Below are positions 1 through 64,000 of a stretch of 64,000 nucleotides of DNA, piece after piece (within the stretch, counting starts at the first letter, position 1; each line of letters starts with the position of its first letter). Location of the stretch: the IMG/VR virus record IMGVR_UViG_3300037400_003880. One strand, written 5' to 3'. Both the position numbers and the translations under genes were made by a program. The stretch comes from a virus. Lineage: Duplodnaviria > Heunggongvirae > Uroviricota > Caudoviricetes. The notes under the pieces were generated by a model. The model saw only the letters and a list, made by a program, of their open reading frames with translations, was not told the origin of the DNA and did no database searches.

Positions 1-107
1 ATTTTATAATACCAGTAGTGCAAGATATTATAGTTTTGGTTGTTTTACTATAAAGTACGATAAGACTTAATGGTCGACTATGGAGTGGACCGTACTAGAG
101 GAGGCGT

Positions 108-312
108 TATGATAATGTCTGAACACACGATTGCACAGAGCCTTGGAAGACTGCAAACTGCAAAGATCGCCATTGGCGATGCTATCACAGCAAAAGGCGA
201 CACTGTATCTACTGGTGATGGACTAGAAGATTTTCCAGCTGATATTGCAACAATTCCGAGCGGTGGTGGGATATTCAATTTTCACATGCGATTGGCAGTA
301 TCACTAAGTTAA
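108..312 (+). CDS. hypothetical protein (68 aa)
   Basis: ATG follows an AGAGGAGG ribosome-binding site. The ORF is in the track, has no in-frame TAG, and shows no recognisable motif. Confidence 0.4.
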
Positions 313-332
313 GTTCATATAGTCCTAGTTCG

Positions 333-674
333 GTGAGTGTGTATAACCCACGCTCATGCTCAATTAGCGATGCAAGTACTAATTATACAAGTATCATGTT
401 TCCGATTATCACTACAAGTTCTAATGTTTTTATATGTCTCCCTGTTTATATTAACATTGACACTAGCGCACTTAGGGCGTCTGTCTCGTATAATATACCG
501 TCAAATTTTCCATCAGCATATGGGTATAATGAAAACACCATGACATTGTATTCCTACTATAAGAAAGATCCAGCTGCGAACTGCACGGTTGATACTTCAA
601 AGATTAATTTTTCTTTTGATTCACCGAGCAGTAACTTCTTCGGCGATTTTATTCTTAAATTTGATAAAACGTAA
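333..674 (+). CDS. hypothetical protein (start uncertain; GTG at 333 or internal ATG)
   Basis: ORF from the six-frame track. The sequence is low-complexity Ser/Asn/Thr-rich and has no clear ribosome-binding site. Confidence 0.3.
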   Translation: MSVYNPRSCSISDASTNYTSIMFPIITTSSNVFICLPVYINIDTSALRASVSYNIPSNFPSAYGYNENTMTLYSYYKKDPAANCTVDTSKINFSFDSPSSNFFGDFILKFDKT

Positions 675-941
675 CGAATAAATCAAAATGGTAGTAACTA
701 ATGACATCGACTCTCCTGGTCAGCACGTATTGATACGATTACACAGGACATAGCATGTAACAGTATAGCTAAACTGGCAGAATTCTTGGCATCAATTAGA
801 AATATTTAAACTTATCTTAAAAACTTAATAATTTAAAATAAACAAGGGGATGTCAATTTTGATATCCCTATTTCTTTATAAAAGAAATATTTTATTGAAG
901 ATAAAGGTGCTGAAAAATACATAAAAAGTGAGGTGAGAAAA

Positions 942-1109
942 GTGCATAGCTATGAAGAATATAATGAACCAATTCAAAAACTAATTAAAATAATGAAAGA
1001 TGATTATCCTCATGAATTTATTCTTGAAATTAATAGCTTTAGTGCAGAATTAAAATCAAATTTATCTTGCAGAGTTTTTCTTGAGGAAGATGAGAATAAA
1101 GATGAATAA
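942..1109 (+). CDS. small hypothetical protein (55 aa, GTG start)
   Basis: AGTGAGGTGA ribosome-binding site upstream of GTG at 942. The frame runs to TAA at 1107-1109 and the product is acidic. Confidence 0.35.
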   Translation: MHSYEEYNEPIQKLIKIMKDDYPHEFILEINSFSAELKSNLSCRVFLEEDENKDE

Positions 1110-1332
1110 TAATAACAACTTTATAGATTTAATTAATATAGCAAGTTTTCTTTTTGGAATTATAAATTTGTAGGAAAATTTAACCTAGGGTGATAAGCAA
1201 GATATCCTAGATAATTTAAATAAAGAATATAGTTTATTATTAAACAATATTCATTAGCATTTGCAAGAGCAAGACAGAAAAATTGATAAAATTTTAGAAA
1301 TTTTAAAGGAGGAGGATAAAAATGGCCAATGA
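1102..1332 (+). CDS. small membrane protein with 3 in-frame TAG (holin-like or lysis-associated?)
   Basis: ATG at 1102 reads through three TAG codons in frame and ends at TGA 1330-1332, overlapping the next ATG. The N-terminal stretch FIDLINIASFLFGIINL is hydrophobic. Confidence 0.4.
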
Positions 1333-3217
1333 ACAATATATAAGTAAAATTGTTATTGACGGCGAATTGTATGATTTAAAGACAAAATAGTCTGACTGGG
1401 AAGAGTCAAGTTCTACAGATCCCGCATATATTAAAAATAAACCTACTATTGGTACTGCGGCAGAAAGAGGTGTTGATACAGCTCCTACAAGCGGAAGCGA
1501 TAATTTAATTACATCCGGTGCAGTTTATGACGCCATAGATCAAATCCCAAACCCAATGGTTTTTAAGGGAACTGTTGGAACTAATGGGACAACTACTGGA
1601 ACAATTGCAACTCTTCCAACTAATGGCTCCGCTAATATAGGTGATACTTATAAAGTTTTATTTGATGGGACTTATGCCTCTATTGCCGCAAAAGAAGGAG
1701 ATACTTTCATTTGCCTAACAAAAACAAGTAATTCAAATACTTGGGAAATAATTCCATCAGGTGATGAGACTGGTAGCGGTAGCGGAACTGTTACTGCCGT
1801 TCAGGCTGGCGCCGGATTACATGTTGATAATTAGACTTCTGGAGGAACTATTTCTTCACGTGGAACTCTTAATTTGAATTTAAAATCTACTACATAGTCT
1901 TCTTTAACAGCAACGGAAAAAGGTGATGCCTCTAATAGAGAATATGCTGTTGGTTTAGACTCTAATGGAAAACTTTCTGTAAATGTTCCTTGGACAGATA
2001 CGACAGATTATAACAACTTAATTAATACGCCAACTTTGGGAGCGGCTGCATCATTAGATATGGATTCATCTTTGAGTAATACAAGCACAAATCCAGTTTA
2101 GAATAAAGTGATATATACGGCATTACGAAAGTACGTTCCTATAAATGGCTCTAGTATTTTAAATAATTCATTTGAACCCGAAAGAAATGAAAGTGCAGAA
2201 TTAGGTAGCTCATCTTATCAATTTAAACATATTTATGCTAATGAAGGACATTTACAATCTATTTATTTAGCAAATGAAACAACTCCTACAATTACATATA
2301 ATGCATAGAAACATAGAGTTACAATACCTACTGATATTGTTTCTAATACAACGGCAGCAAATGGAACAGTTGCATTATTGAATGCAGTAATGCATCCGGA
2401 AAATGGAGAAACATATAAAGAAGAAAGTATTGTTGGTACTGATTCAATAAAATTCCAATATAAGAAAGGAACTACTAGTGAAATAGGCTATGCAGGTTTT
2501 ATTTTAGGAAATTCAATTGTTGAGGGTGATGAATGGAACGCAAGTGGAGAAATTGCTATTTATAATAAAAATGGTTATTATACTGAAATAATGGCAAATG
2601 AAAATTCTGTAGATAATTATTGGGTAACTTTACCAAATAAAACAGGAACATTAGCTTGTCTTTCAGACATTCGCTCTTATACAGCTGGAAGTGGTTTAAG
2701 TCTCAGTAATAATGAATTTTCACTGTCTGCTCCTGTAAGTATCGCTAATGGAGGTACTGGTGCAACATCTGCTTCTGCCGCGAGAACTAGTCTTGGACTT
2801 GGTACTGCGGCGACGAAAGATTCAACAACAAGTGTCACATCTGGAGGAACAGGCCTTGCGACTAGTGGCGCAGTATATACTTATTCAACGGCATTAACTG
2901 AGATTCCAATTACTGCTGCGACAGGTTTTAGTATTGTTGATAATATATCTAATTATTCGGAAGCTGGAAAACTTGTGACGATAAATGCTACAATAGCATT
3001 GACAGCAGCTTTAAGCGCTGGCACTTCTACAAAAACTATTGCAACATTTAGCTCTTATAAGCCAAAAAATATTGTAATAGCAGCGTGTGCTGAAAATGGT
3101 TCGTATAAAACATTATGTTGTTATATAACAACAGCAGGTAATATACAAATTGCAGGATATCCAGATATTGCCAGTGGGAAATATATTCGTGTTTCTGTAT
3201 CATATAGAATTACTTAA
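1322..3217 (+). CDS. tail fibre-like protein (about 631 aa when TAG is translated)
   Basis: AAGGAGGAGG ribosome-binding site, then ATG at 1322. One frame joins track ORFs 1556-1834, 2108-2308 and 2378-3217 across five TAG codons, with no TAA or TGA before 3215-3217. Gly/Thr/Ser-rich fibre-like repeats are present (SGAVYDAIDQ, TSGAVYTYSTALTEIPITAATGF). Confidence 0.65.
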
Positions 3218-3261
3218 TATATTTAATAAATATGTTAAAAATATATGGAGGTAGATTTAAA

Positions 3262-4038
3262 ATGAAAGGTATTGACGTAAGTTTTTGTTAGTCTGATGTT
3301 ATTGATTGGCAAGCCGTGAAAAACTCAGGCTATGGCGATTTTGTAATGATTCGTGCTGGCTATGGAAGAGTAGCTTCTCAAAAAGATGTTCGGTTCGAAA
3401 AACATTATGCTAACGCAAAAGCAGCAGGCATCCCAGTGGGAGCATATTGGTATTCTTATGCTACTACCCCTGATGAAGCACGTCTTGAAGCACAAGTTTG
3501 TCTTTCTATTATTAAAGGAAAACAATTTGAATTTCCTATTTATTTTGATTTAGAGGAACAAAGAGCTTTTAACACAGGAAAAGCAAATTGTTCTGCTATG
3601 ATTCGTGCTTTTTGCGGCGAGCTTGAAAAAGCCGGATATTTCGCTGGCGTTTACATAAGCCGTGGACCATTTATGTCTTATACAGAGCAGGACATTAGAG
3701 TAAGATATGCTCTTTGGCTTGCAGAATGGGGTAGCAGACTTAATTATTCTGGCTCAGTTGGAATTTGGCAATTCTCTGATAAAGGGAGGGTTCCTGGAGT
3801 TGATGGTTACGTTGATTTGGACGAGTGCTATGTTGATTATTCTAAGGTTATTAAAGAGAATGGATTTAATGGCTTTGAAAAACCAGTTCTGCCGCCATCT
3901 GAAGAAGGCATAGAATTGCCTTATGTTCCTAATATGACTGCATCAGATGTTCAAACTTATTTAAACTGGTGCGCTGAAAAAGGAGCAGGAAATTATAAGG
4001 ATAATGCAGAAGATTTTAAAAAGTTTTTAAATAAATAA
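3262..4038 (+). CDS. endolysin, GH25 family lysozyme (muramidase); one in-frame TAG
   Basis: GGAGG ribosome-binding site. The N-terminus MKGIDVSFC-TAG-SDVIDWQAVKNSGYGDFVMIRAGYG is the canonical GH25 opening (GIDVS..IDW..VK..G..FxxIRAGYG). The TAG falls where many GH25 enzymes have the Gln of the DVSHWQG motif. Continues into track ORF 3316-4038. Confidence 0.85.
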
Positions 4039-4169
4039 AAAAGAAATAAAATGTAATTTATGTCTGGCTCAAAACGATATCCCATCAAATTGTTTTACAA
4101 ACTACATTTTACTATAACGCCGCTAGAATAAGTTCTGGCGGCGCTCTTTATACAGTTGGAGGTTATATA

Positions 4170-4841
4170 ATGAAAAGAGATTGCTAGTGTAATCATCAAG
4201 CAAGGAACGTCAGTTTTGATGATACCATTAATTTATTTAAGAACACTTCTTCTGAGATGATAAGAAATGTTCAAAATGCTATTGAGATACTTGCTGGTGG
4301 ATAGGGTGATGGATAGGGAAGTAGCTTTATCACTAAGGACGTGGCTGATGAGCTATATTTAACAAAAGAAGAGTGGGGTGATTTTATGAATAATTATAAT
4401 TCTAAACTGGATGTTATTATTTAGAAACTTGATGTTATTATTTCTAATATGTCTACTGGTAAAAAAGTTAGACATATTACTTAGAGAGCCTATGATTATC
4501 TTGATACTCACAATGCTCTTGAAGAGGATAAGTATGTTTATTTAGTTGATAATAATGGAGTATGTAGACCAGATATTGACGGAGACGGCGTTGTTAGTAT
4601 AAGTGACGCTCAGGCTATTTCTGTTGCAGCAACAACAATTGGCTCTGGCGGTGATCCTGGATTGACACCTTGGCAATACTTGTGTGCTGATATTAATGAA
4701 GATGATGCTATAAATTCATCTGATGCCGCTGAAGCTTTGATATTTGTAACTGGGGTTGGAGCAGGAGATTATAAAGATACAGAAGAAGGCTGGAGAGAAT
4801 TCTTAATTGAAAGAGGGATAAGAGAGAGGGGTGATGATTAA
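4170..4841 (+). CDS. dockerin-domain protein (224 aa, 6 in-frame TAG)
   Basis: GGAGG ribosome-binding site, then ATG at 4170. Translated with TAG as sense it gives two dockerin type-I calcium-binding repeats (DIDGDGVVSISDAQAI and ADINEDDAINSSDAAEAL). Stop TAA at 4839-4841 overlaps the next ATG. Confidence 0.65.
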
Positions 4842-6061
4842 TGCCACTGAGTCCGGATAAAGTAGAACAATTAAATGGGGTTACTGTAAAAACTTATTTG
4901 TTAACATAGCATAATCCAAATAAAATTGCTATGCCATCAATTGGAATGTCATCCCCCATTGGTGTAACAATTCATAATACCGGCGCAATCAGTGTTGCCT
5001 CAAATACGACCCCGGCAGAACAATATACTCGTGCTACAGTAAATGGAAATATGAACGATGTCAGGGTTCATTTCTATGTAGATGATACTTGTGCATGGCA
5101 GAATCTTCCGTTAAATCTTTCTGGCTGGCACGCGGCAGATGGTTCTGGAAATGGTAATAGAAGAACAATTGCTTTTGAAGTAATTGGTAATTCTACTAAA
5201 GCAGAGGAAAACGCTGCAAAACTTGCCGCTTATTTTTTAAAGAAGTATAATAAAACAGTTGATAATGGCTTGTTCACACATACTCATTGGCTTAATGTAA
5301 GAGATGGAAAAACTGGCTCAATTGATTATTTAAATACTGCTTCTAATAAGTATAAGATGTGTCCAATATATATCTTGCCGCACTGGGTAACGTTTAAGGC
5401 TAATGTAAAAACTGAACTTACCAAATTAAATGGTGGCGCAGCACCACAAGAGCCTAAACCTGTTATAGCAAAAGTATATAGGATTAGAAAATCTTGGGAT
5501 GATATTAAATCTTAGATTGGTGCTTATGCAAACTTTGATAATGCGAAGAACGCTTGGAAAGAAGGATATATTATTTATGATCCAGATGGTAATGCAGTTT
5601 ATCCTGTAGCGGTAGGAATTACAGCATCTTCTAAAGTAGAAGAAAAAGTTGCTGATATTGATGTAACTTATAGAGTTTATGCTAAAAATAGATGGCTCCC
5701 TGAAGTTAAAAATTTAGAAGATTATGCTGGAATCAAGGGATTTCCAATGAGTGCAGTAATGATTAAAACAAGTAAGGGGCAAGTTAGATATCGTGTTCAT
5801 CAGCGTAATTCTAATTGGATGTCTTGGATAAATGCCTATAATATTAATGATATTATGAAAGGTCTTGCAGGAATGCCTGGATTAGCATTTGATGGAATTC
5901 AAATTTAGTTAAATGGTATAGATGGTTATGATATAAAATATCGTACTTCTCCAATTGGCGGAGAATATTATCCGTGGGTATATGGTAGTAATATTAATGA
6001 TTTTGCTGGATATGCTGGAAAATATCTTGATAGGCTTGAAATTGAAATTATAAAAAAGTAA
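4841..6061 (+). CDS. endolysin, N-acetylmuramoyl-L-alanine amidase (Amidase_2/PGRP) with C-terminal Trp-rich wall-binding repeats; 4 in-frame TAG
   Basis: Contains track ORF 4931-5515 (NTGAISVASNTTPAEQYTRATVNGN..GWHAADGSGNGN..AFEVIGN..THTHW, a zinc-amidase signature). The C-terminus has repeats YRVYAKNRWLPEV and RYRVHQRNSNWMSWIN (ChW-like). Confidence 0.8.
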
Positions 6062-6211
6062 GATAGCTTTATAATAGGAAGATACTAGATATCTTCCTAT
6101 CTTTTTTTACTTTATAATAGAATCTTAAGGACTTGACTTTTTAATAGTCTTGTGCTATAATTAAAATAGAATAAGTAGGAAAACTACTAAATAGAAGAAG
6201 GAGGGGTATGA

Positions 6212-6511
6212 ATGTTAAATGCAAGTACAATATTAGGTGGGCTCGGAGCTTTGGCGGCAATAGTTAATGTGATTGTAGAATTATCTAAAGCTTTTATCCC
6301 AAAAAAAGTGCCAACTTAGTTAGTTACAATTATTGTTAGTTTAATTGTTTGTCTTGTTTTTGTTTTTCTTTTTTGCGAAATAGGAATTAAAACAATTATT
6401 TTTGGTATTTTTATGACCCCAATTGTAGCTTTTACAAGTATGAATGGTTTTGATACTTTAACTAAACTATGGAAAAGATTTCAACTTGATCAGAAAGAAG
6501 ATGATAAATAA
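6212..6511 (+). CDS. holin (99 aa, 1 in-frame TAG)
   Basis: AGGAGGGG ribosome-binding site. The product has two or three predicted transmembrane helices and a charged C-terminal tail (KLWKRFQLDQKEDDK), and sits in the lysis cassette. Confidence 0.6.
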
Positions 6512-9500
6512 TGCCAAATATAAGTTATTAGACAGAAAATAAATATATAGACTCTTATGGCGATGTTTATTATTTATTAAATACCCTAATAGGTTATGGA
6601 TTATCTCGTGCTATTATGATGATGATGAGAGAGGGCGAGAAAATCAGTGAAGATTTAAGAAGTGAACTTATTAAGAAAATTGATATTGATAATTTTCAAA
6701 TACCAGATAGTTGGAATCTTTCTGTAAAAAAGATAGAAAAAGATATTGAGGATACAGTTAACGATACTTAGCTTGGAGATATTTTTATAGGAGATATAAA
6801 AAAAGGAAATGCAGGAGTTAATTTTACAAATTGTCTGGTAGAAGAAGATACAGATGGTACAAAAAAGGTTGTAAAACCTTGGAAAAATTTTACTCATTAG
6901 ACTTATCGAGAAGTAAGAAATTATGACGCATATATCAGAAAAAATAATAAATGGAAAGAAACTCCAGAATTATTGGCGGGAGAAAACCTCGATTTTACTA
7001 ATTATTATGGAGAGAATTTTAAACAAGATCTTGAAGAAAGACTGGGCTTAAATCTTTTAATGCCGTAGTATAACAGAGTTGTATAGATAGAAGATTTAAA
7101 TAGGAATTTTTGGGTAATTAGTTAGGTTTTATCAGGATTATCTTCTTTTTTGTTTGGGCCGAGCAAGATAGGTGATATACTAAAAGAATTAATTTTAGAA
7201 ATCGCTCATTTATGGTCTAATGTTGCACTCTTATGGCTTATATCAGAAGGGGAAGATGATGCACTATTTGATACATATTATGAATTTGCTACTTTAAATA
7301 ATCAAGGCTTTATGCACATGAATTATGATTCTTATAATTCACAGTCTCTTGATGATCGAATTAGAGATTTGTTTGATGCAGTTAAAGAGTCTCATCCGCG
7401 AGGTCATATTGTTCTTTTAGTTGAAGTGCGAGACAAGCATTACTGGGAAAATTACTATGCTCAGGTTTCTTATAAGCTATGCGTATTTTCTCGTTATGAT
7501 GGTCATGAATGGATTGTTGACTTATCTTTTAATAAAGGCGATGTTACTTTAGGAGAAGATGGCACTAATGAAGGTATCTTAGCAGAAAATGAAAATGGGC
7601 GTTTAATTACAGAAGGTAATGCAACTCATAATTATTTAAGGAGTACTGAGTTTAGAAAAAATAGTTGTGCATATAGGAGAGATGGAGATAAGTATTCTTT
7701 CATTTATCCGTTTATTAGTCTTACAAATATGAAAAATGATTGGGATTATATGCTTAATTTAAGAATTGTCCCATCAATTGAATTGGTAAATTTTGTAGAC
7801 ATAAATGGTGTGCAAACTCCACAGTTAAAAATTAGCTTTTTAATAGAAGATGTTGGATATGAAATGTATTCTGGAGAAACTTCAGTAATTTATAAAGCAA
7901 CAACAACAAATGAAGTTGTTTTAATAGAAGATTCAATTACGTTAAATCTTGAAAAATAGGATTTTACTAGAATTAACCCTAATAGAGAAAAATTTTTCTC
8001 TAAAACTGGCGGCTATCGAGGAGAGAATTTAACTTGTTTCTTTCTTAACACTTTAATTGCATTAAATTTCAGTGTAGTAGAGCTTCCAATGCCAGGCTTT
8101 ACACGAACTTCTATCTAGCATATTGATAATAATGGAAATAGAGCAATTCCTATTGAGCTTGATTTTCCTAATTATATTAATGATAATGGTAATATTTTTT
8201 CAAGTGCACAAGGCGTTATAAATAGGACTAAAAATTTCTTAACTAATGTTCTTAAAAATTATGTTGATGAAGAACAAGAATCATTTCAGGAAGCTCTCAA
8301 TGAAATGCCTGATGAATTAAAAGTACAATTATTAGATGAAAACTAGAAGCTTAAGACAGAAGATGATGCTTTAGACGTTATTATTATTACTTGCAAATAT
8401 CCATATAGATTGTGGCATTACAATCAAGATGAATCTTATGAAAATATTTTTTATGATTATGACGAAGAGAATAACAAAATTTAGAAGATTAAAATTACTC
8501 ACGGCGGTCTGAAAAAGAGAGGCAATGGAAGAAAAGAAGGCGAATATGTAGTATATGATGGAGATATAGATAATGCGGGTAATGTATTAAACTACGCTAT
8601 GAGTAATCTTGGATATTACCTTCTCATTTGTAAAAAGAAAAAATCTACTAATGGCAGATATTATTATGAGTGCGCCGCCATTGAAGATTACTATTATATT
8701 TTCACCCTTCCAGAAGAGCTTATTAACTATGCTGGCGTCTATGAAGATCCCGTAAAATTAGGTATCTTTAGAAATGAAGACCCAATTCTCTTTTAGAGTC
8801 CAGATGGGAAAAATTGGATTATTAAATGGGTAAGAATTTCTGGTGGACTTATTGGTTTTCAATGGAGAGATAAAGATTTTATCTGGTATGGAAAAAACGG
8901 ATTAAGCACTAATGGTAATAATGATTCCTCACGTGACGCTTATGTTAGAAACGAAGGCTCCGTAAGAGTTCTTCAGTATAATAATGATGATGATGATATT
9001 ACCAGAGTTAATCTATTTAAAACATTTAATGATGAAGTTACAGAAGCATATCCTGATTTAGTAACTGAAGAAAAATTCAGTACTAATTTAACAGGATAGA
9101 ATAAGGAATTAAAAGGGATTATAGGAAGAGTATAGACTAATTACATAAGCTTTTCGATGTCAGAAGAAGATGAGGAAAAAGTATCTTGGTGTGCAAGAAT
9201 GTAGTCACGAAACACTGATTTGTATGAAAGATTTTATTTAGATGCGAGAGTCGATTCTCCAAATGGGATGAGAGATTTTGGGAACTATTATGAAGATTAG
9301 TGGTAGGATGTTAATAATCTTTTATGGGCACCGGGACAATCTAGATATGAATATGTAGATTAGTGTTTAAATTGGTCTGCCGGCACATTAAAAAAGACCT
9401 CTGATGAAGCTGGTAATTATAAAGATGGCGGTTGGAGATTGTTTGGAACATGGTATCTTAAAACAGGTGAGACAATGCCTGGAGAAGAGAATGATAATGC

Positions 9501-9615
9501 TAGTGCAGCATTTGCTGATATGGAAGCAGCCATTGAAACAGATTATGTATTAATGAGTAAACTTCCTATATATGATTATAGCGTAGATCCTTCTACCGGA
9601 ATTACGGAGGGATAA
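6511..9615 (+). CDS. very large hypothetical protein (about 1034 aa, about 17 in-frame TAG); paralog family member A
   Basis: ATG overlaps the holin stop. A single frame runs through track ORFs 7150-7959 and 8599-8796 to TAA 9613-9615 and contains only TAG stops. Carries the motif EDLNRNFWVIS. Confidence 0.55.
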
Positions 9616-9616
9616 A

Positions 9617-11224
9617 ATGGCAGATATAATTAGTTTACAAGAAATTCTTGATGAATGTTATAGTAATAAAGAGAGTCGTGAACGTCTTGACTTATTGCTA
9701 TCTTCAATAAAGGTTTTCTTTAATTAGATTTATGATCGTTTTTCTGGAAATGACTCTGGTGGAGTTAATCTCTAGATAAAAAAGAATATCAATTCTGAGA
9801 TTAATGATAGTTACTATCAAGACATTAAAAAATCTGATTTAACTGACCTTGAAGAAGGAAATGAAGCTTCTTAGCAAGTTTATTCAGAAGTTGGATCATG
9901 GAATCATAGTGTTGTTGATTTATTGAATGATGTTCTTTTAATAACTAAAGAGGGCGATTCTACCTATAAAGTAATTGAAAATGAGTATGAAGATGATAAG
10001 GGAACTTATAAAATAATTTTCTATAAGGGAGAAAATGAAGATGTTGGAGTTCCCTTTCATGGCGCCATTAAGGTTGATATGCCAGAGGATTAGAAAATTA
10101 TTTATAAAGGTAAGGAATATGCTTTATATTATAGAATAAAAGACATATCTAAAGCAGACGCGGGAGCATCATTTAATAGAGAAGACGGCATTCCCTGGGT
10201 CATTCCATTTCACAATAATAATGGAGATATATATACTTCTGTTAGAACAGATGAAATTCTATCTGCTTTAGAGTATACTGACTATTTAAAACAAACTTAC
10301 GATGAGATTAAAAATGATATAAATAAAAACTATGTAAATTTATTAACTGATTTATATTAGAGACAAGTTGAAGTTGAAGATTTAGATAGAGACTTTTGGG
10401 TTATTAGTGAAGTAATCACTGCAATACTTAATTATTTATTTAACAACAATGGTCTGTTTGGAATTTAGAAAGGAATTTTAAATGAGATAGCATAGCTATG
10501 GTAGAATATTATTTATCTATGGTCTTTGCATGAGAAAATGAATGAAAAACCAGAAGGGCTTTATACTCACAAAGAGTTCATTTATATTGGGAGGAATTTA
10601 CGATATGGCCAATTTAGATATGATTTAGGCGGCGAGGACGATGAAGAATCAATTAAAGACTATCTTAGATAGTACAAAAAATCATATTTAAGTTGTAACT
10701 TAGTTTTAATTCCAATTGTTCGTAAAGATTATTATGAAGAAAATTTCTATCAGACAGAAAAAATTCCTTTTATTTATTATTATGACAGAGAAAAAGATGA
10801 AGAAACTTTTGTCCGCTTCAAATGGAATCCTGAAGTGCTGGAGGATAAAGCTTTTCCAATTATCACTGAAAACAAGCTCGAATTAAAAATAGATACTTTT
10901 TCTGATTTATTAGAAAATCATTATTACACTGATAATAATGAAGACTGGGAATAGATTCTAAGTCCTGATTCCGGACAATACCAACTGCTTAAAATTTCGC
11001 CATATTTTACAGAAAATGGTGTAATGTTAAAAGTATAGACGATTGAGCAAGGATCAAGATTGACTCGTTGTGAAATTTCTTTTTCTACAAATTTAAATGA
11101 TAAAGACTCTGAAAACAGAATGATAGTAAGATGTGTTTTAGTTAATGAATAGATCTCTATAGCAGAACCCGTTCAGGTGTCCTACTATTAGGGTGAACTA
11201 TTGAGTAAAAGGAGTGAAGATTAA
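9617..11224 (+). CDS. large hypothetical protein (535 aa, about 13 TAG); paralog B (EDLDRDFWVISEV)
   Basis: ATG at 9617 lies 2 nt after the previous stop. The frame stays open through TAGs to TAA 11222-11224. Confidence 0.55.
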
Positions 11225-14031
11225 TGAATAGATTCATTATAGCTCCTGAAATATGGAATGAAATAATGAATAAAATATCGGATAGTTATGAAGGAGAAAT
11301 ATCTAATAAGATTGACCCCTTTTAGAGTGAAAGTGAAGCGCCAACTGTTGATAAATTTTTTGATATAGAGCTTTCTAACTTTTGGAATAAATCTGTTCAA
11401 GACTTATATGATGATTGGAAAGAATATTATGGAGAAGAAGACCATGCAATAAATATAAATGGTTTTACCCATAAGATTAAAGAATTTGCTCATGGAGACG
11501 CAGGATATGATTTTAATAAACAGTATGTTTAGCCACAATTAATAGGGTAGAACAATAAGTATTCTCCAGATTTTGTAGCCGCGGCGCAAGACAGTAAAAA
11601 TTTACAGTTTACTAATACTTAGCTTAAAAATAACAATTACACCTATAGGCTTTTAATGCCTAAAAATATAAGACGTGTTGAAGCAGAAGATTTAACAAGA
11701 AACTTCTGGGTTATTTCTTAGGTATTAAATGGAATAGTTAACTTCCTTTTTACTGACAATTCTCCTTATGCAAAATTTTATGAAGGGATAATTAAAGAAT
11801 TAAAAGAATTGTGGGAGAATGTTTTATTTTTATGGTTTAATGCAGAAATGCTTGGTAAGCAGAAAGTTGCAGAAGGTCTGCATATAGAATTTGTTCCTAT
11901 TGATAGTGACTCTCCATATAAAAGATAGTTTGATAACTATACCGAAAGAGAAAAAAGCGAAGAAGAAATATTAGAAATTTTAAAAGACTATTATTATAAA
12001 TATCCTGAATCAAATCTATTATTAATTCCCTATTCGCGCTCTGCTCCATTTTATCGAAATTATCATACAACTTTAAAATTTTATTTGTTATGCTTTTTTA
12101 TTAGAAAAAATAACTATGAAGTAAATAGTTGGGATGATCCAAAATGCAGGAAAATTAAAAATTTTACTAAACCTCTTGAAATTGATATTAATAATTATTT
12201 AGAAAATATTACAGCAATTAGGGAGAAAGGAAAAATACTTAGACTTGGAAGACCATTATCTAAGGTTCCTAATTTTGAAGAAAATGATGAGGGAATTTAC
12301 TATGGACAAATAAGAGTTGTTCCAGATATTAAGATTAACGATGATATAAATAATCTTGGTATAACAATGAAATTATCATTATATGACGTTGGAGAATATT
12401 ATCGCTCTGGCGAAGAGGATATAAATTCTGAAAACACATTATTACAAGCATTTTATTTTACTTGTTCAGAAAAGCAAGACGAAAGTATTGAGTATGTAGA
12501 AAGTGAAATCTTTCCAAAAAATCCTCTGCCATTTTTCAATTATCCAAGAAGAAATTATGGAGGATATAAAGGAGAAACTTTAACGACTATTCGTCACAGC
12601 ATAAAAAAAAGAAACTATATTGCTGGAGAAAAGACTTCCATTTCTTTAAAGGGAGATTTGTTTAGAGTTGGAAACTTTATGGGAGAGCTTCCTGAAGAAA
12701 ATAATGTTATTAGAGAAGGTATTTATGAATTTAGAGAACAAATTAATGATAGCCATACTCATACCAATTATTTGACAAATATTGGAATGGGTGGTTTTTA
12801 GAATGGCTCGCCTGCGCCTGAAAACTGGTCTAAACTAGGCGGAGCAGAATGGATGCCTAATGAAAGTTTATTTTACACTCCCGTAGCAAGAGAAGAGTCC
12901 AATATTAGAAAATCTCCGCAAGATAATGTTGAAGATCCATGGACTTGGGGAGGTAGCGCGACAGAATTCCATTGGACATGTATAGATGATTCTTCAAGTG
13001 GAACAATCCCTGATGATTATTGGGATAAATTAATAGCAGGAGATTCTAGTTTCATTGAAAGAAATACTTATAAAGTAGAAGAAGTTACTAAACAAAGTAT
13101 AAAATACATTGGATTAGTAACTTTAAAAAGATTGCTTTTAAATAATAATTATTTAAGATATTTAAAGAAAGTCAGGGCAATAGATTGGACTCTTGATGAT
13201 CCTATTACTTTTATGGGAGCATATGGAGTAGACACGTGGGGCGGAAAAGGAGTAGGAGATAATGGAAATGTTGCTGATTAGTTATATTGGGCAACAGTTA
13301 TTTTATCTGGTTTATATATATTTCTTCCTGAGAAATTCCTTGATTATGCAAAAGATTTTGAGAAGACCTACCCTATTAATATAGAAATTAAATAGGGTGA
13401 AAAAAATTTAGGACGTCTTTTCTTTTTAAGAGAGATAAATAAAAGTGAAATAAATTTCGGAAACCCAGATGAATATCTTAAAAGGGTAGGTGGCGTTCCT
13501 TGGAGATTAGTTAGAAATATTGGTAATAGTGAAGTTGGTGTAAACTACGTTGAAATTTTCGATGAAGAGCAGAGACTATTAGGATATATTGGGCTTTCAC
13601 AAGATGAAAGTAAAGAATATGAATAGACAATGGATAAAAACCGGTATGTTACAAATTTAATTAATAATTCTGCTGCAAGATTAAAAACGAAAGATGAAAT
13701 ATTAGTTGAATTAATTAATGGAGTATTCTCTTCAAATAATGGTATTTGGAGAGTTTATGACGGAAATGATACAAATGAAGAAGGCAATAAATCAGATTAT
13801 CTAAATTATAGACAAGTTGTTGATGCACGATATAAACTTAATGGTTCTGGAGCACAAGAGACTCTTGGTTTTAGTGCAATTGCTATAAGAAGAAGAGATA
13901 CTACATTATTTACTAATGTGGGTAATTCAACAGATCCAAACTTTGAAGAAGCAAGTAATTTGATTTGGTCAAATCGCGGCTTAATGCCAGACAGCGGAGG
14001 ATATTCTGGAAATACTTGGAATTAGGGGTGA
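11224..14031 (+). CDS. large hypothetical protein (935 aa, about 12 TAG); paralog C (EDLTRNFWVIS)
   Basis: ATG overlaps the previous stop. The frame joins track ORFs 12085-12801, 12853-13281 and 13630-14025 across TAGs and ends at TGA 14029-14031. Confidence 0.55.
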
Positions 14032-14037
14032 GAATAA

Positions 14038-14316
14038 ATGTCAGAACTTTTCAATGAACAAGTATCTTCTCATGCTCCGATTCATTCAGATGCTTATAAA
14101 TGGGAGGAGTCCAATAATGGACTCCCTCCTTTTAAAGAAATTCTATTGAATGGATAGATTGAGGAGGATAAGATTTATTTTATAGAAGATTTAAGTGGTG
14201 AATCTGGATTCTTTTAGAAGTTACTATTAGAAATAGAAGACAGGATTGAAAGACTTGAAGAGCTGATTGAGGAAGCTAGTCAAATAAGTTCAGATAATTA
14301 GGGAGATGAAAGCTAA
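14038..14316 (+). CDS. hypothetical protein (92 aa, 3 TAG), acidic and coiled-coil-like
   Basis: ATG at 14038 runs to TAA 14314-16 and overlaps the next ATG. Confidence 0.45.
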
Positions 14317-16682
14317 TGGGTATGATATTTAGAAATGGAGTTGCTTTTGGTGGGCAAGGAGGAACAGATCCTATTTCTGCTGATAGTAATTAGGTAATTA
14401 TAGGAGATGGAGCAGATTGGGCTCATGGCGGCCCACTAAAAATTATAGAAACAGAAGGAGATTTTTTTGTAAAAGATAATTATAATAGCAATCTTAGGAA
14501 TATATACATCACTTCATTGCAAGATTCCCCGGAATCTTATTATAATAGAGATACCGGCGAGACTTATTTATTTGAAGCGTATTCCTTTGGAAGCCTGCCA
14601 AAACTTACTTCAAAAAAAGACTCTGACGGTCATTATAAAGAAGTTTATTCTCAAGATACTTTTTTAAAACTTAATAGCACTTCTAAAATGCTTTTAAGCG
14701 GAAAAACGGATATTCTCATTGGGGCGCAGGAATGTCTTCCTTACTCTTCCAATGCTATGGAAACAAAAATTAAAATATTCGATGGCGCAGATATTACAAT
14801 TACTGGAACTCGCTTAACTAGTACAAGAGTTATTACAGATGCGAAATAGATAGCGAGACCAAAATTACGAGCACATGGAGAAATAAATATAGATATTGAT
14901 GATGGAAATCGAATTTGGAGAAATTGTACACACTATTCTTATTTTAATGGGGATAATTCTTCTAGATATGCATGGGGAGATGAAAGTGATATTGATATCA
15001 TAGGGCCGGTTTTCTTAATTCACGACTCTCCTACTTTTCATATTTCTGGCTCTCCTTATCTTAATATAACAGATACTCCAGCCTTTTTATTAGGTGGAGA
15101 AGGATCTTTAATAGTTAGAGATTAGGCAATTTGTTAGGTTGAGAATGGTTCGTGCTTTTATATGGGACATGATAAACATGAGAGTGGATCTCCGATATTA
15201 GAGCTATATGGGGCAAGTCGAATTAGGGCGCAAGCGCTTGATAATGAAAAATATGGTCCATTACTTTCTATTGAAAGTTCCATGCTTAGTTTTTATGGAC
15301 AGGGAAACCAAGAAAAATCTAAAGCGATCCATAATAAAAAAGACCGTCCTGAAGACTATCGAGAGTGGGCGTAGAAAAGTAAAGCAACGGCAGATTTTCT
15401 TTAGTATATTAAAAATTTAACCTTCCCTCTTGACGAAGAAGAGGATAGTGAAGAAATTCAAGAAATTAAAAGGTTATGTAGTTATTGCTTTGGGCACAAT
15501 ACTGTTACTGATCTTTATCCTAACTATTCAGCCAAAAATTTTTATAGAATAGCTGATGGTGATATTGCGTCATTTTTAAGTAATTATCTTGAAATATCTT
15601 ATAATCCAACTTATGAAATTGAAAAAAATTCTCTTTCAAAATATATAAACATTTATTATCCGACAGATATAAAAATTTGGGATGCATATTCATATTCATA
15701 TTAGGATGAAAGGTATAATATTATAAATACAAATGGATCCATTGAAAGTCGTATTGGAGAAAATGTTGGTTTTGGTATTAGAAAAGTTACTAATCCAAAT
15801 CATAATAGAGTTTTGCTCCACTATTGTACGGATATGAGCAAAGTATATATTGAAATAAAATATTCAAAAAAAAGTTACTCTGATTTAGGAAATTATTAGT
15901 CTAATTTTGTAAATTATTATAATCATAAAGTTTCATGCTCTTATCTTCCTGATAAAGTAACAGATAATTACCCAATAGTAACAGACCCTTCTTCATATCC
16001 GATTGGAGAAAATTATGATGATATTTTATCAGAGCATAATGCAAATAAACCAGCATCAATATATGACCTTCTTTTTATTACCTCTAATGGAAAAGTTTAT
16101 TATAGAAAAGGAAATTGGTCACAATTTTTAAACTCAACAACTTCTAATTATGATTCTTTCTTAAGTAAACACGCAAACGAGCTATCAATTGATGCAATTC
16201 CTCAACTTAGATTCTATGGAAGTACAGGTTTTGATATCGGCGGTTTTGGTAGTACTTATCTTAGAATGGGTAGTCGAGACGGCGGAGTTATTGAAACTTA
16301 TATGCTAGATAATTGTAAATTTGAATTAAGAGATGATGCAGTTTTAGACGTAAGAGGCGCGACACAAAATAATGAAGTTTATTTTTCTAAGCCTGATAAT
16401 GGTGCTCTTGTCGCTGCATATGGAAAATCTACTTTTATTCTTGCTGGTATCGGCGATGGTAGATCAAAAAATTTACCTTCAAATTATTATGAAAAGAATA
16501 ACGGTTTTCCTTTCTTAGGGCTCTTTGATAATGCTGAATTGAGATTGGCAGATGGATGCTTTATTACAGCAAAAAGAGAGTCTGGATAGGCGACCTTTAC
16601 TTTCGGAGATAATATGGCTGGAGCATCGGTTTCTTTTACTATGGAAGACCTTTATCATTTAAAAGCATTATTAAGTAATTGA
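14316..16682 (+). CDS. large hypothetical protein (788 aa, about 10 TAG)
   Basis: The frame joins track ORFs 14517-14849, 15162-15374 and 16266-16589 across TAGs and ends at TGA 16680-16682. Confidence 0.55.
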
Positions 16683-16727
16683 CTTTTAATAAAAAATATA
16701 TTATAATAATTAAAAGAGGTGATAGTA

Positions 16728-17819
16728 ATGTATCGTATGGGTTCAGATGGCGGTGAATTTTATTCTTTCATCGCAACAAATTCATTACCAATTGGATATT
16801 CCGATGGCGCACCATTTATGTCTGCCAATAGACCAGTACCTTCTTTTAATTCAAAAGAAAAAATTTTAGGACAAACTTATGGATATATGGCTAATAGGGG
16901 AGAGCTCCGCTCTTCCCAAGCCTTTGATTCTCAAGAAAAAATGTACTCTCTTGGGAATAACTGGGTTTGTCTTGCGGTCGCAAATTATCAAAAGACATAT
17001 CACTCAACGGATATTCATGCGGATTATGTAAAAACTCCGACAGATAGGGATATTGCGGCATTTGTTGAGAATGCTCACAAGCGTGGGGTTAAAGTTTGTC
17101 TAAAGCCGATGGTAAATACAGAAGATGGAGTTTGGAGAGCACATATCGGTTTTCCAGATTTACATTCTGGAGATATGGATTATTATTGGAAATTGTGGTT
17201 TATTAGCTATAAAAATTTCCTACTCCATTATGCAGAACTCGCGCAAGAACTTAATTGTGAAATGTTCTGTATCGGCTGTGAGATGATTGGTACAGAGCAT
17301 CGTAAGTATGATTGGCTATATCTTATTGATGAAGTTCGCAGAGTTTATAGTGGTAAAATTGTATATAATACAAATCATGACAGAGAAGATGCACAGGATT
17401 GGTTTGACACTCTTGATTATATTGCAACTTCAGCATATTATCCAGTTGGAATAAATGGACTTAATGAAGATGCAATGATTCGAGAATGGAATAAAGTGAA
17501 ATGGCGATTAAATGCAATTGCTGATAGCAGGAAAAAGCAATATATTTTTATGGAAATTGGCTGCCGTTCTGCAAAAAATTGCGCAACAGAGCCATGGGAC
17601 TTTAATACACATATGGAGCCAAGCTTAGAGGAACAAGAGCTTTTTTATAAGACTTGTTTAAAGACTTTTATTGATGACCCACATTTTGCTGGTGTATTCT
17701 GGTGGGACTGGCCCACATATCTCTACCCAATTGATGCCGCGGCGCAAGATACAAGTTATTGTATTTATGGTAAACCAGCAGAACAGATAGTTAGAAACTA
17801 TTATAATAAGGTGAAATAA
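16728..17819 (+). CDS. TIM-barrel glycoside hydrolase-like protein (GH5/GH113-like; possible depolymerase)
   Basis: AAAGAGGTGA ribosome-binding site, then ATG at 16728. The ORF has no TAG. Motifs VKVCLKPMV, EMFCIGCEMIG and FWWDWP look like a (beta/alpha)8 hydrolase. Confidence 0.55.
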   Translation: MYRMGSDGGEFYSFIATNSLPIGYSDGAPFMSANRPVPSFNSKEKILGQTYGYMANRGELRSSQAFDSQEKMYSLGNNWVCLAVANYQKTYHSTDIHADYVKTPTDRDIAAFVENAHKRGVKVCLKPMVNTEDGVWRAHIGFPDLHSGDMDYYWKLWFISYKNFLLHYAELAQELNCEMFCIGCEMIGTEHRKYDWLYLIDEVRRVYSGKIVYNTNHDREDAQDWFDTLDYIATSAYYPVGINGLNEDAMIREWNKVKWRLNAIADSRKKQYIFMEIGCRSAKNCATEPWDFNTHMEPSLEEQELFYKTCLKTFIDDPHFAGVFWWDWPTYLYPIDAAAQDTSYCIYGKPAEQIVRNYYNKVK

Positions 17820-18326
17820 TGGCGAATAACGATGATATTATTTATGATATAATTAATAAAGAAGTTAAGTCTGATTTACCTCAAGGGTCTGGAGAAAAAG
17901 ATTACAATTTTGTCTTTACAGGTTTTGATGATGAAGCGTATCATTAGGGTAATAAGCCATATGTCTTTATTGCTAAGCTAACAAATAAAAAAAAGGAAGA
18001 AATTTAGTCTCGCGGCGCCACTCTCGCTCAAGAAAGTGATGACAAAGGAGTCCTTTTTGATTGGGGAGAGTTTATCTGGCATTTTGACTTCTATTATGAT
18101 GACTATATGGAAATGCTAGAAGCCGGAGAAACAAAAGACGGAAGAATTTATTTCACAAGAATAGATGATAATGAAATCATTAATTCTCCAGGAAGTACAA
18201 TTACAGAATAGGAAATGGCAATAAAAACGAGGTCTTTTAAAAAGGTAGATTATAAAGACTTACTTACAAGAATTATTACCGATATTAATGAAGCAGATGA
18301 CATTCTGAATAAAAGTCAACCTTAAA
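17819..18326 (+). CDS. hypothetical protein (168 aa, 3 TAG)
   Basis: ATG overlaps the previous TAA. The frame runs through three TAG codons to TAA 18324-18326 and is followed by a rho-independent terminator. Confidence 0.5.
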
Positions 18327-18349
18327 TGGTTGACTTTCTTTCTTTTTTG
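18314..18349 (+). terminator. rho-independent terminator (AGTCAACC..GGTTGACT plus T-run) whose 3' arm supplies the -35 of the next promoter
   Basis: Perfect 8 bp stem followed by TTCTTTCTTTTTTG. Marks the end of the TAG-dense late block. Confidence 0.7.
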
Positions 18350-18358
18350 TGATATAAT
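18330..18358 (+). promoter_or_regulatory. sigma-A-type promoter (TTGACT-17-TGaTATAAT)
   Basis: Consensus -35, 17 bp spacer and extended -10, located upstream of the helicase gene. Confidence 0.6.
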
Positions 18359-18391
18359 TTTTATAGAAAATGAAACACGGGAGGTACAGAA

Positions 18392-19477
18392 ATGAAATTT
18401 AATATTCGACAAGAGAAAGTTCTTAATGCTACTGAGCCTAAAATCTTATGTCTTGCAACAGCAGCTTGCGGCAAGACAAGGGTTTTAACAGAACGCATCC
18501 GTCTTTTAATTAATGAAAGAGGAGTATCTCCAAGAGATATTGTTGCAATTACTTTCACAAATATGGCTGCCGATGAAATGAAACGTCGTCTTGGTTCAAT
18601 TGCGAATGAAGCTTTCATTGGGACTATTCACTCTTATGGAAATAAAGTTTGTATTAATAATAACATTAATACTCAACCTTTTGTAGATAACTATGAATTT
18701 GATAAAATCCTAAAGAAAGCTATCACTATTCCCTCTGAACGTTATCCTCATATTAAGCACGTTCTAGTTGACGAGTGTCAAGACTTAAGCCCGTTAGAAT
18801 ATGCTTTTCTTGAGAAAATTCCAACTGAAAATATCTTTTTTGTTGGCGATAATCGACAGGCGATCTATGGGTTCAAGGGATCAACAGATGAATATCTTGT
18901 TTCCATGTATGAAGATGAAGCTTATAAAAAGTATTATCTTGTTGAAAACTATCGTAATGCGCAAGATATTCTTAATTTTGCAGATAGTTTAATTGCATCT
19001 TTTATTCAATTAAGTCCTAAGTCTATCCCCGTAAAGACAAAAAGTGGCGAAGTTATTAAGGAATCATTTTATGAAGCATTGGAAGAGCTTGAATATTCTG
19101 GTAATTGGGGATCTTGGTTTATCTTAACTCGCACCAATGCAGAATTGGCACAGGTTCAAGAAATGCTTGATCAGAAAAAGATTCCTAATATTACTTTCAA
19201 GAAAGGAGATCTCGACCTAACAGAGCTTGACCAACTTATGCAAAGTGATAGAGTTAAGGTTTTAACTATTCATTCTGCAAAAGGATTGGAGAATAAAAAT
19301 GTAATTGTAGTGGGCGCGCGAACTTACAATGAAGACGAGAGAAAGATTGCTTATGTAGGGGCAACCAGAGCAGAAAACCGCCTATATTGGTGTCCCGCAG
19401 TTTCGAGAAGAATTCGTGGTAGAAGAAAAGACTCTACAACCACAGGACATATTAAAACTGATATGATAGAGTTTTGA
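18392..19477 (+). CDS. SF1 DNA helicase (UvrD/PcrA-like)
   Basis: Walker A AACGKT, ITFTNMAADEM, Walker B VDECQD and VGDNRQAIYGFKG motifs. GGGAGG ribosome-binding site. No TAG. Confidence 0.8.
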   Translation: MKFNIRQEKVLNATEPKILCLATAACGKTRVLTERIRLLINERGVSPRDIVAITFTNMAADEMKRRLGSIANEAFIGTIHSYGNKVCINNNINTQPFVDNYEFDKILKKAITIPSERYPHIKHVLVDECQDLSPLEYAFLEKIPTENIFFVGDNRQAIYGFKGSTDEYLVSMYEDEAYKKYYLVENYRNAQDILNFADSLIASFIQLSPKSIPVKTKSGEVIKESFYEALEELEYSGNWGSWFILTRTNAELAQVQEMLDQKKIPNITFKKGDLDLTELDQLMQSDRVKVLTIHSAKGLENKNVIVVGARTYNEDERKIAYVGATRAENRLYWCPAVSRRIRGRRKDSTTTGHIKTDMIEF

Positions 19478-19482
19478 TATAG

Positions 19483-19692
19483 ATGGAGAATTTGGTTATC
19501 TATGATGATAATGAACTACAGATTGAGGTGGCGGGATGGTTCAATTATTATCTAAATAATATTTATGTTCCGACAATAAAGTTGAAAGATAAGCATTTTA
19601 AATCTTTGCTCCCATTTGTTACTACTCGATTATCTAAATACGATAGTCATTCATATCAAATAGCATATTGGGGCAAAGCCCCTATTTTTTAG
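19483..19692 (+). CDS. hypothetical protein
   Basis: Track ORF on the + strand. Confidence 0.4.
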   Translation: MENLVIYDDNELQIEVAGWFNYYLNNIYVPTIKLKDKHFKSLLPFVTTRLSKYDSHSYQIAYWGKAPIF

Positions 19693-19734
19693 TTTGATAA
19701 ATACATTTGTTTTGAGCCGCCCTTCGATATTTTT

Positions 19735-19983
19735 ATGAATGCTTAGGAATGTGTAAGCTCTTGTCCTTATGACATTTCTTAGAATCCAAAAGAATGTGAA
19801 GAGGCACTTGATGAATTGTACTAGTTAAAGGAAGGAGATAACTTTATTGCTCATATTTTTTACGAAAAGATTCATGAAATATAGGGATTCTTTGCTTATG
19901 TGAACTCTGAAACTTCTCAAATTTATGTAATGTTTTGGGGTTATAAACCTCCTACAGAGGAGGAACTTGATTAGTTTGTTTAA
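19735..19983 (+). CDS. hypothetical Cys-rich protein (82 aa) with 5 in-frame TAG
   Basis: ATG at 19735. Five TAG codons share one frame with no TAA or TGA until 19981-83. Not present in the standard-code ORF track. Confidence 0.5.
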
Positions 19984-20089
19984 TTTTCTGTAGATCCCTA
20001 TAGAAAATTTTACATTATATATGTCGCTATTTTAGCGATTGGCTTTTTGCCAGCGTAGTTTTCCTTTTTAATAAAAGGAGGAATTTTTA

Positions 20090-20386
20090 ATGAAGAAGAT
20101 TTTAACTGGTATTGTATTAGCATTGACTGCTATGATTGCTGTAGGTTGTACTGATAATACACCTTCAACTGTAGAGGCTCCTACCACAGAGACTACTATT
20201 GAGACTACTGTAGATGAGACCACTACAACAACTGAGGATATTATTGTAATTACTGAAGCAACAGAAAGTGACACTACAGAAGTAAGCGAAACTGAAACCA
20301 GTAAGCCTACTGAAGAGTCTACTGTTAAAGAGACAGAGACTACTGAAGCTGAAACAGAAATCGAGACTACTGAAAATTTTCAGTAA
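20090..20386 (+). CDS. lipoprotein, Thr/Glu-rich
   Basis: Signal peptide with lipobox AVGC, then TTETTIETT repeats. AAAGGAGG ribosome-binding site. Confidence 0.55.
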   Translation: MKKILTGIVLALTAMIAVGCTDNTPSTVEAPTTETTIETTVDETTTTTEDIIVITEATESDTTEVSETETSKPTEESTVKETETTEAETEIETTENFQ

Positions 20387-20442
20387 GCCGCCCAGTAAGA
20401 ATTAACCCGCAGGTTGCTGAAGCCTGCGTTATTGATAATACT

Positions 20443-21114
20443 GTGGCACCGGTTGTAACAACCAAAACAACTGAGGCGGCAACCACTACTGTAACTACTA
20501 TGACCACAGAATCGGTAGCAACAACAACTACTACTGAATTAGCTACGACAGAAATAGTTACAGAACCGTCAACTGAAACTTCGCTCAAAACTATAGAAGA
20601 AATTGCAAGAGAAGTTTGGGCAGGTCATTGGGGTAACGGCGAAGAAAGGAGGAGAAAATTAACTGAAGCTGGATATGACTACGATGAGGTTCAAGCTGAA
20701 GTCGCAGAATTGAAAAGCGAATGTTATACCCCAGTTGATAATGGCAACGACACTGGAGCATCTACTGGAAATGAGACTTATGTAAAAAGATTCACTCGCG
20801 GCACGTACTATTGCTATGGGTGCGCCAAGAGTGGTGGTTCAGGTCGAGCATTGATTGAGTGTAATACTTATAATGATATTAAAGGATCTATCGCATCAAG
20901 CTATTTGTATAATGCTTACGGATATAAATATAGCGGTGGAAGAACTATGGTTCGGCTTGAAATTGATGGGTATCCTTCTATGAATGGATACTACTATTTG
21001 GATGATAGCGATGCTGGAAATCCGAATGTTATTGATTTTTATTATGTCTATGCGAGCAACTGCCCCTTTAGAAATCAGGGCGTTGTTCAAGTGGAATGTT
21101 GGATTGTAAATTAA
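20443..21114 (+). CDS. cell-wall-binding protein with a CW_7-like motif (start uncertain)
   Basis: A Thr-rich linker is followed by EVWAGHWGNGEERRRKLTEAGYDYDEVQAEVAEL, which matches the Cpl-7-type repeat. A Cys-containing C-terminal domain follows. Confidence 0.5.
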   Translation: MAPVVTTKTTEAATTTVTTMTTESVATTTTTELATTEIVTEPSTETSLKTIEEIAREVWAGHWGNGEERRRKLTEAGYDYDEVQAEVAELKSECYTPVDNGNDTGASTGNETYVKRFTRGTYYCYGCAKSGGSGRALIECNTYNDIKGSIASSYLYNAYGYKYSGGRTMVRLEIDGYPSMNGYYYLDDSDAGNPNVIDFYYVYASNCPFRNQGVVQVECWIVN

Positions 21115-21331
21115 ACCCATAGAGAAGATAGCGATTGAAACTGGCAACTTCAATGCGCAAGCAAAAGAGAACCCAAAGTAAAAAGCGAAAATATCACATG
21201 GGAAAACTACGTTAATAAAAAGAGAAAGGCTAACATCTTATGATGTTAGTCTTTTTTTTATAGGGGGTGTATTCTTTTAATATATAAGAGAAAAAAATAG
21301 ATCATTTTAATAAAAAATTTTAGTGAAAAAT

Positions 21332-21360
21332 TTGACTTTATGATTAAAAAATGATATAAT
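21332..21360 (+). promoter_or_regulatory. conserved promoter (TTGACTTT..ATGATATAAT)
   Basis: Member of the promoter family of about 24 copies. Confidence 0.55.
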
Positions 21361-21389
21361 ATAATTAACAAAATAAAGGAGGAATGAAT

Positions 21390-21944
21390 ATGGCTGTATA
21401 CATTGCGGCAGATACTAATTTTTGTTAGAGCGATGAAAGAGACGCTGAATTAATGCTAAATTGGAATGCAAAGGTCAATGAGGACGACTTAGTTATTTTA
21501 ATGGGTGACGTTGTCTATCATGGTGCTAGTTCTTGGGAGCGAGTAGAAGAAATCTTTGACCAGCTAATTGGAAAAAAGAAATTAATTGGTATTAGCCAAG
21601 AAGAAGAAGGCGCAGAGGAATGGAGAAAAATTACCCATCATAAATGTTTTCGTGTTGATGCGGCAGTATTAGGAGAGATTAAAGGAGAGCAAACGAAAGT
21701 TTTTATTTATTCCACTCTTCACCCAGAAATTCGAGATAAGCAAATGAAAAAGAAAAATCTCTACGGCGCGGCACCGAGGTCTCTTACCGGGAATAAAGAA
21801 ATCTTTGAAGATAATATTATTAGTATTTCAATTGATGATTGGGGACTTGAACCTATTGAGTATTTCAGGATCCCTCAAATGATTGATGATATGCTATTAT
21901 TTGAATCAATGGAAACTAAGGAGGAAAAAATTGATGAAAATTAA
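21390..21944 (+). CDS. metallophosphoesterase-like protein (184 aa, 1 in-frame TAG at codon 13)
   Basis: Strong AAAGGAGG ribosome-binding site, then ATG at 21390. The frame continues through TAG into track ORF 21453-21944. VYIAADTNF...LMGDVVYHG resembles the phosphoesterase motifs I and II. Confidence 0.55.
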
Positions 21945-22170
21945 ACTTGAAACTGGTTGGTAGCTTTTTGTTTTTATTCTAGTTATGCTTGGATTACTTT
22001 TTGCAATAATTGTCTTTCAACTTTGGCTGTGGAAAATTATTTTTGTTGCGGCATTTGGTTTACCACAGCTAACTTTCTGGCAAATGGTTGCGCTAAATAT
22101 TTTTTGCGATATATTATGCTGTGGAAATAATAGATGGCTTTCAATTAAATTTAAAGGGGAGGAGTTATAA
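21934..22170 (+). CDS. small membrane protein (78 aa, 1 TAG)
   Basis: GGAGG ribosome-binding site. Two hydrophobic helices. Overlaps the ThyX ATG. Confidence 0.45.
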
Positions 22171-22850
22171 TGGGAAGAGTAACAGTTTTATCTGATACGA
22201 CAAAAACCCCATTTACTATGATGGGGAATATGGCAGGACTGTGCTGGGGTTCTCCAGTTGATAATTAGAAAAAAAATTTCAAACGAGGCTTTGAGTGTAT
22301 AATGTCAGGTCATGGTAGAGTTGAAGAATACCCACAGATTTACTTACAACTTGATGGATATTCAGCTCGTGTCATTAGAGAGTTCTATACGCATATTGGT
22401 GGAGCGCCAACCAGACTTCAAGAGTCAACTCGTTATGTCGATTGCAGCTCATTTGGCTTTGTGATTCCGCCAAGCATTTTGGAAAATGGTAAAGCCAATT
22501 ATATCTATCAGGAGACCATGCGGAACATCTCTGAGGCGATTAAAGCGCTTGAAGATTTGGGAATAAAGCGAGAAGATAGTGCGATGTTGCTGCCTCTTGG
22601 AATGGAAACTAAAGTTATTGTAAGAACAAATCTTCGTAATTTAATTGATATGAGTCATCAGCGTCTTTGCACTCGCGCATATTGGGAGTTCCGCCAACTT
22701 ATGAAGGATATTATCAATGCACTTGCAAAATATTCTGAAGAGTGGGAAATTCTTATTGATTATGACCTATTTGTACCAAAATGTCAAGTGTATGGGTATT
22801 GTCCAGAGAAAAACAGTTGTGGTAGAAGACCAAAGAAGGAGGTTGCATAA
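22170..22850 (+). CDS. thyX: flavin-dependent thymidylate synthase ThyX (226 aa, 1 in-frame TAG)
   Basis: GGGGAGGAG ribosome-binding site, then ATG at 22170 in frame with track ORF 22302-22850 across one TAG. A ThyX-like N-terminus (MMGNMAGLCWGS), YTHIGGAPTRLQESTRY, and the RHR-type region SHQRLCTRA. Confidence 0.75.
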
Positions 22851-23872
22851 TGGGCGTTGCTGATATGAATATACCAAAGAATTAGACAATTTTTGATGCC
22901 ATGATTAAATGTGAGGTGATTCTTGACAAACATAATAAAATCATGGTAAGCATTAGTGGCGGCTCTGATTCTGATGTTATGTTAGATATGATTGAAAGAT
23001 GTAAGGCGCCGCACAATGAGATTGATTACGTATTCTTCGATACGGGAATTGAGTTTTAGGCAACCAAAGACCATATTAAATTTTTGGAAGAGAAGTATAA
23101 TATTACAATTAACAGAACCAAGCCCGTTAAATCTATTCCTAAATCTTGTAAAGACCACGGGCAACCATTCATGAACAAGACTGTTAGTGAAAATATCTCA
23201 AGGCTTCAGCGGCATAATTTCTAGTGGGAAGATGCACCATATGAAGAACTTATTAAGAAGTATCCAAAGTGTTAGTCTGCATTAAGTTGGTGGACGAATA
23301 ATTGGGGCGAGAAAAGTTCTTTCAATATTGAGCGTAGGAAGTGGCTTAAGGAATTTATGGTTGCAAATCCGCCGCAGTTCCTTATTTCTCAAAAGTGCTG
23401 TCAATATGCAAAGAAAGAGCTTGCAAAACAGTGGAAGAAGGAACACGCTTGTGACCTTAGTTGTATTGGAATGAGACAAGCTGAAGGCGGGCAAAGAGCT
23501 ATGAGATATAAGAGCTGCTTTACGCAGGGCGGCGCGGGCACTATTGATGAGTTCAGACCTATCTTTTGGCTTAGTGATAAAGATAAGGAAGAGTATATTG
23601 AATTTTTTAAGGTACAATTAAGTGATTGCTATACTAAGTATGGTCTTAGAAGAACTGGCTGCTCTGGCTGTCCTTTTGCTTTAGGCTGGAGAGCAGAACT
23701 TGCTGCGGTTGAAACTTTTGAGCCAAAGCTTGCAAATGGTATTAAGCATATTTTTGCAGACAGTTATGCTTACTTAGATAAGTATGAAAAGTTCTGTGAG
23801 GAAATGGACAAGAAGTATGATGGAATTTCTTATGCTGAATTTAGAAGAAGGCAGAAGGAGGAAGGCAAGTAA
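22850..23872 (+). CDS. PAPS-reductase-family PP-loop ATP pyrophosphatase (340 aa, 4 TAG)
   Basis: PP-loop SGGSDS in the N-terminal part, which is reached only by reading through TAG codons. Continues into track ORF 23357-23872. Confidence 0.7.
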
Positions 23873-24390
23873 TGTTGAAGAATGCGAAGATTTATGAGGA
23901 AGAGATTAAAGTTGCAATGAGAGAGTATTGGTATGATTTGCGCCATCAGTATGTTTGTGGATGGTGCGGCTGCCAAGATTTTAACGTTGGAGAGAGTAAT
24001 TATGAAGCCCATACCTTTGCAAGTATTGACCCCGAAACTGGTAAGCTTCTTGGTGCTATTGGTTATAACGTAGACTGGGCTTCGAAGTCTGCATCAGGTT
24101 TCTTTGCAGAGACTCTCGTTGATGGCGGCTCCGTCATTTTTGCCCAAGATATTCTTCAAGTGATTGATGATATTTTTAGGAAGTATCATTTCAATAGAAT
24201 TGATTGGAATTGTTGGAGTGATAATCCTACTATTAGAAGTTATCGTAAACTTTGTAAGAGATTCGGCGGACGAGAGGTTGGAACCTTGAAAAAGAAAGGT
24301 CGTCTAATTGACGGTTTTCTCCATGATAGTACAATTTTTGAACTTCTGTCAGAAGACTATTTATCTCATGTGGAGGAGAATAATGAATAA
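23872..24390 (+). CDS. hypothetical protein
   Basis: Track ORF. Start overlaps the upstream stop. Confidence 0.5.
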   Translation: MLKNAKIYEEEIKVAMREYWYDLRHQYVCGWCGCQDFNVGESNYEAHTFASIDPETGKLLGAIGYNVDWASKSASGFFAETLVDGGSVIFAQDILQVIDDIFRKYHFNRIDWNCWSDNPTIRSYRKLCKRFGGREVGTLKKKGRLIDGFLHDSTIFELLSEDYLSHVEENNE

Positions 24391-24826
24391 CTTTGAAAGG
24401 ATTACTGAACTGAAGAAGCAGTTAAAAGAAATAAGCGAAGAAGGAATGAGGAAAACTCAACTGCAAATTAATATACAGCAGGAGCTTAATCGTTTACAGA
24501 GAGATAGACTAACGCCACTGGTTGGGAAATTTTTTGCTTCTAAAGCCAGATATTTTATGGTAACTGATGTACCGCAAGAGATTCTTACTATGTATGGAAC
24601 TCATTTGAATAGCCATCAAATCCCTATCTATTCTCTTTGCGTTGACGAATCTGACGGAGATTATGGCGAACTGGGAGAAGAAACACTTCATTCTAATTGC
24701 ATCGAACAGGATGATATTTTTGCGGCTTTTATCGCGGAAGGGAACACTGAAATTACAAAAGAAGAGTTTCTTAATAAAGTAATGAGTGTCGTTAACGACG
24801 TTGCTGATAAGGGGAAGAAAGAATGA
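24383..24826 (+). CDS. hypothetical coiled-coil/acidic protein
   Basis: GGAGGAG ribosome-binding site, then ATG at 24383 (MNNFERITELKK). Confidence 0.5.
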   Translation: MNNFERITELKKQLKEISEEGMRKTQLQINIQQELNRLQRDRLTPLVGKFFASKARYFMVTDVPQEILTMYGTHLNSHQIPIYSLCVDESDGDYGELGEETLHSNCIEQDDIFAAFIAEGNTEITKEEFLNKVMSVVNDVADKGKKE

Positions 24827-26400
24827 GTGCGATTGTTGTAAATTTGTTTGGCGCGGCAGGTTGTGGAAAATGCTTCACAAAAGGAACTAAAGTTCTTATG
24901 TGGAATGGTGAAGTAAAAAATATTGAAGATATTTATGTTGGAGATTGGGTCATGGGAGATGACTCTAAACCAAGAGAGGTATTGGAATTACACAGAGGTA
25001 GAGCGCCGCTTTATTTATTAAAAAGAAGTTTTTCTAAAGATATTATTGTAAGTGCTAACCATATTCTATCTTTAATGAATTATCACAGGGATGGATCTTG
25101 GTCTTATGAAGATATTTCTATAGAAGATTTTCTTAATAAAAGTCTTAATTATCAGCGCAATTCAAGATTGTATAAGACATCTGTATCTTTTTCTACAGAA
25201 GCTGAAAGGAATAATCTTAAAATTGATCCGTATTACTTAGGCTATTGGCTTGGAGACGGCTTATCAGATACGATAAATCGTTTTTGTACCGCGGATGAAG
25301 AGATTATTGACTATTGTCGAGAATATGGAAGGAGAATTGGGTTGTCTCTTAAACAACATTCTTACAACGACGGGAAGTGTCAAACTTATTGTCTATCGGA
25401 GGGAAATATTGGCAATCACTCTTTCCATCCATTAAAAGGAAATATTTACAATCTTCGAAATAATAAGCATATACCAACAGAATATAAAACAACAACTTTG
25501 GAAAATAGACTTGCGCTTATTGCTGGTTTAATTGATTCTGATGGTTCTCTTAATAATACATCTTATGACTGGATAAATAAAAATAAGACTTTAGCTTTTG
25601 ATTTTTATCAGCTTGTTAATAGCTGTGGTTTAAGAGCTACAATAAGAGAATGCACAAAAAGTTGTGGAGATTTTTCTGGAACTTATTATCGAGTTAACAT
25701 AACTGGAGATTTAAAAATGATTCCAGTAAAAATAAAACGAAAAATTTGTTTGAATACTATACAGGATCCATCGAAAGTTTTAAGAGAAAGCTTTAAGGTA
25801 ATTCCCATTGGAGAAGGGGAGTATTATGGTTTTACTACTGATGGAAATCATCGTTTTGTATTAGATGACTGTACAGTAGTCCATAATTCAACTGCCGCGG
25901 CATATGTATTCTCTCAATTAAAAATGAGAGGAGTTAATTGTGAACTGGTTACTGAGTATGCGAAAGATTGTACTTGGGAAAATAGAGAGATGGTATTAAA
26001 TTGTCAAGAATATATTTTTGGAAAACAGTCTTATAGGTTAAAGCGATGCGCCGATAAGGTGGATGTAATTATTACTGACAGCCCTCTTCCTATAGGATTA
26101 TTTTACAATACTGATCCCGCATTGGATGATAATTTTAAGAATGTTGTTATGAATATTTATAATAAGTATTGTAACGTGAATTATCTTTTGACAAGAGTTG
26201 TGCCATATGACCCAGTTGGTAGGAATCAGACTCAAGAAGAAGCAGATATGATTGGGGATAAGATTCAAGATTTTCTTGATGATAATGATATTCCTTATGT
26301 TCATGGGATAGGGGATATTGATTTTTATAATCTTATCGTTAATCAAATTGTTTCAATATTAAAGCTTATAGAGGAAGAGGAAGAGGAGGCGAAAGAATGA
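24823..26400 (+). CDS. P-loop nucleotide kinase (dNMP-kinase-like) interrupted by an intein
   Basis: The Walker A motif GAAGCGK-[intein]-STAAAYV is split exactly at the K/S junction. The exteins together give about 186 aa with VIITDSP. Confidence 0.75.
   Translation: MSAIVVNLFGAAGCGKCFTKGTKVLMWNGEVKNIEDIYVGDWVMGDDSKPREVLELHRGRAPLYLLKRSFSKDIIVSANHILSLMNYHRDGSWSYEDISIEDFLNKSLNYQRNSRLYKTSVSFSTEAERNNLKIDPYYLGYWLGDGLSDTINRFCTADEEIIDYCREYGRRIGLSLKQHSYNDGKCQTYCLSEGNIGNHSFHPLKGNIYNLRNNKHIPTEYKTTTLENRLALIAGLIDSDGSLNNTSYDWINKNKTLAFDFYQLVNSCGLRATIRECTKSCGDFSGTYYRVNITGDLKMIPVKIKRKICLNTIQDPSKVLRESFKVIPIGEGEYYGFTTDGNHRFVLDDCTVVHNSTAAAYVFSQLKMRGVNCELVTEYAKDCTWENREMVLNCQEYIFGKQSYRLKRCADKVDVIITDSPLPIGLFYNTDPALDDNFKNVVMNIYNKYCNVNYLLTRVVPYDPVGRNQTQEEADMIGDKIQDFLDDNDIPYVHGIGDIDFYNLIVNQIVSILKLIEEEEEEAKE
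24871..25887 (+). mobile_element. intein (339 aa) with a LAGLIDADG homing endonuclease domain
   Basis: Begins with Cys1 (CFTKGTKVLMWNGE, Hint block A) and ends VVHN, followed by Ser+1. Two LAGLIDADG motifs are present (YLGYWLGDGL and LIAGLIDSDGSL). Confidence 0.8.
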
Positions 26401-27491
26401 GTTTTCCTGTAATGATTATCGTAGCAGTTATTATAGGCGGTTTAGCAGGAGCATTAGTTTATTTTATTACTAACAGACAGTCTGCAAAGAAGTTACCAAG
26501 AATTAACTTTAATGAGGCACAAGAAAAAGCAGTCCAAGGACTACAAAAAAAGAAGGACGCTTATGAAAAAGAGATGACTTAGGAAGCTCGATAGGAAGTC
26601 GCAGACTTTCTTAATAAGCTGAATGCAGAAAAGTGTAAGTTGTCAGATGAACTTACGGAATCTATCTGTGACCTTGAGGAGAAAAAACATTAGAATGAAA
26701 TGGCTTTAAAGCAGGCTGAACACGACTATTAGGAAAATGTTAAAGCCATGTAGAAGATTTGGCAAGAGTAGGAGAGCGCGGCGTATGAACGTAGGCGTGC
26801 AGATAATGAAAAAGTAATAGAATAGTTTGAAGCAGAAAAGAATGCCGAACTTGAGAAATTAAAGGTTAGTTATGGGCATAAAGAAAAGGGGCTGACTGAA
26901 GATTTTTTAGCATATAGCGCCGAGGTATCTATGAAAAGGGAGGCATTGACTAAGGAAATTGAAGCCTATGAAGCTCAACAGCGTGCCATAATAGAACGCT
27001 TTAAGAAAGATGAAGAGACAAGACAGTAGGTGGATTTTTATAGAATGATTTTATCAGAAAATGAAATTTTTGATATTAAAAAAATAAGAAGTATTGCTGA
27101 AGATTTACATAATCCTATTATTTTATATAAATTAATCTGGGAGAATTTTTATAAAAATAAATTTTCTGAATTAGTGGGAAGAGTTGCCGGAGATAAAAAA
27201 TGTGGAATTTATAAGATTACGAATCTTAAAAATTAGAAAAGTTATATTGGGCAGACTAGGTAGTCTTTTAAAGAGAGGTGGCGCACTCATGTAAAAAGAG
27301 GACTTAGAGCAGAGCCAACAACAAATAATAAATTATATTCATCTATGTGGGAAGACGGTGTGGAAAATTTTACTTTTGAAATAATTTGTTAGTGTTCTCC
27401 AGAGGAACTGAATGAACAAGAAAAACGCTATATTGCTTTTTATAATGCTTTGGAGTGGGGATATAATTCGACAGGGGGAAATACAAAATGA
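26397..27491 (+). CDS. membrane-anchored coiled-coil protein with C-terminal GIY-YIG nuclease domain (364 aa, about 12 in-frame TAG); could be two genes
   Basis: An N-terminal transmembrane helix is followed by a Q/E-rich coiled coil read through TAGs. The C-terminus GIYKITNLKNQKSYIGQT...RxxxH...E is a GIY-YIG motif. A GTG at 27030 or ATG at 27045 could start a separate GIY-YIG ORF. Confidence 0.5.
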
Positions 27492-27493
27492 TA

Positions 27494-28538
27494 ATGAGCA
27501 TTTATAATTAGAAAGAGCCTGTATCGGGTATCTATAAAATTGATAAAACCCGACTTGCAAACGATTGGTGTCTTGTACTATTGCCCATTAAAAGGCACGT
27601 ATTTTCGCAATTGCTCCAATACGAGCGAACGAAACACAAAATATTGAAAATGTTCAATCGTATGATTTGGGTGCAAATTATCGCAGAAACGTGTAACTTT
27701 TACCAACCAACTGCAAGTCGGGATTTAAATTGATTTTCCCAATGGAAAAAGCTATATTGGACAAAGCAACGATATTATTCGTAGAATAAGAGAGCATAAT
27801 TGTTCAAATAATAATTATCCAATTTCTCGTGCAATAAAAAAATATGGTAAAATTATTACATTTGATTTATTGGAACAAATATAGCCTGATCAAAAAGATT
27901 TAATGAATGAGCGAGAAAAATTTTATATAGAATATTATCATACAACAATTAAAGAAAAAGGTTATAATATCTCTTTGGGCGGCGGAGGCTATAAGAGAGA
28001 GATTCCTGATAAAATAATAGAGTTACAAAAAGATATTATAAACTCAAGTTATACATTTAAAGAATTAAGTGAGAGATATGGAATAGATATTTCTACAATA
28101 TCAAAGATAAATAATGGAAAAACATATTTTAATGATGCTCTTACTTATCCTCTTAGAAGTGAAAAGAAATATCACTCTCAAGTTTTGAGTGAAAATGAAA
28201 TAAATAAAGTTCGTTTTGAACTAAAAAATAATTATAAAAAAAGTATGTCAGAAATTAGTGAAGAATATCATACTAATATATCAATTATATAGAGAATTAA
28301 TAAGGGTATATCTCCTTATAAAAATTCAGATTATGTTTATCCAATAAGAAGTAAAAATAAAAATTTTTGTAAATTTACTTTAACTGAAGTATTAGAAATT
28401 ATATCTTTATTAAAAAATACAAATTTAACTTAGATAGAAATAGCTAAAAAGTTTAATTGCAACAGGAAGATAATAGGACAGATAAACTCTGGACAAAAAT
28501 ATTATATTGAAGAAGTAGAGTATCCAATTAGAAAATGA
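27494..28538 (+). pseudogene. GIY-YIG homing endonuclease (I-TevI/Seg-like) interrupted by a 190 bp insertion after the GIY motif
   Basis: Exon-like part 1 (27494-27547) encodes ..SGIYKIDK. Part 2 (from 27735, a different frame) encodes FPNGKSYIGQSNDIIRRIREH..KYG..GYNISLGGGG plus a C-terminal HTH repeat region. The frames are reconciled only if about 187-190 nt are removed. Confidence 0.6.
27545..27734 (+). mobile_element. MITE-like insertion (about 190 bp) with about 15 bp terminal inverted repeats and an 8 bp direct repeat
   Basis: Terminal inverted repeats AAAACCCGACTTGCA and TGCAAGTCGGGATTT. Flanking direct repeat AAATTGAT at 27537-44 and 27727-34. The element sits inside the GIY-YIG coding sequence. 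Confidence 0.55.
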
Positions 28539-28636
28539 CTTATATTAGTAGATATAGGATACAATATGAAAACTGGGTGATATAATGGAAATCATTGTAG
28601 CTTTATTAATTGGTGCAACGATCATGTTAAAGATTG

Positions 28637-28668
28637 TCAACTACTTATTAAGTAGTTGACTTTTTTCT
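28637..28668 (+). terminator. terminator hairpin (CAACTACTTATTAAGTAGTTG) overlapping the -35 TTGACT
   Basis: 10 bp stem followed by a T-rich tract. Confidence 0.55.
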
Positions 28669-28684
28669 TATTTTTTGATATAAT
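28656..28684 (+). promoter_or_regulatory. conserved promoter
   Basis: TTGACTTTTTT..TTGATATAAT. Confidence 0.55.
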
Positions 28685-28840
28685 ATAAGAGTAATAAGTA
28701 ATAATACCATTTTAATTATCTCATAAAGGAGTGAAAATAATGGGAGTCATCATATTATTCATTATATTATATTATGGAAGTAGGTTGCTTTGGAATATAA
28801 TAGCATCTATATTCTTTAAGTAATAAGAAAGGAGAATAAA

Positions 28841-29113
28841 ATGGGAACAAAGAAAGTTATTATTTGGGGAAAAGAAGAGGCAGGTTTTGACAATGATGAA
28901 TTAGGAGAAGCTGGAGATTGGGCTGAACATCATATGATTAACTGCCCACAGATGAAACATTCAGGAATCGCTTACAATATTTTGACTAAAAAAAGTGAGG
29001 GCGGCGGTTATGTTGGCATTACTAAAATTGCTGAATGCCGCGCCTGTCATGTAAAGTATATCCTTTCTCAATATTTCATTGATGCTGAAACTGGTAAGTA
29101 TGTAAAAGATTAA
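28841..29113 (+). CDS. hypothetical Cys/His protein
   Basis: AGGAGAA ribosome-binding site. Track ORF. Confidence 0.5.
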   Translation: MGTKKVIIWGKEEAGFDNDELGEAGDWAEHHMINCPQMKHSGIAYNILTKKSEGGGYVGITKIAECRACHVKYILSQYFIDAETGKYVKD

Positions 29114-29126
29114 GGAGGAATTATAA

Positions 29127-29384
29127 ATGAGAAACAGAATTTATTTAACTGGTGAAAAGGATTGTATCGCTTTTTGCAATAGAATTAACGAATGCCGCGG
29201 GCGCGTTGAACTGGTCGATGGGACTGGGCGTTATCGTGTAAATGCCAAGTCTATTCTTGGATGCCTGCTTGCGTCTGGAGAGTGGGGCGGTGAGATTTGG
29301 CTCGAATCTGAAACTGATATTTATTCATTAGTTGACGAATGGATTGCTGATACCGCAGATGATAATGTAAGCGTTCATAATTGA
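29127..29384 (+). CDS. HPr-like phosphocarrier-fold protein (tentative)
   Basis: RVNAKSILGCLLASGEWGGEIWLESETD resembles the HPr core (KSIMGVMSLG...I). Confidence 0.4.
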   Translation: MRNRIYLTGEKDCIAFCNRINECRGRVELVDGTGRYRVNAKSILGCLLASGEWGGEIWLESETDIYSLVDEWIADTADDNVSVHN

Positions 29385-29395
29385 GGTGAATTTTA

Positions 29396-30187
29396 ATGGT
29401 TTATATGGGCGGGAAATCAAAGACTGCTGATAGCATTTGCCCGATAATTAACAAATATATTAAGGAAAATAATATAGAAAATTTTTACGATATTTTTTGT
29501 GGTGGGGCTAATATTTCTACGCATATAGTATGTGATAATATTTATGCTACAGATTTATCTCCCACTTTAATAGCATTGCTTAATGCTGCATAGATTGACT
29601 TTGATGGTTTACTTGGAAATTTACCCTCTACAAGAGAATAGTGGGACAGGTGTTATGAAGAATATAAAGAACTTCAAGCTGTAAATTTCAATTTTATAGA
29701 AAGAGTTCCTCGGATTCCTTTGTATGAAATTGGTTCAATCGAGTGGCTCGCAAGTTTTTCTGGTCGAGGCTTTCCCGGTGGTTATGGAGTGAAAAGCACT
29801 GGAAGGAATCTTTTTGAGGAAAGAAAAGCTAACTTAAAAAAATAGAGCAATACTGGTTCTTTTAAAAGAATTAATTTTAATGTTAGTGACTACCGTGATT
29901 TAAAAATTAAAAAGCCAAATAGTTTAATTTATGCAGATGCTCCTTATAAGGGAACAAAAAAGTATGGCATAAATAACAAAAATAATGCTTTTGATTATGA
30001 AGAATATTATAACTGGTTAAGGGAAATGGCAAAAACTTTTCCAATTTTTATTAGTGAAGAGACTATGCCGGATGACTTTATTGAAGTATGGCACAAACCA
30101 GTGAAAAGAAGTTTAGACGCTAATAATGATACTCGTAAAATTGCAACGGAAAAGTTGTTTTTTATTGATAGGAGGAATAATGGCTAA
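29396..30187 (+). CDS. dam: DNA adenine methyltransferase (Dam/D12 class; 264 aa, 3 TAG)
   Basis: Motif I FYDIFCGGANIS. Motif IV LIYADAPY is reached after read-through of TAG. Confidence 0.7.
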
Positions 30188-30905
30188 TAGACTTTTCGTT
30201 ACCGGCGATTGTCATGGAGATGTTGATTGGCACAAGCTAACCATGTCGGCTTTTCCAGAACAAAAAAATCTTGACAAAGAAGACGTTGTTGTAATTATGG
30301 GCGATGCTGGAATCTGCTGGGATGGTGGAAAGTTTGATGCTTACTGTCAGAAATGGCATGAAGGAAAGAATTATACTACTCTTGCAGTAGCAGGGAATCA
30401 TGAAAATTATGATGTAATTAGCCGTCTCCCTATTGTAGAGAAATGGAGCGGCAAGGTTTATCAAGTTACTCCTCATGTATTTTATACTGTTACGGGAGAG
30501 GTCTATAATATTTGTGGATATAATTGCATTGCAATTAATGGAGCAGATTCTCATGATAGGGATAGTCGTAAAGAGGGAAGAGATTGGTGGGCAGCGGAAC
30601 GGATTAAGCCAGATGATATTTTAAAGGCTATGAATAATGTTAGCGAACTTTATTACCGTGGAGAAGGCCTTGATTTTGTTTTCTCTCATACTGCCGGTGC
30701 GGCAAATACCAGACTAATTAATCCTGACTTTATTCCAACTGACTCTGATAGACTTCTTGATTATTTGCTTTATGGAGCAGAATTTAAGATGCATTACTTT
30801 GGGCATATGCACGTTGACATGAGAGTTCTTGACAGAAGTCACTGTCTTTATAATAAGGTTTATGAGATTATAGATGGGAAGGAAAGATTATGCAGGAGCT
30901 ATTAA
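30180..30905 (+). CDS. calcineurin-like metallophosphoesterase (Ser/Thr phosphatase-like)
   Basis: GDCHGD, MGDAG, GNHENY and GHMH motifs. Confidence 0.75.
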   Translation: MANRLFVTGDCHGDVDWHKLTMSAFPEQKNLDKEDVVVIMGDAGICWDGGKFDAYCQKWHEGKNYTTLAVAGNHENYDVISRLPIVEKWSGKVYQVTPHVFYTVTGEVYNICGYNCIAINGADSHDRDSRKEGRDWWAAERIKPDDILKAMNNVSELYYRGEGLDFVFSHTAGAANTRLINPDFIPTDSDRLLDYLLYGAEFKMHYFGHMHVDMRVLDRSHCLYNKVYEIIDGKERLCRSY

Positions 30906-31465
30906 AATTAGAAGAAAGGCTTCGGTTCCAAATTTCCGAAGACCTTTATCCTCTTTTAGATACTGTGGTCGACTATGACTTGGTATATTTTAGGTACAAG
31001 ATTCTGGTTTTGAAGAGAGGTACTGGTAAGATATGGTTTAAGTTTATTATTGATCCTTTTGATTACAAAGGGGTTCTTGAGCAGATTAGAAAGATTGCAG
31101 AAGTAATAAATGAAAGGGCGGATGATTTCTTGAATGATAAGGTAACACCTCTTATTACTTCATGTTCTTATTTGGGCGTTTCTATATTAGATCCCAAAGA
31201 AGGAAGAGTAGTAGTAAATGGAAAAGAAATAAAACCGGAGCCGGGTGACATCATCACTTATAGAGGCAAGGGCGTTTATATGTGGAATGGAGATTGCTGG
31301 TATCAGTATAAAATAGATGATACTCCAAAAATTGAGATTACCACTTCAGCACCATACTCTTATTCCGAGAGAATTCCCAAGCCGATGAAGTGTGAGTGTT
31401 GCGGCGCCATTATGGAGAATCCATATCAGTGTGACTATTGCGGGACGAAGTACTTCGTCAATTAA
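30890..31465 (+). CDS. hypothetical protein with C-terminal CxxC..CxxC zinc ribbon
   Basis: Track ORF. Confidence 0.5.
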   Translation: MQELLKLEERLRFQISEDLYPLLDTVVDYDLVYFRYKILVLKRGTGKIWFKFIIDPFDYKGVLEQIRKIAEVINERADDFLNDKVTPLITSCSYLGVSILDPKEGRVVVNGKEIKPEPGDIITYRGKGVYMWNGDCWYQYKIDDTPKIEITTSAPYSYSERIPKPMKCECCGAIMENPYQCDYCGTKYFVN

Positions 31466-31469
31466 AGAT

Positions 31470-31498
31470 TTGACTTTTTATCTAAAAAATAGTATAAT
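31470..31498 (+). promoter_or_regulatory. conserved promoter
   Basis: TTGACTTTTTA..AGTATAAT. Confidence 0.55.
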
Positions 31499-31529
31499 TA
31501 TATTAACAAATTTGAAGGAGGAAAACTAA

Positions 31530-32474
31530 ATGAGTTTTTTTGTAAGTAAGGAAGGCAATATCAGAGTAGGAAGAATTATCACAACATCAGTTATTGGGCT
31601 TACGGCTGTTGTTTCTCTTTTTGCAAGTTTTTCAACAGTCCCCGTTGGTTCAACTGGCGTAGTGGTAACTCTTGGACAAACCCAGTCTATGACTCTGGGC
31701 GAGGGATTCCACATTAAGGCTCCTTATATTACCCATATCGTATCTATGGATAATCGTATTCAGAAGCAGGAGGTCAGCGCGGCAGCAACATCTAAGGATT
31801 TGCAGGCTGTCAGCACTACAATTGATGTGAACTTCCATCTTTCACCGGGGAATTCCAACTCGATGTATCAGACTATTGGACAGAATTATTCAGAGATTCT
31901 GCTTGCTCCGGCAATTCAGGAGAGCGTAAAGAATGTTATGGCACAGTATTCTGCCGAACAGCTTATTACCCAGCGTTCTACTGTAAGCGTAAGTATTCGA
32001 GAAGAGCTTGAAAATCGAATGACTGAATATGGTGTAATTATTGACGAGTTCAATATTACTAACTTCCAGTTCTCCGCAGAATTCGATGCCGCTATCGAAG
32101 CAAAGCAGGTAGCAGAGCAGAACAAGTTGAAGGCTCAGACCGAGAAGGAGCAGAGAATTATCGAAGCTGAAGCAGCAGCTCGTGAAAAGGAAGTTGCAGC
32201 AGAAGCAGAAGCTAATGCTACTCTTGCAAAGGCAAATGCAGAGGCTGAAGCAATTCGTGTGAAGGCAGAGGCTGAAGCTGAAGCTAACCAGAAGCTTAAT
32301 CAGAGTTTGACCAGCGGCATCCTTGACTATCAGGCAATCCAGCGTTGGAATGGTGAGTATCCTACTGTAATGGGTGGGGAGAATACTCTGACCATGATTG
32401 ATGTTGGTAAGAATGATGCGCCGGCAGTTGTACAGGCTCCGACTGAAGCTGCAACTGAAAAGGCAGCAGAGTAA
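31530..32474 (+). CDS. SPFH/band-7 (prohibitin/HflKC-like) membrane protein
   Basis: N-terminal transmembrane helix, a band-7 core, and a C-terminal Ala/Glu-rich coiled coil (AEAEAIRVKAEAEAEAN). Confidence 0.8.
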   Translation: MSFFVSKEGNIRVGRIITTSVIGLTAVVSLFASFSTVPVGSTGVVVTLGQTQSMTLGEGFHIKAPYITHIVSMDNRIQKQEVSAAATSKDLQAVSTTIDVNFHLSPGNSNSMYQTIGQNYSEILLAPAIQESVKNVMAQYSAEQLITQRSTVSVSIREELENRMTEYGVIIDEFNITNFQFSAEFDAAIEAKQVAEQNKLKAQTEKEQRIIEAEAAAREKEVAAEAEANATLAKANAEAEAIRVKAEAEAEANQKLNQSLTSGILDYQAIQRWNGEYPTVMGGENTLTMIDVGKNDAPAVVQAPTEAATEKAAE

Positions 32475-32662
32475 TGCACGTTTGGTATTTTATTTACTAT
32501 TCAATAAAAGAACCAGAAAAAGTTGGATAGTATTATATTGAGAATCCAGAGGATATTTCTTTTTCATATACAGCCTTTCTTTCGGATTTTTGTGCTAAAA
32601 ATCATGTGGAAAGGACAGATGTCCTTTCTCAAATTAGAAAGGTATCTTGAAATAAAATTGCG

Positions 32663-32693
32663 CCGCAGCCTATCCATCATAGGCTGCGGTTTA
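32663..32693 (+). terminator. rho-independent terminator (CCGCAGCC..GGCTGCGG plus TTTATTT)
   Basis: 8 bp GC stem followed by a T-tract, immediately before a conserved promoter. Confidence 0.65.
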
Positions 32694-32694
32694 T

Positions 32695-32723
32695 TTGACT
32701 TTTTTGAGAAATTATGGTATAAT
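32695..32723 (+). promoter_or_regulatory. conserved promoter
   Basis: TTGACTTTTTT..TGGTATAAT. Confidence 0.55.
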
Positions 32724-32749
32724 TATAATAGAATTGAAGGAAGGAAAGA

Positions 32750-33076
32750 ATGAAAATCGAAAGACTTTCTGGCTCGCATGATATGTGTGGCGGATATAAC
32801 TATTTTTATAAGGTAGAGTTTGATACACAAAATCCAACAATCGCTGAAGCCTTAAAGGAGATTTCTTCTTGGCGAGAAACTCAACCTCATAGAGATTTCG
32901 GGTGCGCCTATGGGACTTATGTAAATGACAAAATTGTTGAATCAACTTGGCATGAACCTGAATGGATGAAAAAATATCTTGGAGATAGAGATAATGAGAG
33001 GGTTTCTGAAGTGAAGGCAAATGGTGGATGGTGCTGTGGAATTAATATATACTTATACACAGAAGGGGAGAGGTAA
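32750..33076 (+). CDS. hypothetical protein
   Basis: Track ORF. Confidence 0.5.
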   Translation: MKIERLSGSHDMCGGYNYFYKVEFDTQNPTIAEALKEISSWRETQPHRDFGCAYGTYVNDKIVESTWHEPEWMKKYLGDRDNERVSEVKANGGWCCGINIYLYTEGER

Positions 33077-33077
33077 A

Positions 33078-33278
33078 ATGAAAATTCTAAAGCAAGGTTC
33101 AGAAAAGAAATTAAAAGAAACTCGAATTAAGAAACATCGTATTATGATTTTTGAGTGTTACTGGTGCGGGTGTAAATGGGAAGCTGGTGCGGATAATGGA
33201 GAAGTTTACACGAACAAATATGAAGAAGACTATGCTATTTGTCCTTTCTGTAAGAGAACTATTTGTCATGAGGGATAA
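33078..33278 (+). CDS. small zinc-ribbon protein
   Basis: GGGGAGAGG ribosome-binding site, then ATG at 33078. CxxC...CxxC. Confidence 0.45.
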   Translation: MKILKQGSEKKLKETRIKKHRIMIFECYWCGCKWEAGADNGEVYTNKYEEDYAICPFCKRTICHEG

Positions 33279-33280
33279 AG

Positions 33281-33544
33281 ATGGAAGCCAATAGTTTTGA
33301 AGAAGAAATGCGTTTAGACCAGTGGCGAGTAAATCAAACAGCATGGGAGCAGAAATACTATTTTGAGGCAAATGGCTTCACTGAAGAAGATTTGGAATAT
33401 GAGGCAGAAATGAGAAGTCAATATTGGTCTGAATATATGACAGACTGGTCATGGTGTAATACTTATCTTGATAGTAATAGTGGCTGTAGTCCGCTGCCGC
33501 CAAAAGGACTTTTTGATATTGGTTCAGAAAGGATTGTTGTATAA
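33281..33544 (+). CDS. hypothetical protein
   Basis: Track ORF. Confidence 0.45.
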   Translation: MEANSFEEEMRLDQWRVNQTAWEQKYYFEANGFTEEDLEYEAEMRSQYWSEYMTDWSWCNTYLDSNSGCSPLPPKGLFDIGSERIVV

Positions 33545-33849
33545 TGAAAATAACTCCGGAAATTGCAGAGCGAATCAACGAACTGTATTTAGAGATTGGC
33601 GTAAAAAAGAGAGTTGCAGAGATTATCGGCTGTTCTCCTTCAACAGTTTCTAAATATATTGTTCCTAATTACATTTCTAAAAAGGAGCGTAAGACCTATA
33701 CCTTTGAGGGATACGTCGGGGATTCTAAATGGTTAATTGATATTTTCAAAACGTTTGATGACCCCGGTACCCGTCTATGCGAATTATGTATGCTCGGAAA
33801 GAACGAATATGAAGAAATGCGGGAACTTCAAAAGGAGATTTATGTATGA
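33544..33849 (+). CDS. helix-turn-helix DNA-binding protein
   Basis: VAEIIGCSPSTVSKYI is HTH-like. Confidence 0.5.
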   Translation: MKITPEIAERINELYLEIGVKKRVAEIIGCSPSTVSKYIVPNYISKKERKTYTFEGYVGDSKWLIDIFKTFDDPGTRLCELCMLGKNEYEEMRELQKEIYV

Positions 33850-34136
33850 AATTTATTCCGGTGTCTGACTGTAATGAAACTAATTGGCGCATTGGCGTAG
33901 ATGAACTTGATTGGGCGGTAAGAAAAAACTCGTGCGGCTGTTCTTTTAATGTTCTGCCAGCGCGACTTCTGCAAATGTCATATCCAGATTATCTGAAGTA
34001 TCTCCGTGCAAACGGGGGCGAGTTACGCGGGCGAGAAGGGTATTCGTATGTGACCTTTAAGGATAAAAAAATTTGTGAAAAATTCTGTTTCCAGTTAAAC
34101 AAAGAGTGGGATAGAATTAAGGAGTATGTTGAATAA
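33846..34136 (+). CDS. hypothetical protein
   Basis: Track ORF. Confidence 0.45.
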   Translation: MKFIPVSDCNETNWRIGVDELDWAVRKNSCGCSFNVLPARLLQMSYPDYLKYLRANGGELRGREGYSYVTFKDKKICEKFCFQLNKEWDRIKEYVE

Positions 34137-34161
34137 TATCAGATGATATGGAGGGAGACGG

Positions 34162-34893
34162 ATGTCTAAAGTTCATGAGTTAACCGGACAATAGTTCGGA
34201 GAATTAAAAGTTTTATATCGTAATGGAAGTAAAAATGGGCGAGCACTATGGCGATGTTTATGTTCTTGTGGAAAAGAAATTGATATTACTGGCAATAAAT
34301 TATTAACTGGTCATAATAAGAGTTGCGGTTGTGCTTCAAATAAGTTAAGAAAAGAAAATTTAGAAGATTTAACAGGGTAGAAATTTTCTTTTTTAACCGT
34401 AATTTCGCAAGATGAGATGGACCATAAAAATGGTAGAAGATATTGGATTTGTCAATGTGATTGTGGAAATAAAACTGTAGTATGTACAAATCATTTAAAG
34501 TCTGGAGCTATTCAAAGTTGTGGTTGTATCAAGTCCAAAGGAGAAATGATTGTTTCTTAGCTCTTAAGAGAAATGAATATCCCTTTTGAAAGATAGAAAA
34601 GTTTTCGTGAATTAGTAGGAGATAAAGGAACTGCACTTAGGTTCGATTTTTATTTGAATGATATGAATATTCTAATAGAATATCAAGGAGAATAGCATTA
34701 TCAAGAGACAAGAAATTGGGAAAATAGAAATAATTTTTCTCAACGGCAGAGGTATGATTAGTTAAAAAGAGATTATTGTATGAATAATGGAATTACATTA
34801 ATTGAAATCCCCTATACAGATTTTAAATAGATAAATAGAGATTATTTAGAAAAGAGGTTAAAAAATGTATCCAGAAAAGAAAACTTGGTATAA
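34162..34893 (+). CDS. Cys-repeat zinc-binding plus DUF559/Vsr-like nuclease-domain protein (243 aa, 8 in-frame TAG); paralog 1 of 3
   Basis: GGAGGGAG ribosome-binding site. Repeats LTGQ.FG.L.V...W.C.C.CG...CGC. The C-terminus RFDFYL..IEYQGEQHY...RQRYDQLKRDYC..I.LIEIPY is readable only through TAGs. Confidence 0.55.
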
Positions 34894-35120
34894 AGTTTAT
34901 AAAATTTATCGTGGTATTAAAGAATTAATCGGCTCATACCAAGAAGCCGAAGACGCTCATGAGGCGGCACAGCGATATAATACCCCTCATACCTATATTA
35001 CAATTGAAAAAACTTCTAAACCCCATTCAGAGGTAGGAAACTATTAAACATTATGTCTATCTTTCTTACTTATAAGTATGGTAGGTGTACCTACCCATCT
35101 TATATATAGGAGGGATATTA

Positions 35121-35333
35121 ATGCCAAATAACACAACTCCGGAGATTGAGGTTATCGCTGGTCGTATTTACGAGGTTAGACACTTTATTGACGAGACTAA
35201 TTCTGCTCGTACCAATACTGTTATTCATAAGCAGGAGCTTTATGGAGCAGGTGACGTAAAGAAAGATCAAACCATGCGTTTAGAGCTTGAAGCGGCAGAA
35301 AAGGCTGGCGGAGACGACGGCGGAAAAGACTAA
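35121..35333 (+). CDS. hypothetical protein (70 aa)
   Basis: AGGAGGGA ribosome-binding site. Followed by a terminator. Confidence 0.45.
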   Translation: MPNNTTPEIEVIAGRIYEVRHFIDETNSARTNTVIHKQELYGAGDVKKDQTMRLELEAAEKAGGDDGGKD

Positions 35334-35351
35334 TCAATCTTGAAAATTTAA

Positions 35352-35376
35352 AGGGACGGCATTAGTCGTCCCTTTT
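35352..35376 (+). terminator. rho-independent terminator (GGGACG..CGTCCC plus TTTT)
   Basis: Hairpin followed by a T-run. Confidence 0.65.
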
Positions 35377-35410
35377 ATGCATTTTATATAATTTTAAGGA
35401 GGAGATATAA

Positions 35411-37120
35411 ATGAGAAAATTAATAAGCGTGCTTACAGCAGCATCCCTAATGGTTTTCTCCATCATACCATTATCAACAGGCGCGAAGACAAACAAAGAA
35501 CTTCTTAATTATGAAGATAATGGAGAATTACTTGGCGTAGCTTCAGCTTTTTCTGTGTTTGTTGAGGAAGATTTTGGGGCAAATGGCTGTGACTGTGAAG
35601 GAAGAATTTTTGCAGGTCATAGTGCAAATGTTGGAGAAGCAACTTCTTACGCTGTAGCAGAAGATTCTGGTGCAAGTGTAATAATTTCAGACGGAATCCT
35701 TTTTAATTTTGATAAGGGAAATCGGATTTTCGTCTATGGTTCAAATGGAGAAACGCAGCTTACTGGAGACAATGTTTATCAAGCAGACTTAATTGCAGCT
35801 CACGAAGAGTTTGAAAAATTGAGAGAGAAAAGCAGAAAACTTTCTCAAAAAAATAATGGAGAAGTGAAAATAAATCCTTACTGGAACGCACAGATTGATT
35901 TTGTTGGTACTGATCCAGATTTTAATATATTCAATTTAGACAGCAATATGATTGACTCTTGCAATTATTTCTTTAATTATGAAGTCCCAGAAGGGTCTTA
36001 TGTTATTATAAATATTGCAGGTCAAGATTTAACCACATATACACAGCTTTATGGAATGCAATATGCAGGTCATAGAGCTACAAATAATAAAGATGAAGTT
36101 TCTAAGTATATTCTCTTTAATTTTTATGAAGCAGAGAACTTAGCTATTGCAGGAACAGGAACTCTCTATGGAACAGTTTTTGCTCCTTTTGCAAATGCTG
36201 GGGACGATATGACTGAAGGTGCGCACAACGCCGGTGGAGTAATTGCGAAGAGTTATATCGGAGGAATTGAGTTCGGTAATTGCACCTATGATGGAGGTGA
36301 ACCGGATGAAGTACAAATTCCAACTGAAACTACAGAAGCAACTACTACTACCAGTATTACGACTACCAGTACTGCAACTACCAGTACTGAATTATCTACA
36401 ACTACGACTAAAGGAACTACAACTACCGAAAGGGAAACTGAGACAAGCTCTACCACTTCTACTCGCAGAGCGACAACTACTCTACCTACTACAACTACGT
36501 CTACAACAAATCTTACAACTAATACAACAACCTCAACAAGTACAACAACAAGCACAACAAGCACAACAACAAGTACAACAACCGGAACAACTACTTCAAT
36601 CACGAGTATTACAGGATCTACCGAAAGACCTACAAGTAGCTCAACAACAATTACAACTACTAAGCAAACTACAACAAGTACTACATCCACAACTCCAAGA
36701 CCAATAGAGACAACTACTACCGATAGAGAGACTACAACTTCAGCAACGACAACAACTGAAACAACTACAACTACTACAGGAGAGGTTAAAGGAACTACAG
36801 AAGTAAGTACCAATCCAACAACTATGGACTGGGCAACTGATATTCAAACAACAAGTGAGGCGACTACAATTGAAACACAGACAAGCGAGTCTGAAACAAC
36901 AACTAATACCACAGTTGAGTCAACTGGAACCAGCACAACGGTTTGCAGTAGTGGAAGTAGAGCTACTGAGGAGTCTACAACCAGTACAAGCGAAACTACT
37001 ATCGGAAACGTGGAGTCAGCGAAAACTGGAGACTCAGTGGACGCTGGAAAAGTTGCCGGAGTTTGCGGCCTTGCAATGATTGTAGGATTACTGGCTATAT
37101 TTGGAAAGAAAGAGGAATAA
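35411..37120 (+). CDS. secreted cell-surface protein with Thr-rich mucin-like linker and C-terminal membrane anchor
   Basis: Signal peptide, then a globular N-terminal domain, about 200 aa of T/S/E repeats, and a C-terminal ..SAKTGDS..hydrophobic stretch..KKEE (sortase-anchor-like). Confidence 0.65.
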   Translation: MRKLISVLTAASLMVFSIIPLSTGAKTNKELLNYEDNGELLGVASAFSVFVEEDFGANGCDCEGRIFAGHSANVGEATSYAVAEDSGASVIISDGILFNFDKGNRIFVYGSNGETQLTGDNVYQADLIAAHEEFEKLREKSRKLSQKNNGEVKINPYWNAQIDFVGTDPDFNIFNLDSNMIDSCNYFFNYEVPEGSYVIINIAGQDLTTYTQLYGMQYAGHRATNNKDEVSKYILFNFYEAENLAIAGTGTLYGTVFAPFANAGDDMTEGAHNAGGVIAKSYIGGIEFGNCTYDGGEPDEVQIPTETTEATTTTSITTTSTATTSTELSTTTTKGTTTTERETETSSTTSTRRATTTLPTTTTSTTNLTTNTTTSTSTTTSTTSTTTSTTTGTTTSITSITGSTERPTSSSTTITTTKQTTTSTTSTTPRPIETTTTDRETTTSATTTTETTTTTTGEVKGTTEVSTNPTTMDWATDIQTTSEATTIETQTSESETTTNTTVESTGTSTTVCSSGSRATEESTTSTSETTIGNVESAKTGDSVDAGKVAGVCGLAMIVGLLAIFGKKEE

Positions 37121-37127
37121 GATAATT

Positions 37128-37156
37128 AAAGCCGTTCATTCTTGAACGGCTTTTTA
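37128..37156 (+). terminator. rho-independent terminator (AAAGCCGTTC..GAACGGCTTTTT)
   Basis: 9 bp stem followed by a T-run. Confidence 0.7.
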
Positions 37157-37157
37157 T

Positions 37158-37186
37158 TTGACTTTTTCTATAATTTTTGTTATAAT
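37158..37186 (+). promoter_or_regulatory. conserved promoter
   Basis: TTGACTTTTTC..TGTTATAAT. Confidence 0.5.
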
Positions 37187-37223
37187 TATTATAGAAAAAT
37201 GAAATAAAGGGAAGGGAGAAGAA

Positions 37224-37550
37224 ATGAAAAAGCTATTGATTTATATTGGAGAAGGCGGAGTAAATGGTCAAGCATATGGGTGTGATTGGTACCTTCACCT
37301 TAAAGATAGGTCTGAGTTTGAGGAGATGTTAGTTGCGGCAGAAGAGCCTGAGTGTGGTTATGATGGTTTCGTAATTCATTTTGATGGGCTTGATTTAGAT
37401 AGTTTATTCTGGATGATTCATAGCGGTAGAGTGACTAATAACTACGAAGTCAGAATGCATGGAAGTAAAGAGGATTATAAGATTTTCAGAGCAATAGTAG
37501 ACCATGAGTGGAAGGATCAAACAGGCTGGTTTAGGAAAATAAAGGTGTGA
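37224..37550 (+). CDS. hypothetical protein
   Basis: Track ORF with GGGAGGG ribosome-binding site. Confidence 0.5.
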   Translation: MKKLLIYIGEGGVNGQAYGCDWYLHLKDRSEFEEMLVAAEEPECGYDGFVIHFDGLDLDSLFWMIHSGRVTNNYEVRMHGSKEDYKIFRAIVDHEWKDQTGWFRKIKV

Positions 37551-37816
37551 GAACAGGAGCTGATAGAATGTATCGCTATATTTTTAGTAAGGTTTATAAA
37601 TGTAGGACGTGTGGCGGACTTGTCCGCGGCAGTTCTTTCTCTTTCTGTGATCCTGATTATATCGAGATAGATGGGAAAGAGATGGAGGGCAAATTGGATT
37701 TTTTCTCAGGGGAGTATAATGATAGGTATAAGCTTCATTATTGTGATAGTGGTTTTTATAGCTTATGTGATTTCGTTGGCTTGCAGGCTATGGACATTAA
37801 GGGCGGAAAAGAATGA
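37547..37816 (+). CDS. hypothetical Cys-rich protein
   Basis: Track ORF. Confidence 0.45.
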   Translation: MRTGADRMYRYIFSKVYKCRTCGGLVRGSSFSFCDPDYIEIDGKEMEGKLDFFSGEYNDRYKLHYCDSGFYSLCDFVGLQAMDIKGGKE

Positions 37817-38055
37817 ATGTATATATTTTCTCTGGGCTTTTGCTGATTCTTGCGGCAGTACTTAAAATACTGTTAAGGTGGCTTTTCCCTGAAGCTTTTG
37901 CATGGGAATCCCGTGCTAAGAAACTTTGGGAGTATTTTACTATCACAGTTTTTATTATACTTGGAATACTAAATATCGTCAAAGGATACGTTAATCCAGC
38001 ACAAGAAACAATAAAAGGATTGGAGGTTGAAGTGACATATGAGAATAGGGTTTGA
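37813..38055 (+). CDS. small membrane protein
   Basis: Track ORF with two transmembrane helices. Confidence 0.45.
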   Translation: MNVYIFSGLLLILAAVLKILLRWLFPEAFAWESRAKKLWEYFTITVFIILGILNIVKGYVNPAQETIKGLEVEVTYENRV

Positions 38056-38611
38056 TATTGATAATGTAATTTGCAATACTACAGAATGTGTTGTTGATTA
38101 TATAAACGAGAGACTGCCCGGAGTAAATCTTGAAATGGAAGATTTATACTCTTATTGGGTAGAGAAAAACATTCCCAAAGAATATCAGTGGATTGGAGAA
38201 ATGGCTTTCTCTGATCCGAAGATGTGGAAGAATGTGAAATTGATTGATGGCGCGGCAGAGGTAATTGAGAAACTTTATAAAGAAGGGCATTCAATTTATT
38301 TTGTGACTGCAACAACAGCGGAGAATTTTAAGAAGAAGCTCTCCTTTCTACAAAGGAGCTTTCCTTTCTTGTCTGAACATTACATTAAGCGGCACTCCAT
38401 CAGTATTAAAGAAAAGCAGCTTTTGGACTTAGATGTACTTGTTGATGATTACCAAGAAAATTTGATAGGAAAACGAACCTACACAAGCCTCTGTTATGAC
38501 TATCCTTGGAATCGTGGAATTGTGGATAATGGAGATACTTTCAGAAGGGTTTATAATTGGAATCAAATTTATAGTGTTATCCAAGAGATTGGGCAGTACT
38601 GTATAAGATAG
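38039..38611 (+). CDS. HAD-family 5'(3')-deoxyribonucleotidase
   Basis: FDIDNVI (DxDxV/T) nucleophile motif at the N-terminus. Confidence 0.65.
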   Translation: MRIGFDIDNVICNTTECVVDYINERLPGVNLEMEDLYSYWVEKNIPKEYQWIGEMAFSDPKMWKNVKLIDGAAEVIEKLYKEGHSIYFVTATTAENFKKKLSFLQRSFPFLSEHYIKRHSISIKEKQLLDLDVLVDDYQENLIGKRTYTSLCYDYPWNRGIVDNGDTFRRVYNWNQIYSVIQEIGQYCIR

Positions 38612-38613
38612 GA

Positions 38614-38853
38614 GTGGTAATAATGTTAAATATTGTAAAAAATGGCAGCGTTGAAGAAATAGAAAAATGTCAAAGACAGACTAAAGAATTTTTTTGTAAG
38701 AATTGCGGCTGTATTTGGGAAGCAGACAAGGGCGATTATAAAATTGAACATGGCTTAACAAATACGATTTATATTGGAATGCCTTGCCCTTTTTGTGGAA
38801 AGTATACTTACTATGAAAAAATTTTATTTGAAGGAGATATTGATGAAACTTAA
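38614..38853 (+). CDS. small zinc-ribbon protein
   Basis: CxxC..CxxC. Confidence 0.45.
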   Translation: MVIMLNIVKNGSVEEIEKCQRQTKEFFCKNCGCIWEADKGDYKIEHGLTNTIYIGMPCPFCGKYTYYEKILFEGDIDET

Positions 38854-39241
38854 CGAACCGAAAGTTGAAATTGTTCGCCGCGGCGTTAACCCAACGGTAG
38901 ATTTTACTTTCTCGGATAATTTTTGTCCATGCTGTGGGACAAATTGCCAGAAAATACAAGTCGAAAGATTTACCAGAGAGGGGTTCCTTTTTACTTATTA
39001 TGGGCGAAAAGCGACGATTAAATGTCCCTCTTGTGAGACTGTTTTCCAGAAAGAGATTTGTGACAATAAGGGATTAACAAACCTTTCTGATGCCGTTTTT
39101 CTTTTTTCAATGATAATTCTTATGCTATCCATTTTAAGCCTTATTATCTTTTCTGCTTTGAATATTACAATTGGAACTGGATTTTCTTTAGTTATTGTAA
39201 TTATTTCTTTTGCTGTTTGTGGTGCGGCGGCTTCAGATTAA
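38843..39241 (+). CDS. membrane protein with N-terminal zinc ribbon
   Basis: GAAGGAG ribosome-binding site, then ATG at 38843. Confidence 0.45.
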   Translation: MKLNEPKVEIVRRGVNPTVDFTFSDNFCPCCGTNCQKIQVERFTREGFLFTYYGRKATIKCPSCETVFQKEICDNKGLTNLSDAVFLFSMIILMLSILSLIIFSALNITIGTGFSLVIVIISFAVCGAAASD

Positions 39242-39253
39242 GGAGGGTTTATA

Positions 39254-39571
39254 ATGAAAGATTTTGTTCCTGTTGATAAGATTAGAGTTCAAACACGGCT
39301 AAAGCGGGATGAATTCTGTGCGAAAGAAAAAGACTGGGTAATCAACTATATCAATACAAAGATGGAGGCAGCGGCGGACAAGGGATATTCCGAGGTTACT
39401 GTCGATTTATCCGATAGTTTTGACTATATTGACCTGTATGATTTTGCTCAAACTCATATTCAAAAACGTCTTAAAGAGCTCGATTATGGCGTTTATGTAA
39501 ATCCGCCAGAAATGGATGAAAGCGGATGTAGAAACATTAAGATATATATTGCTTGGGGGATTGAAGAATGA
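39254..39571 (+). CDS. hypothetical protein
   Basis: Track ORF with AAGGAGGG ribosome-binding site. Confidence 0.5.
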   Translation: MKDFVPVDKIRVQTRLKRDEFCAKEKDWVINYINTKMEAAADKGYSEVTVDLSDSFDYIDLYDFAQTHIQKRLKELDYGVYVNPPEMDESGCRNIKIYIAWGIEE

Positions 39572-39590
39572 TTATCGGAGGACTGAGAAG

Positions 39591-39908
39591 ATGACTATCG
39601 GGTCTTTGCTGGTGGGGTCAATTCTATTCCTAAATAAAGGAGTAATTCTCTTTCCACATGATGAAAGAATACAAACATTTATACTCTTTCCTGATGAAGA
39701 AGATGCAGCTTTTTGGCGTAGAGAATTATATCTTAGTCGTATGCCAGTAGGTATAAAGTATAAATTATTAGAACCATTTTATTTTTTCTACAAGCAAATA
39801 AATATGCCTCCTTGGAATATCATTGTATCAACTCGTATACAAACTACAGGAGAAGATTATATCTTTAAAGGCGGCGGAATTATAAAGGAGGGTAAAATTA
39901 AAGAATGA
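39591..39908 (+). CDS. hypothetical protein
   Basis: GGAGGACTGAGAAG ribosome-binding site, then ATG at 39591. Confidence 0.4.
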   Translation: MTIGSLLVGSILFLNKGVILFPHDERIQTFILFPDEEDAAFWRRELYLSRMPVGIKYKLLEPFYFFYKQINMPPWNIIVSTRIQTTGEDYIFKGGGIIKEGKIKE

Positions 39909-40396
39909 TTATTGGACGAGGAGACGTATTAGATACGCCAATCCGTATTATTGCGCATCAAGTTAATTGCAAGGGTGTAATGGGTGCTGGGCTTGCGAAG
40001 CAAATAAGAGATAAGTATCCTCGTGTATACTCTTGTTATAAGAAGCATTGTGAAACATTTAATTATGATTTACTTGGAGCGAAGGCGCACATTGTTAATA
40101 GTGATGATACTCGTAAGCCAGAGCATATTTTTATAAATATTTTTGGACAGGATGGATATGGAAGAGAATCCGTGCAAACCGACTATCAGGCTTTTAAGAA
40201 TAGTCTTACAGAAGGGCTTGAATTTTATCGCACTGTAGCGTGTGATTGTAACTATACTATGCAAATTCCTATCGCAATTCCCTATGGAATTGGTTGCGGT
40301 TTAGCCGGCGGCGACTGGGATAAGATAAAAGATATTCTGGAAGAGATTGAGCAGGAAGAGAATGTGTTATTTTTTGCCTATAAGAAGGAGGATTAA
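39905..40396 (+). CDS. macro domain protein (ADP-ribose binding/hydrolase)
   Basis: IIAHQVNCKGVMGAGLAKQI and GIGCGLAGGDW are macro-domain signatures. Confidence 0.75.
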   Translation: MIIGRGDVLDTPIRIIAHQVNCKGVMGAGLAKQIRDKYPRVYSCYKKHCETFNYDLLGAKAHIVNSDDTRKPEHIFINIFGQDGYGRESVQTDYQAFKNSLTEGLEFYRTVACDCNYTMQIPIAIPYGIGCGLAGGDWDKIKDILEEIEQEENVLFFAYKKED

Positions 40397-40399
40397 GTA

Positions 40400-40762
40400 A
40401 TGAATATTAAAGAGATTTATGAGAAGTGGTGCGACGAAGACCTCATGACAGATGAAGAGTTGGAATGTCTTAGCTCTTTTATCTTAACTAAACTTGAGCA
40501 GGGCGAGGTGCTTTCACAGGTTGACTTCCAGTTTATCTTTGAGCAATGGGATTATGAGACTGGGAACTTCGTTGAAGAGTGGAGTCATGGGTGGATTGTC
40601 TATGATTATATTATAGAGGCACCTAATGGAAAGCATTATATGTTTCAGGCTGCGCACCATGACGATTATGGGTTTGAGGATGAAATTGAGGAACAAGTCT
40701 GTCCAGAAGTTGAGTGGAAGAAGGTTTCAAAATTTATGTGGGTAGAGGTTAAGAATGGCTGA
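40400..40762 (+). CDS. hypothetical acidic protein
   Basis: Track ORF. Confidence 0.45.
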   Translation: MNIKEIYEKWCDEDLMTDEELECLSSFILTKLEQGEVLSQVDFQFIFEQWDYETGNFVEEWSHGWIVYDYIIEAPNGKHYMFQAAHHDDYGFEDEIEEQVCPEVEWKKVSKFMWVEVKNG

Positions 40763-40913
40763 GTATAACTGGTGGGATGACCGTACTGTTGAAGAGAACG
40801 ACGATATGATGTGTCCTATTATTAGCTACCCTTGCTCACATGAAAATTGCGGCGAGTGTGAGGATTATAAGGCTTTTATTGAGTGCTGTGAAAGTAAGAC
40901 TAAGGAAGAATAA
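40759..40913 (+). CDS. small Cys-rich protein (51 aa)
   Basis: ATG overlaps the upstream stop. Below the 60 aa track cutoff. Confidence 0.35.
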
Positions 40914-40957
40914 GTAATGGTTGCCGATTGCCAATTTTTGGTAATCGGCACTTTTAT

Positions 40958-40986
40958 TTGACTTTTTTAGAAAATTATGATATAAT
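40958..40986 (+). promoter_or_regulatory. conserved promoter
   Basis: TTGACTTTTTT..ATGATATAAT. Confidence 0.55.
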
Positions 40987-41020
40987 TATTATAGTAAAGA
41001 TAAAGGAGAGTGAACAAGCT

Positions 41021-41593
41021 ATGAATAAAATCTTTTTTACAAGTGACCTTCATTTCAATCATGATAGAGAGTTCATTTATGGACCTCGCGGCTTCAAGAC
41101 TGTACAGGAAATGAATGAGACTCTTATCCGTAACTGGAACGAGACAGTATATCTTTATGATGACGTTTATGTTCTTGGAGACTTTTTTCTTGGCACAGAT
41201 TATGCGTACATCAGAGAGGTTCTTGATAATCTGAACGGTCGTATTCATCTGGTAATCGGCAATCACGATACACCTTCCAAAATCACTGAGTATACAAACT
41301 GGAGCAACATTGTTGAAATTGCCGATGCACTTCGTATCAAGTACAAGAAGAGAGAGTTCTTCCTCTGCCATTACCCTGTTCTTACTGCAAGTCTTGAGCA
41401 GGACCCCGACAGAGCAGTAATCAATCTTTTCGGTCATACTCACAGCAAGGATAAGTTCTATGAGGATCGCCCCTATATGTACAATGTGGCTGTAGACGCA
41501 AATGATAATAAGCCAGTTGAGATTGAAGACATTCTCACGGCGTTCAACAACAAGGTTAAAGAGTGTATTTCAACACTCGGAGAGGATGAGTAA
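41021..41593 (+). CDS. calcineurin-like metallophosphoesterase (second copy, YfcE-like)
   Basis: SDLHFNHD, LGDFF, GNHD and GHTH motifs. Confidence 0.75.
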   Translation: MNKIFFTSDLHFNHDREFIYGPRGFKTVQEMNETLIRNWNETVYLYDDVYVLGDFFLGTDYAYIREVLDNLNGRIHLVIGNHDTPSKITEYTNWSNIVEIADALRIKYKKREFFLCHYPVLTASLEQDPDRAVINLFGHTHSKDKFYEDRPYMYNVAVDANDNKPVEIEDILTAFNNKVKECISTLGEDE

Positions 41594-41594
41594 A

Positions 41595-41879
41595 ATGAAA
41601 AAAGTACAGCTCACAGAGAACCAGAGTAAAGTTCTTGCAGTTCTTTACTACAATAAAAAGTTTGGAAAAAGCTATATGTCTATTAAGAAAATCAAGGAAG
41701 AGTGCGGTTTTGAGAAGAGTGGAACTGTAGTCGGCTGTCTGCAAGGACTGTGTGCAGGAAAATTGGTGGAGAGCAGAACTCAGGAGCTTCTTGATGGGAC
41801 TCTCCAAAAGTTTTATTATATCCCAAATCCAATTTTTAATGCGTTAAGAACAATTACTACCTTTGAAATGGAGGACTAA
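41595..41879 (+). CDS. hypothetical winged-helix-like protein
   Basis: ATG at 41595 with GGATGAG ribosome-binding site. Confidence 0.4.
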   Translation: MKKVQLTENQSKVLAVLYYNKKFGKSYMSIKKIKEECGFEKSGTVVGCLQGLCAGKLVESRTQELLDGTLQKFYYIPNPIFNALRTITTFEMED

Positions 41880-42060
41880 AATGATTTCATCTTGGGCTTT
41901 TATGATTTTCTTTAGTATTACCATTGGGGCATTCATTTATTATCTTGTACGAGCAATCCGTCTTGAAGATAAAATTGATATTGCTCGAAACATTTGTTTT
42001 ATTATTGTAAGTTTCTGCGGCTGGCTTATTAGCGTTGTTCAAATCTTTGGAGGTATTTAA
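41863..42060 (+). CDS. small membrane protein
   Basis: Track ORF. Confidence 0.4.
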   Translation: MKWRTKMISSWAFMIFFSITIGAFIYYLVRAIRLEDKIDIARNICFIIVSFCGWLISVVQIFGGI

Positions 42061-42366
42061 ATGAAATTTTCAAAAGGTTCTTTCCCTATCCAGAATATCC
42101 CCGCGATGCGGGAGAGAATTTGGGTAGTTAGTGGCTGGATTGACAGTACCAACACTTACGGATTCTACAAGTATAACAAGGTATGGAAGGCTACTGATCT
42201 CGTCAGCGGCACTCTCGTAGTTACTCAGCCGACCCGCAAGGCTTGTGCAGAGTGGATCGAAGCACATGAGGGAGCTATTGCAGAAAAGAAAGAAACCTAC
42301 GATTATCGTCTGAAGGTTGAATCTTTCCGTGTTGAACTTAAGGAGGCGCTGAATGAAGCAGAGTAA
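42061..42366 (+). CDS. hypothetical protein
   Basis: Track ORF. Confidence 0.45.
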   Translation: MKFSKGSFPIQNIPAMRERIWVVSGWIDSTNTYGFYKYNKVWKATDLVSGTLVVTQPTRKACAEWIEAHEGAIAEKKETYDYRLKVESFRVELKEALNEAE

Positions 42367-42529
42367 GTGGGGTAAGGTCAAAGAGAAGCTGTCTGATATT
42401 TTTCAGTTTCTTGTCGTTATTATCATTGTTGTGTTTCTTTTGGCAGCATTGATAGCTCCATATCTTGCAGTTGGAGAAGCTATATCAGAAGGAGACTTGC
42501 CTTGGTGGTCTATCCTGCTCATAAGATAA
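42353..42529 (+). CDS. small membrane protein (58 aa)
   Basis: AAGGAGG ribosome-binding site, then ATG at 42353. Confidence 0.35.
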   Translation: MKQSKWGKVKEKLSDIFQFLVVIIIVVFLLAALIAPYLAVGEAISEGDLPWWSILLIR

Positions 42530-42536
42530 AGTCTAT

Positions 42537-42565
42537 TTGACTTTTTTTGAATTTTATGATATACT
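42537..42565 (+). promoter_or_regulatory. conserved promoter (-10 TATACT variant)
   Basis: TTGACTTTTTTT..ATGATATACT. Confidence 0.5.
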
Positions 42566-42600
42566 ATATATAGTGAAAAGATAGAGAGGAGAATGCAAAT

Positions 42601-43503
42601 ATGAATAAGGCTTCTTTTTATATGGCAGTTGGTCTGCCGGGGTCTGGCAAGTCTTACCTGTTTGAATCTGTAATCAAGAAGTTGTCTCCTGACTGTGTAT
42701 ACGTATCTTCTGATGCAATTCGGGAGGAGGTATTCGGTGACGTAAACGATCAGGAGCATAATGAGCAGGTGTTTGAGCTGATGAAGCGCCGCACCCTTGA
42801 TTCTCTGAAGGCAGGAGTGTCGGTTTATTATGACGCAACCAATGTGTCCGCAAAGCATCGTATCGGTTTCCTTAAGGGACTTTCCCATATCAAGGACATC
42901 GCACGGGTATGTGTGTTGAACACTCCGCCCGTTGAGGTTGTAAAGTTCCGTAACGCCCATCGTGAGCGCAAGGTTCCGGAATACGTTATTGACAGAATGC
43001 TGAAGTCTTTCAATGTGCCTGACTATTCTGAGGGATGGGATGTAATTCTTCGTTATGGTTCTGATGAAGACCATAATGCAATTGAGGAAATTACTTGCTC
43101 TTCTGCAAAGCTGTCTCATGATAATCCTCATCACTCTGCAACTGTTGGAGTTCATATGTTTAATGCAGCAAACTATGCTGAAAAGGAATTGAAGGCAAAT
43201 TGCGAAGTCATCGAAGCAGCCTGCTATCATGATATTGGTAAGCCTATTTGTAAAGTATTTCAGGATGCAAAGGGCGAGCCGTCTGATGTAGCTCATTACT
43301 ACAACCATGAGAATGTCGGAGCATACCTATATCTTTCTCATGCAAAGAATGACGGGGTATCCCTGTATATTGCTAACCTGATTGCTCACCATATGGATTT
43401 TTTCAAGGGTGAAAAGTATGTTGAGAAGATTCATAATCGTTTTGGAGAGGGATTCTTTCGGGATCTCCAGCTCCTTCATAAGGCTGATGTAAATGCACAC
43501 TAA
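42601..43503 (+). CDS. polynucleotide-kinase-like P-loop kinase fused to an HD phosphohydrolase domain (RNA/tRNA repair candidate)
   Basis: Walker A GLPGSGKS and DxT-like YYDATN. C-terminal HD motifs H..HDIGK..H. Confidence 0.7.
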   Translation: MNKASFYMAVGLPGSGKSYLFESVIKKLSPDCVYVSSDAIREEVFGDVNDQEHNEQVFELMKRRTLDSLKAGVSVYYDATNVSAKHRIGFLKGLSHIKDIARVCVLNTPPVEVVKFRNAHRERKVPEYVIDRMLKSFNVPDYSEGWDVILRYGSDEDHNAIEEITCSSAKLSHDNPHHSATVGVHMFNAANYAEKELKANCEVIEAACYHDIGKPICKVFQDAKGEPSDVAHYYNHENVGAYLYLSHAKNDGVSLYIANLIAHHMDFFKGEKYVEKIHNRFGEGFFRDLQLLHKADVNAH

Positions 43504-43531
43504 GAAAAAAAAGATTTGGAGGATTAAGAAA

Positions 43532-44185
43532 ATGAAAAAGTATATTGCAATTTTTACGTCTATTTTAGTAACGATGGTGTCAGTTTTCACTGCGCCGACA
43601 GGGACAGTTGCGGAGGATAGCACTGGAGTTATGACGGCGGAGTTTTATACTGATGATGGAAAATATGAAACTTATGAAGTTCCATATACAATTACTATTA
43701 ATGATAATGGAAATGTTAAATTTGAAAGCAATAAGTTTAATACTACGGAGCATGGTAGTTTACCAAAATTTGAAATTTCGGTTTCCAGTGAAAAAGAAAT
43801 TCTTTATAATTCAAATAATTATCGTAACAATAATCTTGTTGTTTACGGAGTTCTCGGATGGTCCGGAGATTCCTATAATTATTATTATTCTGGTGGTATT
43901 CATCCTAATGTTGATCCTTATACGGATTCTCAAGGAAACACTTTCTATTTAAAGAATAACGAAAAAGTTTACTTTACTGATACTGTCATTGTTGAATTTA
44001 ATGGAATTACAATCACAAAGGAAATCGGTAATGGCGATTCTTCTCAAATTACAACTCAGGACTTTATTTTTGGTGATATTGATGGAGATGGTCTAATCAA
44101 TGCTAATGATGCTTTCCTTATCCTTTCATATTCAGCTTATCGGGGAGCAGGCGGAAATCGGTCCTTTAAGGAGTGGCTTGCTTAA
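43532..44185 (+). CDS. secreted dockerin-containing protein
   Basis: Signal peptide. C-terminal dockerin repeat GDIDGDGLINANDAFLIL. Confidence 0.65.
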   Translation: MKKYIAIFTSILVTMVSVFTAPTGTVAEDSTGVMTAEFYTDDGKYETYEVPYTITINDNGNVKFESNKFNTTEHGSLPKFEISVSSEKEILYNSNNYRNNNLVVYGVLGWSGDSYNYYYSGGIHPNVDPYTDSQGNTFYLKNNEKVYFTDTVIVEFNGITITKEIGNGDSSQITTQDFIFGDIDGDGLINANDAFLILSYSAYRGAGGNRSFKEWLA

Positions 44186-44372
44186 TAATTATACTGTGCC
44201 GCAATCCTATAATTTATAGGGTCGCGGCACTTTCTGAAAAAATTAGATTTTGTTAAAATTAATACTACTTATATAGGTAGAGGAATAGATAGGAAGTCAT
44301 GAGCCTATCGAAAGCGAACTCCGCGTTTTCCTCTACCTTTTATTATATTTCGGAGTAACGGAGGAAGATTTA

Positions 44373-45275
44373 ATGATTGGAAAATGGAATAACTTTTCAA
44401 AAGAAGAAATTGAAAATATTTATGCTTAGTCTAATAGTTTTATTGAAGTGGCTAAAAAGTTTGGGTATAAAAGTACAAATGGTTAGCTTAATAATAAATT
44501 AAGATTGCTAGCAAAAGACTTCGGCATTAATTATTTTCATTTAGAGCCAAATTAGAGATTAGATTTAGTTGTTGGAAATATATACGAAGGATTGCAGTAT
44601 ATAGAAGATGATAAGGATAAGAAACATTATGTGATATGTAAGTGTTTAAAATGTGGACAATAGACCAGCATTTATAAATACAATTTAGGAAAACAAAAGA
44701 CGTGCGGATGTAATAAAACTGAAAAGTTTTCAAAGACTATCCAGTTGGAGGGATGTAAAATTGGAAACTTTAAAGTAATCTCTTTAGATAAAGAACTATC
44801 TCTTTAGAAAAATAAAATTTACTGGAGTTGTAGATGCAACTTTTGTAATGGGATAAAAAGTATTGAGTCATATAGATTAAGAAATAATCCTCCCTATAGT
44901 TGCGGCTGTATCAGTCTAAATTCTAAAGGAGAATAGAAAATCGCAGATGTTTTAAGAGAAATGAATATTTCTTTCAAAAGAGAATATAGTTTTACAAATT
45001 TTTTTGACTTTATTGGACATCCTTTCCGCTTCGATTTTGCAATAGAGTTTCCTAAACTAATTTTAATTGAGTATCACGGAAAACAGCATTATGATAAAGA
45101 TTATGGCTGGGATGAATCTTATGAAGAAATAGTAAAAAGAGATAAAAAGAAATAGCAATATTGTAAAGAAAATGGCATTCCTCTTATAATTATTCCATAT
45201 ACAGATTATGATAAAATAGATACTAAGTATCTATTGAATATATTAAAAGGAGTTGATAAAAATGCCAAACGCTGA
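44373..45275 (+). CDS. Cys-repeat plus DUF559-like nuclease paralog 2 (about 300 aa, 8 TAG)
   Basis: GGAGGAAG ribosome-binding site. FRFDFAIEF..IEYHGKQHY is readable only with TAG as sense. Confidence 0.55.
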
Positions 45276-45801
45276 TATTATTTATTCTGCGGATCTTGCA
45301 CGCCAAGGTTGCTGTGGAGACAATGTGAATACAGCCGCATCAAGTACTGCTGGTTGTGATTGTCAGAAAGGTATCTACTGGATGCCGCCACCACCTCCAC
45401 CTGATTTCCCGCCTCCTTATCCTCCATGCCCTCCTTATCCTCCTCCTTGTCCTCCATATCCGCCATGCCCATGTCCGGATCCGGAGCCTAAGAAGAAGTC
45501 TGTGGAAGGACAAATTTGTAAGCTTTCTAAGAAAGCTGCTGTCATTACCAAAATGATTGAGAATTTGGAAACCAAGAAGAAGGACGTTATTATTAAGATT
45601 GGCGATTCAAGCTATAATTTTGGTAATATTGACCTTGAGGTTGATGGTTGGGATGATGGAAGCTATGCTGCAACAGTTCAGAAGATTCTTGAGAAAGAGC
45701 TTGCTCTTATCAAGGCTAAGATTGCTGAGCTTGCCGCAGAAATTGGCGAGGAAGCTGACCAAATCGCTGGAACAGAATCAACTGTAGCCGGAGATAACTG
45801 A
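45262..45801 (+). CDS. Pro-rich protein (PPYPPCPPYPPP repeats) with C-terminal coiled coil
   Basis: AAGGAG ribosome-binding site, then ATG at 45262. Confidence 0.55.
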   Translation: MPNADIIYSADLARQGCCGDNVNTAASSTAGCDCQKGIYWMPPPPPPDFPPPYPPCPPYPPPCPPYPPCPCPDPEPKKKSVEGQICKLSKKAAVITKMIENLETKKKDVIIKIGDSSYNFGNIDLEVDGWDDGSYAATVQKILEKELALIKAKIAELAAEIGEEADQIAGTESTVAGDN

Positions 45802-45829
45802 TTTGAGAAAAGTCAAAGCAGAAAATGCT

Positions 45830-45858
45830 TTGACTTTTTTCTTATTTTATGATATAAT
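45830..45858 (+). promoter_or_regulatory. conserved promoter, preceded by hairpin AGTCAAAGCA..GCTTTGACT
   Basis: TTGACTTTTTT..ATGATATAAT. Confidence 0.55.
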
Positions 45859-45883
45859 TATTATATCAAAGGGGGATAGAAGA

Positions 45884-46549
45884 ATGTATACCATTGAAAA
45901 TAAGCGTACTTATTATCTCGTAGACCGCAATAAAGGTAACACATTTGAGATTGGAAATTATAAAGAACTCATTGATTACCTTAGCAGTAGTTTTACAAGA
46001 GGAAGTAATTATGGGAATTTTGACCTCACCGGCAATGATAAAAGTTGGCAGGATGTTTGGTACTGGGGCTGGAAGAAATATTTTGTCACGGTAACTGGTA
46101 ATGAACAGTATGTTACTCGGTATGTAAGAATACATGAAGAAAAACTTCTGCCTAAGCCTTATATGCTTATTGATGATAGAGGTACAATTATAAATCCTCG
46201 TGATTTTGATAAGGAGGTAAAAATGGTAAGGCATAATACTACTTCCCTTTATGATAGAAAGTATAATGGGGATGAGTATGGAGTAAAGCTCATTGGTTTT
46301 AACTGGCGCGGCAAGGAAAAGAAAACTTTCCGTTTCCGTTGTGACCCCGTTCCCCACATTCATAATCATAATAGTTGGCACTTTTCTTATGTAGGTCATC
46401 GTGCGCAACTCTGGAAGAACAGAGACAATATCCGTCCTAAGAGCCGTATTGATTGGGCTGACCTTTGGGATCCGAAGGAGCGCCACATTGATCGTTGCTG
46501 GAAGTCCAGTTGCAAGGTAAGACATCAATGGCAGAAGCATCAGAAGTAA
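45884..46549 (+). CDS. hypothetical protein
   Basis: AAAGGGGGA ribosome-binding site, then ATG at 45884. Confidence 0.5.
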   Translation: MYTIENKRTYYLVDRNKGNTFEIGNYKELIDYLSSSFTRGSNYGNFDLTGNDKSWQDVWYWGWKKYFVTVTGNEQYVTRYVRIHEEKLLPKPYMLIDDRGTIINPRDFDKEVKMVRHNTTSLYDRKYNGDEYGVKLIGFNWRGKEKKTFRFRCDPVPHIHNHNSWHFSYVGHRAQLWKNRDNIRPKSRIDWADLWDPKERHIDRCWKSSCKVRHQWQKHQK

Positions 46550-46578
46550 TTGACTTTTTTAGAATTTTATGATATACT
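46550..46578 (+). promoter_or_regulatory. conserved promoter (TATACT -10)
   Basis: TTGACTTTTTT..ATGATATACT. Confidence 0.5.
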
Positions 46579-46604
46579 TTATATAATGAAAGAGTGAGAG
46601 GGAA

Positions 46605-46856
46605 ATGAAAACTGTAGACCTTAATTATTATTTCCGCGCAGATAGAGATGTTCTTTTTGTTGGAGATGAAGATGACTTTATAGCGTTGTGTTCGGACTAT
46701 TTTTATTATGAAAAGGTAGCTCCGAATACTCCTATCTTGTTCATTTATCGACAGGAATCTCTTGCTGAAGAAACTGTTTATTGGCGAGGGGTTTATGCGA
46801 TTACTGATACTGGAAGCATTTCCGGCTTGAGTACTAATGGGAGGTTGAATCCATGA
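46605..46856 (+). CDS. hypothetical protein
   Basis: Track ORF. Confidence 0.45.
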   Translation: MKTVDLNYYFRADRDVLFVGDEDDFIALCSDYFYYEKVAPNTPILFIYRQESLAEETVYWRGVYAITDTGSISGLSTNGRLNP

Positions 46857-47260
46857 ATGTTCCTGTAATTACCTTAAAAGAAGCTGAGAGAGCAGTTAGA
46901 AAACATAGCTTTCGGATTAAAAAGGGTAAATTCTATTCAAAAAAGCAACAGAAGAAGGCGGACAAGTTCGAAGAAAAGCATGGCTTTCGCTATGAAGATG
47001 CATGGAATCTTGAAAATTCTATTGCTTGTTTTATCCTTCCGCGGCTCGTCCAGTTGAGAGATACTACTCATGGGTATCCAAGTGAGTTCGTATCTGAAGA
47101 GGATGGGGCGAAAAAGTGGGAAGAAATCTTAAACGAAATGATTTATGGTTTCTACATCTATGTAACCAAAGACAGCATTTTTTGGAATGACGAAGAAAAG
47201 AAGGCTTGGTTTACTGCTAAGTGCTGGTTTTGTAGATATTTTGAAGATCTTTGGGATTAA
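46853..47260 (+). CDS. hypothetical protein
   Basis: Track ORF. Confidence 0.45.
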   Translation: MNVPVITLKEAERAVRKHSFRIKKGKFYSKKQQKKADKFEEKHGFRYEDAWNLENSIACFILPRLVQLRDTTHGYPSEFVSEEDGAKKWEEILNEMIYGFYIYVTKDSIFWNDEEKKAWFTAKCWFCRYFEDLWD

Positions 47261-47274
47261 AGGAGGAAAATATA

Positions 47275-47568
47275 ATGGGAGAGTAGAGAATTTTGAAAAG
47301 CAACTTTTTGCTTAAAGTTACTCAGCTTGAAAAAGTTGTAGATGAAGAGGGAAAAGAAAACTTAAAAGTAACGGACTCTAAATGGGTTAAGACAAAAGCA
47401 AGAGAGTTTGAGGAGTCACTCTATTTCGATAGGGCGGCAGGTATTGAACATACAGTTAAAATTGTTTCAGAAGCGCCTGAGAAGTTTCAGGTTAATACTA
47501 TTTATATTCTGGCTAATGGCAAGCGGGCTTGGGTATATGTGGTAAAGGAGGACGAGAATAATGGTTGA
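47275..47568 (+). CDS. hypothetical protein (97 aa, TAG at codon 4)
   Basis: Strong AAAGGAGGAAAA ribosome-binding site, then ATG at 47275. In frame with track ORF 47293-47568 across a TAG. Confidence 0.5.
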
Positions 47569-47866
47569 TGCAGTATGGTTTGTATAGAAAGATGATGGAT
47601 GGGGAGAAGTAAGAGAGCGCCTCTTCTATGAAGAGGATAATGCCCTTATGCAGGCAAAGGCATGGATTATGGATGATGTCTTTGATACTTTGCGGGATTG
47701 CCGTAAGCTTAAAGTTGATGGCGATGAAGCAGAGTCACAGGATCTTTTCTCTGCTTTGACTACTGATTTGTCTCAAATTGAAATTGAAGAAGATAAGGAG
47801 GCGCACTCTAAGACAATCATCTATGGTGACATGGTAATTAGAATTAGAGAGCTGGAAATTGATTGA
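47561..47866 (+). CDS. hypothetical acidic protein (101 aa, 1 TAG)
   Basis: AAGGAGGA ribosome-binding site, then ATG at 47561. Continues into track ORF 47648-47866. Confidence 0.5.
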
Positions 47867-47891
47867 CTTTTTATAAAAAATATGATATACT
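47863..47891 (+). promoter_or_regulatory. conserved promoter
   Basis: TTGACTTTTTA..ATGATATACT. Confidence 0.5.
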
Positions 47892-47912
47892 ATTTATAGA
47901 GAGGTGAGAGAA

Positions 47913-48050
47913 ATGGATGAAAAAGAATTTGAATGTATCTGTGATGAATGCTCAAAACCTTTCACTTCCGATGACGAGGAAGCAACTCTATGCCCTGACT
48001 GTTGGAAAGCAATGGTTGGTGAGCATGAGGGCGAAGGAGCAAATGAATAA
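47913..48050 (+). CDS. small zinc-ribbon protein (45 aa)
   Basis: GAGGTGAGAG ribosome-binding site. CxxC...CxxC. Confidence 0.4.
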   Translation: MDEKEFECICDECSKPFTSDDEEATLCPDCWKAMVGEHEGEGANE

Positions 48051-48051
48051 T

Positions 48052-48080
48052 TTGACTTTTTGAGAAAAACATGGTATAAT
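48052..48080 (+). promoter_or_regulatory. conserved promoter driving tRNA-Gln
   Basis: TTGACTTTTTG..ATGGTATAAT. Confidence 0.55.
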
Positions 48081-48115
48081 ATTTATACAATGTGAGGGAC
48101 AAAAACCTCACAGAC

Positions 48116-48190
48116 TGGGGTATCGCCAAGTGGTAAGGCACAGGACTTTGACTCCTGCATCCGTGGGTTCAAATCCCTCTACCCCAACCA
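48116..48190 (+). tRNA. tRNA-Gln (anticodon TTG), CCA encoded
   Basis: U1:A72 acceptor TGGGGTA/TACCCCA. D-arm GCCAAGTGGTAAGGC. Anticodon loop CTTTGAC. T-loop TTCAAAT. Closely resembles E. coli tRNA-Gln. Confidence 0.75.
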
Positions 48191-48193
48191 TAT

Positions 48194-48271
48194 GCCGGTG
48201 AAGCTTAAGTGGTATAAGCACTCCCCTTATAAGAGAGAGATAGATGGGTTCGAGTCCCTCGACCGGCACCA
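48194..48271 (+). tRNA. tRNA, identity uncertain (anticodon loop CTTATAA reads TAT; Ile2-like?), non-canonical T-stem
   Basis: Acceptor GCCGGTG/GACCGGC. D-arm GCTT..AAGC. T-loop TTCGAGT. CCA encoded. The anticodon stem has one mismatch. Confidence 0.45.
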
Positions 48272-48280
48272 ATAAATAAT

Positions 48281-48309
48281 TTGACTTTTTTATGGAAATA
48301 TGGTATAAT
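48281..48309 (+). promoter_or_regulatory. conserved promoter
   Basis: TTGACTTTTTT..ATGGTATAAT. Confidence 0.55.
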
Positions 48310-48330
48310 ATTTATAGAGAGGTGAGAGAA

Positions 48331-48510
48331 ATGACTGTAAAAGATTTAAGCGTAAAGATGGAAGCCTTAATTGAAAATGGTTAGGCTGACATTGAAGTCA
48401 TGGTATATGATATGCATGAGGGGTGGAAGCCTTATGTATATGAGGATACTTCTTTCCATGGCGGAAAGATTTATCTTGGACTTCCTGAAGTGAAAGTAAC
48501 AAGTGAATAA
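48331..48510 (+). CDS. small hypothetical protein (59 aa, 1 in-frame TAG)
   Basis: GAGGTGAGAG ribosome-binding site, then ATG at 48331. A TAG at codon 18 is read through to TAA 48508-10. Confidence 0.4.
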
Positions 48511-48511
48511 T

Positions 48512-48540
48512 TTGACTTTCTAAGAAAAATATGCTATAAT
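48512..48540 (+). promoter_or_regulatory. conserved promoter
   Basis: TTGACTTTCTA..ATGCTATAAT. Confidence 0.55.
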
Positions 48541-48546
48541 ATTTAT

Positions 48547-48614
48547 AGACAGGTCAGCAATTCAAATTTTAAGGACTATGCTTTTAACATAAAATTCTTA
48601 AACAATCTGTCTTG
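48547..48614 (+). ncRNA. Y RNA-like stem-closed element (short, stem-loop only)
   Basis: 5' AGACAGGTCAGCAA pairs with 3' CTGTCTTG. Family motif present. Confidence 0.4.
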
Positions 48615-48654
48615 AAATGGTTCGGCATCACTCCATTCAAAAGCGGTGTCAGAT

Positions 48655-48728
48655 GCGCCTATCGTCTAAAGGTAGGACACTACACTTTTAATGTAGGTAT
48701 TCGGGTTCGAGTCCCGGTGGGCGCACCA
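48655..48728 (+). tRNA. tRNA-Lys (TTT), CCA encoded
   Basis: Acceptor GCGCCTA/TGGGCGC. Anticodon stem CTACA/TGTAG with loop CTTTTAA. T-loop TTCGAGT. Confidence 0.75.
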
Positions 48729-48732
48729 GCAT

Positions 48733-48835
48733 ACGGCAGTTCAGCAATCCACTTTTTATTGCAGCCAAAAATTTTTGCAAGCGTATGGTTCGACTCCTGC
48801 GTTAATTCGGAGACGGTCTCCAAAGGTCTGTCGTG
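48733..48835 (+). ncRNA. Y RNA-like stem-closed element with T-loop-like GGTTCGACTCC and internal GGAGACGGTCTCC hairpin
   Basis: 5' ACGGCAGTTCAGCAATCC ... 3' CTGTCGTG. Family motif TCAGCAA present. Confidence 0.4.
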
Positions 48836-48841
48836 TATTAT

Positions 48842-48932
48842 GTCGAGATGGGTGAGTTGGCTTAAACCAGCGGTTTGCTAAACCGCCGACCGGCACAAAG
48901 CCGGTCCGAGGGTTCGAATCCCTCTCTCGACG
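48842..48932 (+). tRNA. tRNA-Ser (GCT), class II
   Basis: Acceptor GTCGAGA/TCTCGAC. Anticodon stem GCGGT/ACCGC with loop TTGCTAA. Long variable arm GACCGGCACAAAGCCGGTC. T-loop TTCGAAT. Confidence 0.7.
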
Positions 48933-48963
48933 CTTTCAAATTATTGAGAAAGAGGTGAGTCCA

Positions 48964-49194
48964 TTGGGCATAAAAGATTCCAACTGCTGGAAATATTTTC
49001 TGAGTAAAGCTCCATATGATGTTCTTGTAACAATTATGAAGAATACAGGAATTTGTCCAGTTGCCGCTTTGATGGGAGAATTTGACATTAACATATGTCT
49101 TCTTCATCATCCTCATAGAATATTTAAGACTCTTGAGGAAGAAGCTGTTTGTTATGAGTGCCTTCAAAAATGGCTAAACGAAAAAACTCAATGA
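48964..49194 (+). CDS. small Cys-rich protein inside the tRNA array (start uncertain: GTG 48955 or TTG 48964)
   Basis: Track ORF 48955-49194. AGAGGTGA ribosome-binding site. CxxC...CYEC. Confidence 0.35.
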   Translation: MGIKDSNCWKYFLSKAPYDVLVTIMKNTGICPVAALMGEFDINICLLHHPHRIFKTLEEEAVCYECLQKWLNEKTQ

Positions 49195-49195
49195 T

Positions 49196-49224
49196 TTGAC
49201 TTTTGAAGAAAAAAGTGATATAAT
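49196..49224 (+). promoter_or_regulatory. conserved promoter driving the suppressor tRNA pair
   Basis: TTGACTTTTGA..AGTGATATAAT. Confidence 0.55.
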
Positions 49225-49292
49225 TATTATAGTAAAGGCACAAACAGCAAGAATATCGTCCAACCTTAGAACGATACGTGTCTTGGCGAGAT

Positions 49293-49368
49293 TTCGGTTT
49301 CGCCAAGTGGGTAAGGCAGCGGGCTCTAACCCCGCCATTCGGGGGTTCAAATCCCTCAACCGAAACCA
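49293..49368 (+). tRNA. amber suppressor tRNA (anticodon CTA) on a tRNA-Gln-like scaffold, CCA encoded
   Basis: TTCGGTT TC GCCAAGTGGGTAAGGC A GCGGG CTCTAAC CCCGC CATTC GGGGGTTCAAATCCCTC AACCGAA A CCA. U1:A72. The D-arm and T-loop are nearly identical to the tRNA-Gln at 48116. Confidence 0.8.
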
Positions 49369-49439
49369 TTCTCCTTCGCCAAGCGGTAAGGCAGCGGGCT
49401 CTAACCCCGTCAGCCAAGGTTCGAATCCTTGAGGAGAAG
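49369..49439 (+). tRNA. second amber suppressor tRNA (anticodon CTA), directly abutting the first; no CCA
   Basis: TTCTCCT TC GCCAAGCGGTAAGGC A GCGGG CTCTAAC CCCGT .. CAAGGTTCGAATCCTTG AGGAGAA G. The anticodon stem and loop are the same as copy 1. Confidence 0.75.
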
Positions 49440-49443
49440 TGTA

Positions 49444-49530
49444 AAGACGGTTCAGCAAAACACAAATGGTTAAAGAAAAATTCTGCAAAAATTTTTTGAA
49501 ACGGTTCAAATCCGTAAATTTCCCGTCTTG
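49444..49530 (+). ncRNA. Y RNA-like element with closing stem AAGACGG/CCGTCTT and internal T-arm-like ACGGTTCAAATCCGT
   Basis: Family 5' motif GACGGTTCAGCAAAAC. 7 bp terminal stem. Confidence 0.45.
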
Positions 49531-49535
49531 TTAAT

Positions 49536-49564
49536 TTGACTTTTTTCTTAGAGTATGATATAAT
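49536..49564 (+). promoter_or_regulatory. conserved promoter
   Basis: TTGACTTTTTT..ATGATATAAT. Confidence 0.55.
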
Positions 49565-49613
49565 AAATATGTACTTAAAAGTACGGAGCGAAATTCTCCT
49601 TAAACTACAAAAT

Positions 49614-49687
49614 GCGGCTATGGTGTAGTGGTAACATTTCTGCCTTCCAAGCAGACGTGGCGGGTTCGAGTCCCGTTAGCCGCTCCA
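49614..49687 (+). tRNA. tRNA-Gly (TCC), CCA encoded
   Basis: Acceptor GCGGCTA/TAGCCGC. Anticodon stem TCTGC/GCAGA with loop CTTCCAA. T-loop TTCGAGT. Confidence 0.75.
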
Positions 49688-49730
49688 GCTGTTGGTAAAC
49701 AGGTTGGCTCAATTGCCCGAAGCTTCCAAA

Positions 49731-49971
49731 AGACAGGTCAGCAATCCTTATAGAAATGTAATATTTAGAATAGGATTGAAAACTAACGGTATTAGTTTTG
49801 CTCGGGACGACTACTATGAAAGGAATGAGGTAAAACTCTCAACCGAGCTTATAGCGGCTGCCGGCTTTCGTGGCAGGAACCTTCGCCAGTCGTTACTACA
49901 CAGCGACATTAAAGAAGTGTGAGTATTGATGCAGCCTCCCTTTACGGGATTTAGATTTAGTACCTGTCTTG
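49731..49971 (+). ncRNA. Y RNA-like element, long form (about 241 nt)
   Basis: 5' AGACAGGTCAGCAATCC ... 3' TACCTGTCTTG. Highly structured interior. Confidence 0.4.
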
Positions 49972-50460
49972 AAAATTGAATGGTCGGCATTCGCTTGTGC
50001 CTTCCCCATAAGTTAAATTCAAGCCTCTACTGTGCTTATATCCCGTCTATTATGTTCGTCCGGAAGTGCGGCACATTAAATAACGCGGCGAAAAGAACAT
50101 TAGAACTCTCGTATATAGACTCAGGATAAGTGGAGCGAGACTAAATAAGTACCCGTTTGGCACGAGTTGTGCTAAATCCGAATCGTTCCTTATACTGCCA
50201 TATGAGGAGCGTCTGTGGCAGCAGTAATGAGACAGAAAGCTCTCAGAGTTGTACAGCTCAAAGCTTTCTCGCAATCCGCCGGTGTGAATGGGCGGTACCT
50301 TGTGAGTTAGTAGATGGACATAACTCTCCGTCTGGTTTGGCGTGAACGGACTGCTCAAAGGGTTCAACTCCCTTTCAATAGGATGTGCCTATTGCTACGG
50401 TTTAGGAGTTGGCACCAAGTACAAGCCTCCACGCGGCGGTGCTGGATTTGAACTAATTGT
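49972..50460 (+). ncRNA. unclassified structured non-coding region (about 490 nt) with T-loop-like AAGGGTTCAACTCCCTT and several GTCTG/CAGAC long-range complements
   Basis: No credible ORF; the track ORFs here overlap on both strands and are low-complexity. Lies between a Y-like element and a conserved promoter. No tmRNA, RNase P or group I core motifs were recognised. Confidence 0.3.
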
Positions 50461-50472
50461 ACAAAAGATTAT

Positions 50473-50501
50473 TTGACTTTTTATAAAAATTATGATATAA
50501 T
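50473..50501 (+). promoter_or_regulatory. conserved promoter
   Basis: TTGACTTTTTA..ATGATATAAT. Confidence 0.55.
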
Positions 50502-50522
50502 ATTTATAGAAAGTAAAGAGAA

Positions 50523-50598
50523 CGCGGGTTAGAGCAGTTGGTAGCTCGTCAGGTTCATTACCTGAAGGTCAGGGGTTCGAGTCCCTTACCCGCAACCA
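50523..50598 (+). tRNA. tRNA-Met/fMet-like (CAT), C1·A72 mismatch, CCA encoded
   Basis: Acceptor CGCGGGT/ACCCGCA. D-arm GAGC..GCTC. Anticodon stem TCAGG/CCTGA with loop TTCATTA. Confidence 0.6.
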
Positions 50599-50601
50599 AA
50601 T

Positions 50602-50677
50602 CGCCCCATCGTCTAAATGGTAAGGACGCGTCCCTTTCAAGGAGGTAATGCGAGTTCGATTCTCGCTGGGGTGACCA
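50602..50677 (+). tRNA. tRNA-Glu (TTC), CCA encoded
   Basis: Glu-type D-arm GTCTAAATGGTAAGGAC. Anticodon loop CTTTCAA. T-arm GCGAGTTCGATTCTCGC. Confidence 0.65.
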
Positions 50678-50685
50678 GCACGTTA

Positions 50686-50762
50686 CGACAAATCAGCAAA
50701 ACACTTCTTTCTTCAGAAATTAGAGAGATAAAGTCGTGCATTATCTTTAATAGTTTGTCGTG
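50686..50762 (+). ncRNA. Y RNA-like short element
   Basis: 5' CGACAAATCAGCAAAACAC ... 3' TTTGTCGTG. Confidence 0.4.
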
Positions 50763-50769
50763 AAAAATG

Positions 50770-50838
50770 GCGCGGTAGTGTAAAGGTAGCATAGTAGAGT
50801 CATTATCTACTGATTCAAGTTCGAGTCTTGACTGCGCA
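50770..50838 (+). tRNA. short tRNA with CAT anticodon (Met or Ile-lysidine type), reduced D-arm
   Basis: Acceptor GCGCGGT/ACTGCGC. Anticodon stem GTAGA/TCTAC with loop GTCATTA. T-arm CAAGTTCGAGTCTTG. Confidence 0.45.
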
Positions 50839-50842
50839 ATAA

Positions 50843-50966
50843 AAGATGTGTCAGCAAAACACTTAGTTATGGCATTTTAAGCCTCAGAATGTTGGTTCGA
50901 GTCCAACCCTCTCTTTGGAGAGGTAGCTTAATTGGCAGAGCGGAGAAAAACGAAAAACACATCTTG
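50843..50966 (+). ncRNA. Y RNA-like element with permuted tRNA-like module
   Basis: 9 bp closing stem AAGATGTGT/ACACATCTT. Interior: T-arm GTTGGTTCGAGTCCAAC, acceptor 3' strand CCTCTCT, TT, acceptor 5' strand GGAGAGG, TA, D-arm GCTTAATTGGCAGAGC. Confidence 0.5.
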
Positions 50967-51190
50967 TTTTAATGCCCGAGTACCCCAATCGGCAGAGGGA
51001 GCGGACTTTGATGTATTCTATCACAAAAGTGATACTACTGAAAAGTAGAGAGTGCCCCAAGAGAAATCTTGGAAGTAGAAGATGGCTAAAACGGCGAAGG
51101 CGAATACAGAACGCCGTGCAAGGATTTTAGGCAGACGGAAAGTTTTAGATGGATTTTTGCGTGATACCACTTATAAGTGAGGTGATAGAA

Positions 51191-51697
51191 ATGCAGAAGT
51201 ACACTAAAGAGTGGTTAGAAGAGCTTTGTGCAAACAGCTTTTCTTACGCAGAGGTTTTAAGAAAAGCCGGTCGTAAGCAAGGCGGTGGAACACAAGCGAC
51301 TCTAAAAAAGAAGATTGAAGAATTTAATATTGATGTCTCTCATTTTACGGGGCAAGGGTGGAATGGTCATTCTAATACCGTTGTTGATGTAAATAGAGAG
51401 AAATATTCAATAGAAGAAATCTTCATTAAGAACAGCCCAGTTACACAAAAAGTTATGAGAGGATATGTTGAAAGGCACAATCTTCTTGAGTACAAATGTG
51501 TTAATTGTGGTTGTGATGGAAATTGGCAAGGCGGCACAATCTCATTAGAGATTGACCATATTGATGGAGATAATTCTAATAATGAATTATCAAATCTCCG
51601 TTATTTATGTCCCAATTGTCACGCTCTTACTGAAACTTATCGAGGAAAAAACAAAGCCCTGAAATCTATGTGTAGAGACTGTACACCATCAGCCTAA
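51191..51697 (+). CDS. HNH homing endonuclease
   Basis: GGTGATAGAA ribosome-binding site, then ATG at 51191. HNH motif EIDHIDGDNSNNELSNLRYLCPNCHALTE. A 33-codon ORF upstream (51082-51183) lies in a different frame. Confidence 0.75.
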   Translation: MQKYTKEWLEELCANSFSYAEVLRKAGRKQGGGTQATLKKKIEEFNIDVSHFTGQGWNGHSNTVVDVNREKYSIEEIFIKNSPVTQKVMRGYVERHNLLEYKCVNCGCDGNWQGGTISLEIDHIDGDNSNNELSNLRYLCPNCHALTETYRGKNKALKSMCRDCTPSA

Positions 51698-51713
51698 ATC
51701 GAAAGATATGGTT

Positions 51714-51878
51714 AAGACACAGTCCAGACTACAACACAGCAATGTGGCTATGGTGACATAGTGTAGTACGAAAATCCGTATAGTGTGGGTTCGAATCCCA
51801 TTTCGGGCACCATTCTTATTGGGCTTATATGGCTTGGCTGTCACCATATGGCAGCGGCTCAATAGGAAACCAAGCCTT
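51714..51878 (+). ncRNA. Y RNA-like/tRNA-like structured element
   Basis: AAGACACAG...ACACAGCAATG motif. Internal stem CTATGGTGACA/TGTCACCATAG. T-arm-like GTGGGTTCGAATCCCAT. Confidence 0.35.
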
Positions 51879-51950
51879 AAGACGGTTCAGCAACTCTATA
51901 TAATAGAACTGTGTATTTGTGAACGCTGTTAATTTATATTGTCCGTCTTG
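51879..51950 (+). ncRNA. Y RNA-like short element
   Basis: 5' AAGACGGTTCAGCAACTC ... 3' GTCCGTCTTG. Confidence 0.45.
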
Positions 51951-51957
51951 TTTAAAT

Positions 51958-52032
51958 CGAGGACGTGGTGTAATTGGTAACACACCACATTTGGGATGTG
52001 GGGTAGCGGTTCGAGTCCGACGTCTTCGACCA
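51958..52032 (+). tRNA. tRNA-Pro (TGG), CCA encoded; weak T-stem
   Basis: Anticodon stem CCACA/TGTGG with loop TTTGGGA. T-loop TTCGAGT. Acceptor (C)GAGGAC/GTCTTCG with G·U pairs. Confidence 0.55.
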
Positions 52033-52129
52033 GCCCATAAGGGCAATCTTGATTTTTTCATCATTATTCATAATAATACCTCCAGAGTTATTATGAAAGT
52101 GTCGCATTATTGCGGAATGCGACACAAAT

Positions 52130-52206
52130 CGGGAATTAGCCCAATTGGCAGAGGCATACGTTTAAGGTGCGTATTAGTGAGGGTTCGAGTCCCTTGTTCC
52201 CGACCA
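52130..52206 (+). tRNA. class-I tRNA with Leu-type anticodon (loop TTTAAGG/TTAAGGT; TAA or AAG), A73, CCA encoded
   Basis: Acceptor CGGGAAT/GTTCCCG. D-arm GCCCAATTGGCAGAGGC. Anticodon stem (A)TACGT/GCGTA(T). T-arm GAGGGTTCGAGTCCCTT. Preceded by a 10 bp hairpin GTGTCGCATT..AATGCGACAC. Confidence 0.5.
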
Positions 52207-52393
52207 TCAGGTAAGCAGAGCTACCCGTCATTCGGTGACAAAGCTGCTCGGAGCGTTAACACGGATTTTGGATTAGTAAACTACTACCGGCGAGAGGTCG
52301 CTCCTCTCGATATGTAGCTTGCGGCAAACGCTCCGTTAATAAATAAGAAGGCGAAGTAACTAGTCCACCATTAAAAGAAAGGAGAGAATAGTC

Positions 52394-52897
52394 GTGGATA
52401 TGAAAAAGTTTCATCGTGGTAATGGAGACATTGTAACTCATGATGAAATGGTCAAGATTGCAGCTGATTATATCAGTGCTGATCCATCTCAGGAGTATGA
52501 AATTACTGTAGGGACTGATAGCCAAAACCATTCACAAACAAAAATGGTTGAAGTTATTGCTCTTCACAGAATTGGACACGGCGGCATCTTCTTCTATAGG
52601 GTTGATTATGTTCGTAAGATTAAGTCACTAAAGGAGAAGATTGTAGAAGAAACCTCGCGTTCTCTTGAGAATGCATCAGGGTTACTTGACGATGTTCAAC
52701 TTCAGTTGCTTGAAGAAGGCATTGATATTGATGACTTGAATATTCATTTCATTATTCATTGTGATATTGGTCATGAAGGAAAAACTCAGGCTTTAATTAA
52801 GGAAATTGTAAGTTGGGTTCATTCCGCAGGTTATGAATGTCAAATCAAGCCAGACAGCTATGCGGCTTCTGGTATTGCAAATAAGATTTCTAAATGA
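52394..52897 (+). CDS. hypothetical protein inside the tRNA array (H..GHGG / DIGHEG motifs; RNase-H-like fold?)
   Basis: AAAGGAGAG ribosome-binding site. Track ORF. Preceded by a structured leader with 7-8 bp helices. Confidence 0.5.
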   Translation: MDMKKFHRGNGDIVTHDEMVKIAADYISADPSQEYEITVGTDSQNHSQTKMVEVIALHRIGHGGIFFYRVDYVRKIKSLKEKIVEETSRSLENASGLLDDVQLQLLEEGIDIDDLNIHFIIHCDIGHEGKTQALIKEIVSWVHSAGYECQIKPDSYAASGIANKISK

Positions 52898-52916
52898 GGT
52901 GTTAATCACCTCAGAT

Positions 52917-52994
52917 GCCGTGGTAGTCCAACTGGCAGGAGACGTTTGCCTTAGGAGCAAAACAGTATGGGTTCGAATCCCTTCTACGGCACCA
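52917..52994 (+). tRNA. class-I tRNA with anticodon TAG (Leu CUA/CUG codons), A73, CCA encoded
   Basis: Acceptor GCCGTGG/CTACGGC. Anticodon stem TTTGC/GCAAA with loop CTTAGGA. T-loop TTCGAAT. Confidence 0.55.
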
Positions 52995-52996
52995 TT

Positions 52997-53090
52997 AAGA
53001 CAGCGCAGCAAATTTGAATAGCTCCATTTATATACACATAAAATGTATTTTAACAAAAGTGTCTCTGCTATAATGACACGAGCTGTCTTG
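52997..53090 (+). ncRNA. Y RNA-like element
   Basis: 5' AAGACAGCGCAGCAAATT ... 3' GAGCTGTCTTG. Confidence 0.4.
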
Positions 53091-53110
53091 TAATTTAATT
53101 CAAACTTATT

Positions 53111-53230
53111 AAGACTCTCCAGCAATCTGAGAAGGATTTCTTTCCAGTGTAGCCAAGTGGGTTAAGGCAGCGGCATCAAAGCCGTGATTCTCCGGTTCGA
53201 ATCCGGACTCCGGACAAAAAAAGAGTCTTG
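53111..53230 (+). ncRNA. Y RNA-like element enclosing a pseudo-tRNA (anticodon CAA, degenerate acceptor)
   Basis: 8 bp closing stem AAGACTCT/AGAGTCTT. The interior TCCAGTG TA GCCAAGTGGGTTAAGGC A GCGGC ATCAAAG GCCGT .. TCCGGTTCGAATCCGGA CTCCGGA has the Gln/Sup-like D-arm. Confidence 0.45.
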
Positions 53231-53236
53231 AGTTAT

Positions 53237-53309
53237 GGTGTAAGTGGTGAAATGGCTATCACGGCGGTTTGTGGCACCGCAGTTAAGAGTTCGATTCTCT
53301 TCTTATGCC
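53237..53309 (+). tRNA. tRNA-His (GTG) with encoded G-1:C73
   Basis: 8 bp acceptor GGTGTAAG/CTTATGCC. D-stem GTGA/TCAC. Anticodon stem GCGGT/ACCGC with loop TTGTGGC. T-arm AAGAGTTCGATTCTCTT. Confidence 0.7.
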
Positions 53310-53330
53310 CTTTATTTATCAATTAAAATA

Positions 53331-53359
53331 TTGACTTTTTGAGAAAAATATGGTATAAT
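53331..53359 (+). promoter_or_regulatory. conserved promoter
   Basis: TTGACTTTTTG..ATGGTATAAT. Confidence 0.55.
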
Positions 53360-53382
53360 ATTTATAGAAAGTGAGGGAAAAT

Positions 53383-53622
53383 ATGAAACAATTTATTATT
53401 TTAGAGGTATGCAATGAGGATTATTACATTTTCGATACTGTTAATGAAGCTATTCTCTATGCAATAGGGAAGGTTTGTAAATGGGTAAAAGATGAGGTGT
53501 TGGGAATGACAAAAGAAAGCGCAGGAGAGATTATCCTTGAAATGATGGATAGTAAGACTGACCATTCTTTTTATGTCGATGACGTTTTTTACTGTTATCC
53601 CGCACAATATATTAAGGAATAA
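53383..53622 (+). CDS. hypothetical protein
   Basis: AGTGAGGGAAAA ribosome-binding site, then ATG at 53383. Confidence 0.45.
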   Translation: MKQFIILEVCNEDYYIFDTVNEAILYAIGKVCKWVKDEVLGMTKESAGEIILEMMDSKTDHSFYVDDVFYCYPAQYIKE

Positions 53623-53639
53623 GTAAAGGAGAGAGTTAA

Positions 53640-53768
53640 ATGAGTAAAGAGCTGAGAATCCAGATGATGGAAAATCGAATTGTCTTGCTTATGTCTCGCG
53701 GCGAGACTATGAATGCAAGAATTGTAGCGAAGCTAAAGCGACAGCTTCGCAAGCTCAAGGGCGAGTAA
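53640..53768 (+). CDS. small basic protein (42 aa)
   Basis: AAGGAGAGAG ribosome-binding site. MSKELRIQMMENR... Below the track cutoff. Confidence 0.35.
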   Translation: MSKELRIQMMENRIVLLMSRGETMNARIVAKLKRQLRKLKGE

Positions 53769-53780
53769 TCGCCCACTTAT

Positions 53781-53854
53781 GGGGATGTGGTGCAAGTGGC
53801 AGACGCGGCTGTCTCAAAAACAGTTTTTTGTGGGTTCGAATCCCACCATCCCCA
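53781..53854 (+). tRNA. class-I tRNA with anticodon CAA (Leu UUG codon), A73
   Basis: Acceptor GGGGATG/CATCCCC. Anticodon stem GCTGT/ACAGT with loop CTCAAAA. T-arm GTGGGTTCGAATCCCAC. Confidence 0.55.
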
Positions 53855-53942
53855 CTGGCGCGCAGGTTTGATGCAATGCGACATATACAGAAATCCGTGT
53901 ACTATAGAGTATTCCTGCACAATCTATAGCGGTATTTAATTT

Positions 53943-54089
53943 AAGACACGCACAGCAAAGTTTTTTATAAATGGACAGTAAATCCGTTGGGGAAGTCCCT
54001 TCGTAGGTGCAAATCCTATCCTCGCCCACCAATATGGGTGAGTAGCCAAGTAGACAAAGGCGGCGGAACCATATGTAAAAAGTGTCTTG
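53943..54089 (+). ncRNA. Y RNA-like element with permuted tRNA-like module
   Basis: Closing stem AAGACAC/GTGTCTT. Interior: T-arm-like GTAGGTGCAAATCCTAT, acceptor 3' strand CCTCGCC plus CACCA, ATAT, acceptor 5' strand GGGTGAG, TA, D-arm GCCAAGTAGACAAAGGC. Confidence 0.45.
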
Positions 54090-54093
54090 AGAT

Positions 54094-54179
54094 GCGGAGA
54101 TGCCCGAGTGGTTGATGAGGACGGTCTGCAAAACCGTTGGCTTGCGCCCGCGTGGGTTCGAATCCCACTCTCCGCTCCA
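54094..54179 (+). tRNA. class-II (long variable arm) tRNA with anticodon GCA (Cys codons) and U73, CCA encoded
   Basis: Acceptor GCGGAGA/TCTCCGC. Tyr/Ser-like D-arm CCCGAGTGGTTGATGAGG. Anticodon stem ACGGT/ACCGT with loop CTGCAAA. 14 nt variable arm TGGCTTGCGCCCGC. T-arm GTGGGTTCGAATCCCAC. Confidence 0.55.
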
Positions 54180-54182
54180 AAT

Positions 54183-54256
54183 GCAGAATTAGTTTAATGG
54201 TAGAATTGGTGCTTCCCATGCACTTGACGCGGGTTCGATTCCCGTATTCTGCTCCA
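54183..54256 (+). tRNA. tRNA-Gly (CCC), CCA encoded
   Basis: Acceptor GCAGAAT/ATTCTGC. Anticodon loop TTCCCAT. T-arm GCGGGTTCGATTCCCGT. Confidence 0.7.
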
Positions 54257-54258
54257 GT

Positions 54259-54385
54259 AAGGTAGGTCAGCAAGAAGAACTAAAATTTTGTTCCAACTCT
54301 TATGTTGATGGTTCGAGTCCATCCTCACTCGCAAGTGTGAGTAGTTCAACTGGCAGAACAAAGGGTAAAAATTTAACCTATCTTG
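54259..54385 (+). ncRNA. Y RNA-like element with permuted tRNA-like module
   Basis: Closing stem GGTAGGT/ACCTATC with TCAGCAAG. Interior: T-arm GATGGTTCGAGTCCATC, acceptor 3' strand CTCACTC, loop GCAAGT, acceptor 5' strand GTGAGTA, D-arm GTTCAACTGGCAGAAC. Confidence 0.5.
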
Positions 54386-54417
54386 ATTATATCTGAGTTT
54401 AATTCTCTTCGGAGTAT

Positions 54418-54508
54418 CAAAGGCACAAAACAGCGGCGTACTTCTAAGTTCGATTCTTAACTCCTCCACCAATATGGGGGAGTAGCCCTTGGAGGGCTAT
54501 GTGTCTTG
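54418..54508 (+). ncRNA. Y RNA-like/tandem tRNA-like fragment element
   Basis: T-arm-like CTAAGTTCGATTCTTAA. CTCCTCC ACCA ATAT GGGGGAG TA GCCC. Ends ATGTGTCTTG. Confidence 0.35.
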
Positions 54509-54512
54509 ATTT

Positions 54513-54585
54513 GTCTCATTAGTTCAACAGGATAAAACAGTTTCCTCCTAAGAAACAGTTACAGGTTCGAGTCCTGTATGGGGCA
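54513..54585 (+). tRNA. tRNA-Arg (CCT)
   Basis: Acceptor GTCTCAT/ATGGGGC with two G·U pairs. Anticodon stem GTTTC/GAAAC with loop CTCCTAA. T-arm ACAGGTTCGAGTCCTGT. Confidence 0.55.
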
Positions 54586-54642
54586 CTGGGCGTTACTGCC
54601 CAAGTTATTTTCGACGTAAGTCTTGCGGCATGACTATAAACT

Positions 54643-54750
54643 GCCGTTGATGATGCGGAGGTGCGCAAGTGGTCATAAGCGCATAGCCTTGAAAGCTATT
54701 GTGTCAGCTTAGTATCTGACCCGTGGGTTCGAATCCCACTCTCCGCGCCA
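54643..54750 (+). tRNA. tRNA-Ser (TGA), class II, CCA encoded
   Basis: Acceptor GCGGAGG/TCTCCGC. Anticodon stem ATAGC/GCTAT with loop CTTGAAA. 21 nt variable arm. T-arm GTGGGTTCGAATCCCAC. Confidence 0.7.
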
Positions 54751-54894
54751 GACATGCTTTTGTAATTTCCATGTAATGAACAAGAAATTATTACCTTAGT
54801 GGTGGCTGAGCTATCTTTCAGTAAGTTTTAATAAATAATAAAATTAAATTTAAAATTTATTGAAGGGTAGCTTGGCTTAATACAGGTTATTTAT

Positions 54895-54923
54895 TTGACT
54901 TTCTTAGGAAAGTATGCTATAAT
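54895..54923 (+). promoter_or_regulatory. conserved promoter
   Basis: TTGACTTTCTT..ATGCTATAAT. Confidence 0.55.
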
Positions 54924-54989
54924 ATTATTATAGTGAGAAGATAAAACAGCAAACAAAAAGATTTATCTTGTGAAAAGGAGAAATGTGTA

Positions 54990-56459
54990 ATGAGTAATTT
55001 TGCAAACGCTTTTGGTAGAATGGCAGACATGACTATGACCGAGAATGGTGGACGCGCTTTCAGTACTACCGGTTCAGCTTTGCTTGACCTGTTCGCTAAT
55101 ATCGGTGGCATGAGAAATCGAGACACTTCTGATGTTGTTTCTGCATGGCAGGCAGCTCGGAAGGAAGATAAGGAGCTTGCGGATAATCTGATCCTCTATG
55201 CCCGTGATATTCGTAACACTGGTCTCGGTGAGCGTAAGATTGGTCGTGCCCTCCTGAAGGCTCTCGGTGATGCTGATCCTCAGAAGGTAATCCGTAACTT
55301 TGAAACCATTGTTGCGGCAGGTCGTTGGGATGACTTGTTCATCTTTGTGGGTAACCCTGCAATTGAGAACAAGATGTGGGATTATGTTGAAGAGCAGTTC
55401 CGTGCTGATGTAAAGGGTGTAAAGCTTAACCAGCCTATCTCTTTGCTCGGTAAGTGGATGCCTTCCATTAACACCAGCTCTCAGGAGACTCGTAAGCTCG
55501 CACGTCGTGCCTGCGCGCACTTGGGTCTGACTGAGCGTACTTATCGTAAGAGCCTTAGCGCGCTTCGTAAGCATATCAACATTGTTGAGCGTCTTATGAG
55601 CGCCGGCGAGTGGGATAAGATTGACTTCGAGTCTGTACCTTCTGTAGCTATGTCTCGTTATATCAATACTTATAACAAGCGTTGTCAGGAGCGTTTTGCT
55701 GAATACAAGGCTTCCCTCGTAAAGGGTGAAGCTAAGGTTAATGCAGCAACTTTGTATCCTTATGACATTGTTATGAAGGCATTGAATAGCGGATACTACG
55801 GGAAGATGACTCTTGATGCTGTTGACGAAGCACAATGGAAGGCTCTGCCTAACTATGTGTCTGGTGAGAATGAGGTCGTTGTAATGGCGGACGTGTCTGG
55901 TTCTATGAGCTGTGACATGAATCGTCCTATGGCAACTTCTATCGGTCTTGCCACCTATTTCGCACAGAGGAACAAGGGTGCATATCACAATATGTATCTT
56001 ACCTTTACCTCTCAGCCTGCTTTCATTCATCTCAAGGATGAGTGGAGTTTGGCAGACTGCCTTAACTATGTGAAGAGTCATGGTGTAGGTTATAGCACTA
56101 ATCTGGATGCGGCTTTCGCTGCAATCTATGAGGTTGCTGTTCGCACCAATGAAGCTCCAAAGGCACTGGTTGTAATCTCTGACATGGAGATTGATAGCTG
56201 GTACTCTGGTAACTTCTGCGACTCTATCGCAAGTAAGTGGGAGAGAAAGTATGCAGCCGTTGGCTTGAAGGCTCCTAAGCTTATCCTTTGGAACGTAGAA
56301 TCTCGTGGTGGACGTGTGCTCGCACAGCAGTCTGATCGTGTAGGTTTCGTTTCTGGATATGGCGTTGGTCCTTTCGCAAACTTGACCTCTCTTATCGACA
56401 AGAGTGCTTACGAGGCAATGAAGGAAATTCTTTCTAAGCCTGCATTCCAGTGGAAGTAA
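54990..56459 (+). CDS. Ro60/TROVE-like protein with C-terminal vWA domain (Rsr-like, DUF2828-type; tentative)
   Basis: AAAAGGAGAAA ribosome-binding site. An N-terminal alpha-helical region of about 290 aa is followed by a vWA MIDAS motif VVVMADVSGSMS and LVVISDMEID. Lies directly downstream of the Y RNA-like/tRNA array. Confidence 0.55.
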   Translation: MSNFANAFGRMADMTMTENGGRAFSTTGSALLDLFANIGGMRNRDTSDVVSAWQAARKEDKELADNLILYARDIRNTGLGERKIGRALLKALGDADPQKVIRNFETIVAAGRWDDLFIFVGNPAIENKMWDYVEEQFRADVKGVKLNQPISLLGKWMPSINTSSQETRKLARRACAHLGLTERTYRKSLSALRKHINIVERLMSAGEWDKIDFESVPSVAMSRYINTYNKRCQERFAEYKASLVKGEAKVNAATLYPYDIVMKALNSGYYGKMTLDAVDEAQWKALPNYVSGENEVVVMADVSGSMSCDMNRPMATSIGLATYFAQRNKGAYHNMYLTFTSQPAFIHLKDEWSLADCLNYVKSHGVGYSTNLDAAFAAIYEVAVRTNEAPKALVVISDMEIDSWYSGNFCDSIASKWERKYAAVGLKAPKLILWNVESRGGRVLAQQSDRVGFVSGYGVGPFANLTSLIDKSAYEAMKEILSKPAFQWK

Positions 56460-56462
56460 TGT

Positions 56463-56486
56463 AAGGGCGGCTCGTCCGCCTTTATA
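56463..56486 (+). terminator. terminator-like hairpin GGGCGGCTCGTCCGCCTTT
   Basis: GGCGG/CCGCC stem followed by TTTAT. Confidence 0.5.
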
Positions 56487-56492
56487 TAAATA

Positions 56493-56722
56493 TGGCGGTT
56501 CAGCAACTTACTTTATGAGAAATTGGAGTTAAATTTATTTTAACAGGCTTTTGGCTGCCGAAGTCAAATGTGACCCATCGAGGACATGGGCAAAAATCCT
56601 AAAAGGTGCCGTCATGATATACGATTCTTCCAGCAATAGTGATGCTATGTTTAGGAAAATTTTACAATTATGCCTTGATTGAAGAGCAGAATCGTGCGGC
56701 ATTATAGTTTCTATAGTGCCGC
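56493..56722 (+). ncRNA. Y RNA-like element, long and divergent
   Basis: 5' TGGCGGTTCAGCAACTT ... 3' GTGCCGCTTTA. No ORF. Confidence 0.3.
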
Positions 56723-56731
56723 TTTATTTAT

Positions 56732-56760
56732 TTGACTTTTTTATAAAAATATGATATAAT
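56732..56760 (+). promoter_or_regulatory. conserved promoter
   Basis: TTGACTTTTTT..ATGATATAAT. Confidence 0.55.
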
Positions 56761-56787
56761 ATAAGTGTAGAAAGGAGAGATGGACTT

Positions 56788-56907
56788 ATGCATGAACTGC
56801 TTTCTTTACTTATGTTGTTAGTTCTTGTGCCGGCGGCAATAATCTTTATCGAGATTATTATTGAGCGTATTGAAGATGCTAAAGAAGGGGAGGATGAAGA
56901 TATGTGA
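56788..56907 (+). CDS. small membrane peptide (39 aa)
   Basis: AAAGGAGAG ribosome-binding site, then ATG at 56788. Hydrophobic with an acidic tail. Confidence 0.3.
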   Translation: MHELLSLLMLLVLVPAAIIFIEIIIERIEDAKEGEDEDM

Positions 56908-58586
56908 GTGTCGCTATTAGAATAACATTATCAAATGGAGAAGAAGCGTGGCTAAGAACAGAAGAAGTTGAAGTGGAAGAAATCCCTGACGCATTTGGTC
57001 AGCCAATGTCTTTAGATGTTCAATTTTTAGCTTAGACAGGTTCTTGGATAGAAAATCTTCTTAAAATCAATGAGTCGGTAAAAGTTTCTTAGCTTTTGTT
57101 AATAGTTGATAATGATAAGAAGATACAGATTGATTTTAGACGCTATGCATTAGGAGTTATGATGTGTCATTCAAGCAATTTGAATGGTACATCTGATATA
57201 TCCATTATTGGAGCTGGCGTTGCAACTGAATTTAAGGAAGGAGAGATTGTCTGTGTGAGTAAGAAGTTTTCTACAAAAATTGTAAGTGTAATATTCCCAG
57301 ATGAAAGGGGCAGATACACAGGGAAAACCTATAACTATTTTCTGCATGAGGAGCTACCACTCCCGAATCTTTCTGACAGGATTCAAATTAAATCAATCAA
57401 AGGTTTTGGGGATGTTGTGCCGTAGAAGCCCAGTTATAATGACAGAAGTGTTCTTGTAGTTGGCGCCTTTAATGTTACAGCAGATACTGTAGAAGAGTAT
57501 GCTGATAAAATTTTAACCTATGGCGATTGTCTGAAAACAATCTATAGCTATGAAATAACAAGTTCCTTAGTTTCAGATGTTGTACATCAGGAAAAGGAAG
57601 CTACTCTTTCTATTCAAGTAGACGATCATGAGAAACTTTGGCAAGACCTCAATAATGTAGTGGCTAATGCGCCTTATGGTTTCAGATTATCTGATATTAA
57701 TAATGAGCAAGTAAAGCTTGACTGTGAAGTTCTCCGCCCATTCTCTCTTTATACAAAGAGTGATTCGGGTGACTGGGTTCTTCGAGCTGAGCTTAAGCCA
57801 TATGGAAAGGAAAACGAAGTGAGAAACAAATATGTTGATGAATGGGATAGCCTTGTAAGTGCAGGAGCAATTCCGACTTACAACACAGTTGAAGAAATGG
57901 ATATTCCGAAGGAAGAAATGGTATATTTTGAGAAGAAAAAGGAGAGAAAATCAATGAAGAATATTTTTGGTAACATTATGAAGAACGTAAAGTTTGGTCA
58001 GCTCAATACTGACAAGGTCGCATATTCTATGCAGGGTATGGCTTTCAAGTCCAGTGACGGTGATTATCTCGTATACAAGAAGGATCAGCCGGCGGTTAAC
58101 GTAAATGAGTTTGTCATTGAGATGCCGCTGTTTGTGATGCCGGTCCCGCTGAAGGACCTTTAGGTTGGTGATATTATTTGCAGGGGTGAAGATTTTGTTC
58201 TTGTAGATAGTATCGGTGAGACTTATATTACCGCAATCAACACTGACAAGAGTGAGATTGTAACAATTGTTCCACAGGTAAATATGTTCGGCTTCTCCTT
58301 CTATAGTAAGGTAGTAGCTCCGACTAATCTGTTCGGCGAGGCAACTCAGGATAATCCGTTTGGTAATATTCTGCCGCTGCTAATGATGGATAATGAAGAT
58401 AACGATTCTTCTGCATTTGGTATGATGATGCTCATGAGCCAGATGAATGGCGGTAAGGGTATGAATATGGATTTCACTAAAATGGCTCCGTTTTTTCTGC
58501 TTGGCAATCAAAATGGAAAGGATGACACCTTCAAGATGATGGCTCTTATGTCTATGATGAATAGCGGCTCTGAAAAGAAGGAGTAA
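56904..58586 (+). CDS. hypothetical protein (about 560 aa, 5 in-frame TAG)
   Basis: GGGGAGG ribosome-binding site, then GTG at 56904. One frame joins track ORFs 57096-57425, 57660-58163 and 58284-58586 across TAGs. Met-rich C-terminus. Confidence 0.5.
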
Positions 58587-58591
58587 TTTTA

Positions 58592-58936
58592 ATGTTAGGT
58601 AACGTTCTTTTCTATGGAGGTATCGGGATCGCCATTATTGGCGGTCTCGGTATCATACGTTTTGATGGCTCTATCAAACGAGTTATTATTTGCGGAATTA
58701 TGATTATAGCAGGTCTTGCCTGCCTTGCAGTTGGGCAAGGAAAGCGTAATACAGCTCCTGTAAAGTATGAAATTGTTGAAGTGCAGTCTTTGAATAATAA
58801 CGATACGCAATATCGAGTTACACTAAAGGCTGGCGGAAATTCAACAATTTTGTACGTTGACGATAAGAAAGTAAAGGATTTTGTGGAGGGCGGCACAATT
58901 GAGCTTACAGCTCCACAGTTAAAGGAGTATCAGTAA
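58592..58936 (+). CDS. membrane protein
   Basis: Track ORF with two transmembrane helices. Confidence 0.5.
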   Translation: MLGNVLFYGGIGIAIIGGLGIIRFDGSIKRVIICGIMIIAGLACLAVGQGKRNTAPVKYEIVEVQSLNNNDTQYRVTLKAGGNSTILYVDDKKVKDFVEGGTIELTAPQLKEYQ

Positions 58937-59229
58937 TGACAGCAAACGAAGAAATGGGACTTGGAATTTTTGCAATTGTCTTGGTAATAATCCTTATAGG
59001 AGTAGTAGTTGGACTTATTGCTTATCAGAATTCGACTGGAGAGGATATGGTTGATTCCCATTTGAAAGATTATTCCTCTTTTACAGTCAATGGGGCTGAC
59101 TTTAAGACCGAGGATGTAGAAGGATATGACTATTTACCAAACGGTCACGAGAATGACGCAATCGTTTTCAATATGGAAAATGGCGATGAAGTTCACGTCC
59201 TTATTGATATGATTACTTGGCACGAATAA
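58936..59229 (+). CDS. membrane protein
   Basis: Track ORF with one transmembrane helix. Confidence 0.5.
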   Translation: MTANEEMGLGIFAIVLVIILIGVVVGLIAYQNSTGEDMVDSHLKDYSSFTVNGADFKTEDVEGYDYLPNGHENDAIVFNMENGDEVHVLIDMITWHE

Positions 59230-59235
59230 TATGTT

Positions 59236-59264
59236 AAAGCCAGCTCACAAGGGCTGGCTTTTTA
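59236..59264 (+). terminator. rho-independent terminator AAAGCCAGC..GCTGGCTTTTT
   Basis: 9 bp stem followed by a T-run, immediately before a conserved promoter. Confidence 0.7.
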
Positions 59265-59265
59265 T

Positions 59266-59294
59266 TTGACTTTTTCCAAAAAATATGTTATAAT
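59266..59294 (+). promoter_or_regulatory. conserved promoter
   Basis: TTGACTTTTTC..ATGTTATAAT. Confidence 0.55.
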
Positions 59295-59315
59295 TATATT
59301 AAAGAGGTGATAGAA

Positions 59316-59717
59316 ATGGGTACATTAAAGAAGGAAGTCTGCAATGCAAGAATTGTTGATACTCAATTGGGGATTGAAGACCACGGTTTGCTTACGTTTA
59401 ATCTAAGATGTGAGTTCAAAGATTCCTATGGAAAAGGAACCTGCTCATTTGGTGGCTGTAGCTTTGGTAGTAGGTGTCTGAATTATGATGAAACTTATGA
59501 GTATATCAACGTTAAATTTACTTCAGAGTTGCTTATGAGAGTTCTCACTATTGTTGGAGTAAGGAATTGGGAAGACATCAAAGGAAAGCTTATTAGAATA
59601 AGAACAAATGGTCGTACAGGTTGTGCCGGCGGGATTGAAGCCATTGGAAATATTATCGAAGATGAATGGTTTTGTATCGAAGATTTTTACAGAGAGAAGG
59701 AAAATGAGGATAAATGA
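59316..59717 (+). CDS. hypothetical Cys-rich protein
   Basis: AAAGAGGTGA ribosome-binding site, then ATG at 59316. Confidence 0.5.
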   Translation: MGTLKKEVCNARIVDTQLGIEDHGLLTFNLRCEFKDSYGKGTCSFGGCSFGSRCLNYDETYEYINVKFTSELLMRVLTIVGVRNWEDIKGKLIRIRTNGRTGCAGGIEAIGNIIEDEWFCIEDFYREKENEDK

Positions 59718-59923
59718 GCATTTCATCAGTAACAATTTATTTATGTCCTAATTGCGGCAGTCTTCAGGCAAGCAATACTCTTGTCCCTTGGCATGGCACG
59801 GGCTATATACCTTATGACCAAGCCAAAATATGTCCTAAATGTCATGTTGTTCTTACATTAGAAACTTGGAACAGGAACGTTTTTGGAGTGCCTAAGTCAG
59901 ATGAATTGAAAAAATATATTTGA
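59714..59923 (+). CDS. small zinc-ribbon protein
   Basis: CPNCG...CPKCH. Confidence 0.45.
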   Translation: MSISSVTIYLCPNCGSLQASNTLVPWHGTGYIPYDQAKICPKCHVVLTLETWNRNVFGVPKSDELKKYI

Positions 59924-59929
59924 CTTTTT

Positions 59930-59948
59930 TGAAAAATAATGGTATAAT
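59930..59948 (+). promoter_or_regulatory. conserved promoter
   Basis: TTGACTTTTTT..ATGGTATAAT. Confidence 0.55.
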
Positions 59949-59978
59949 ATATATAGAAAGTTTGAGAGGAGAATGTGA

Positions 59979-60914
59979 ATGAAGCATTATGTAGATATTG
60001 AGCGTTTTAAGGTAAAGTACGACGAGTGCATGCGCGCCGGTGACGAGATTGTCGTACAAGAGAAGATTGATGGAGCCAATGCATCTTTTACTTACGATCC
60101 CGCACAGGATAAGGTTCTGGCTTTTTCTCGTAAGAATGAGCTGAATGAGGCAAATAATCTCCGTGGTTTCTGGGATTGGACTCAGCGTCTTGACAAGAAG
60201 GGTGTCGCTCATATGACTCAGAATGGTCGCTATGTAATTTTCGGCGAGTGGCTTGTAAAGCATACTGTTCGTTATCCTGAGCATGAGTATAATCATTTCT
60301 GGATGTTCGATGTATGGGATACGCAGGACGAGAAGTGGCTTCACTATGATGATGTTCGTGCAATTCATGCGGGACTTTTGAGTGTAGCCCAGCTCACGCA
60401 GGAGGTTATTAACTTCGTCCCTGTATTCTATGACGGTCCGTTCATTTCTTGGGATCACCTTTACCAGATGGTTGGACGTACTGACGTAAATGCGGAGCCT
60501 TGCGGCGAGGGCATCGTAATTAAGAACCAGAACACTATTGACATTCCGGAGTGGCGCCTGCCTACCTATGTCAAGATTGTATCGGAGAAGTTCTCTGAGG
60601 TTCACGTTGGTCATGCTAAGAAGCTCATTGATCCTGCTGTTCTTGCAGCTCGTGAGGCAGAGCGTCAGATGGTTGCGACTGTAGTTACCGAGCGCCGTGT
60701 AGCTAAAATATTGGAAAAGTTTGTAGATAATGGTATACTTCCAGAAGACTGGGACGAAAAAAATATGAAGGATGTTGCTAAGAATCTCCCTAAAGCAGTT
60801 TATGAGGATTGTATAAAAGAAGAACCAGATATTGTAAAAGCGTGTGAAGACTTTGGAAAAATATGTGGTAAGATTTCTATGGATTATGTTCGTCAATTTC
60901 TTTCTGCTCGATAA
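59979..60914 (+). CDS. ATP-dependent RNA ligase (Rnl2-like nucleotidyltransferase)
   Basis: Motif I EKIDGAN (adenylated lysine), motif IV EGIVIKNQ, motif V KIVSEKF. Size about 311 aa. GAGAGGAGAA ribosome-binding site. Confidence 0.7.
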   Translation: MKHYVDIERFKVKYDECMRAGDEIVVQEKIDGANASFTYDPAQDKVLAFSRKNELNEANNLRGFWDWTQRLDKKGVAHMTQNGRYVIFGEWLVKHTVRYPEHEYNHFWMFDVWDTQDEKWLHYDDVRAIHAGLLSVAQLTQEVINFVPVFYDGPFISWDHLYQMVGRTDVNAEPCGEGIVIKNQNTIDIPEWRLPTYVKIVSEKFSEVHVGHAKKLIDPAVLAAREAERQMVATVVTERRVAKILEKFVDNGILPEDWDEKNMKDVAKNLPKAVYEDCIKEEPDIVKACEDFGKICGKISMDYVRQFLSAR

Positions 60915-60969
60915 CGAAAATTGTTGATGAACTTTCTTAGTTATCTACTTATAGATAGGAGGTGATAAG

Positions 60970-61884
60970 ATGGGAAAGTTCATTGATTTAACTGGATAGA
61001 AATTTGGACGATTAACTGTCTTAGAAAAAGATATGGAAAGAAGTAAAAATACAACTTATTGGAAATGTATCTGTGAATGTGGAAAAGAATTTTCCACAAG
61101 AGGAACTTCATTAAGAAATGGAAAAACAACTTCTTGTGGTTGTGCGCGAATCGAAAAAGTCAAAGAATCATTAACGATAGATTTAACAGGACAAGTTTTT
61201 GAAAATTTAACTGTAATTAAACAAGTTCAAACAGAAGAAAAAGGTGCTCATTGGTTATGTTCTTGTAAATGTGGAAATACAATTATTGTTAATGGAAGTG
61301 ACCTGCGTGCTGGCGTAGTAAAATCTTGTGGATGCTTATCAGGAAAATTGCAAAGTGCGTCTTTATGCAAAAAATTAGACGGACTAACTTTTGGAAAATG
61401 GCGCGTTATAGAAAGAGACCTAAAATAGATAGGAGACGGCGCAAGATGGATTTGCCAATGTCAATGTGGACAAATAAGAAGTGTTGCAGCAAGCAGTTTA
61501 ATTTCTGGAAGAAGCTTGTCTTGTGGTTGTTTACATTCCGCAGGGGAGTATAAAATTTCATGTCTATTAAATAAAAACAATATTCACTATGAAAAAGAAT
61601 ATATCTTTCCAGATTTGGTCGGAAATAAGTTGCCTTTAAGATTTGATTTCGCAATAAAAAATGACAATGATGAAGTCATCTGCTTAGTTGAATTTTAGGG
61701 CGAACAGCATTATAAATATTCTGATTACTTTGAAAAAAAACAAAGCTTCGAAGATCGCCAGAGATATGACCAGATGAAGCGAGATTATTGTCAAAGAAAA
61801 AATCTTTTGTTAATTGAAGTCCCATATTGGGATTATGAGAAATTAAATGATGATTATGTAAAGGAGTGGCTGAAGTCTCGATGA
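60970..61884 (+). CDS. Cys-repeat plus DUF559-like nuclease paralog 3 (304 aa, 3 TAG)
   Basis: AGGAGGTGA ribosome-binding site. LTGQKFGRLTV..W.C.C.CG..CGC repeats. LRFDFAI..VEF-TAG-GEQHY..RQRYDQMKRDYC..LLIEVPY. Confidence 0.55.
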
Positions 61885-62090
61885 AGAACTTCATTTCTGT
61901 TTTCTTTGTGATGATTGGTCTTGTCAGCTTAATTGCTGGCATCAGCATTATCTTGCAGACGGCTGTACTTTTTATTATAGCTTTGATTGCAAAGAATGTA
62001 ATTGGTGCTATATTTTGGGGGTTTCTCTGGTTTATTGAAATGTTGGTAATGAACTATGTCGTGAATTTTTATCATGGAGAGGGACAATAA
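61881..62090 (+). CDS. small membrane protein
   Basis: ATG overlaps the upstream stop. Two transmembrane helices. Confidence 0.45.
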   Translation: MKNFISVFFVMIGLVSLIAGISIILQTAVLFIIALIAKNVIGAIFWGFLWFIEMLVMNYVVNFYHGEGQ

Positions 62091-62101
62091 TATTAAAATA
62101 T

Positions 62102-62130
62102 TTGACTTTTTTCATAAAAAGTAGTATAAT
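62102..62130 (+). promoter_or_regulatory. conserved promoter
   Basis: TTGACTTTTTT..AGTAGTATAAT. Confidence 0.55.
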
Positions 62131-62160
62131 ATTTATAGAAAATGAAAAGGAGAGGGAACA

Positions 62161-62676
62161 ATGAGAAACTTACTTGTTGTCGTAGATATGCAGAATGATT
62201 TCATTACCGGCGCCCTGGCTAATCCAGAGGGGCAGAAGATTGTCGGGAAGATTGCGGATTTTATTTATGATTTTCCCGGAGGAGTTGTATATACCGCAGA
62301 CACCCATTATGATAATTATTTGGAAACTCAAGAAGGAAAGCGGCTTCCTATCTCTCATTGTATTGAAGGGTCTGAAGGATGGAGAATTGTTCCAGAAATT
62401 GAAAGAGCCCTTGAAGCTCGAGATGCAGCCCAGTTTATTAAGCATTCTTTCGGCAGCAGAGAACTCGCAAAATTTGTTCAGTATCATTTTTATGATGAAG
62501 TATATTTTGTCGGGGTTTGTACAGATATTTGCGTAATTTCTAATGCAATGCTTTGCAAGGCGTTTGCTCCTGAAATAAGGATTGTTGTGCTGAAGGATAT
62601 GTGTGCTGGCGTAACACCAGAAAGCCATGAGACTGCACTTAAGGCGATGCAGGCTTGTCAGATTGATGTTGAGTAA
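62161..62676 (+). CDS. pncA: nicotinamidase (isochorismatase-family cysteine hydrolase)
   Basis: VVVDMQNDF, catalytic Cys in VGVCTDICV, Lys/Asp triad context. Confidence 0.75.
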   Translation: MRNLLVVVDMQNDFITGALANPEGQKIVGKIADFIYDFPGGVVYTADTHYDNYLETQEGKRLPISHCIEGSEGWRIVPEIERALEARDAAQFIKHSFGSRELAKFVQYHFYDEVYFVGVCTDICVISNAMLCKAFAPEIRIVVLKDMCAGVTPESHETALKAMQACQIDVE

Positions 62677-62687
62677 GGAGAGTTATA

Positions 62688-63905
62688 ATGAGATTTGAAC
62701 CAATTATTAAGAGCTTGCTTGAAAACGATATGTATAAATTTAGCATGGGGCAGGCTATTTATCACCAGTTTCCTGAGTATATGACGACATGGACGTTTAA
62801 ATGTCGTAATGAAGGAGTTAAGTTTACTTATGAGATGGTCAAGGAAATCAAGGAGCAGATTAAAGCTTATTGCAGTCTCCGTTTTACGGAGGATGAGCTT
62901 GATTACCTCGATGAGATTAAGTGGATCAAGGGTTCGTATGTAAACTTCCTGCGTATCTGGCAGCCGAGATATGAGGACTTCGAGATTTCTGGCGAGGGGG
63001 CATACGGGCTGAGTATTGAAACCAAGGGAACGTGGCTTAATACTTCGATGTATGAGATTCCCGTGCTCGCAATTGTAAATGAAGTTTACTTCCGAATGCG
63101 CTATGATTACGACCATCTTTATCAGGTATTTAAGGAGAAGTTCCAGCAGAAGTCTAAAAAGCTTGTAAGTGGAGAATATCATATGGGGAGATTCTCTGAG
63201 TTTGGTCTTAGACGTAGGCTGTCTGGTGAAGCACAGGATTACGCAGTAAGAAATCTTCGTAATTTTTTGCTCAATAGTCTTGATCGAGCGAGATTCGTAG
63301 GAACGTCGAACGTTTATCTGGCAAAGAAATACGGACTTACTCCTGTCGGCACGATGGCGCATGAGTGGATTATGTGCGTAGGGCAAGGTAATCATCGACA
63401 CAATCCAGCTTATTCTAACTATTACGCTCTCAATGCATGGATTAAGGAATATGGCGTACTTAATGGTATCGCATTGACTGATACTATTACTACTGATGTT
63501 TTCCTGCGAGACTTTGACCTTGAGAAGGCGACCTTGTTTAGCGGAGTTCGTCATGATTCCGGCGACCCTCGTATTTGGGGTGAAAAGATTATTGACCATT
63601 ATTGCGAACTTGGTATTGATCCGCAGTCTAAGACGCTTCTGTTTTCGGATAGCCTTGACTTTGAGCGAGCTACATCTCTTTCCAACTACTTTTATGACAG
63701 AATCAATGTAGCTTTCGGTATCGGTACCTATCTATCTAATGATACCGATGTGCCGGCGCTCAATATCGTGATGAAACCAACATTTTGCAATGGACAGGAT
63801 GTGGCAAAGCTGTCTGATGCAGAGGGTAAGTGTATGTGTAAAAATGAAGCATATGTGAAGTACCTTAAGCGATCCATTGGATGGCGTATTGACCACGAGA
63901 TTTAA
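62688..63905 (+). CDS. pncB: nicotinate phosphoribosyltransferase
   Basis: Size about 405 aa. GTSN and TMAHEW motifs typical of NAPRTase. Adjacent to pncA. Confidence 0.8.
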   Translation: MRFEPIIKSLLENDMYKFSMGQAIYHQFPEYMTTWTFKCRNEGVKFTYEMVKEIKEQIKAYCSLRFTEDELDYLDEIKWIKGSYVNFLRIWQPRYEDFEISGEGAYGLSIETKGTWLNTSMYEIPVLAIVNEVYFRMRYDYDHLYQVFKEKFQQKSKKLVSGEYHMGRFSEFGLRRRLSGEAQDYAVRNLRNFLLNSLDRARFVGTSNVYLAKKYGLTPVGTMAHEWIMCVGQGNHRHNPAYSNYYALNAWIKEYGVLNGIALTDTITTDVFLRDFDLEKATLFSGVRHDSGDPRIWGEKIIDHYCELGIDPQSKTLLFSDSLDFERATSLSNYFYDRINVAFGIGTYLSNDTDVPALNIVMKPTFCNGQDVAKLSDAEGKCMCKNEAYVKYLKRSIGWRIDHEI

Positions 63906-63946
63906 AACAAAGGGGTGAGTTGTAATATACCGCCCCTTTTATTTAT

Positions 63947-63975
63947 TTGACTTTCTTTTTAATTTATGATATAAT
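63947..63975 (+). promoter_or_regulatory. conserved promoter
   Basis: TTGACTTTCTT..ATGATATAAT. Confidence 0.55.
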
Positions 63976-64000
63976 ATTTATAGAAAATGAAATGGAGGTT

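Follow-up and report, generated by a model that had tools for sequence, protein, structure and literature searches.

TAG as a sense codon, most likely for glutamine, in a phage probably infecting Ruminococcus-type gut bacteria

Genes of the Recoded Block

The window, a stretch of 64,000 nucleotides comprising 87 genes, contains near its beginning a block (1102-18325) of lysis genes, a tail-fibre-like gene and large genes without known function, which with TAG read as a sense codon has the following content.

1102..1332, + strand: small gene, 76 aa, 3 in-frame TAG
1322..3217, + strand: tail-fibre-like protein, 631 aa, 5 in-frame TAG; weak match to PHROG 1591 (tail fiber), E=3.5e-4
3262..4038, + strand: GH25 lysozyme, 1 TAG (codon 10); Pfam PF01183, E=3.5e-25
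4170..4841, + strand: dockerin type I domain protein, 223 aa, 5 TAG; Pfam PF00404, E=3.6e-5
4841..6061, + strand: Amidase_2 endolysin, 3 TAG (codons 23, 225 and 356); Pfam PF01510, residues 39-149
6212..6511, + strand: hydrophobic holin-like protein, 99 aa, 1 TAG (codon 36); PHROG 18218 (unknown function), E=1.8e-12
6511..9615, + strand: 1034-aa protein of no known function, 17 TAG; first of three paralogs
9617..11224, + strand: paralog, 535 aa, 13 TAG
11224..14031, + strand: paralog, 935 aa, 11 TAG
14038..14316, + strand: 92-aa gene, 3 TAG; present in the public annotation of an identical contig (L001)
14316..16682, + strand: 788-aa protein of no known function, 9 TAG
16719..17819 (start at 16719 or 16728), + strand: GH113 glycoside hydrolase, TAG-free; Pfam PF22612, E=1.8e-104
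17819..18325, + strand: 168-aa protein, 3 TAG; last gene of the block

A preliminary description of this DNA, made from the letters alone, had listed ten recoded genes. The coordinates of the first nine, 1322-3217 through 14316-16682, were reproduced exactly, and the tenth ends at 18325 instead of 18326. As a full series the list was incomplete, in that it lacked the recoded genes at 1102-1332 and 14038-14316 and passed over the TAG-free GH113 gene lying inside the block. Because the gene at 1102-1332 carries three TAG codons, the block starts upstream of 1322, where it had been placed. Each gene had also been said to overlap the start of the next; TAATG overlaps were found at five junctions only (4841, 6511, 11224, 14316 and 17819), the other junctions being gaps of 1-150 nt. 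The name "late module" is borne out in part, by the two lysins, in both of which the expected in-frame TAG was located, by the holin-like protein and by the weak tail-fibre match; four large proteins of the block have no known function. The holin role of the 99-aa protein is suggested by its position between lysins, and hydrophobic segments are visible in its sequence.

TAG as a Sense Codon

Under the standard code, positions 1322-18326 yield only fragments, the longest of 366 aa, separated by gaps of up to 3.3 kb, as the preliminary description had said. When TAG is treated as sense, ORFs cover 0.901 of the + strand over positions 1-20,000, compared with 0.384 before, and the longest of them has 1034 instead of 366 aa, whereas the same coverage measure gives 0.392 with TGA and 0.490 with TAA as the sense codon. 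The 5468 in-frame codons of the block include 69 TAG (70 by a second count over the 12 genes of 1322-18325) and neither TAA nor TGA, while its remaining two frames contain 532 TAA and 396 TGA, or ~8.5% per codon; the long open frames of the block are therefore not due to chance. Across the whole window, genes carry 126-132 in-frame TAG, depending on the start codons called, and again no TAA or TGA.

Pfam domain matches run across TAG codons in the GH25 lysozyme, ThyX, the PAPS reductase and the Dam methyltransferase. The Amidase_2 match, which had been expected to do likewise, contains none of the TAG codons of the amidase, yet full-length homologs align across all three. Homologs ending consistently at TAG positions, or alignments breaking off there, had been named as outcomes that would speak against recoding; the homologs do not end at these positions, and the alignments continue past them. 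Relatives of 30-80% identity themselves have TAG at 17 of the aligned sites, and the related contigs L002-L007 are likewise TAG-recoded. The coverage gain specific to TAG, the domain matches crossing it and its retention in relatives together establish TAG as a sense codon in 32 of the 87 genes of the window.

Distribution of TAG in the Window

Outside the block, the following recoded genes were characterized.

22170..22850, + strand: ThyX, 1 TAG (codon 33) inside the Thy1 domain match; Pfam PF02511, residues 7-187
22850..23872, + strand: PAPS-reductase-like PP-loop protein, 4 TAG; Pfam PF01507, homolog columns and codon pairs with L002
26397..27491, + strand: GIY-YIG endonuclease-domain protein, 11 TAG; a TAG-rich gene beyond the block
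29396..30187, + strand: Dam-type (D12 class) adenine methyltransferase, 3 TAG; Pfam PF02086, residues 3-203

The domain matches bear out the earlier proposal that ThyX, the PP-loop protein and Dam require read-through of TAG to reach their motifs. TAG occurs in 11 of the 12 block genes of 1322-18325 and in 21 of 75 elsewhere (37% of genes window-wide), and its share of Gln positions is 42% in the lysis/tail-fibre block vs. 14% elsewhere (Fisher odds ratio 4.4, p=3e-12). TAG use is thus enriched in this block, yet recoding is window-wide and not confined there. If TAG is counted as Gln, the Gln content of the block (30.2 per 1000 codons) and that of the rest (32.3) are equalised.

Suppressor tRNAs and Promoters

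The tRNA genes and promoters that bear on the reading of TAG are as follows.

6133..6161, + strand: sigma-A-type consensus promoter (TTGACT-N17-TATAAT, extended -10), immediately preceding the holin-like and TAG-rich giant genes
16679-16707: consensus promoter of the GH113 gene itself
48116..48190, + strand: phage tRNA-Gln(UUG), the nearest relative of Sup1 in the window (78% identity)
49196..49224, + strand: consensus promoter preceding the two suppressor tRNAs
49293..49368, + strand: suppressor tRNA 1 (Sup1), anticodon CUA, U1-A72, A73, encoded CCA, tRNA-Gln-type D-arm; ARAGORN, Rfam 61 bits
49369..49439, + strand: suppressor tRNA 2 (Sup2), anticodon CUA, U1-A72, G73, no encoded CCA; ARAGORN, Rfam 60 bits

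Sup2 begins at the base right after the CCA of Sup1, so that the two form a tandem pair with zero spacer. Both cloverleaves resemble the phage tRNA-Gln, with U1-A72, a D-stem of 3 bp and CU-CUA-AC as the anticodon loop, and the D-arm of Sup2, TCGCCAAGCGGTAAGGCA, is presumably the same as that of E. coli tRNA-Gln. In annotated phages, most BLAST matches of the CUA tRNAs are to genes designated tRNA-Gln. Together with ARAGORN, Rfam and the identity to tRNA-Gln(UUG), these features confirm the two CUA tRNAs on a tRNA-Gln scaffold that had been described at 49293-49439.

The host-type consensus promoter TTGACT-N17-TATAAT is present in 23 copies vs. 0.17 expected, and this one promoter type is common to the holin/giant-gene operon, to TAG-free genes and to the tRNA operons, including that of the suppressor pair. 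Neither a separate late promoter nor a sigma factor can be seen in the window, and searches of the 64 kb for code-change proteins, among them release factors and GlnRS, found none.

Reading of TAG as Glutamine

Alignment of 243 TAG sites with six diverged relatives gave Gln as the most frequent partner residue (49), followed by Glu (32) and Lys (24), and CAA (36) and CAG (13), both Gln codons, as the commonest partner codons. Over the 226 non-TAG partners, Gln has the best log-likelihood, with Glu 99 units and Lys 106 units worse. Because the top partner, CAA, lies two mutations from TAG, mutational proximity cannot account for the Gln excess. In alignments of at least 60% identity, Gln makes up 12 of the 19 non-TAG partners. 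Against the Gln reading, TAG pairs in variable columns with K, E, N or D as often as with Q.

Conserved positions point in the same direction. Codon 225 of the amidase (window 5513-5515) corresponds to CAG in all 10 of the standard-code loci compared from Ruminococcus/Oscillospiraceae, and its column, in SxIGAY, has Q in 119 of 120 homologs; in the PAPS reductase, the column at TAG in DTGIEFxAT has Q in 86 of 120. The TAG of the GH25 lysozyme, previously placed near the Gln of the DVSHWQG motif, aligns with that Q in PDB 1jfx. Among the paralogs of the window, a TAG-encoded residue (q) occurs in GEqHY, compared with GEQHY and GKQHY, and in the repeat DLTGqKF, compared with LTGQVF. These alignments show TAG to behave in evolution like a Gln codon, and Gln, which the preliminary description had considered probable, is the residue that the partner spectrum, the CAG codons of the amidase loci and the Gln-type tRNAs most likely indicate. 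Overall, the window is very probably part of a large tailed phage using genetic code 15, in which TAA and TGA are stops and TAG is translated as Gln by two phage-encoded CUA amber-suppressor tRNAs derived from tRNA-Gln.

One might suggest instead that TAG is a leaky stop, partial suppression of which keeps protein levels down while the code stays unchanged. RF1 is the usual competitor of suppressor tRNAs, the window showed no gene for RF2 or for an RF1 antagonist, and three genes have TAG within 3 codons of their TAA or TGA stop, where it could be a real stop with a back-up. However, three such C-terminal codons are near the ~1-2 expected by chance, as estimated from in-frame counts, and conserved Gln positions in enzymes are occupied by TAG. 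Furthermore, genes with up to 17, 13 and 11 TAG can reach full length only if decoding is nearly complete at each of these codons. With a read-through of 50% per codon, hardly any full-length product would come from a gene with 17 TAG, so decoding must be efficient. A leaky stop is accordingly an improbable account of these genes.

Still less probable is a sense codon for another amino acid, be it Glu, Lys, Tyr, Leu, Trp or pyrrolysine. Glu and Lys do rank next among the partners of TAG, and ARAGORN labels the tRNAs "Pyl", as it does for any CUA anticodon; against this stand the log-likelihood deficits of Glu and Lys given above and the invariant columns, which are Q. The tRNA encoded by pylT has an atypical shape, whereas both tRNAs here have the canonical tRNA-Gln cloverleaf. 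A search for the pyrrolysine machinery found neither PylS nor PylBCD among the proteins scanned, and the ORFs outside the scan are all too short to encode one.

Host and Lineage

The source is a large gut phage, probably of Ruminococcus-type bacteria. The nearest homologs of the amidase are endolysins of Ruminococcus phages and loci in Ruminococcus/Oscillospiraceae genomes, and a dockerin domain is encoded in the block. Under the standard code these bacterial loci contain no interrupting stops, and reading TAG as sense adds nothing to them; the host would thus appear to be a standard-code Ruminococcus/Oscillospiraceae bacterium.

Code-matching phages exist for code-25 hosts, and one could therefore imagine that the host had reassigned TAG and that the phage follows its code. 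To our knowledge, no bacterial lineage with TAG as Gln has been described. The openness of the related bacterial loci, the 55 of 87 genes that are TAG-free and the possession by the phage of its own CUA tRNAs all argue against such a host, which we regard as highly implausible. The least credible explanation is that the TAGs are damage in a decaying prophage, in pseudogenes or through sequencing or assembly errors, for although many standard-code stops in long genes resemble pseudogenes, TAG alone among the stop codons is met in frame, a separately made assembly matches over 21 kb with 100% identity, relatives retain TAG at the 17 sites, and frameshifts at comparable rates are absent.

Among GenBank phages, neither the 17-kb block (megablast) nor the giant protein has a nucleotide or protein match, and blastn of 22170-26400 gave a sole match of 87 nt in an unrelated fragment. 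In the searches made, the heavily recoded giant genes constitute a family without homologs outside the lineage of this phage: only five homologs of the 1034-aa protein turned up, and all four that were compared at contig level (L003, L004, L005 and P0121, the last matching the window) are TAG-recoded. A terminase is absent from the window.

Proposed Mechanism and Timing

Code 15 would be implemented by a host enzyme (GlnRS, or GluRS with GatCAB) that charges the CUA tRNAs with Gln, and the charged tRNAs would then out-compete host RF1. In a standard-code host, TAG genes, including those for the holin and lysins, would not give full-length products until the suppressor tRNAs accumulate, and late and lytic functions might be delayed by this wait, as in the model of Borges et al. 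Two features run counter to a timing role, namely the promoter that the holin/giant-gene operon shares with TAG-free genes and tRNA operons, and the presence of TAG in the ThyX, Dam and endonuclease genes, which are not obviously late.

That recoding is the main timer of the late genes here, or even their sole one, is rather doubtful; this reading builds on the consensus promoter common to the holin/giant-gene operon, TAG-free genes and tRNA operons, and on the lack of a distinct late promoter or sigma factor in the window. Were it so, transcription would be unstaged and lysis timing purely translational, set by two suppressor tRNAs building up against RF1, and as many as 17 TAG per gene would imply a further way of neutralising RF1. 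The window offers a compact system in which to test the translational-timer hypothesis, with a tandem suppressor pair under its own promoter, a TAG-rich holin/lysin block and one promoter type throughout.

Comparison with Known Systems

In E. coli, supE (glnV) has the body of a tRNA-Gln with its anticodon changed to CUA and is presumably still charged with Gln. In its standard-code cell it suppresses only weakly and in part, unlike the phage CUA tRNAs described here, which must support genes with up to 17 TAG.

Recoding of this type is already well documented in gut phages, and the present case changes nothing in what is known of code reassignment. Phages with code 15 (TAG to Gln), including large Firmicutes-infecting clades, carry TAG in 26-71% of their genes (Borges et al., bioRxiv 10.1101/2021.08.26.457843). 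The phage described here resembles them in its low GC, in-frame TAG aligning with Gln, phage suppressor tRNA(CUA), partial recoding (its 37% of genes lies within that range), preferential recoding of structural/lysis genes as well as of homing-endonuclease-type genes, and origin in animal-gut metagenomes. The likeness to these phages had been recognised at the outset and holds for the TAG-specific density gain, the Gln partners, the CUA tRNAs and the partial recoding. It differs from them in that the window has no RF2 or aaRS "code change module", in that the suppressor is a zero-spacer tandem pair, and in that its giant recoded genes belong to a family restricted to its own lineage. A CUA suppressor tRNA is encoded in ~40% of published TAG-recoded genomes.

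In TAG-recoded crAss-like phages, code 15 has been validated by metaproteomics (Peters et al. 2022, PMC9523058), whereas the Gln reading here comes from sequence. The reassignment and its proposed late-stage use are the same, but crAss-like phages infect Bacteroidota, while the lysins, dockerin domain and genome matches of the present phage point to Ruminococcus/Oscillospiraceae.

The large gut phage phAss-1, of the proposed Phassvirus, is similar in having many tRNA genes, several tRNA-Sup(CUA) judged to be of Gln type, TAG-interrupted ORFs (~28% in phAss-1) and no dedicated aaRS (Babkin et al. 2023, PMC10607447). Nucleotide similarity within Phassvirus is 82-86%; membership in this genus was rejected, as megablast of the block and blastn of 22170-26400 found no nucleotide similarity, beyond the 87-nt match noted above, in the GenBank phage collection, which we assume to include phAss-1 (OQ749652). 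To the known code-15 phages is added a lineage without a deposited phage relative and with a probable Ruminococcus/Oscillospiraceae host.

Finally, it should be noted that annotation with the standard code destroys most lysis and host-interaction genes of this phage. Code 15 is required and is already used by some public pipelines, one of which translates the identical contig with TAG as Q.

Reading of TAG as a sense codon

Under the standard code, positions 1322-18326 offer only short plus-strand ORFs, none longer than 366 aa, and the gaps between them reach 3.3 kb. ORFs were re-called under each single stop-codon reassignment, with coverage taken as that of plus-strand ORFs of at least 100 aa in 1-20,000. 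Coverage was 0.384 under the standard code and 0.901 with TAG read as sense, and the longest ORF then reached 1034 aa, a gain specific to TAG that bears out the preliminary description, in which TAG had been read as a sense codon across this lysis/tail-fibre region (hereafter, the block). The block has 5468 in-frame codons, of which 69 are TAG and none is TAA or TGA, and the remaining two frames of the same DNA hold 532 TAA and 396 TGA, a stop density of about 8.5% per codon position, at which neither chance nor decay can yield such long open frames.

Simple leaky suppression of TAG is an unlikely account of these genes, since one of them carries 17 TAG and would demand near-complete decoding at each codon. 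A pseudogene reading is rejected on the ORF re-calls and on the codon comparison with relatives described below, and recoding of TGA or TAA is rejected because coverage then reaches only 0.392 or 0.490, respectively, vs 0.901 for TAG.

The genes re-called with TAG as sense match those listed in the preliminary description, which had missed two further recoded genes (1102-1332 and 14038-14316) and had put the end of the last gene at 18326 instead of 18325. Its claim of ATGA or TAATG overlaps holds in part: TAATG is present at five junctions, and gaps of 1-150 nt are found elsewhere. Positions 12850-33872 recur with 100% identity on a Logan contig (SRR12668996), and the public gene calls on it are the TAG-sense genes with Q at TAG; a public pipeline had therefore already handled this sequence as code 15 (TAG read as Gln, TAA and TGA still stops). 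The source of ERZ28655826 is another sample with this phage.

Pfam matches were obtained for GH25 (E=3.5e-25), GH113 (E=1.8e-104), Amidase_2, dockerin, ThyX, PAPS reductase and D12 methyltransferase. Those of GH25, ThyX, PAPS reductase and Dam span TAG codons. Homologs terminating at the TAG positions, the outcome held beforehand to speak against recoding, were looked for and were absent; for both the PAPS reductase (2936 hits) and the amidase (2862 hits), the alignments with full-length homologs continue through TAG from one end to the other. In PDB sequence searches, the matches to ThyX begin after its TAG and are uninformative on it, and Dam gave no match.

Identity of the amino acid

Four lines of sequence evidence, namely codon pairs, standard-code homologs, paralogs and composition, agree on Gln, and it is highly probable that TAG is decoded as Gln through phage tRNAs. 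For the codon comparison, six diverged relatives (L002-L007) were used, with 25-88% protein identity in the alignments. All six are TAG-recoded, in that standard-code translation reproduces none of their database proteins. At 243 aligned TAG sites, TAG is paired with TAG at 17, and its other partners include Gln (49; CAA 36, CAG 13), Glu (32), Lys (24), Asn (16), Asp (16) and Tyr (8). When residues were scored with substitution frequencies derived from these alignments, Gln ranked first for TAG, 99 log-likelihood units above Glu, the margin being 77 with four loci. Because CAA, the leading partner, is two mutations away from TAG and single-step neighbours are few (AAG 7, GAG 8, TAT 8), synonymous drift explains this pattern and mutational proximity does not.

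Individual columns tell the same story. The amidase TAG at codon 225 (5513-5515, motif SxIGAY) is CAG in all 10 Ruminococcus/Oscillospiraceae genome loci, which read normally under the standard code, and 119 of 120 protein homologs, JGI standard-code calls included, have Q in this column. In the PAPS reductase, 86 of 120 homologs have Q in the DTGIEFxAT column, and the TAG of GH25 lies opposite the Q of DVSHWQG in PDB 1jfx, a position near which the preliminary description had placed it. In variable columns, TAG stands opposite K, N, D or E, as expected of a surface Gln. Paralogs within the window pair GEqHY with GEQHY/GKQHY and the repeated DLTGqKF with LTGQVF (q, TAG). Counting TAG as Gln gives 30.2 Gln per 1000 codons in the block and 32.3 in the rest of the window; without TAG, the block has 17.5.

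Suppressor tRNAs

Two tRNAs with a CUA anticodon are encoded side by side:
49293-49368, plus strand, Sup1, CUA tRNA (ARAGORN; Rfam 61 bits)
49369-49439, plus strand, Sup2, CUA tRNA (ARAGORN; Rfam 60 bits)

Both form canonical cloverleaves with U1-A72, a 3-bp D-stem, the D-loop AAGYGG(G)TAA and the anticodon loop CU-CUA-AC, an architecture that is also that of the phage tRNA-Gln(UUG) at 48116-48190. Sup1 is 78% identical to this tRNA-Gln, the highest value among the 20 tRNAs of the window, and the nearest to Sup2 is Sup1. BLAST matches of the pair in annotated phage genomes fall overwhelmingly on genes annotated as tRNA-Gln, so the tRNA-Gln scaffold that had been proposed is well founded. The "Pyl" label given by ARAGORN only reflects the anticodon, and pyrrolysine is rejected on these Gln-type cloverleaves and on the log-likelihood comparison.

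Sup1 has A73 and an encoded CCA, and Sup2 has G73 and no encoded CCA. Because the CCA of Sup1 directly abuts base 1 of Sup2 (49368/49369), a single RNase P cut would make both mature ends. A consensus promoter (49196-49224) lies 69 nt upstream of the pair. No release factor, aminoacyl-tRNA synthetase or Pyl genes were found within the 64-kb window, and we infer that the suppressor tRNAs would be charged by a host enzyme and would compete with RF1.

An exact 22-nt scan of IMG/VR with the suppressor anticodon arm gave no match. A degenerate-pattern scan gave nine loci, eight of which (L020-L027) hold CUA tRNAs with the same tRNA-Gln-type D-arm on phage contigs of 9-343 kb, several of them of 155-343 kb. 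The flank of one, L024, is clearly TAG-recoded (coverage 0.33 to 0.71); the other short flanks are mostly uninformative on recoding.

Two further tRNA loci were noted. A tRNA-like gene at 53143-53215 (Rfam 41 bits) shares its D-arm with the suppressor tRNAs, but its anticodon loop is of 6 nt (AUCAAA) and its acceptor stem contains two mismatches; it is probably a degenerate copy. A tRNA at 48194-48268 (Rfam 36 bits), missed by ARAGORN and located 3 nt past tRNA-Gln(UUG), looks like tRNA-Ile(UAU) from its anticodon loop, CUUAUAA.

Distribution of TAG codons

TAG is enriched in the block yet present outside it: 11 of 12 genes carry it in the block and 21 of 75 elsewhere, and its share of Gln positions is 42% and 14%, respectively (odds ratio 4.4, p=3e-12). 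The TAG-rich genes outside are mostly endonuclease-like, comprising a GIY-YIG gene (11 TAG) and three DUF2726-like paralogs; TAG is also prominent in Dam, PAPS reductase and the gene at 19483-19983. The paralogs are:
34162-34893, DUF2726-like, 7 TAG
44373-45275, DUF2726-like, 7 TAG
60970-61884, DUF2726-like, 3 TAG

They share repeated CxC/CGC cysteine motifs, repeated DLTGQKF and a C-terminal DUF2726-like nuclease domain, and look like mobile endonuclease genes.

The TAG share correlates negatively with GC3 (rho=-0.57), a trend in keeping with the published route, in which low GC precedes CAG-to-TAG drift. TAG-free genes include a CAG-rich set of higher GC3, comprising Band_7, DUF2828/DUF7788, RNA ligase, isochorismatase-type nicotinamidase and NAPRTase:
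31530-32474, 54990-56459, 59979-60914 and 62161-63905, TAG-free genes with GC3 of 0.34-0.46 and CAG strongly over CAA

Together with an AAA_33+HD protein (42601-43503), this set suggests functions in NAD salvage and tRNA/RNA repair.

Over all TAG codons in the window, the 3' base is A in 45% vs 32% after CAA/CAG (p=0.005), and the 5' base is T in 51% vs 35% (p=0.0007). The first TAG tends to fall at an early Gln position (p=0.001 in all genes; p=0.07 in the block, whose gene starts are reliable); we make no claim from this placement, which start-codon miscalls could produce.

Promoters and timing

The window contains 23 perfect TTGACT-N17-TATAAT promoters between 6133 and 63975, all on the plus strand, vs 0.17 expected by chance. 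Most have an extended -10 TG and a spacer that is T-rich and then A-rich. Examples are:
6133, 16679, 18330, 21332, 48052, 49196 and 62102, plus strand, consensus promoters

They stand before the suppressor pair, TAG-free genes and tRNA operons, and the one at 6133 precedes a holin-like gene and the three giant genes described below (17, 13 and 11 TAG). Operons are bounded by terminator-like hairpins at 4118, 6074 and 18312. Because a promoter of the common class precedes the giant genes, some or all of the TAG-rich block is probably transcribed by host polymerase from promoters of the class that serves the rest of the window. Such an arrangement is compatible with gating of the TAG-rich genes by translation, not transcription, in the manner proposed by Borges et al., and recoding may plausibly have a role in timing. 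The excess of A after TAG and the early first TAG are weaker observations in the same direction.

Comparison with known phages and host

Recoding of TAG to Gln of this kind is already described in gut phages. In several clades it is accompanied by suppressor tRNAs, used only in part and biased towards genes for lysis and structure (Borges et al., 10.1101/2021.08.26.457843); it was confirmed by metaproteomics in crAss-like phages (Peters et al., PMC9523058) and reported for phAss-1 (Babkin et al., PMC10607447). The window shows all sequence-level features of this class, as had been anticipated. Its 37% of recoded genes lies inside the 26-71% reported for alternatively coded phages with standard-code hosts (10.1101/2021.08.26.457843).

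The catalytic half of the amidase shares 58% identity with Ruminococcus phage endolysins and 52-61% with Ruminococcus and Oscillospiraceae genome loci, one of them in the isolate R. flavefaciens MA2007. Together with the dockerin domain, these matches suggest a host of the Ruminococcus type that would use the standard code. Amidase homologs are carried by contigs of 144-190 kb, which makes a full genome of such size probable; the contigs of relatives measure 150-190 kb. Against GenBank phages, the 17-kb block gave no match by megablast, and the ThyX/PAPS region gave nothing by blastn beyond an 87-nt match.

Proteins of the block and neighbouring genes

The designation of the block as a late module is supported in part. 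Two lysins and a holin-like membrane protein are encoded there, along with a protein that weakly matches tail fibres, but four large proteins have no match in Pfam or PHROGs. The giant genes (6511-14031) are three tandem paralogs of 1034, 535 and 935 aa that share the motif EDLxRxFWVIS(q/E)V. Only five homologs were found among 5.8 billion proteins, and the four whose contigs were examined are on TAG-recoded contigs. An IMG/VR scan with the 935-aa paralog gave no relative, and tblastn of a giant protein against GenBank phages gave no match. The AlphaFold2 model of the 1034-aa protein, built on a 5-sequence alignment, is unusable (mean pLDDT 30).

Inside the block, a TAG-free GH113 gene (16719-17819; mannanase family) has its own promoter and occupies the same place in L007. 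Other carbohydrate or adhesion genes encode a dockerin-domain protein (4170-4841) and a pAdhesive_15 protein (35411-37120), which is secreted and has a long tail rich in Thr.

At 24823-26400, a TAG-free gene encodes a P-loop protein split by an intein with Hint and LAGLIDADG matches (junctions GAAGCGK/C and VVHN/S, the slash marking the splice point), and it is followed by the TAG-rich GIY-YIG endonuclease gene at 26397-27491. In L007, a LAGLIDADG match is also found in a UvrD helicase homolog.

Follow-up and report, generated by a model that had tools for sequence, protein, structure and literature searches.

What does a dockerin do between two phage endolysin genes? Important degraders of fibre and starch among gut and rumen bacteria build their cellulosomes and amylosomes on the pairing of cohesins with dockerins, and this pairing has been studied almost wholly as a bacterial system for organising enzymes. 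In the window analysed here, by which we mean the whole 64,000-nucleotide stretch of phage DNA, a gene with a dockerin match (here g2) lies between the genes for a GH25 muramidase and an Amidase_2 endolysin, which are followed by a small holin-like gene (g4). All the features described below lie on the plus strand.

The four genes were found at the coordinates given by the original prediction, and they are intact only in genetic code 15, with TAG read as Gln. Under table 11 they break into fragments, and the plus-strand ORF coverage is 39.7 kb instead of the 56.3 kb reached once TAG is taken as sense, for which reasons table-11 ORF calling was dropped. In-frame TAG in conserved genes is accompanied by the absence of TAG stops (0 accepted genes use TAG as terminator) and by two tandem suppressor tRNAs with anticodon CUA (49293..49439, ARAGORN), which make the cassette translatable and whose D- and T-arms are similar to those of the phage's own tRNA-Gln(UUG). 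The frequency of TAG is 13.4 per 1000 codons in late structural and lysis genes versus 3-6.5 elsewhere. Furthermore, an independent assembly carries the same cassette at ~99% identity with all in-frame TAGs kept, and the sister genome L051 differs in g2 by three synonymous and one non-synonymous change, again with every TAG retained. The phage is present in the samples SRR12668996 and ERZ28634147. Amber-recoded (code 15) gut phages with in-frame TAG in late and lysis genes have been described (Borges et al., bioRxiv 10.1101/2021.08.26.457843; Peters et al., PMC9523058), and the present phage resembles them in its TAG-rich late structural and lysis genes and in the location of tRNA-CUA within a tRNA array. 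This aspect of the phage is already described and is nothing unusual.

The product of g2 (4170..4841, 223 aa, five in-frame TAGs) matches Pfam PF00404 (Dockerin_1) with 24.3 bits, a marginal pass over the cutoff of 22.9. The two calcium-binding dockerin repeats that had been predicted are both intact, and their D-x-D-x-D-G motifs, checked against the dockerin profile, matched it. In particular, we could recognise two canonical 12-residue loops, D135-D146 (DIDGDGVVSISD, 4572-4607) and D174-D185 (DINEDDAINSSD, 4689-4724), each with D or N at positions 1, 3 and 5 and D at position 12, and each followed by a helix (residues 144-158 and 183-198). The AF2 model shows the three-helix dockerin fold at pLDDT 91-98, and the top 14 matches of this domain in a Foldseek search against the PDB are all dockerins, the best being 8ajy_B (TM 0.81, rmsd 2.1 Å), the ScaH dockerin of R. 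flavefaciens bound to its own cohesin. The dockerin of g2, which together with an extension helix spans residues 130-215 (4557..4814), is genuine.

It belongs to a subtype, here called phage-type, with an extra conserved C-terminal helix and the motif GAG.Y..TPEGW..F. The closest relatives of the module are carried by Dit-like proteins (phrog_33), virion structural proteins (phrog_1220, 2e-60), tape-measure-like proteins (PhageMin_Tail) and proteins bearing Phage_tail_C. A genome scan of MAGs with a 6-sequence alignment revealed Ruminococcus/Oscillospiraceae loci in which the phage-type dockerin occurs on Dit-like proteins and on proteins of ~545 aa that combine fibre, dockerin and LRR_5; in L026 a single ORF fuses fibre, dockerin, LRR, M15 and GH25. 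No match to the module was found among 50,697 deposited phage genomes, and a literature search on dockerins in phage, endolysin, virion and virome contexts yielded nothing beyond a 2026 note about a putative archaeal virus contig.

The same module, in reduced form, ends the muramidase. The GH25 gene (3262..4038, 258 aa, one in-frame TAG) matches Pfam Glyco_hydro_25 (E=3.5e-25) and phrog_291, endolysin (9e-46), and its start at 3262 was judged from a Shine-Dalgarno sequence (GGAGG, 10 nt upstream) and from the N termini of homologs, of which 4610 were found. Residues D5, D96, E98 and D185, which we take to be the catalytic acidic residues of GH25 enzymes, are invariant across 56 relatives, and with the profile match they place the protein among GH25 lysozymes (PF01183). 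In the AF2 model (mean pLDDT 92.7), the catalytic barrel is followed by a floppy linker (pLDDT 55) and a C-terminal tail of two helices (residues 227-241 and 249-257, pLDDT 87-95), so that the tail as modelled is a tethered helical hairpin. This tail (residues 219-258, LPYVPNMTASDVQTYLNWCAEKGAGNYKDNAEDFKKFLNK, 3916..4035) is the counterpart of the extension helix and of the helix that follows the second calcium loop, with the calcium loop itself absent; profile alignment of the GH25 tail (A6) with the phage-type dockerin (A3) gave an hhalign probability of 96.9% and E=1.9e-10, and on this sequence comparison the tail is homologous to the second dockerin half and extension. The original prediction had overlooked this end of the protein. 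A wall-binding domain of conventional type is absent from the muramidase, which has the 40-aa tail only.

The tail is kept in relatives of ~256-267 aa, and GH25s of this tail-bearing family are found at endolysin positions, 3' of a tail fibre gene or XkdX; no such tail was found on the GH25s of deposited phages. That it might be a recent copy of the 3' end of g2 was considered and rejected, given its retention across a large GH25 family and its identity of only ~30% to g2. A terminator-like hairpin with a T-run follows the gene (4118..4143, 11 pairs, 7 of them GC) and is identical in L051. The calcium loops are also degenerate in P0017, an ortholog of g2, and this, together with the loop-less GH25 tail, indicates that the conserved element is the unit of helix, GAG motif and extension and not the calcium loops. 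With conservation lying outside the canonical calcium-binding part, the ligand may be something other than a cohesin.

The second lysin (4841..6061, 406 aa, three TAGs) is an Amidase_2/PGRP-type enzyme (PF01510), as predicted, with Pfam E=2.7e-11 over a catalytic domain at ~4955-5287 and a match to phrog_15001, endolysin, of 2e-86. Its DNA is similar to that of Ruminococcus phages, and orthologs with 64-94% identity occur in the phages L003, L004 and L008. The C terminus, which had been described as Trp-rich wall-binding repeats, does contain three aromatic repeats of ~45 aa each (5654-6058, internal repeat comparison), the score of the second against the third being reached in 0/2000 shuffles; however, it holds only four Trp residues, and ChW (PF07538) and CW_7 (PF08230) gave no match to the isolated C terminus up to E=10. 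A CW_7 domain is present elsewhere in the window, in the protein at 20443 for which it had been proposed (20443-21114, E=1e-17). A terminator-like hairpin with a T7 run lies 3' of the amidase gene (6074..6100).

Downstream, g4 (6212..6511, 99 aa, one TAG) encodes a protein with three hydrophobic segments (hydropathy peaks near residues 14, 46 and 64) and a charged C terminus (KRFQLDQKEDDK). It has the general features of a holin, being small, transmembrane, charged at the C terminus and adjacent to an endolysin, and in L042 a homolog stands 3' of an amidase with 53% identity; nevertheless, none of the Pfam and NCBIfam holin models matches it, and its one family match, phrog_18218 (1.8e-12), is of unknown function. 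We therefore keep the predicted holin as holin-like. A sigma-70-like promoter precedes the gene (6133..6161; TTGACT, 17 nt, TG-TATAAT; 11/12 positions, extended -10), which is a consensus match only and the best one in the region.

Turning to g2 as a whole, neither a signal peptide nor a transmembrane segment was detected (there is no N-terminal hydrophobic segment, and the maximum KD19 is 1.14), and no catalytic or carbohydrate-binding domain was found, so the protein does not have the make-up of a secreted component of a cellulosome or amylosome. Its five TAGs are all confined to the N-terminal half and amount to 22 per 1000 codons, a density like that of giant late genes and unlike that of the lysins. 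The first 45 residues (4170..4304) form a module, MKRDCQC.H.ARNV.FDD...NVQNAIE.L, with 14 invariant positions in our alignment A2, which recurs in P0006, P0017, P0020, P0029, P0054, P0084, P0151 and P0152 and is common to proteins with differing C-terminal domains. This N-module is joined to an Ig-like domain in P0006 and to adhesin-like repeats with a near-threshold Phage_tail_C match in P0084; relatives of 260-358 aa bear adhesin-like repeats and a tail-tip-like motif; in L004 LRR_5 is encoded by a separate gene, and in L003 the g2 ortholog is placed after XkdX. No annotation for the module was found in PHROG, Pfam or the PDB, its profile matched nothing meaningful among PDB sequences, and P0084 gave there only a weak match to a trimeric autotransporter (E=0.3). 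From its domain partners we infer that the N-module may serve for attachment.

Between the N-module and the dockerin, a long helix is predicted (residues 56-95, 4335..4454; AF2 DSSP helix 66-95), probably a coiled coil judging from the model; its pLDDT is low to moderate, as it should be when an oligomeric helix is modelled from a single chain. Phage_tail_C (PF24243) did not match the segment of g2 at about residues 95-135, so that g2 has no tail-fibre or tail-tip profile of its own, and among relatives Phage_tail_C scores 40.8 bits in P0005 and 20.9 bits, below the cutoff of 23.7, in P0084. Searches with g2 or the N-module alignment returned no close relatives in deposited phages (tblastn), IMG/VR or JGI metagenomes, and word-indexed protein searches with either query recovered only g2 itself or two short fragments. 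Capsid, portal and tail-tube genes are absent from the window, and g2 is thus without such reference points. On balance, the likeliest role of g2 is that of a fibre or adaptor in the virion, not of a lysis enzyme, and the view that the dockerin protein is a member of the lysis cassette is probably wrong, given that its N-module is common to fibre-like proteins and that tail-tip and virion proteins are the carriers of its dockerin subtype.

The main rival keeps g2 in lysis without giving it catalysis. By analogy with PlyCB, it could be an oligomeric targeting subunit that docks on the amidase, the GH25 or both and supplies surface binding through its dockerin, LRR or Ig-like domain. The dockerin gene does lie between the lysins, as the original prediction had it, but it is more than embedded there, because an N-module gene stands directly 5' of the orthologous amidase in four recoded phages (the window, L003, L004 and L008), whereas the other lysin changes from phage to phage, as does the C-terminal domain (dockerin, LRR or Ig-like) of the N-module protein. 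The stop codon of g2 overlaps the amidase ATG by 1 nt (TAATG), and the terminator-like hairpins bracket the pair; this gene pairing and translational coupling fits a lysis partner equally well. The absence of a conventional wall-binding domain from the muramidase and the L026 fusion, which links adhesion modules to lysins, also favour an accessory. Against it, the amidase already has a repeat domain of ~200 aa, and L042 has the amidase and holin without any N-module gene. Moreover, a lysin subunit would have no need of the adhesin-like repeats and tail-tip-like motif of the longer relatives, and elsewhere this dockerin subtype is found on proteins of the tail and virion. We consider such a lysis accessory rather unlikely.

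If the dockerin is an adhesion module, its relatives in the window and its likely partner have to be considered. The original prediction listed a second secreted dockerin protein, d2 (43532..44185, 217 aa, TAG-free). Its signal peptide is present, and it matches the phage-type dockerin HMM with 30.8 bits (E=6e-8), but it has a single repeat, half a dockerin, which aligns to the second repeat and is followed by a short extension (GDIDGDGLINANDAFLILSYSAYRGAGGNRSFKEWLA, 44072-44182), and it remains below the cutoff of Dockerin_1 at only 15 bits; the score of g2 against d2 was reached in 2/2000 shuffles. Among the other proteins of the phage are a GH113 enzyme and a sortase-type adhesin. As for the host, a member of Ruminococcus/Oscillospiraceae from gut or rumen is likely: the best fold match is a dockerin of R. 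flavefaciens, the phage-type dockerin occurs in MAGs of this group, the named relatives of the GH25 belong to it too, and the amidase DNA points the same way. The predicted Ruminococcus/Clostridium host is therefore supported in its first half, while nothing points to Clostridium. No Cohesin domain was detected in the 16 window proteins scanned, which included large late and secreted ones, the window being part of the genome. At the level of sequence, the shared dockerin pieces suggest that phage proteins are fixed to the cell surface by means of the host's cohesins and dockerins, and the cohesin-mediated targeting put forward in the original prediction is a reasonable conjecture.

Two other uses of these pieces seem improbable. 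The dockerin units might join phage proteins to one another, by binding a cohesin-like domain encoded elsewhere in the genome or by pairing of the GH25 and d2 halves mutually or with g2. The occurrence of the module on several different tail-tip proteins, the inability of half-units to form a canonical two-loop dockerin alone and the restriction of the window to part of the genome are in keeping with this, but the scanned late and secreted proteins have no Cohesin domain, d2 is secreted early whereas the GH25 is cytoplasmic and late, so that the two would not meet before lysis, and in some phages with a tail-bearing GH25 the 20 kb examined revealed no dockerin protein. We give equally little credence to the idea that g2 and d2 are morons plugged into the host cellulosome or amylosome, where they would alter host physiology and take no part in adsorption or lysis. 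The usual task of dockerins is to bring proteins to scaffoldins, d2 is secreted and free of TAG, and the GH113 enzyme and the adhesin would suit such a function; g2, however, lacks a signal peptide and any catalytic or carbohydrate-binding domain, its position and N-module are conserved while its dockerin is exchangeable, and its heavy TAG recoding implies that it is made only late. Finally, the idea that the D-x-D-x-D-G repeats arose by chance or represent a generic EF-hand-like motif, with no dockerin present, as a Pfam score only 1.4 bits over the cutoff might suggest, is already refuted by 362 significant homologs, with 100 of 101 homologs passing Dockerin_1 (best E 9.5e-86), and by the high-confidence dockerin fold.

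The reading that we prefer, with a probability of roughly 45%, is that of a late, amber-recoded junction of fibre and lysis genes, in which g2 is a fibre or adaptor and the dockerin unit is a shared address tag, likely for the cohesin of host scaffoldins. Established, in our view, are the genes that the region contains and their recoding, the fold and subtype of the dockerin, the homology between GH25 tail and dockerin, and the synteny; we infer the presence of g2 in the virion, the cohesin as ligand and the role of d2. Lysis would be carried out by the GH25 muramidase, the Amidase_2 endolysin, which would bind the wall through a repeat-type domain of its own, and a three-TM holin with its own promoter. 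The non-enzymatic, small and probably oligomeric g2 would consist of a conserved attachment module at the N terminus, a coiled coil and a swappable C-terminal binding domain, here a presumably Ca-binding dockerin of the phage-specific subtype. Whole or halved, the dockerin unit would act as a tag on tail-tip and fibre proteins of related phages, on the GH25 C terminus and on the early secreted d2, the likeliest common target being a cohesin module in the scaffoldins on the host surface. Binding to it may aid adsorption of the virion and hold the GH25 on the lysing cell, and d2 might occupy the same cohesin sites from inside out. It is possible to hypothesize further, though we find it doubtful, that phages of cohesin-bearing Ruminococcus/Oscillospiraceae take host scaffoldin cohesins as the receptor and have developed a dockerin lineage of their own, whose minimal helix-GAG-extension unit is a portable tag at three stages, namely, adsorption through tail-tip and fibre proteins, wall or surface binding of the GH25 by a new and very small module, and receptor masking by the early secreted protein (superinfection exclusion or progeny protection).

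If this is true, the surface machines of cellulosomes and amylosomes are also phage receptors, which would tie the capacity for fibre degradation to phage predation, and the module would offer a direct sequence-based handle for the host prediction of uncultured rumen and gut phages and, for engineered lysins, a targeting tag of very small size (~40 aa). Cohesin libraries and arrays that already exist would allow a direct test of the hypothesis.

Compared with the type I dockerins of ruminococcal cellulosomes and amylosomes (ScaH, 8ajy), the predicted dockerin of g2 is alike in its two 22-residue repeats, EF-hand-like calcium loops and three-helix fold. Different from these, it comes without signal peptide, enzyme or CBM, it has an extra C-terminal helix, the phage module sits on virion proteins, and loop-less and one-loop forms exist. 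Modular endolysins of Gram-positive phages, such as Cpl-1, join a GH25 or Amidase_2 catalytic domain to a C-terminal wall-binding domain, and the cassette follows this plan with catalytic domain, flexible linker and C-terminal targeting element beside a holin after tail-fibre genes; the targeting element of the GH25, however, is a 40-aa two-helix dockerin remnant and not a choline-binding, SH3b, CW_7, LysM or ChW domain. PlyC, a streptococcal phage lysin, consists of catalytic PlyCA and a separately encoded binding subunit, PlyCB, to which g2 may be likened as a non-catalytic, probably oligomeric protein encoded beside a lysin gene and co-expressed with it, although here the amidase has its own binding domain, and the likeness drawn is one of gene arrangement. 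The "evolved" Dit and receptor-binding proteins of siphophages carry grafted binding modules, and the proteins discussed here resemble them in the addition of adhesion modules to Dit, tape-measure and fibre proteins and in the swapping of C-terminal domains between relatives, with the difference that the grafted module is a protein-binding dockerin instead of a carbohydrate-binding module.

Under code 15, in which TAG (amber) is read as Gln, all four genes of the original prediction for positions 3262 to 6511 are present on the plus strand, each with its own Shine-Dalgarno sequence: those for a GH25 protein (3262 to 4038), the dockerin protein g2 (4170 to 4841), an amidase (4841 to 6061), and the holin-like protein g4 (6212 to 6511). 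With the standard code, the region holds only scattered short ORFs. With TAG as a sense codon, plus-strand ORFs cover 56.3 kb instead of 39.7 kb and the genes abut; TAG is the terminal codon in 0 of the 79 accepted genes (at least 80 aa). A tandem tRNA-CUA pair (49293 to 49439), whose D- and T-arms both resemble those of the phage's own tRNA-Gln(UUG), lies within a 19-gene tRNA array (48116 to 54750), where one call (53143 to 53215) has an abnormal two-base anticodon. In-frame TAG density is 13.4 per 1000 codons in the first 16.7 kb versus 3 to 6.5 elsewhere, a pattern already published for code-15 phages, in which recoding affects the late and lysis genes (bioRxiv 10.1101/2021.08.26.457843). 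Positions 6511 to 14031 encode three large late paralogs of 1034, 550, and 935 aa, which have 11 to 17 in-frame TAG apiece, no Pfam or PHROG match, and the common motif EDL.R.FWVIS.V...(L/V)N(F/Y)LF. A TAG-free gene at 16719 to 17819, with the giant late genes on one side and the helicase on the other, has a full-length GH113 glycoside hydrolase as its product (Pfam E=1.8e-104), which may serve as a depolymerase or in auxiliary polysaccharide degradation. The UvrD-type helicase (18392 to 19477) is 80% identical to its ortholog in the contig L008 (6366 to 8492), where it carries a LAGLIDADG intein-like insertion that the window helicase does not have; by eye, a 525-aa protein (24823 to 26400) also appears to contain an intein.

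The GH25 protein (Pfam E=3.5e-25; endolysin PHROGs, 9e-46) and the amidase (Amidase_2, 2.7e-11; phrog_15001, 2e-86) are each followed by a terminator-like hairpin, at 4118 to 4143 and 6074 to 6100, respectively. The amidase had been credited with Trp-rich wall-binding repeats; three mutually similar repeats of ~45 aa do form its C terminus (the R2 versus R3 score was reached in 0 of 2000 shuffles), but they contain only four Trp residues and match none of the ChW, CW_7, and SH3 models. The CW_7-like protein proposed near 20443 is there (20443 to 21114), downstream of a Thr/Glu-rich lipoprotein-like ORF (20090 to 20386), and with its single CW_7 repeat (E=1e-17) and a Cys/Tyr-rich C-terminal domain without assigned family it may be a third wall-active protein. 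The 99-aa g4 contains three hydrophobic segments and ends in a charged tail, the best promoter match of the region (11/12, extended -10) lies upstream of it, and the IMG/VR contig L042 has a clear homolog after a 53%-identical amidase; the C terminus of a 788-aa window protein (14316 to 16682) resembles a 673-aa protein upstream of that amidase. Since g4 matches no curated holin family, it is a putative holin by features and context.

Sequence and model agree in indicating a genuine dockerin in g2. The protein exceeds the Dockerin_1 cutoff by just 1.4 bits; however, among the top 101 of the 362 significant relatives retrieved by exhaustive HMMER search, 100 pass it. The two Ca-binding repeats predicted for g2 are borne out by canonical 12-residue loops (D135 to D146 and D174 to D185), and in the AF2 model, built with 46 aligned sequences, residues 130 to 215 have pLDDT values of 91 to 98. 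Dockerins are all of the top 14 PDB fold matches, the best being 8ajy_B (TM 0.81, rmsd 2.1 A), the Ruminococcus flavefaciens ScaH dockerin, solved bound to its cohesin. With these relatives, loops, and fold taken together, the D-x-D-x-D-G repeats do correspond to dockerin profiles.

The dockerin relatives of g2 split into two sequence types. The bacterial type is the majority and ends with ...GAGQD.K..DFVH; LRR_5 is also present in 28 of the top 101 matches, mostly of this type. The second, phage type, to which g2 belongs, follows (Y/F/W)PD.DGDG ... ADADRDG ... GAG.Y..TPEGW..F(L/M)N, and its extra segment is modelled as an additional helix (205 to 215 of g2). It is carried by Dit-like proteins (phrog_33), a virion structural protein (phrog_1220, 2e-60), a protein also having a Phage_tail_C tip domain (40.8 bits), and a 994-aa tape-measure-like protein, P0012, the sole sequence of this kind inspected (PhageMin_Tail, 3e-47, in 1 of 101 matches). 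Among bacterial genome bins, all full-length matches come from MAGs with the label Ruminococcus sp. or Oscillospiraceae, several from rumen or omasum, where the phage-type carriers are Dit-like proteins and ~545-aa fibre proteins with Dockerin_1 and LRR_5. One Oscillospiraceae MAG locus (L026, 2 to 2725) is a single standard-code ORF of 908 aa joining a fibre-type N terminus, Dockerin_1, LRR_5, Peptidase_M15_3, and GH25, either a virion-associated multi-lysin or a fusion/assembly artefact. None of the deposited phage genomes searched has a phage-type module, and a few uncultured-phage proteins in BFVD are auto-named "Dockerin type 1." In the literature, the one mention of phage or virus dockerins that we found concerns a putative archaeal-virus contig, in a note from 2026 (PMC13452462).

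By sequence comparison, the dockerin unit appears on three window proteins, because matches to the phage type extend to the GH25 tail and to the end of d2. The C-terminal 40 residues of the GH25 protein, conserved across a family of ~256- to 267-aa GH25 proteins, are homologous to the helix and extension following the second Ca loop (profile-profile probability 96.9%, E=1.9e-10); they contain no Ca loop and are confidently modelled (mean pLDDT 92.7) as a hairpin of two helices attached through a floppy linker. Deposited phage GH25 endolysins match the window protein in the catalytic domain only. Tail-bearing GH25 genes occupy usual endolysin positions, such as after a 1568-aa tail fibre (L053) or between XkdX upstream and a 60-aa ORF downstream (L054). 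As for d2 (43532 to 44185), predicted to be a second secreted dockerin, the secreted product of this TAG-free gene aligns with the phage-type HMM (30.8 bits, E=6e-8), but on the second repeat only; at its C terminus, a single Ca loop is followed by a helix and a short extension. The g2 ortholog P0017 retains the helix-GAG-extension with degenerate Ca loops, which suggests functional conservation of the half with the extension. Two further TAG-free genes encode a membrane-anchored SPFH/Band_7 protein (31530 to 32474, early/middle region; E=1.1e-31) and a 569-aa secreted protein (35411 to 37120) that resembles a host-surface adhesin encoded by the phage; the latter combines a pAdhesive_15 domain (E=1.5e-32), a Thr-rich stalk of ~250 aa, and, at the C terminus, a hydrophobic anchor and charged tail like a sortase-type signal.

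Phage fibres and receptor-binding proteins combine a constant N terminus with exchangeable C-terminal binding domains. In g2, which has neither signal peptide nor TM segment, the ~45 first residues (N-module; 14 invariant positions) precede a long helix and a small beta-alpha-beta unit in the AF2 model. The N-module is common to proteins with very different C termini, namely, adhesin-like repeats with a near-threshold tail-tip motif (P0084), an Ig-like HL_N-beta domain (P0006), or dockerins (P0017 and P0029); for the short N-module protein P0151, LRR_5 is encoded by a separate gene downstream. The TAG density of g2 (22 per 1000 codons) is like that of the giant late genes and unlike that of the lysins, and a ~99% identical sister genome from a different sample keeps 5 of 5 g2 TAG codons, with three synonymous changes and one nonsynonymous change. 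Because of the constant N terminus with swappable C termini and the late-gene-like TAG density, we favour a virion fibre or adaptor. The tight pairing of the g2 and amidase genes, though, would fit a PlyC-like targeting subunit for the lysins equally well: stop and start overlap by 1 base, and the same local order recurs in four related amber-recoded contigs, with an N-module gene directly upstream of the orthologous amidase (64 to 94% identity). The second lysin varies (GH25 here, Phage_lysozyme2+SH3 in L008, a downstream M15 peptidase in L004), as does the upstream neighbour (XkdX in L003 or a fibre-like gene). In L003, a reverse transcriptase gene (RVT_1; 422 to 1935) lies ahead of XkdX and the g2 ortholog, two genes from the latter, and may be part of a diversity-generating retroelement aimed at a nearby binding protein.

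It is possible to hypothesize that the dockerin unit would be an address tag for one single host-surface ligand, predicted to be most likely a scaffoldin cohesin, serving adsorption on virion proteins, acting as a minimal binding domain on GH25, and perhaps masking the receptor on the early secreted d2. This reading is the most economical, and we infer all its binding steps; since loop-less versions of the unit exist, the ligand may be other than a cohesin. A scan of 16 window proteins yielded no cohesin. Core structural genes are absent from the window, and we infer the host from relatives only. The original prediction is confirmed as an observation, and its interpretation is partly supported and sharpened: the locus is an ordinary code-15 lysis locus except that fibre-like proteins share a phage-specific dockerin lineage with an endolysin and a secreted protein, which is unusual.

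Follow-up and report, generated by a model that had tools for sequence, protein, structure and literature searches.

Organization of the locus

The locus lies in a 64,000-nucleotide stretch of phage DNA (hereafter the window, by which we mean this whole stretch). It comprises a gene for a P-loop kinase-like protein with an intein inside its Walker A motif, followed by a gene with a homing-endonuclease domain of its own (Table 1). The precursor gene has 525 codons and a TGA stop; its ATG start is located within an ATGA overlap with the upstream gene and its end within a second ATGA overlap with the downstream gene. The window phage reads TAG as Gln. A count of TAG codons found none in frame in the precursor gene and 11 in the downstream gene, which is readable only with TAG as sense and is matched by PHROG homing-endonuclease families at 2e-20. 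The same 525-aa precursor was called on the Logan contig SRR12668996_108612, whose sequence agrees with positions 21823-29400 of the window at 100% identity. Positions 24000-27000 gave no megablast match among GenBank phages, and therefore the window phage has no close cultured relative; its assignment to a phage, made in an earlier sequence-only reading of this locus, holds.

Table 1. Coordinates of the precursor gene, its parts and the adjoining downstream gene in the window
Feature	Position	Strand	Basis
Precursor gene (P-loop kinase-like host protein and intein)	24823..26400	+	single uninterrupted frame
N-extein, aa 1-16 (MSAIVVNLFGAAGCGK)	24823..24870	+	beta-strand 1 and Walker A through the invariant Lys
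Intein, 339 aa, Cys1 to His338-Asn339	24871..25887	+	Pfam, PI-SceI sequence match, AF2 model, gap in L001
Hint domain, N-terminal part: block A (Cys1, CFTKGTKVLM) and block B (SANH)	24871..25185	+	PI-SceI identity, invariant residues, model
LAGLIDADG homing-endonuclease domain, intein aa ~117-300	25219..25770	+	aligned to PI-SceI 206-~400; alpha/beta repeats in model
LAGLIDADG motif 1 YYLGYWLGDG, intein aa 121-130, predicted catalytic Asp129	25231..25260	+	aligned to PI-SceI LGLWIGDG
LAGLIDADG motif 2 LIAGLIDSDG, intein aa 216-225, predicted catalytic Asp224	25516..25545	+	aligned to PI-SceI LAGLIDSDG
Hint domain, C-terminal part: blocks F and G (EYYGFTTDGNHRFVLDDCTVVHN)	25783..25887	+	aligned to PI-SceI 430-454
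C-extein, aa 356-525, first residue Ser+1 (Walker A Ser of GK-S-T)	25888..26397	+	AAA_28 match, L001 identity
Downstream gene, C-terminal GIY-YIG homing-endonuclease domain, outside the intein	26397..27491	+	Logan gene call of 364 aa, PF01541

The Walker A motif is split between Lys16 and Ser356 in precursor numbering. Residue 17 of the precursor is a Cys (TGC, nt 24871-24873), which is Cys1 of the intein; residues 354-355 are His-Asn (CAT AAT, nt 25882-25887), and residue 356 is a Ser (TCA, nt 25888-25890) followed by TAAAY. The sequence-only reading had described a 339-aa element that begins with Cys, ends with His-Asn and is followed by Ser, and the translation of the open reading frame agrees with this exactly. 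Its placement of the element between the Lys and Ser of Walker A is borne out by splicing in silico: removal of the intein restores GAAGCGKST in a 186-aa protein, and whereas the precursor scores 18.3 bits with AAA_28 (PF13521), below the cutoff of 27, the spliced product reaches 38.5 bits. The structure of the spliced product is predicted with a pLDDT of 93.9. Alignment pairs the N-extein with the intein-less alleles P0001-P0005 residue for residue.

Intein domains and catalytic residues

Comparison with profile HMMs, which the sequence-only reading had proposed as a check on its claim of a Hint block A and two LAGLIDADG motifs, supports that claim. The intein matches Pfam Hom_end_hint (PF05203) with an E-value of 2.7e-21 and 77-79 bits (gathering threshold 32.1), and LAGLIDADG_3 with 31-33 bits (cutoff 22.5); as sequence matches, these are far beyond chance. 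The NCBIfam scan of the precursor returned a sole, sub-threshold match to an intein-containing radical SAM model.

We examined conservation of the intein in a family alignment of 41 sequences that spans 35-79% identity. Cys1, His64, Lys199, Asp129, Asp224, His338 and Asn339 are invariant throughout, together with G320 of the C-terminal part of the Hint domain, Y121, G124, W126, L127, G128 and G130 of the first LAGLIDADG motif, and A218, G219, D222 and G225 of the second. Ser+1 is the one listed catalytic residue outside this invariant set. Block B corresponds to intein residues 61-64, with His64 encoded at nt 25060-25062. It was assigned from the family alignment and from its position, phmmer having left this segment unaligned to PI-SceI, and its Thr position is occupied by the Ser of SANH, a conservative variant.

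The AF2 model of the intein has a pLDDT of 92.7. Residues 7-102 are all-beta, and the endonuclease has an alpha-beta-beta-alpha-beta-beta-alpha fold repeated twice, as seen when the model is compared with the endonuclease domain of PI-SceI and with I-DmoI. The GC content of the intein is 29-35% and that of its flanks 33-42%, a contrast too weak to serve as an argument for foreign origin.

Comparison with PI-SceI

PI-SceI, the Saccharomyces cerevisiae VMA1 intein (PDB 1VDE, 1DFA and 1LWS; Pfam PF05203/PF05204), is matched by the phage intein in a sequence search of PDB with an E-value of 2.5e-20. The N-terminal 51 residues of the phage intein are identical to residues 1-51 of PI-SceI at 27 of 51 positions, and the alignment also takes in phage intein residues 117-339, with both LAGLIDADG blocks and the segment EYYGFT...HRFVL...VVHN. 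The latter is aligned to residues 430-454 of PI-SceI (DYYGIT..DHQFLLANQVVVHN), and therefore blocks F and G, whose absence the sequence-only reading had named as evidence against an intein, are present. In total the two inteins share blocks A, C (LG.W.GDGLSD), E (AGLIDSDG), F (YYG.T...H.F.L) and G (VVHN), and Lys199 is aligned to K301 of PI-SceI, the Lys of KNIPSF (K.IP). They also share Cys1 and an architecture in which the Hint domain is split by a double-motif LAGLIDADG endonuclease.

When the intein model was searched against PDB and BFVD using Foldseek, its best PDB matches were PI-SceI chains (TMq 0.79-0.81, E-value 4e-27), followed by archaeal VMA inteins, PI-PfuI, Prp8 inteins and I-DmoI. 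Because PDB holds too few endonuclease-bearing inteins, the top rank of PI-SceI carries no phylogenetic weight on the origin of the yeast VMA1 intein; a literature search for a phage origin of the VMA1 intein gave nothing specific.

The two inteins are about 21% identical overall in the structural alignment and differ in several respects. The phage intein has 339 residues and PI-SceI 454, a difference of 115. Since phage intein residues 52-116 are without sequence alignment to PI-SceI, the comparison suggests that the extra DNA-recognition region of the Hint domain is much reduced in the phage intein. The +1 residue is Ser in the phage intein and Cys in VMA1. The host proteins are also different: the phage intein interrupts the Walker A motif of a kinase-like protein, while the VMA1 intein is inserted in V-ATPase subunit A, downstream of the P-loop. 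A compact, 339-aa intein with Cys1, Ser+1 and a PI-SceI-like endonuclease is a possible source for protein engineering.

The host protein

The host gene adjoins ThyX and other nucleotide-metabolism genes. The sequence-only reading had taken its product for a dNMP-kinase-like P-loop protein, and the more general part of that assignment stands: the spliced protein has a P-loop kinase fold with five parallel strands, and Foldseek matches it to deoxyadenosine kinase, thymidylate kinases and the ribosylnicotinamide-kinase domain of NadR (TMq 0.57-0.69), although no kinase of known structure is more than 20% identical to it in sequence. The term kinase-like is therefore supported, as is a P-loop kinase fold of AAA_28 type. 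The likeness to the Mycoplasma mycoides deoxyadenosine kinase (2JAS) and to thymidylate kinases is at the level of fold; the 38.5-bit Pfam match is to AAA_28, the domain of the C-terminal ribosylnicotinamide kinase of NadR.

The specific part of the assignment fared less well. PHROG 2107, annotated as thymidylate kinase, matches the host at 7e-13, and a profile match to dGK/dAK is marginal (E-value 0.012); Thymidylate_kin (TMPK) and dNK (PF01712) are absent from the Pfam scan of the spliced exteins even at E<=1. The invariant motifs of the host family (E..AKD..W, Q.Y..G.Q, TDSP and GRNQT) differ, to our knowledge, from those of TMPK or dNK. That this protein is a dNMP kinase is just one possibility among several.

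A clade of inteins inserted in P-loops

Inteins are known to cluster in P-loops (Novikova et al. 2016, PMC4760082), and the insertion point directly after the P-loop Lys, ahead of its Thr/Ser neighbour, is termed "classic" (PMC5050341). The mycobacteriophage TerL1-a and DnaB-b inteins (Kelley et al. 2016, PMC5050341; PMC4760082) share this point with the window intein, with the Walker A Thr/Ser serving as the +1 nucleophile, and by sequence the "classic" P-loop inteins and the window intein belong to the same clade. At least 89 of the 99 wider relatives of the window intein are located in P-loops of unrelated NTPases; those at 33-42% identity occupy the P-loops of DnaB, terminase, thymidine kinase, PhoH, dNK and AAA_33 proteins. 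Phage relatives in GenBank are at most 39% identical and are found in helicase or terminase genes, for example those of Klebsiella phage JD001 and of many Salmonella phages and mycobacteriophages.

Unlike the hosts of "classic" P-loop inteins, the window host is a kinase-like protein of the AAA_28 type, small and stand-alone. In both surveys the main text is free of the word "kinase" (PMC5050341 and PMC4760082), a literature search for an intein in a phage kinase gave nothing specific, and none of 50,697 deposited phage records gave a junction-spanning match to an intein-bearing allele of the host gene. The host protein is apparently new for this kind of intein, and with it a nucleotide-kinase-like member of the AAA_28 family, from an uncultured phage, joins the P-loop NTPases colonized by the "classic" GK^S/T clade. 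The element itself is of a known type in a textbook position, a new example and no new phenomenon, and it leaves the general understanding of inteins unchanged. It is the only member of its family that a search with the family HMM found among all six-frame open reading frames of the window, translated with TAG as Gln.

Occupied and empty insertion sites

The comparison with intein-less alleles, also proposed in the sequence-only reading, yielded empty sites in close relatives. Two sister-phage alleles (P0001 and P0002) carry the unbroken GAAGCGKSTAAAY and are 95-96% identical to the spliced host protein, and the flanking DNA of sister phages is 91-94% identical to the window. An intein-less locus, L001, is collinear with the window except for nt 24872-25884: nt 24838-24870 are identical in the two, and the similarity resumes, at 94% identity, exactly at the start of the C-extein. 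The empty site of L001 reads GGTTGTGGAAAA^TCAACCGCCGCGGC, where the caret marks the insertion point, and it differs from the window by one synonymous change 6 nt downstream of that point (ACT in the window, ACC in L001).

Intein-less orthologues of the host protein number more than 100. Among more distant orthologues, about 30 clusters, drawn from many samples, have an intein at the identical GK^ST site. In these orthologues the intein is 77-79% identical to the window intein where the exteins are 58-66% identical, and 70% identical where the exteins are 48% identical. The intein is more conserved than the exteins that surround it, which is a signature of horizontal transfer and homing. Empty sites in close sisters and occupied sites in diverged clusters make this locus a natural experiment on homing between co-infecting phages.

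Proposed mechanism and alternatives

These observations very probably describe a canonical class 1 intein of PI-SceI type (Hom_end_hint) with a nested double-motif LAGLIDADG endonuclease, which spreads by standard splicing and homing. The precursor would be translated as one 525-aa chain and, its P-loop being split, is presumably inactive. Cys1 (residue 17) would attack the carbonyl of Lys16 in an N-S acyl shift, the N-extein would pass to Ser+1 (residue 356) by trans-esterification, cyclization of Asn339, assisted by His338, would release the intein, and an O-N shift would leave a peptide bond between Lys16 and Ser356. The product would be a functional 186-aa protein of kinase fold with GAAGCGKSTAAAY joined. 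We infer that the intein performs both protein splicing and DNA cleavage. Once released, the 339-aa intein would function as a site-specific endonuclease. During a co-infection, its predicted cleavage site on intein-less alleles is at or close to ...GGTTGTGGAAAA^TCAACCGCCGCG..., and recombinational repair from the intein-bearing copy would spread the element. That the window copy cleaves the sister allele is our assumption. The target DNA flanking the insertion site differs considerably between the window lineage and the orthologous locus L003, and the specificity of the endonuclease must therefore have drifted or be tolerant.

An alternative, which we consider possible but unlikely, is that the intein still splices while its endonuclease is already dead, late in the homing cycle; the element would no longer spread and would be kept solely because an imprecise deletion destroys the P-loop. 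Many intein endonucleases are inactive, and homing elements typically go through a cycle of invasion, fixation and decay. The nearest intein copy that we found is 79% identical, so that no very recent transfer of an exact copy is seen, and in comparison with L003 the dN/dS of the LAGLIDADG domain, 0.21, exceeds that of the Hint domain, 0.06, a value that is rough since dS is saturated in the Hint and extein comparisons. However, a dN/dS of 0.21 still indicates purifying selection. Both catalytic Asp residues and the conserved Lys are intact and invariant in the 41 relatives, and the LAGLIDADG helices are complete. Domain length is also conserved: the intein has 337-347 aa across the approximately 30 orthologues, with no mini-intein derivatives seen among them. 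Finally, empty sites in sisters 95-96% identical are the condition that maintains an active endonuclease, and an intein that both splices and homes remains the preferred reading.

Considerably less probable is a co-option of the intein, with conditional splicing as a post-translational switch of the kinase and a disulfide in a CxxC motif trapping the precursor until conditions become reducing. The motif is present: C14-G-K-C17 spans the N-terminal junction and pairs Cys(-3), from the P-loop GAAG-C-GK, with Cys1, and the insertion into the P-loop would make activity strictly dependent on splicing. There is also a precedent: two inteins, Ssp DnaE in an engineered form and Pyrococcus abyssi MoaA in its native form, are under the control of a Cys-3/Cys1 disulfide (PMC3922620). 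If true, such a trap would make activation of the kinase follow the infected cell's redox state or stage. But Cys-3 is also found in the intein-less alleles P0001-P0003, and every other intein-bearing orthologue has Ser, Ala or Thr at this position; Cys-3 has therefore not co-evolved with the intein. Moreover, the bacterial cytoplasm is reducing, and the sporadic presence of the intein argues for its dispensability.

That there is no intein here, and that the kinase gene is inactivated by an in-frame free-standing homing-endonuclease gene, by a BIL or other Hint domain or by an assembly chimera, has next to no probability: beyond the generic caveat of metagenomic assembly, a pseudogene or chimera, a BIL domain and a free-standing endonuclease gene are effectively ruled out by the presence of all four splicing blocks and the +1 nucleophile, by boundaries that restore the host motif to the residue, by the fold match, by the same architecture in about 30 orthologue clusters from many samples, by the identical protein on an independent Logan contig, and by a nested endonuclease of a kind that BIL domains lack.

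Boundaries and identity of the intein

The precursor gene has a start ATG that overlaps the stop of the upstream gene (ATGA) and a TGA stop that overlaps the start of the downstream gene likewise, and therefore the intein gene is part of a block of closely packed genes in the same orientation. The precursor begins with MSAIVVNLFGAAGCGK, followed by Cys17; the insert consists of this cysteine and 338 further residues ending in His354-Asn355, after which the host sequence resumes at S356-TAAAYVFSQLK. The sequence-only reading had described a 339 aa insert with two LAGLIDADG motifs in the Walker A motif of a phage kinase; the length is now confirmed exactly and both motifs are located (see table).

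Coordinates of the intein, its gene and other features of the window
Feature	Position (nt)	Strand	Details
Precursor gene	24823-26400	+	unbroken 525-codon frame
Intein	24871-25887	+	exactly 339 aa
LAGLIDADG motif 1	25231-25260	+	YYLGYWLGDG
LAGLIDADG motif 2	25516-25545	+	LIAGLIDSDG
GIY-YIG homing-endonuclease-like gene	26397-27491		364 aa
Second homing-endonuclease-like gene	27729-28538		matches DNA-binding C-terminal part, same PHROG homing-endonuclease family
Glycoside hydrolase family 113	16719-17819		full-length, E 2e-104; TAG-free gene
Protein with putative ice-binding-like adhesin domain	35411-37120		TAG-free gene
AAA_33 kinase fused to HD phosphohydrolase domain	42601-43503		auxiliary gene
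Tandem tRNA genes (n=2)	49293-49368, 49369-49439		anticodon CUA
DUF2828/DUF7788 protein	54990-56459		auxiliary gene
RNA ligase	59979-60914		auxiliary gene
Nicotinate phosphoribosyltransferase	62688-63905		auxiliary gene (NAD salvage)

The precursor matches the Pfam families Hom_end_hint (E 2.7e-21, 77 bits, cutoff 32.1) and LAGLIDADG_3 (31 bits, cutoff 22.5), and among PDB sequences its best hit is PI-SceI, the intein of yeast VMA1 (E 2.5e-20). Intein residues 1-51 align with PI-SceI without gaps and with 27 identities, and the alignment of residues 117-339 runs through the two LAGLIDADG blocks and takes in the lysine of K-x-I-P. Blocks F and G at the C-terminus, whose absence had been named as grounds for abandoning the intein interpretation, both align with PI-SceI (EYYGFTTDGNHRFVLDDCTVVHN against DYYGITLSDDSDHQFLLANQVVVHN), and that objection therefore falls away.

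We aligned the intein with 40 relatives of 35-79% identity, and Cys1, Lys199, His338 and Asn339 are invariant, as are His64 of block B (S-A-N-H) and the LAGLIDADG acidic residues Asp129 and Asp224. An AlphaFold2 model built from this alignment (mean pLDDT 92.7, pTM 0.91) has eleven PI-SceI chains as its best PDB matches (TMq 0.75-0.81, E down to 4e-27), followed by archaeal VMA inteins and PI-PfuI; Prp8 mini-inteins match the model in the splicing (Hint) part only, and I-DmoI in the endonuclease part only. Non-intein explanations of the insert are effectively excluded; the element is a real intein and had been read correctly.

In-silico excision restores a kinase-like host protein

The precursor scores 18.3 bits against AAA_28 (PF13521), under the cutoff of 27, and the 186-aa protein spliced in silico scores 38.5 bits over its full length, with a PHROG 2107 match beginning at residue 1. 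Searching 5.8 billion proteins for matches to the spliced sequence gave 990 relatives, and the best 120 of these, which are listed, have 174-260 aa and are too short to contain the intein. The closest among the relatives listed, P0001 and P0002, are intein-less alleles of 95-96% identity in which GAAGCGKSTAAAY is uninterrupted. The DNA of the intein-less sister locus (L001) follows the window collinearly, with 91-94% identity, but exactly nt 24872-25884 are absent from it (junction ambiguity 4 nt); the 33 nt 5' of the insertion point are the same in both, and the 26 nt 3' of it contain one synonymous difference, ACC to ACT. We conclude that in-silico removal of the intein restores a real protein.

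The model of the spliced protein (pLDDT 93.9) has a five-stranded P-loop kinase fold. Its PDB neighbours, at TMq 0.57-0.69, include M. mycoides deoxyadenosine kinase, several thymidylate kinases and the ribosylnicotinamide-kinase domain of NadR, and the nearest viral models (TMq up to 0.91) are unannotated phage proteins labelled 'AAA domain' or 'NK domain'. The host-family profile matches dGK/dAK only marginally (E 0.012), and a Pfam scan of the spliced protein gave no match to the TMPK or dNK model. Upstream of the gene are ThyX and a PAPS-reductase-like gene, and a nicotinate phosphoribosyltransferase is encoded in the window, so that a role in deoxynucleotide metabolism and one in NAD salvage are both conceivable; we designate the product a putative nucleoside/nucleotide-kinase-like P-loop protein. 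Members of its family are present in 99 GenBank phage records, among them Lak megaphages of Prevotella and Clostridium and Caulobacter phages. When searched with a query that spans the junction, none of these 99 records showed an intein-bearing allele; judged by the phage genomes on deposit, this protein is a new host for the intein.

Distribution, selection and proposed mechanism

P-loops of non-orthologous ATPases are sites where inteins cluster (PMC4760082), and the present intein is a well-known kind of element in a well-known position. Among 99 relatives with complete intein boundaries, the Walker A lysine precedes the intein in 64 (GK^S/T), insertion lies two residues earlier in 25 (G^xGKS/T), and the sites are variant or mis-delimited in 10. 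Pfam domains of the relatives' hosts include DnaB, terminase, thymidine kinase, PhoH, dNK, AAA_33 and DEAD/ResIII, among others. The intein family is present in 699 GenBank phage records, every one below 60% identity, mostly in helicase or terminase genes of mycobacteriophages and of Salmonella, Klebsiella and Vibrio phages.

An intein-only search recovered some 30 clusters of proteins (P0121-P0150), all of them orthologues of this kinase-like gene with the intein inserted at one common site, GxGxGK^C...HN^S[TS]. In these clusters intein identity is 77-79% versus 58-66% for the extein (the host part), or about 70% versus 48%. Inteins in these clusters are thus better conserved than the proteins around them, and the nearest exteins (95-96%) are without one; together this is the signature expected of horizontal homing spread with sporadic occupancy.

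Compared with the intein-bearing orthologue of a more distant locus (L003), dN/dS is 0.08 for the extein, 0.06 for Hint and 0.21 for LAGLIDADG, the first two values being rough since dS is saturated. These ratios clearly point to purifying selection on both intein domains, and this favours retained splicing and, with less force, retained endonuclease activity; we regard decay of the endonuclease, the main rival reading, as unlikely.

Alongside the anatomy, fold, conserved residues and population pattern observed here, we infer a catalysis that is most likely standard class 1 splicing. A thioester would form at Cys1, trans-esterification would proceed to Ser+1, the Mg-coordinating Walker A serine, Asn339 would cyclise with the help of His338, and an O-N shift would restore the P-loop; after splicing, the freed LAGLIDADG enzyme would home on empty alleles during co-infection.

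A conditional-splicing role has a sole hint in codons 14-17 (24862-24873), which encode Cys(-3)-Gly-Lys-Cys1, a CxxC spanning the N-terminal splice junction. Position -3 of the P-loop is normally Ser, Ala or Thr in the family, so that Cys is unusual, and the arrangement resembles the known intein redox trap of MoaA (PMC3922620). However, Cys(-3) is also found in intein-less sister alleles and is missing from other intein-bearing ones, and we therefore consider such a role highly improbable.

Neighboring genes and apparent TAG recoding

Two more homing-endonuclease-like genes lie directly downstream of the intein gene, and both also adjoin the intein-less allele in L001. The product of the first has a predicted hydrophobic segment at its N-terminus, then a long charged helical region, and carries its GIY-YIG domain at the C-terminus. 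About 190 nt at 27544-27727 are without counterpart in L001 (position 7692-7699 there), and a non-homologous replacement (window 29368-30205, L001 9334-10262) sets a D12-class DNA methyltransferase gene in the window against an unannotated 251-aa gene in L001. In L003 the intein-bearing kinase gene is instead close to the AAA_33-HD and DUF2828 genes, and gene order is therefore rearranged between lineages. The glycoside hydrolase and adhesin-domain proteins may have host-surface or depolymerase functions.

Outside the intein finding, the more unusual feature of the window is apparent TAG recoding: the phage appears to translate TAG as glutamine. The tRNA-CUA pair lies within a 19-tRNA array (48116-54750), and the D- and T-arms of both resemble those of the window's tRNA-Gln(UUG). 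With TAG taken as a sense codon, the ORF content of the + strand (counting ORFs of 100 aa or more) grows from 13,154 to 18,701 aa (+42%), and the longest ORF lengthens from 569 to 1035 aa. L001, 91% identical to the window, shares 25 in-frame TAGs with it, and six of the seven differences at such positions are TAG<->CAG. The intein-bearing gene has no in-frame TAG in 525 codons, all 12 of its glutamines being CAA or CAG, and the gene overlapping its stop has 11 TAG in 364 codons. TAG use is strongly gene-specific: many other genes, too, either lack TAG or are rich in it, a pattern suggestive of two expression classes. Within the tRNA array, ARAGORN calls a tRNA with a two-base 'anticodon' (ca) at 53143-53215; its anticodon loop may be unusual, or the gene may be a pseudogene.

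Follow-up and report, generated by a model that had tools for sequence, protein, structure and literature searches.

A 182-bp MITE with IS1595-type ends interrupts a homing endonuclease gene of a phage

What separates the two catalytic motifs of a phage homing endonuclease gene that can no longer be read in a single frame? The question is raised by a GIY-YIG gene in the window, by which we mean the whole 64,000-nt stretch of DNA that was analysed. The window is phage DNA, as indicated by an endolysin (PHROG 15001, E 2e-86), by homing endonucleases (PHROG 7168), and by the Thy1, UvrD helicase and related genes of a colinear contig. A first-pass annotation of the locus had described a MITE-like non-autonomous transposon within a selfish gene, without dismissing an intron. 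The first of these views is borne out here by the existence of both empty and filled sites, by a multi-copy family to which the insert belongs, and by IS1595-family insertion sequences (ISs) with the same ends.

The interrupted gene and its empty site

When the window is read directly, the GIY-YIG homing endonuclease gene occupies positions 27488-28538 and is split between the GIY and YIG motifs. The gene had previously been placed at 27494-28538; its end is confirmed by the TGA stop codon at 28536-28538, whereas its start is the ATG at 27488. This start codon and the TGA of the preceding GIY-YIG gene share nucleotides (ATGA), and the two genes form a tandem pair. The features of the locus, together with the tRNA genes discussed below, are the following:

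26397-27491, + strand: upstream gene, 364 aa with TAG read through, with a C-terminal GIY-YIG domain
27488-27544, + strand: 5' fragment of the interrupted GIY-YIG gene, MIMSIYNqKEPVSGIYKID, in which TAG is given as q
27537-27544, unstranded: left copy of the target-site duplication, AAATTGAT, abutting the left inverted repeat
27545-27726, + strand: MITE proper, 182 bp, non-coding, absent at the orthologous site of the phage contigs L038 and L039
27545-27559, + strand: left inverted repeat, AAAACCCGACTTGCA (family consensus AAATCCCGACTTGCA)
27642-27659, + strand: subterminal motif, TATTGAAAATGTTCAATC, 67 nt from the right end, 13/18 against TTTTGAAAATCCCAAATC
27712-27726, - strand: right inverted repeat, TGCAAGTCGGGATTT, identical to the family consensus
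27727-27734, unstranded: right copy of the target-site duplication, AAATTGAT, abutting the right inverted repeat and containing the TGA at 27731-27733
27735-28538, + strand: 3' fragment of the interrupted GIY-YIG gene, with FPNGKSYIGQS and HTH-type DNA-binding repeats, up to the TGA
49293-49439, + strand: two adjacent tRNA genes with anticodon CTA, within an array of 19-20 tRNA genes

The GIY motif lies at 27527-27535 and the YIG/R/H/E core begins at 27735, from where the gene continues as FPNGKSYIGQSNDIIRRIREH... in a frame shifted by +1. That the two motifs are in different frames, as noted at first pass, follows from the length of the interruption, because 190 mod 3 = 1. The original frame stays open through the element and stops, after 81 codons, at the TGA inside the second AAATTGAT. 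Since the YIG/Arg/Glu part is out of frame, the GIY-YIG catalytic domain appears to be destroyed and the predicted endonuclease to be inactivated. Virtual excision of 27545-27734 (190 bp) yields an 861-nt ORF of 286 aa with four in-frame TAG codons (read as Q). The excised gene matches Pfam PF01541 (GIY-YIG) with 29.1 bits, against a cutoff of 22.6, and PHROG 7168 'homing endonuclease' over positions 3-276 of 284 (E 4e-25); its HTH matches are weak. In the form without the insert, the gene is predicted to encode a GIY-YIG homing endonuclease, composed of a catalytic domain and C-terminal DNA-binding modules.

Both members of the tandem pair have TAG in frame, and neither has TAA or TGA in frame. 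These codons are best interpreted as sense codons arising from TAG recoding and not as decay, because the window has two tRNA-CTA genes and the orthologous proteins have Q at the TAG positions of the endonuclease gene. Elsewhere in the window, long TAG-rich ORFs with TAG read through make up the structural block at 1322-18325 and the endonuclease-like genes, and the other ORFs (replication, nucleotide metabolism and others) mostly contain zero or few TAGs. The in-frame TAGs of the window endonuclease genes should be annotated as sense.

The site as it was before the insertion is present in related phages. L038, a 38.8-kb phage contig that encodes the orthologue P0002, is colinear with the window over 18314-39259 at 87-97% nucleotide identity. 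The alignment is interrupted precisely at the element: L038 8404-10057 aligns with the window up to 27544, and L038 10050-11692 aligns from 27727 onwards, with the single AAATTGAT at L038 10050-10057 aligning to both window copies. The same empty site, again with one AAATTGAT and no insert, is found in L039, which encodes P0001. The window, L038 and L039 are identical over 40 nt on either side of the insertion site, and the reconstituted 861-nt gene is identical to both orthologues at 856 of its 861 nt, with no gaps. This comparison with uninterrupted orthologues had been suggested in the first-pass annotation. When compared with the sister phage, the window also differs by a 339-aa intein, located in the P-loop of AAA_28, a neighbouring gene (24823-26400), and by an extra small ORF at 37200-37548.

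The orthologues also settle where the junction lies. Removal of 190 nt gives GIYKIDFPNGKSYIGQS (GIYKID/FPNGKSYIGQS), and the uninterrupted 286-aa orthologues P0001-P0004, which are 93-99% identical in the protein search, read SGIYKIDFPNGKSYIGQS at this point. Other orthologues are as distant as ~50% identity; near and distant, all have SGIYKI(D/T/V)FPNGK(S/N)YIGQS at the junction. A removal of 187 nt, leaving GIYKIDKFPNGK (GIYKIDK/FPNGK), had been put forward earlier, and it is at odds with the 190 nt that these orthologues fix. The empty sites are unlikely to have arisen by deletion from an ancestor that had the insert, because many more distant orthologues are also devoid of it. A chance origin of the flanking repeats is ruled out by the empty sites, and the idea that the repeat could be coincidental, with no other copies anywhere, is further contradicted by the multi-copy family described below.

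The element, its family and its cognate insertion sequences

The element proper measures 182 bp, and the 190 bp initially attributed to it also include one of the two direct-repeat copies. Its 15-bp terminal inverted repeats, recognised from the start, are complementary at 14 of 15 positions. At position 4 of the left repeat, A replaces the T of the family. Between them lie 152 nt of unrelated sequence. The 8-bp direct repeat was likewise correctly identified, with AAATTGAT abutting both inverted repeats. At up to two mismatches, these two inverted repeats are the only matches in the 64 kb, where 0.22 would be expected from shuffling, and no further copy of the element was found in the window at this threshold. 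The insert had been called AT-rich; its GC content of 39% is in fact higher than that of the endonuclease gene (24%) and of the window (36%). A search of the element for promoter or terminator cargo gave nothing above background. No transposase was found in the window, the best tblastn match to the cognate transposase having an E value of 0.04.

Copies of the inverted repeat beyond the window, which the first-pass annotation proposed to look for, do exist. The pattern CCCGACTTGCA-N140-170-TGCAAGTCGGG was scanned in IMG/VR, metagenome and species-representative genome contigs, and it matched at least 1 viral (IMG/VR), at least 19 metagenome and at least 17 genome contigs. At least ~30 copies of 162-183 bp, bounded by AAATCCCGACTTGCA ends, are present in metagenome contigs and genome assemblies. 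Among the genome matches listed, most are rumen and gut Clostridia; the carriers include uncultured Ruminococcus MAGs of the RUG series, Ruminococcaceae bacterium P7, and Acutalibacteraceae and Oscillospiraceae MAGs, with two copies each in RUG13073 and RUG14527. Six GC-rich pattern matches (L014, L016, L018, L019, L031 and L033) were discarded as unrelated sequences that contain the palindrome by chance. No name for the AAATCCCGACTTGCA-ended family of rumen Oscillospirales was found in the literature searched.

The copies fall into subfamilies of ~170, 171, 182 and 183 bp, within which they are identical or nearly so, are located at different loci and occur in both orientations. An 8-bp duplication with at most one mismatch is seen at a fixed offset in 11 of 29 copies, and if the boundary may move by several bases, 22 of 29 have a repeat of at least 7 bp. 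All duplicated targets are rich in A and T, and after virtual excision most bacterial copies have no long open frame across the site. The window copy has the ends and the overall length of the family, and its interior gave no significant similarity to the sampled bacterial subfamilies or to either IS. It appears to represent its own subfamily, whose direct source would lie among unsampled sequences.

The first-pass annotation regarded such an insertion as rare in phage genomes. Among the matches listed from the 2.9 million contigs of IMG/VR there is indeed one further and divergent member, L001, a viral contig whose inverted repeat (AAGTCCCGACTTGCACAGTGT) is longer and which shows no clear duplication, so that its membership in the family is uncertain. 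A search of IMG/VR for inverted-repeat pairs at spacings of 108-138 and 168-198 listed L001 again and nothing else, and a 24-mer from the interior of the window element had no match in that database. No blastn match to the element or to the 2-kb region was found among GenBank phages and PLSDB plasmids. As a statement about phage MITEs in general, however, the claim of rarity does not hold, given that these have been reported in ~2500 viral sequences (PMC11602168).

The ends of the family are also those of complete insertion sequences. In L036, a 163-bp MITE lies ~250 bp from a 1102-bp IS (1040-2141) that is bounded by AAATCCCGACTTGCAAACGGTGT and its inverted copy, and that contains a single ORF of 336 aa. 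The product of this ORF matches Pfam DDE_Tnp_IS1595 (PF12762, ISXO2-like) over residues 154-300 with 29.1 bits (cutoff 27) and the IS1/IS1595 N-terminal zinc domain NF050000 over residues 60-90 (CPFC...CKCG) with 30 bits (cutoff 28). Against the NCBIfam IS1595 transposase NF033547, it scores 64.4 bits (E 1.3e-17), below the equivalog cutoff of 75. There are 1525 homologues of this transposase at E<=1e-20, many of which carry a precomputed PF12762 annotation. Many are found on contigs of ~1.1 kb, which is what would be expected for an active repeat. One homologue, P0170, which is 79% identical to the L036 transposase, is located within a 1119-bp IS at seven different loci (L041-L047), and another transposase, P0153, is located within a 1103-bp IS. 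The 1102-, 1103- and 1119-bp ISs have the same 15-bp ends and one ORF each. Duplications of ~8-9 bp flank 3 of 8 IS copies; several copies are without clean duplications, which may result from recombination or from chimeric metagenome assembly at repeats.

Of the IS types recovered, the 1119-bp one is closest to the window element. It ends in AAATCCCGACTTGCAAACAGTTGGT and ACCAACCGTGTGCAAGTCGGGATTT and matches the window element at 22 of 25 positions from the left end to 27569 and at 24 of 27 from the right end inward to 27700. The + strand of the window element corresponds to the transposase-sense orientation of these related ISs. In addition, TTTTGAAAATCCCAAATC is found 67 nt inside the right end of the IS, and several MITE subfamilies have it at a distance of 67-68 nt from an end. 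The match of TATTGAAAATGTTCAATC to it in the window element is weak, and would be notable for its position only. We considered whether the window element is a deletion derivative of a sampled IS and rejected this, as the interior similarity is not significant. Taken together, inverted repeats, a flanking duplication, small size without a transposase, multiple copies and ends shared with ISs place the insert among MITEs.

Origin of the insertion and alternative readings

We consider it highly probable that the 182-bp element is a MITE of IS1595-family lineage that was recently inserted, most likely through a host transposase acting in trans. A transposase supplied in trans would bind both AAATCCCGACTTGCA ends of a MITE copy, and its most likely source would be a 1.1-kb IS carried on the chromosome of the infected host, because the phage window encodes no such transposase. 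The MITE would then have been inserted into the AT-rich 8-bp target AAATTGAT in the phage DNA, with staggered cuts and repair duplicating the target. A dispensable endonuclease gene of 24% GC may have been both a good target and a tolerated one. As judged from sequence comparison, the insertion is probably recent, because the gene otherwise shows 99.4% identity to intact orthologues and carries no other lesion. This IS1595-family lineage is common among Ruminococcus, Oscillospiraceae and other Clostridia of the rumen and gut.

Could the insert instead be removed from the transcript, with the endonuclease still being made? A small self-splicing or otherwise spliced intron would agree with the restoration of the frame after removal of 190 nt (or 187 nt), with the intact remainder of the gene and with the folding of the sense-strand RNA, which is better than that of its shuffles (z = -3.8). 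The antisense strand, however, folds better (z = -5.3), and the signal on both strands comes from the inverted-repeat stem alone, for which reason a structured RNA was rejected. No Rfam intron or ribozyme matched the whole window at the gathering threshold, or 27300-28000 at E<=10, these searches giving only tRNAs and noise. With 182 nt, the insert is below the typical size of group I and group II introns; it was also correctly described at first pass as too short for a group I intron and as devoid of its terminal G, and the U-G boundary is missing as well. Moreover, homing leaves no 8-bp target duplication, the family occurs in bacterial genomes in both orientations and mostly without a long open frame across the site, and its ends are common to transposase-encoding insertion sequences. 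Splicing, which had been kept as an option, is thus very unlikely.

Programmed translational bypassing of the type known from T4 gene 60 would have the ribosome take off at the first GAT/ATT of AAATTGAT and land on the matching codon in the second copy. Identical 8-nt sequences do flank the gap, and the endonuclease frame is open through the element until the TGA in the second repeat. Nevertheless, there is no stop codon after the take-off site, and the gap of 190 nt is about four times that of known cases, which is ~50 nt in T4 gene 60 and 27-55 nt in yeast mitochondrial examples. The repeats are fully explained by target-site duplication, which is seen at unrelated sites in bacterial contigs, and bypassing seems to us extremely unlikely. 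A third proposal accepts the element as a MITE, and assigns its movement to a different transposase family or regards it as an inert relic captured by recombination with host DNA. It draws on the interior of the window copy, which matches no sampled IS or MITE subfamily, on the tie to IS1595-type elements, which consists of the terminal 25-27 bp only, and on the NCBIfam equivalog score, which is under the cutoff. Against capture of a relic stands the fact that an octamer present once in the sister phages is exactly duplicated here, a signature of transposition and not of homologous or illegitimate recombination. With regard to another enzyme, the 8-bp length fits the IS1016 group, which makes 8-bp duplications within the IS1595 family (PMC10045372), and the transposases of two independent IS types that have these ends belong to one family. 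We regard this proposal as quite improbable.

There is also a small chance that the element belongs to a phage-resident MITE lineage, which would persist and spread among TAG-recoded rumen phages by means of host IS1595-type transposases available during infection, with a preference for AT-rich, dispensable selfish genes and possibly shuttling between bacterial hosts in phage particles. This idea comes from the observation that the interior of the window copy matches no recovered bacterial subfamily, yet functional-looking ends and the positional subterminal motif have been kept.

Insertion of an IS1595-type MITE mobilised by a host transposase remains our preferred explanation, and it has several implications. 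The ends of the MITE would tie an uncultured, TAG-recoded phage to rumen or gut bacteria of the Ruminococcus/Oscillospiraceae type, because both the MITE family and its IS1595-type insertion sequences occur in such bacteria. The locus is also a worked example in which empty site, filled site, target duplication and parent IS are all available. It would represent a host transposon striking phage DNA, with one selfish element disabling another. For annotation purposes, the region is better described as a recently disrupted homing endonuclease than as two ORFs or an intron-containing gene.

Comparison with known systems

The closest known counterparts of the element are bacterial MITEs that stem from, or are moved by, IS1595-family ISs resembling the IS1016 group. 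Like them, it is short and non-coding, it belongs to a family with many near-identical copies in hosts, it is flanked by an 8-bp AT-rich duplication, and it has the ends of autonomous DDE_Tnp_IS1595 insertion sequences whose transposase has an N-terminal zinc ribbon. In contrast to them, the window copy resides in a phage and not in a bacterial chromosome, and it forms its own subfamily.

Viral MITEs (vMITEs) were surveyed by Nadal-Molero et al. (NAR 2024), who found them in ~2500 viral sequences and obtained new links to Ruminococcus (PMC11602168). Our case is similar in that a host-type MITE is found in a phage genome and may point to the genus or family of the host (PMC11602168). It differs in that the insertion is intragenic, within a homing endonuclease gene, in that the empty site is present in sister phages, and in that the phage is TAG-recoded. 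Furthermore, the window copy matches host copies at its ends only, and the cluster-based matching of that survey (PMC11602168) might miss it.

Group I introns and inteins of phages also interrupt genes in a presence/absence manner. They are excised from the RNA or the protein, and no duplicated target flanks them, whereas the window MITE is without their conserved features and is predicted to inactivate the gene.

Small mobile elements of another kind are MPME1 and MPME2 of mycobacteriophages, which Sampson et al. are said to have described in 2009; these ultra-small elements are reportedly ~440 bp long and encode a small ORF. They have in common with the window element their small size, non-autonomy, short inverted repeats and presence/absence polymorphism between close phages. 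Their ends and insertion signatures are different, and we know of no cognate host IS for them, whereas the window element has an identified one. The window case adds to the MITEs already known to be shared by phages and their hosts, and a specialist will find it neat but not surprising.

Members and look-alikes of the MITE family

In two contigs, members of the family lie close together. L036 carries a MITE copy at 626-788 and an autonomous IS at 1040-2141, separated by approximately 250 bp, and in L017 a MITE (1775-1937) is followed after about 15 bp by another family end, from 1952 onward. This closeness suggests that family members are clustered, or nested by insertion.

Only one other viral contig bears the core palindrome pair, namely L001 (IMG/VR UViG 3300001598_000507), at 10365-10562. 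This intergenic insert has a perfect 21-bp inverted repeat, AAGTCCCGACTTGCACAGTGT, and no clear target duplication was found for it; it may be distantly related to the MITE family. A palindromic unit, CTGCAAGTCGGGTTTACCCGACTTGCAG, also recurs every ~180 bp in two GC-rich environmental contigs, L018 (942-1150) and L031 (1208-1420). These repeats are unrelated to the MITE, and the common core palindrome is attributed to chance or convergence.

Other differences from the sister phage

In the AAA_28-type ATPase gene (window 24823-26400), the Walker A motif is interrupted between GAAGCGK and ST by a 339-aa intein with Cys...His-Asn and LAGLIDADG-like blocks. The same gene in the sister phage L038 encodes 182 aa and is uninterrupted. 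The extra segment is located as follows:

about 24872-25884, intein of the AAA_28-type gene

Another segment missing from L038, of ~349 bp (window 37200-37548), contains a small ORF (ATG at 37225, ~105 aa) that is inserted with promoter-like AT-rich sequence on one side and the following gene on the other. Given that it has no inverted repeats, its interpretation as a MITE was rejected, and it is therefore the gain or loss of a small gene. Window 38843-39259 aligns twice to L038 20251-20861, with 97% and 77% identity, an indication of either a local duplication or small paralogous genes lying side by side.

TAG codons and the upstream GIY-YIG gene

TAG appears to be a sense codon in this phage, with Q at those positions in orthologues. 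The in-frame TAGs are concentrated in structural and endonuclease-like genes, with none or few in most other ORFs of the window.

Window features related to TAG
1322-18325, TAG-rich ORFs
26397-27491, TAG-rich; upstream GIY-YIG gene, 364 aa with TAG read through
34162-34893, 44373-45275 and 60970-61884, TAG-rich ORFs
49293-49439, two adjacent tRNA-CTA genes, inside the tRNA array (48116-54750)

The tRNA reported by ARAGORN at 53143-53215 is anomalous in its anticodon loop, which is called with two bases ('ca'); the Rfam tRNA score there is 41 bits.

The protein encoded by the upstream GIY-YIG gene, the tandem partner directly 5' of the MITE-interrupted gene, begins with a transmembrane-like segment, followed by a long, charged, coiled-coil-like region and then the nuclease domain. 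The architecture of this gene, which is kept in both sister phages (L038 and L039), is unusual among homing endonucleases.
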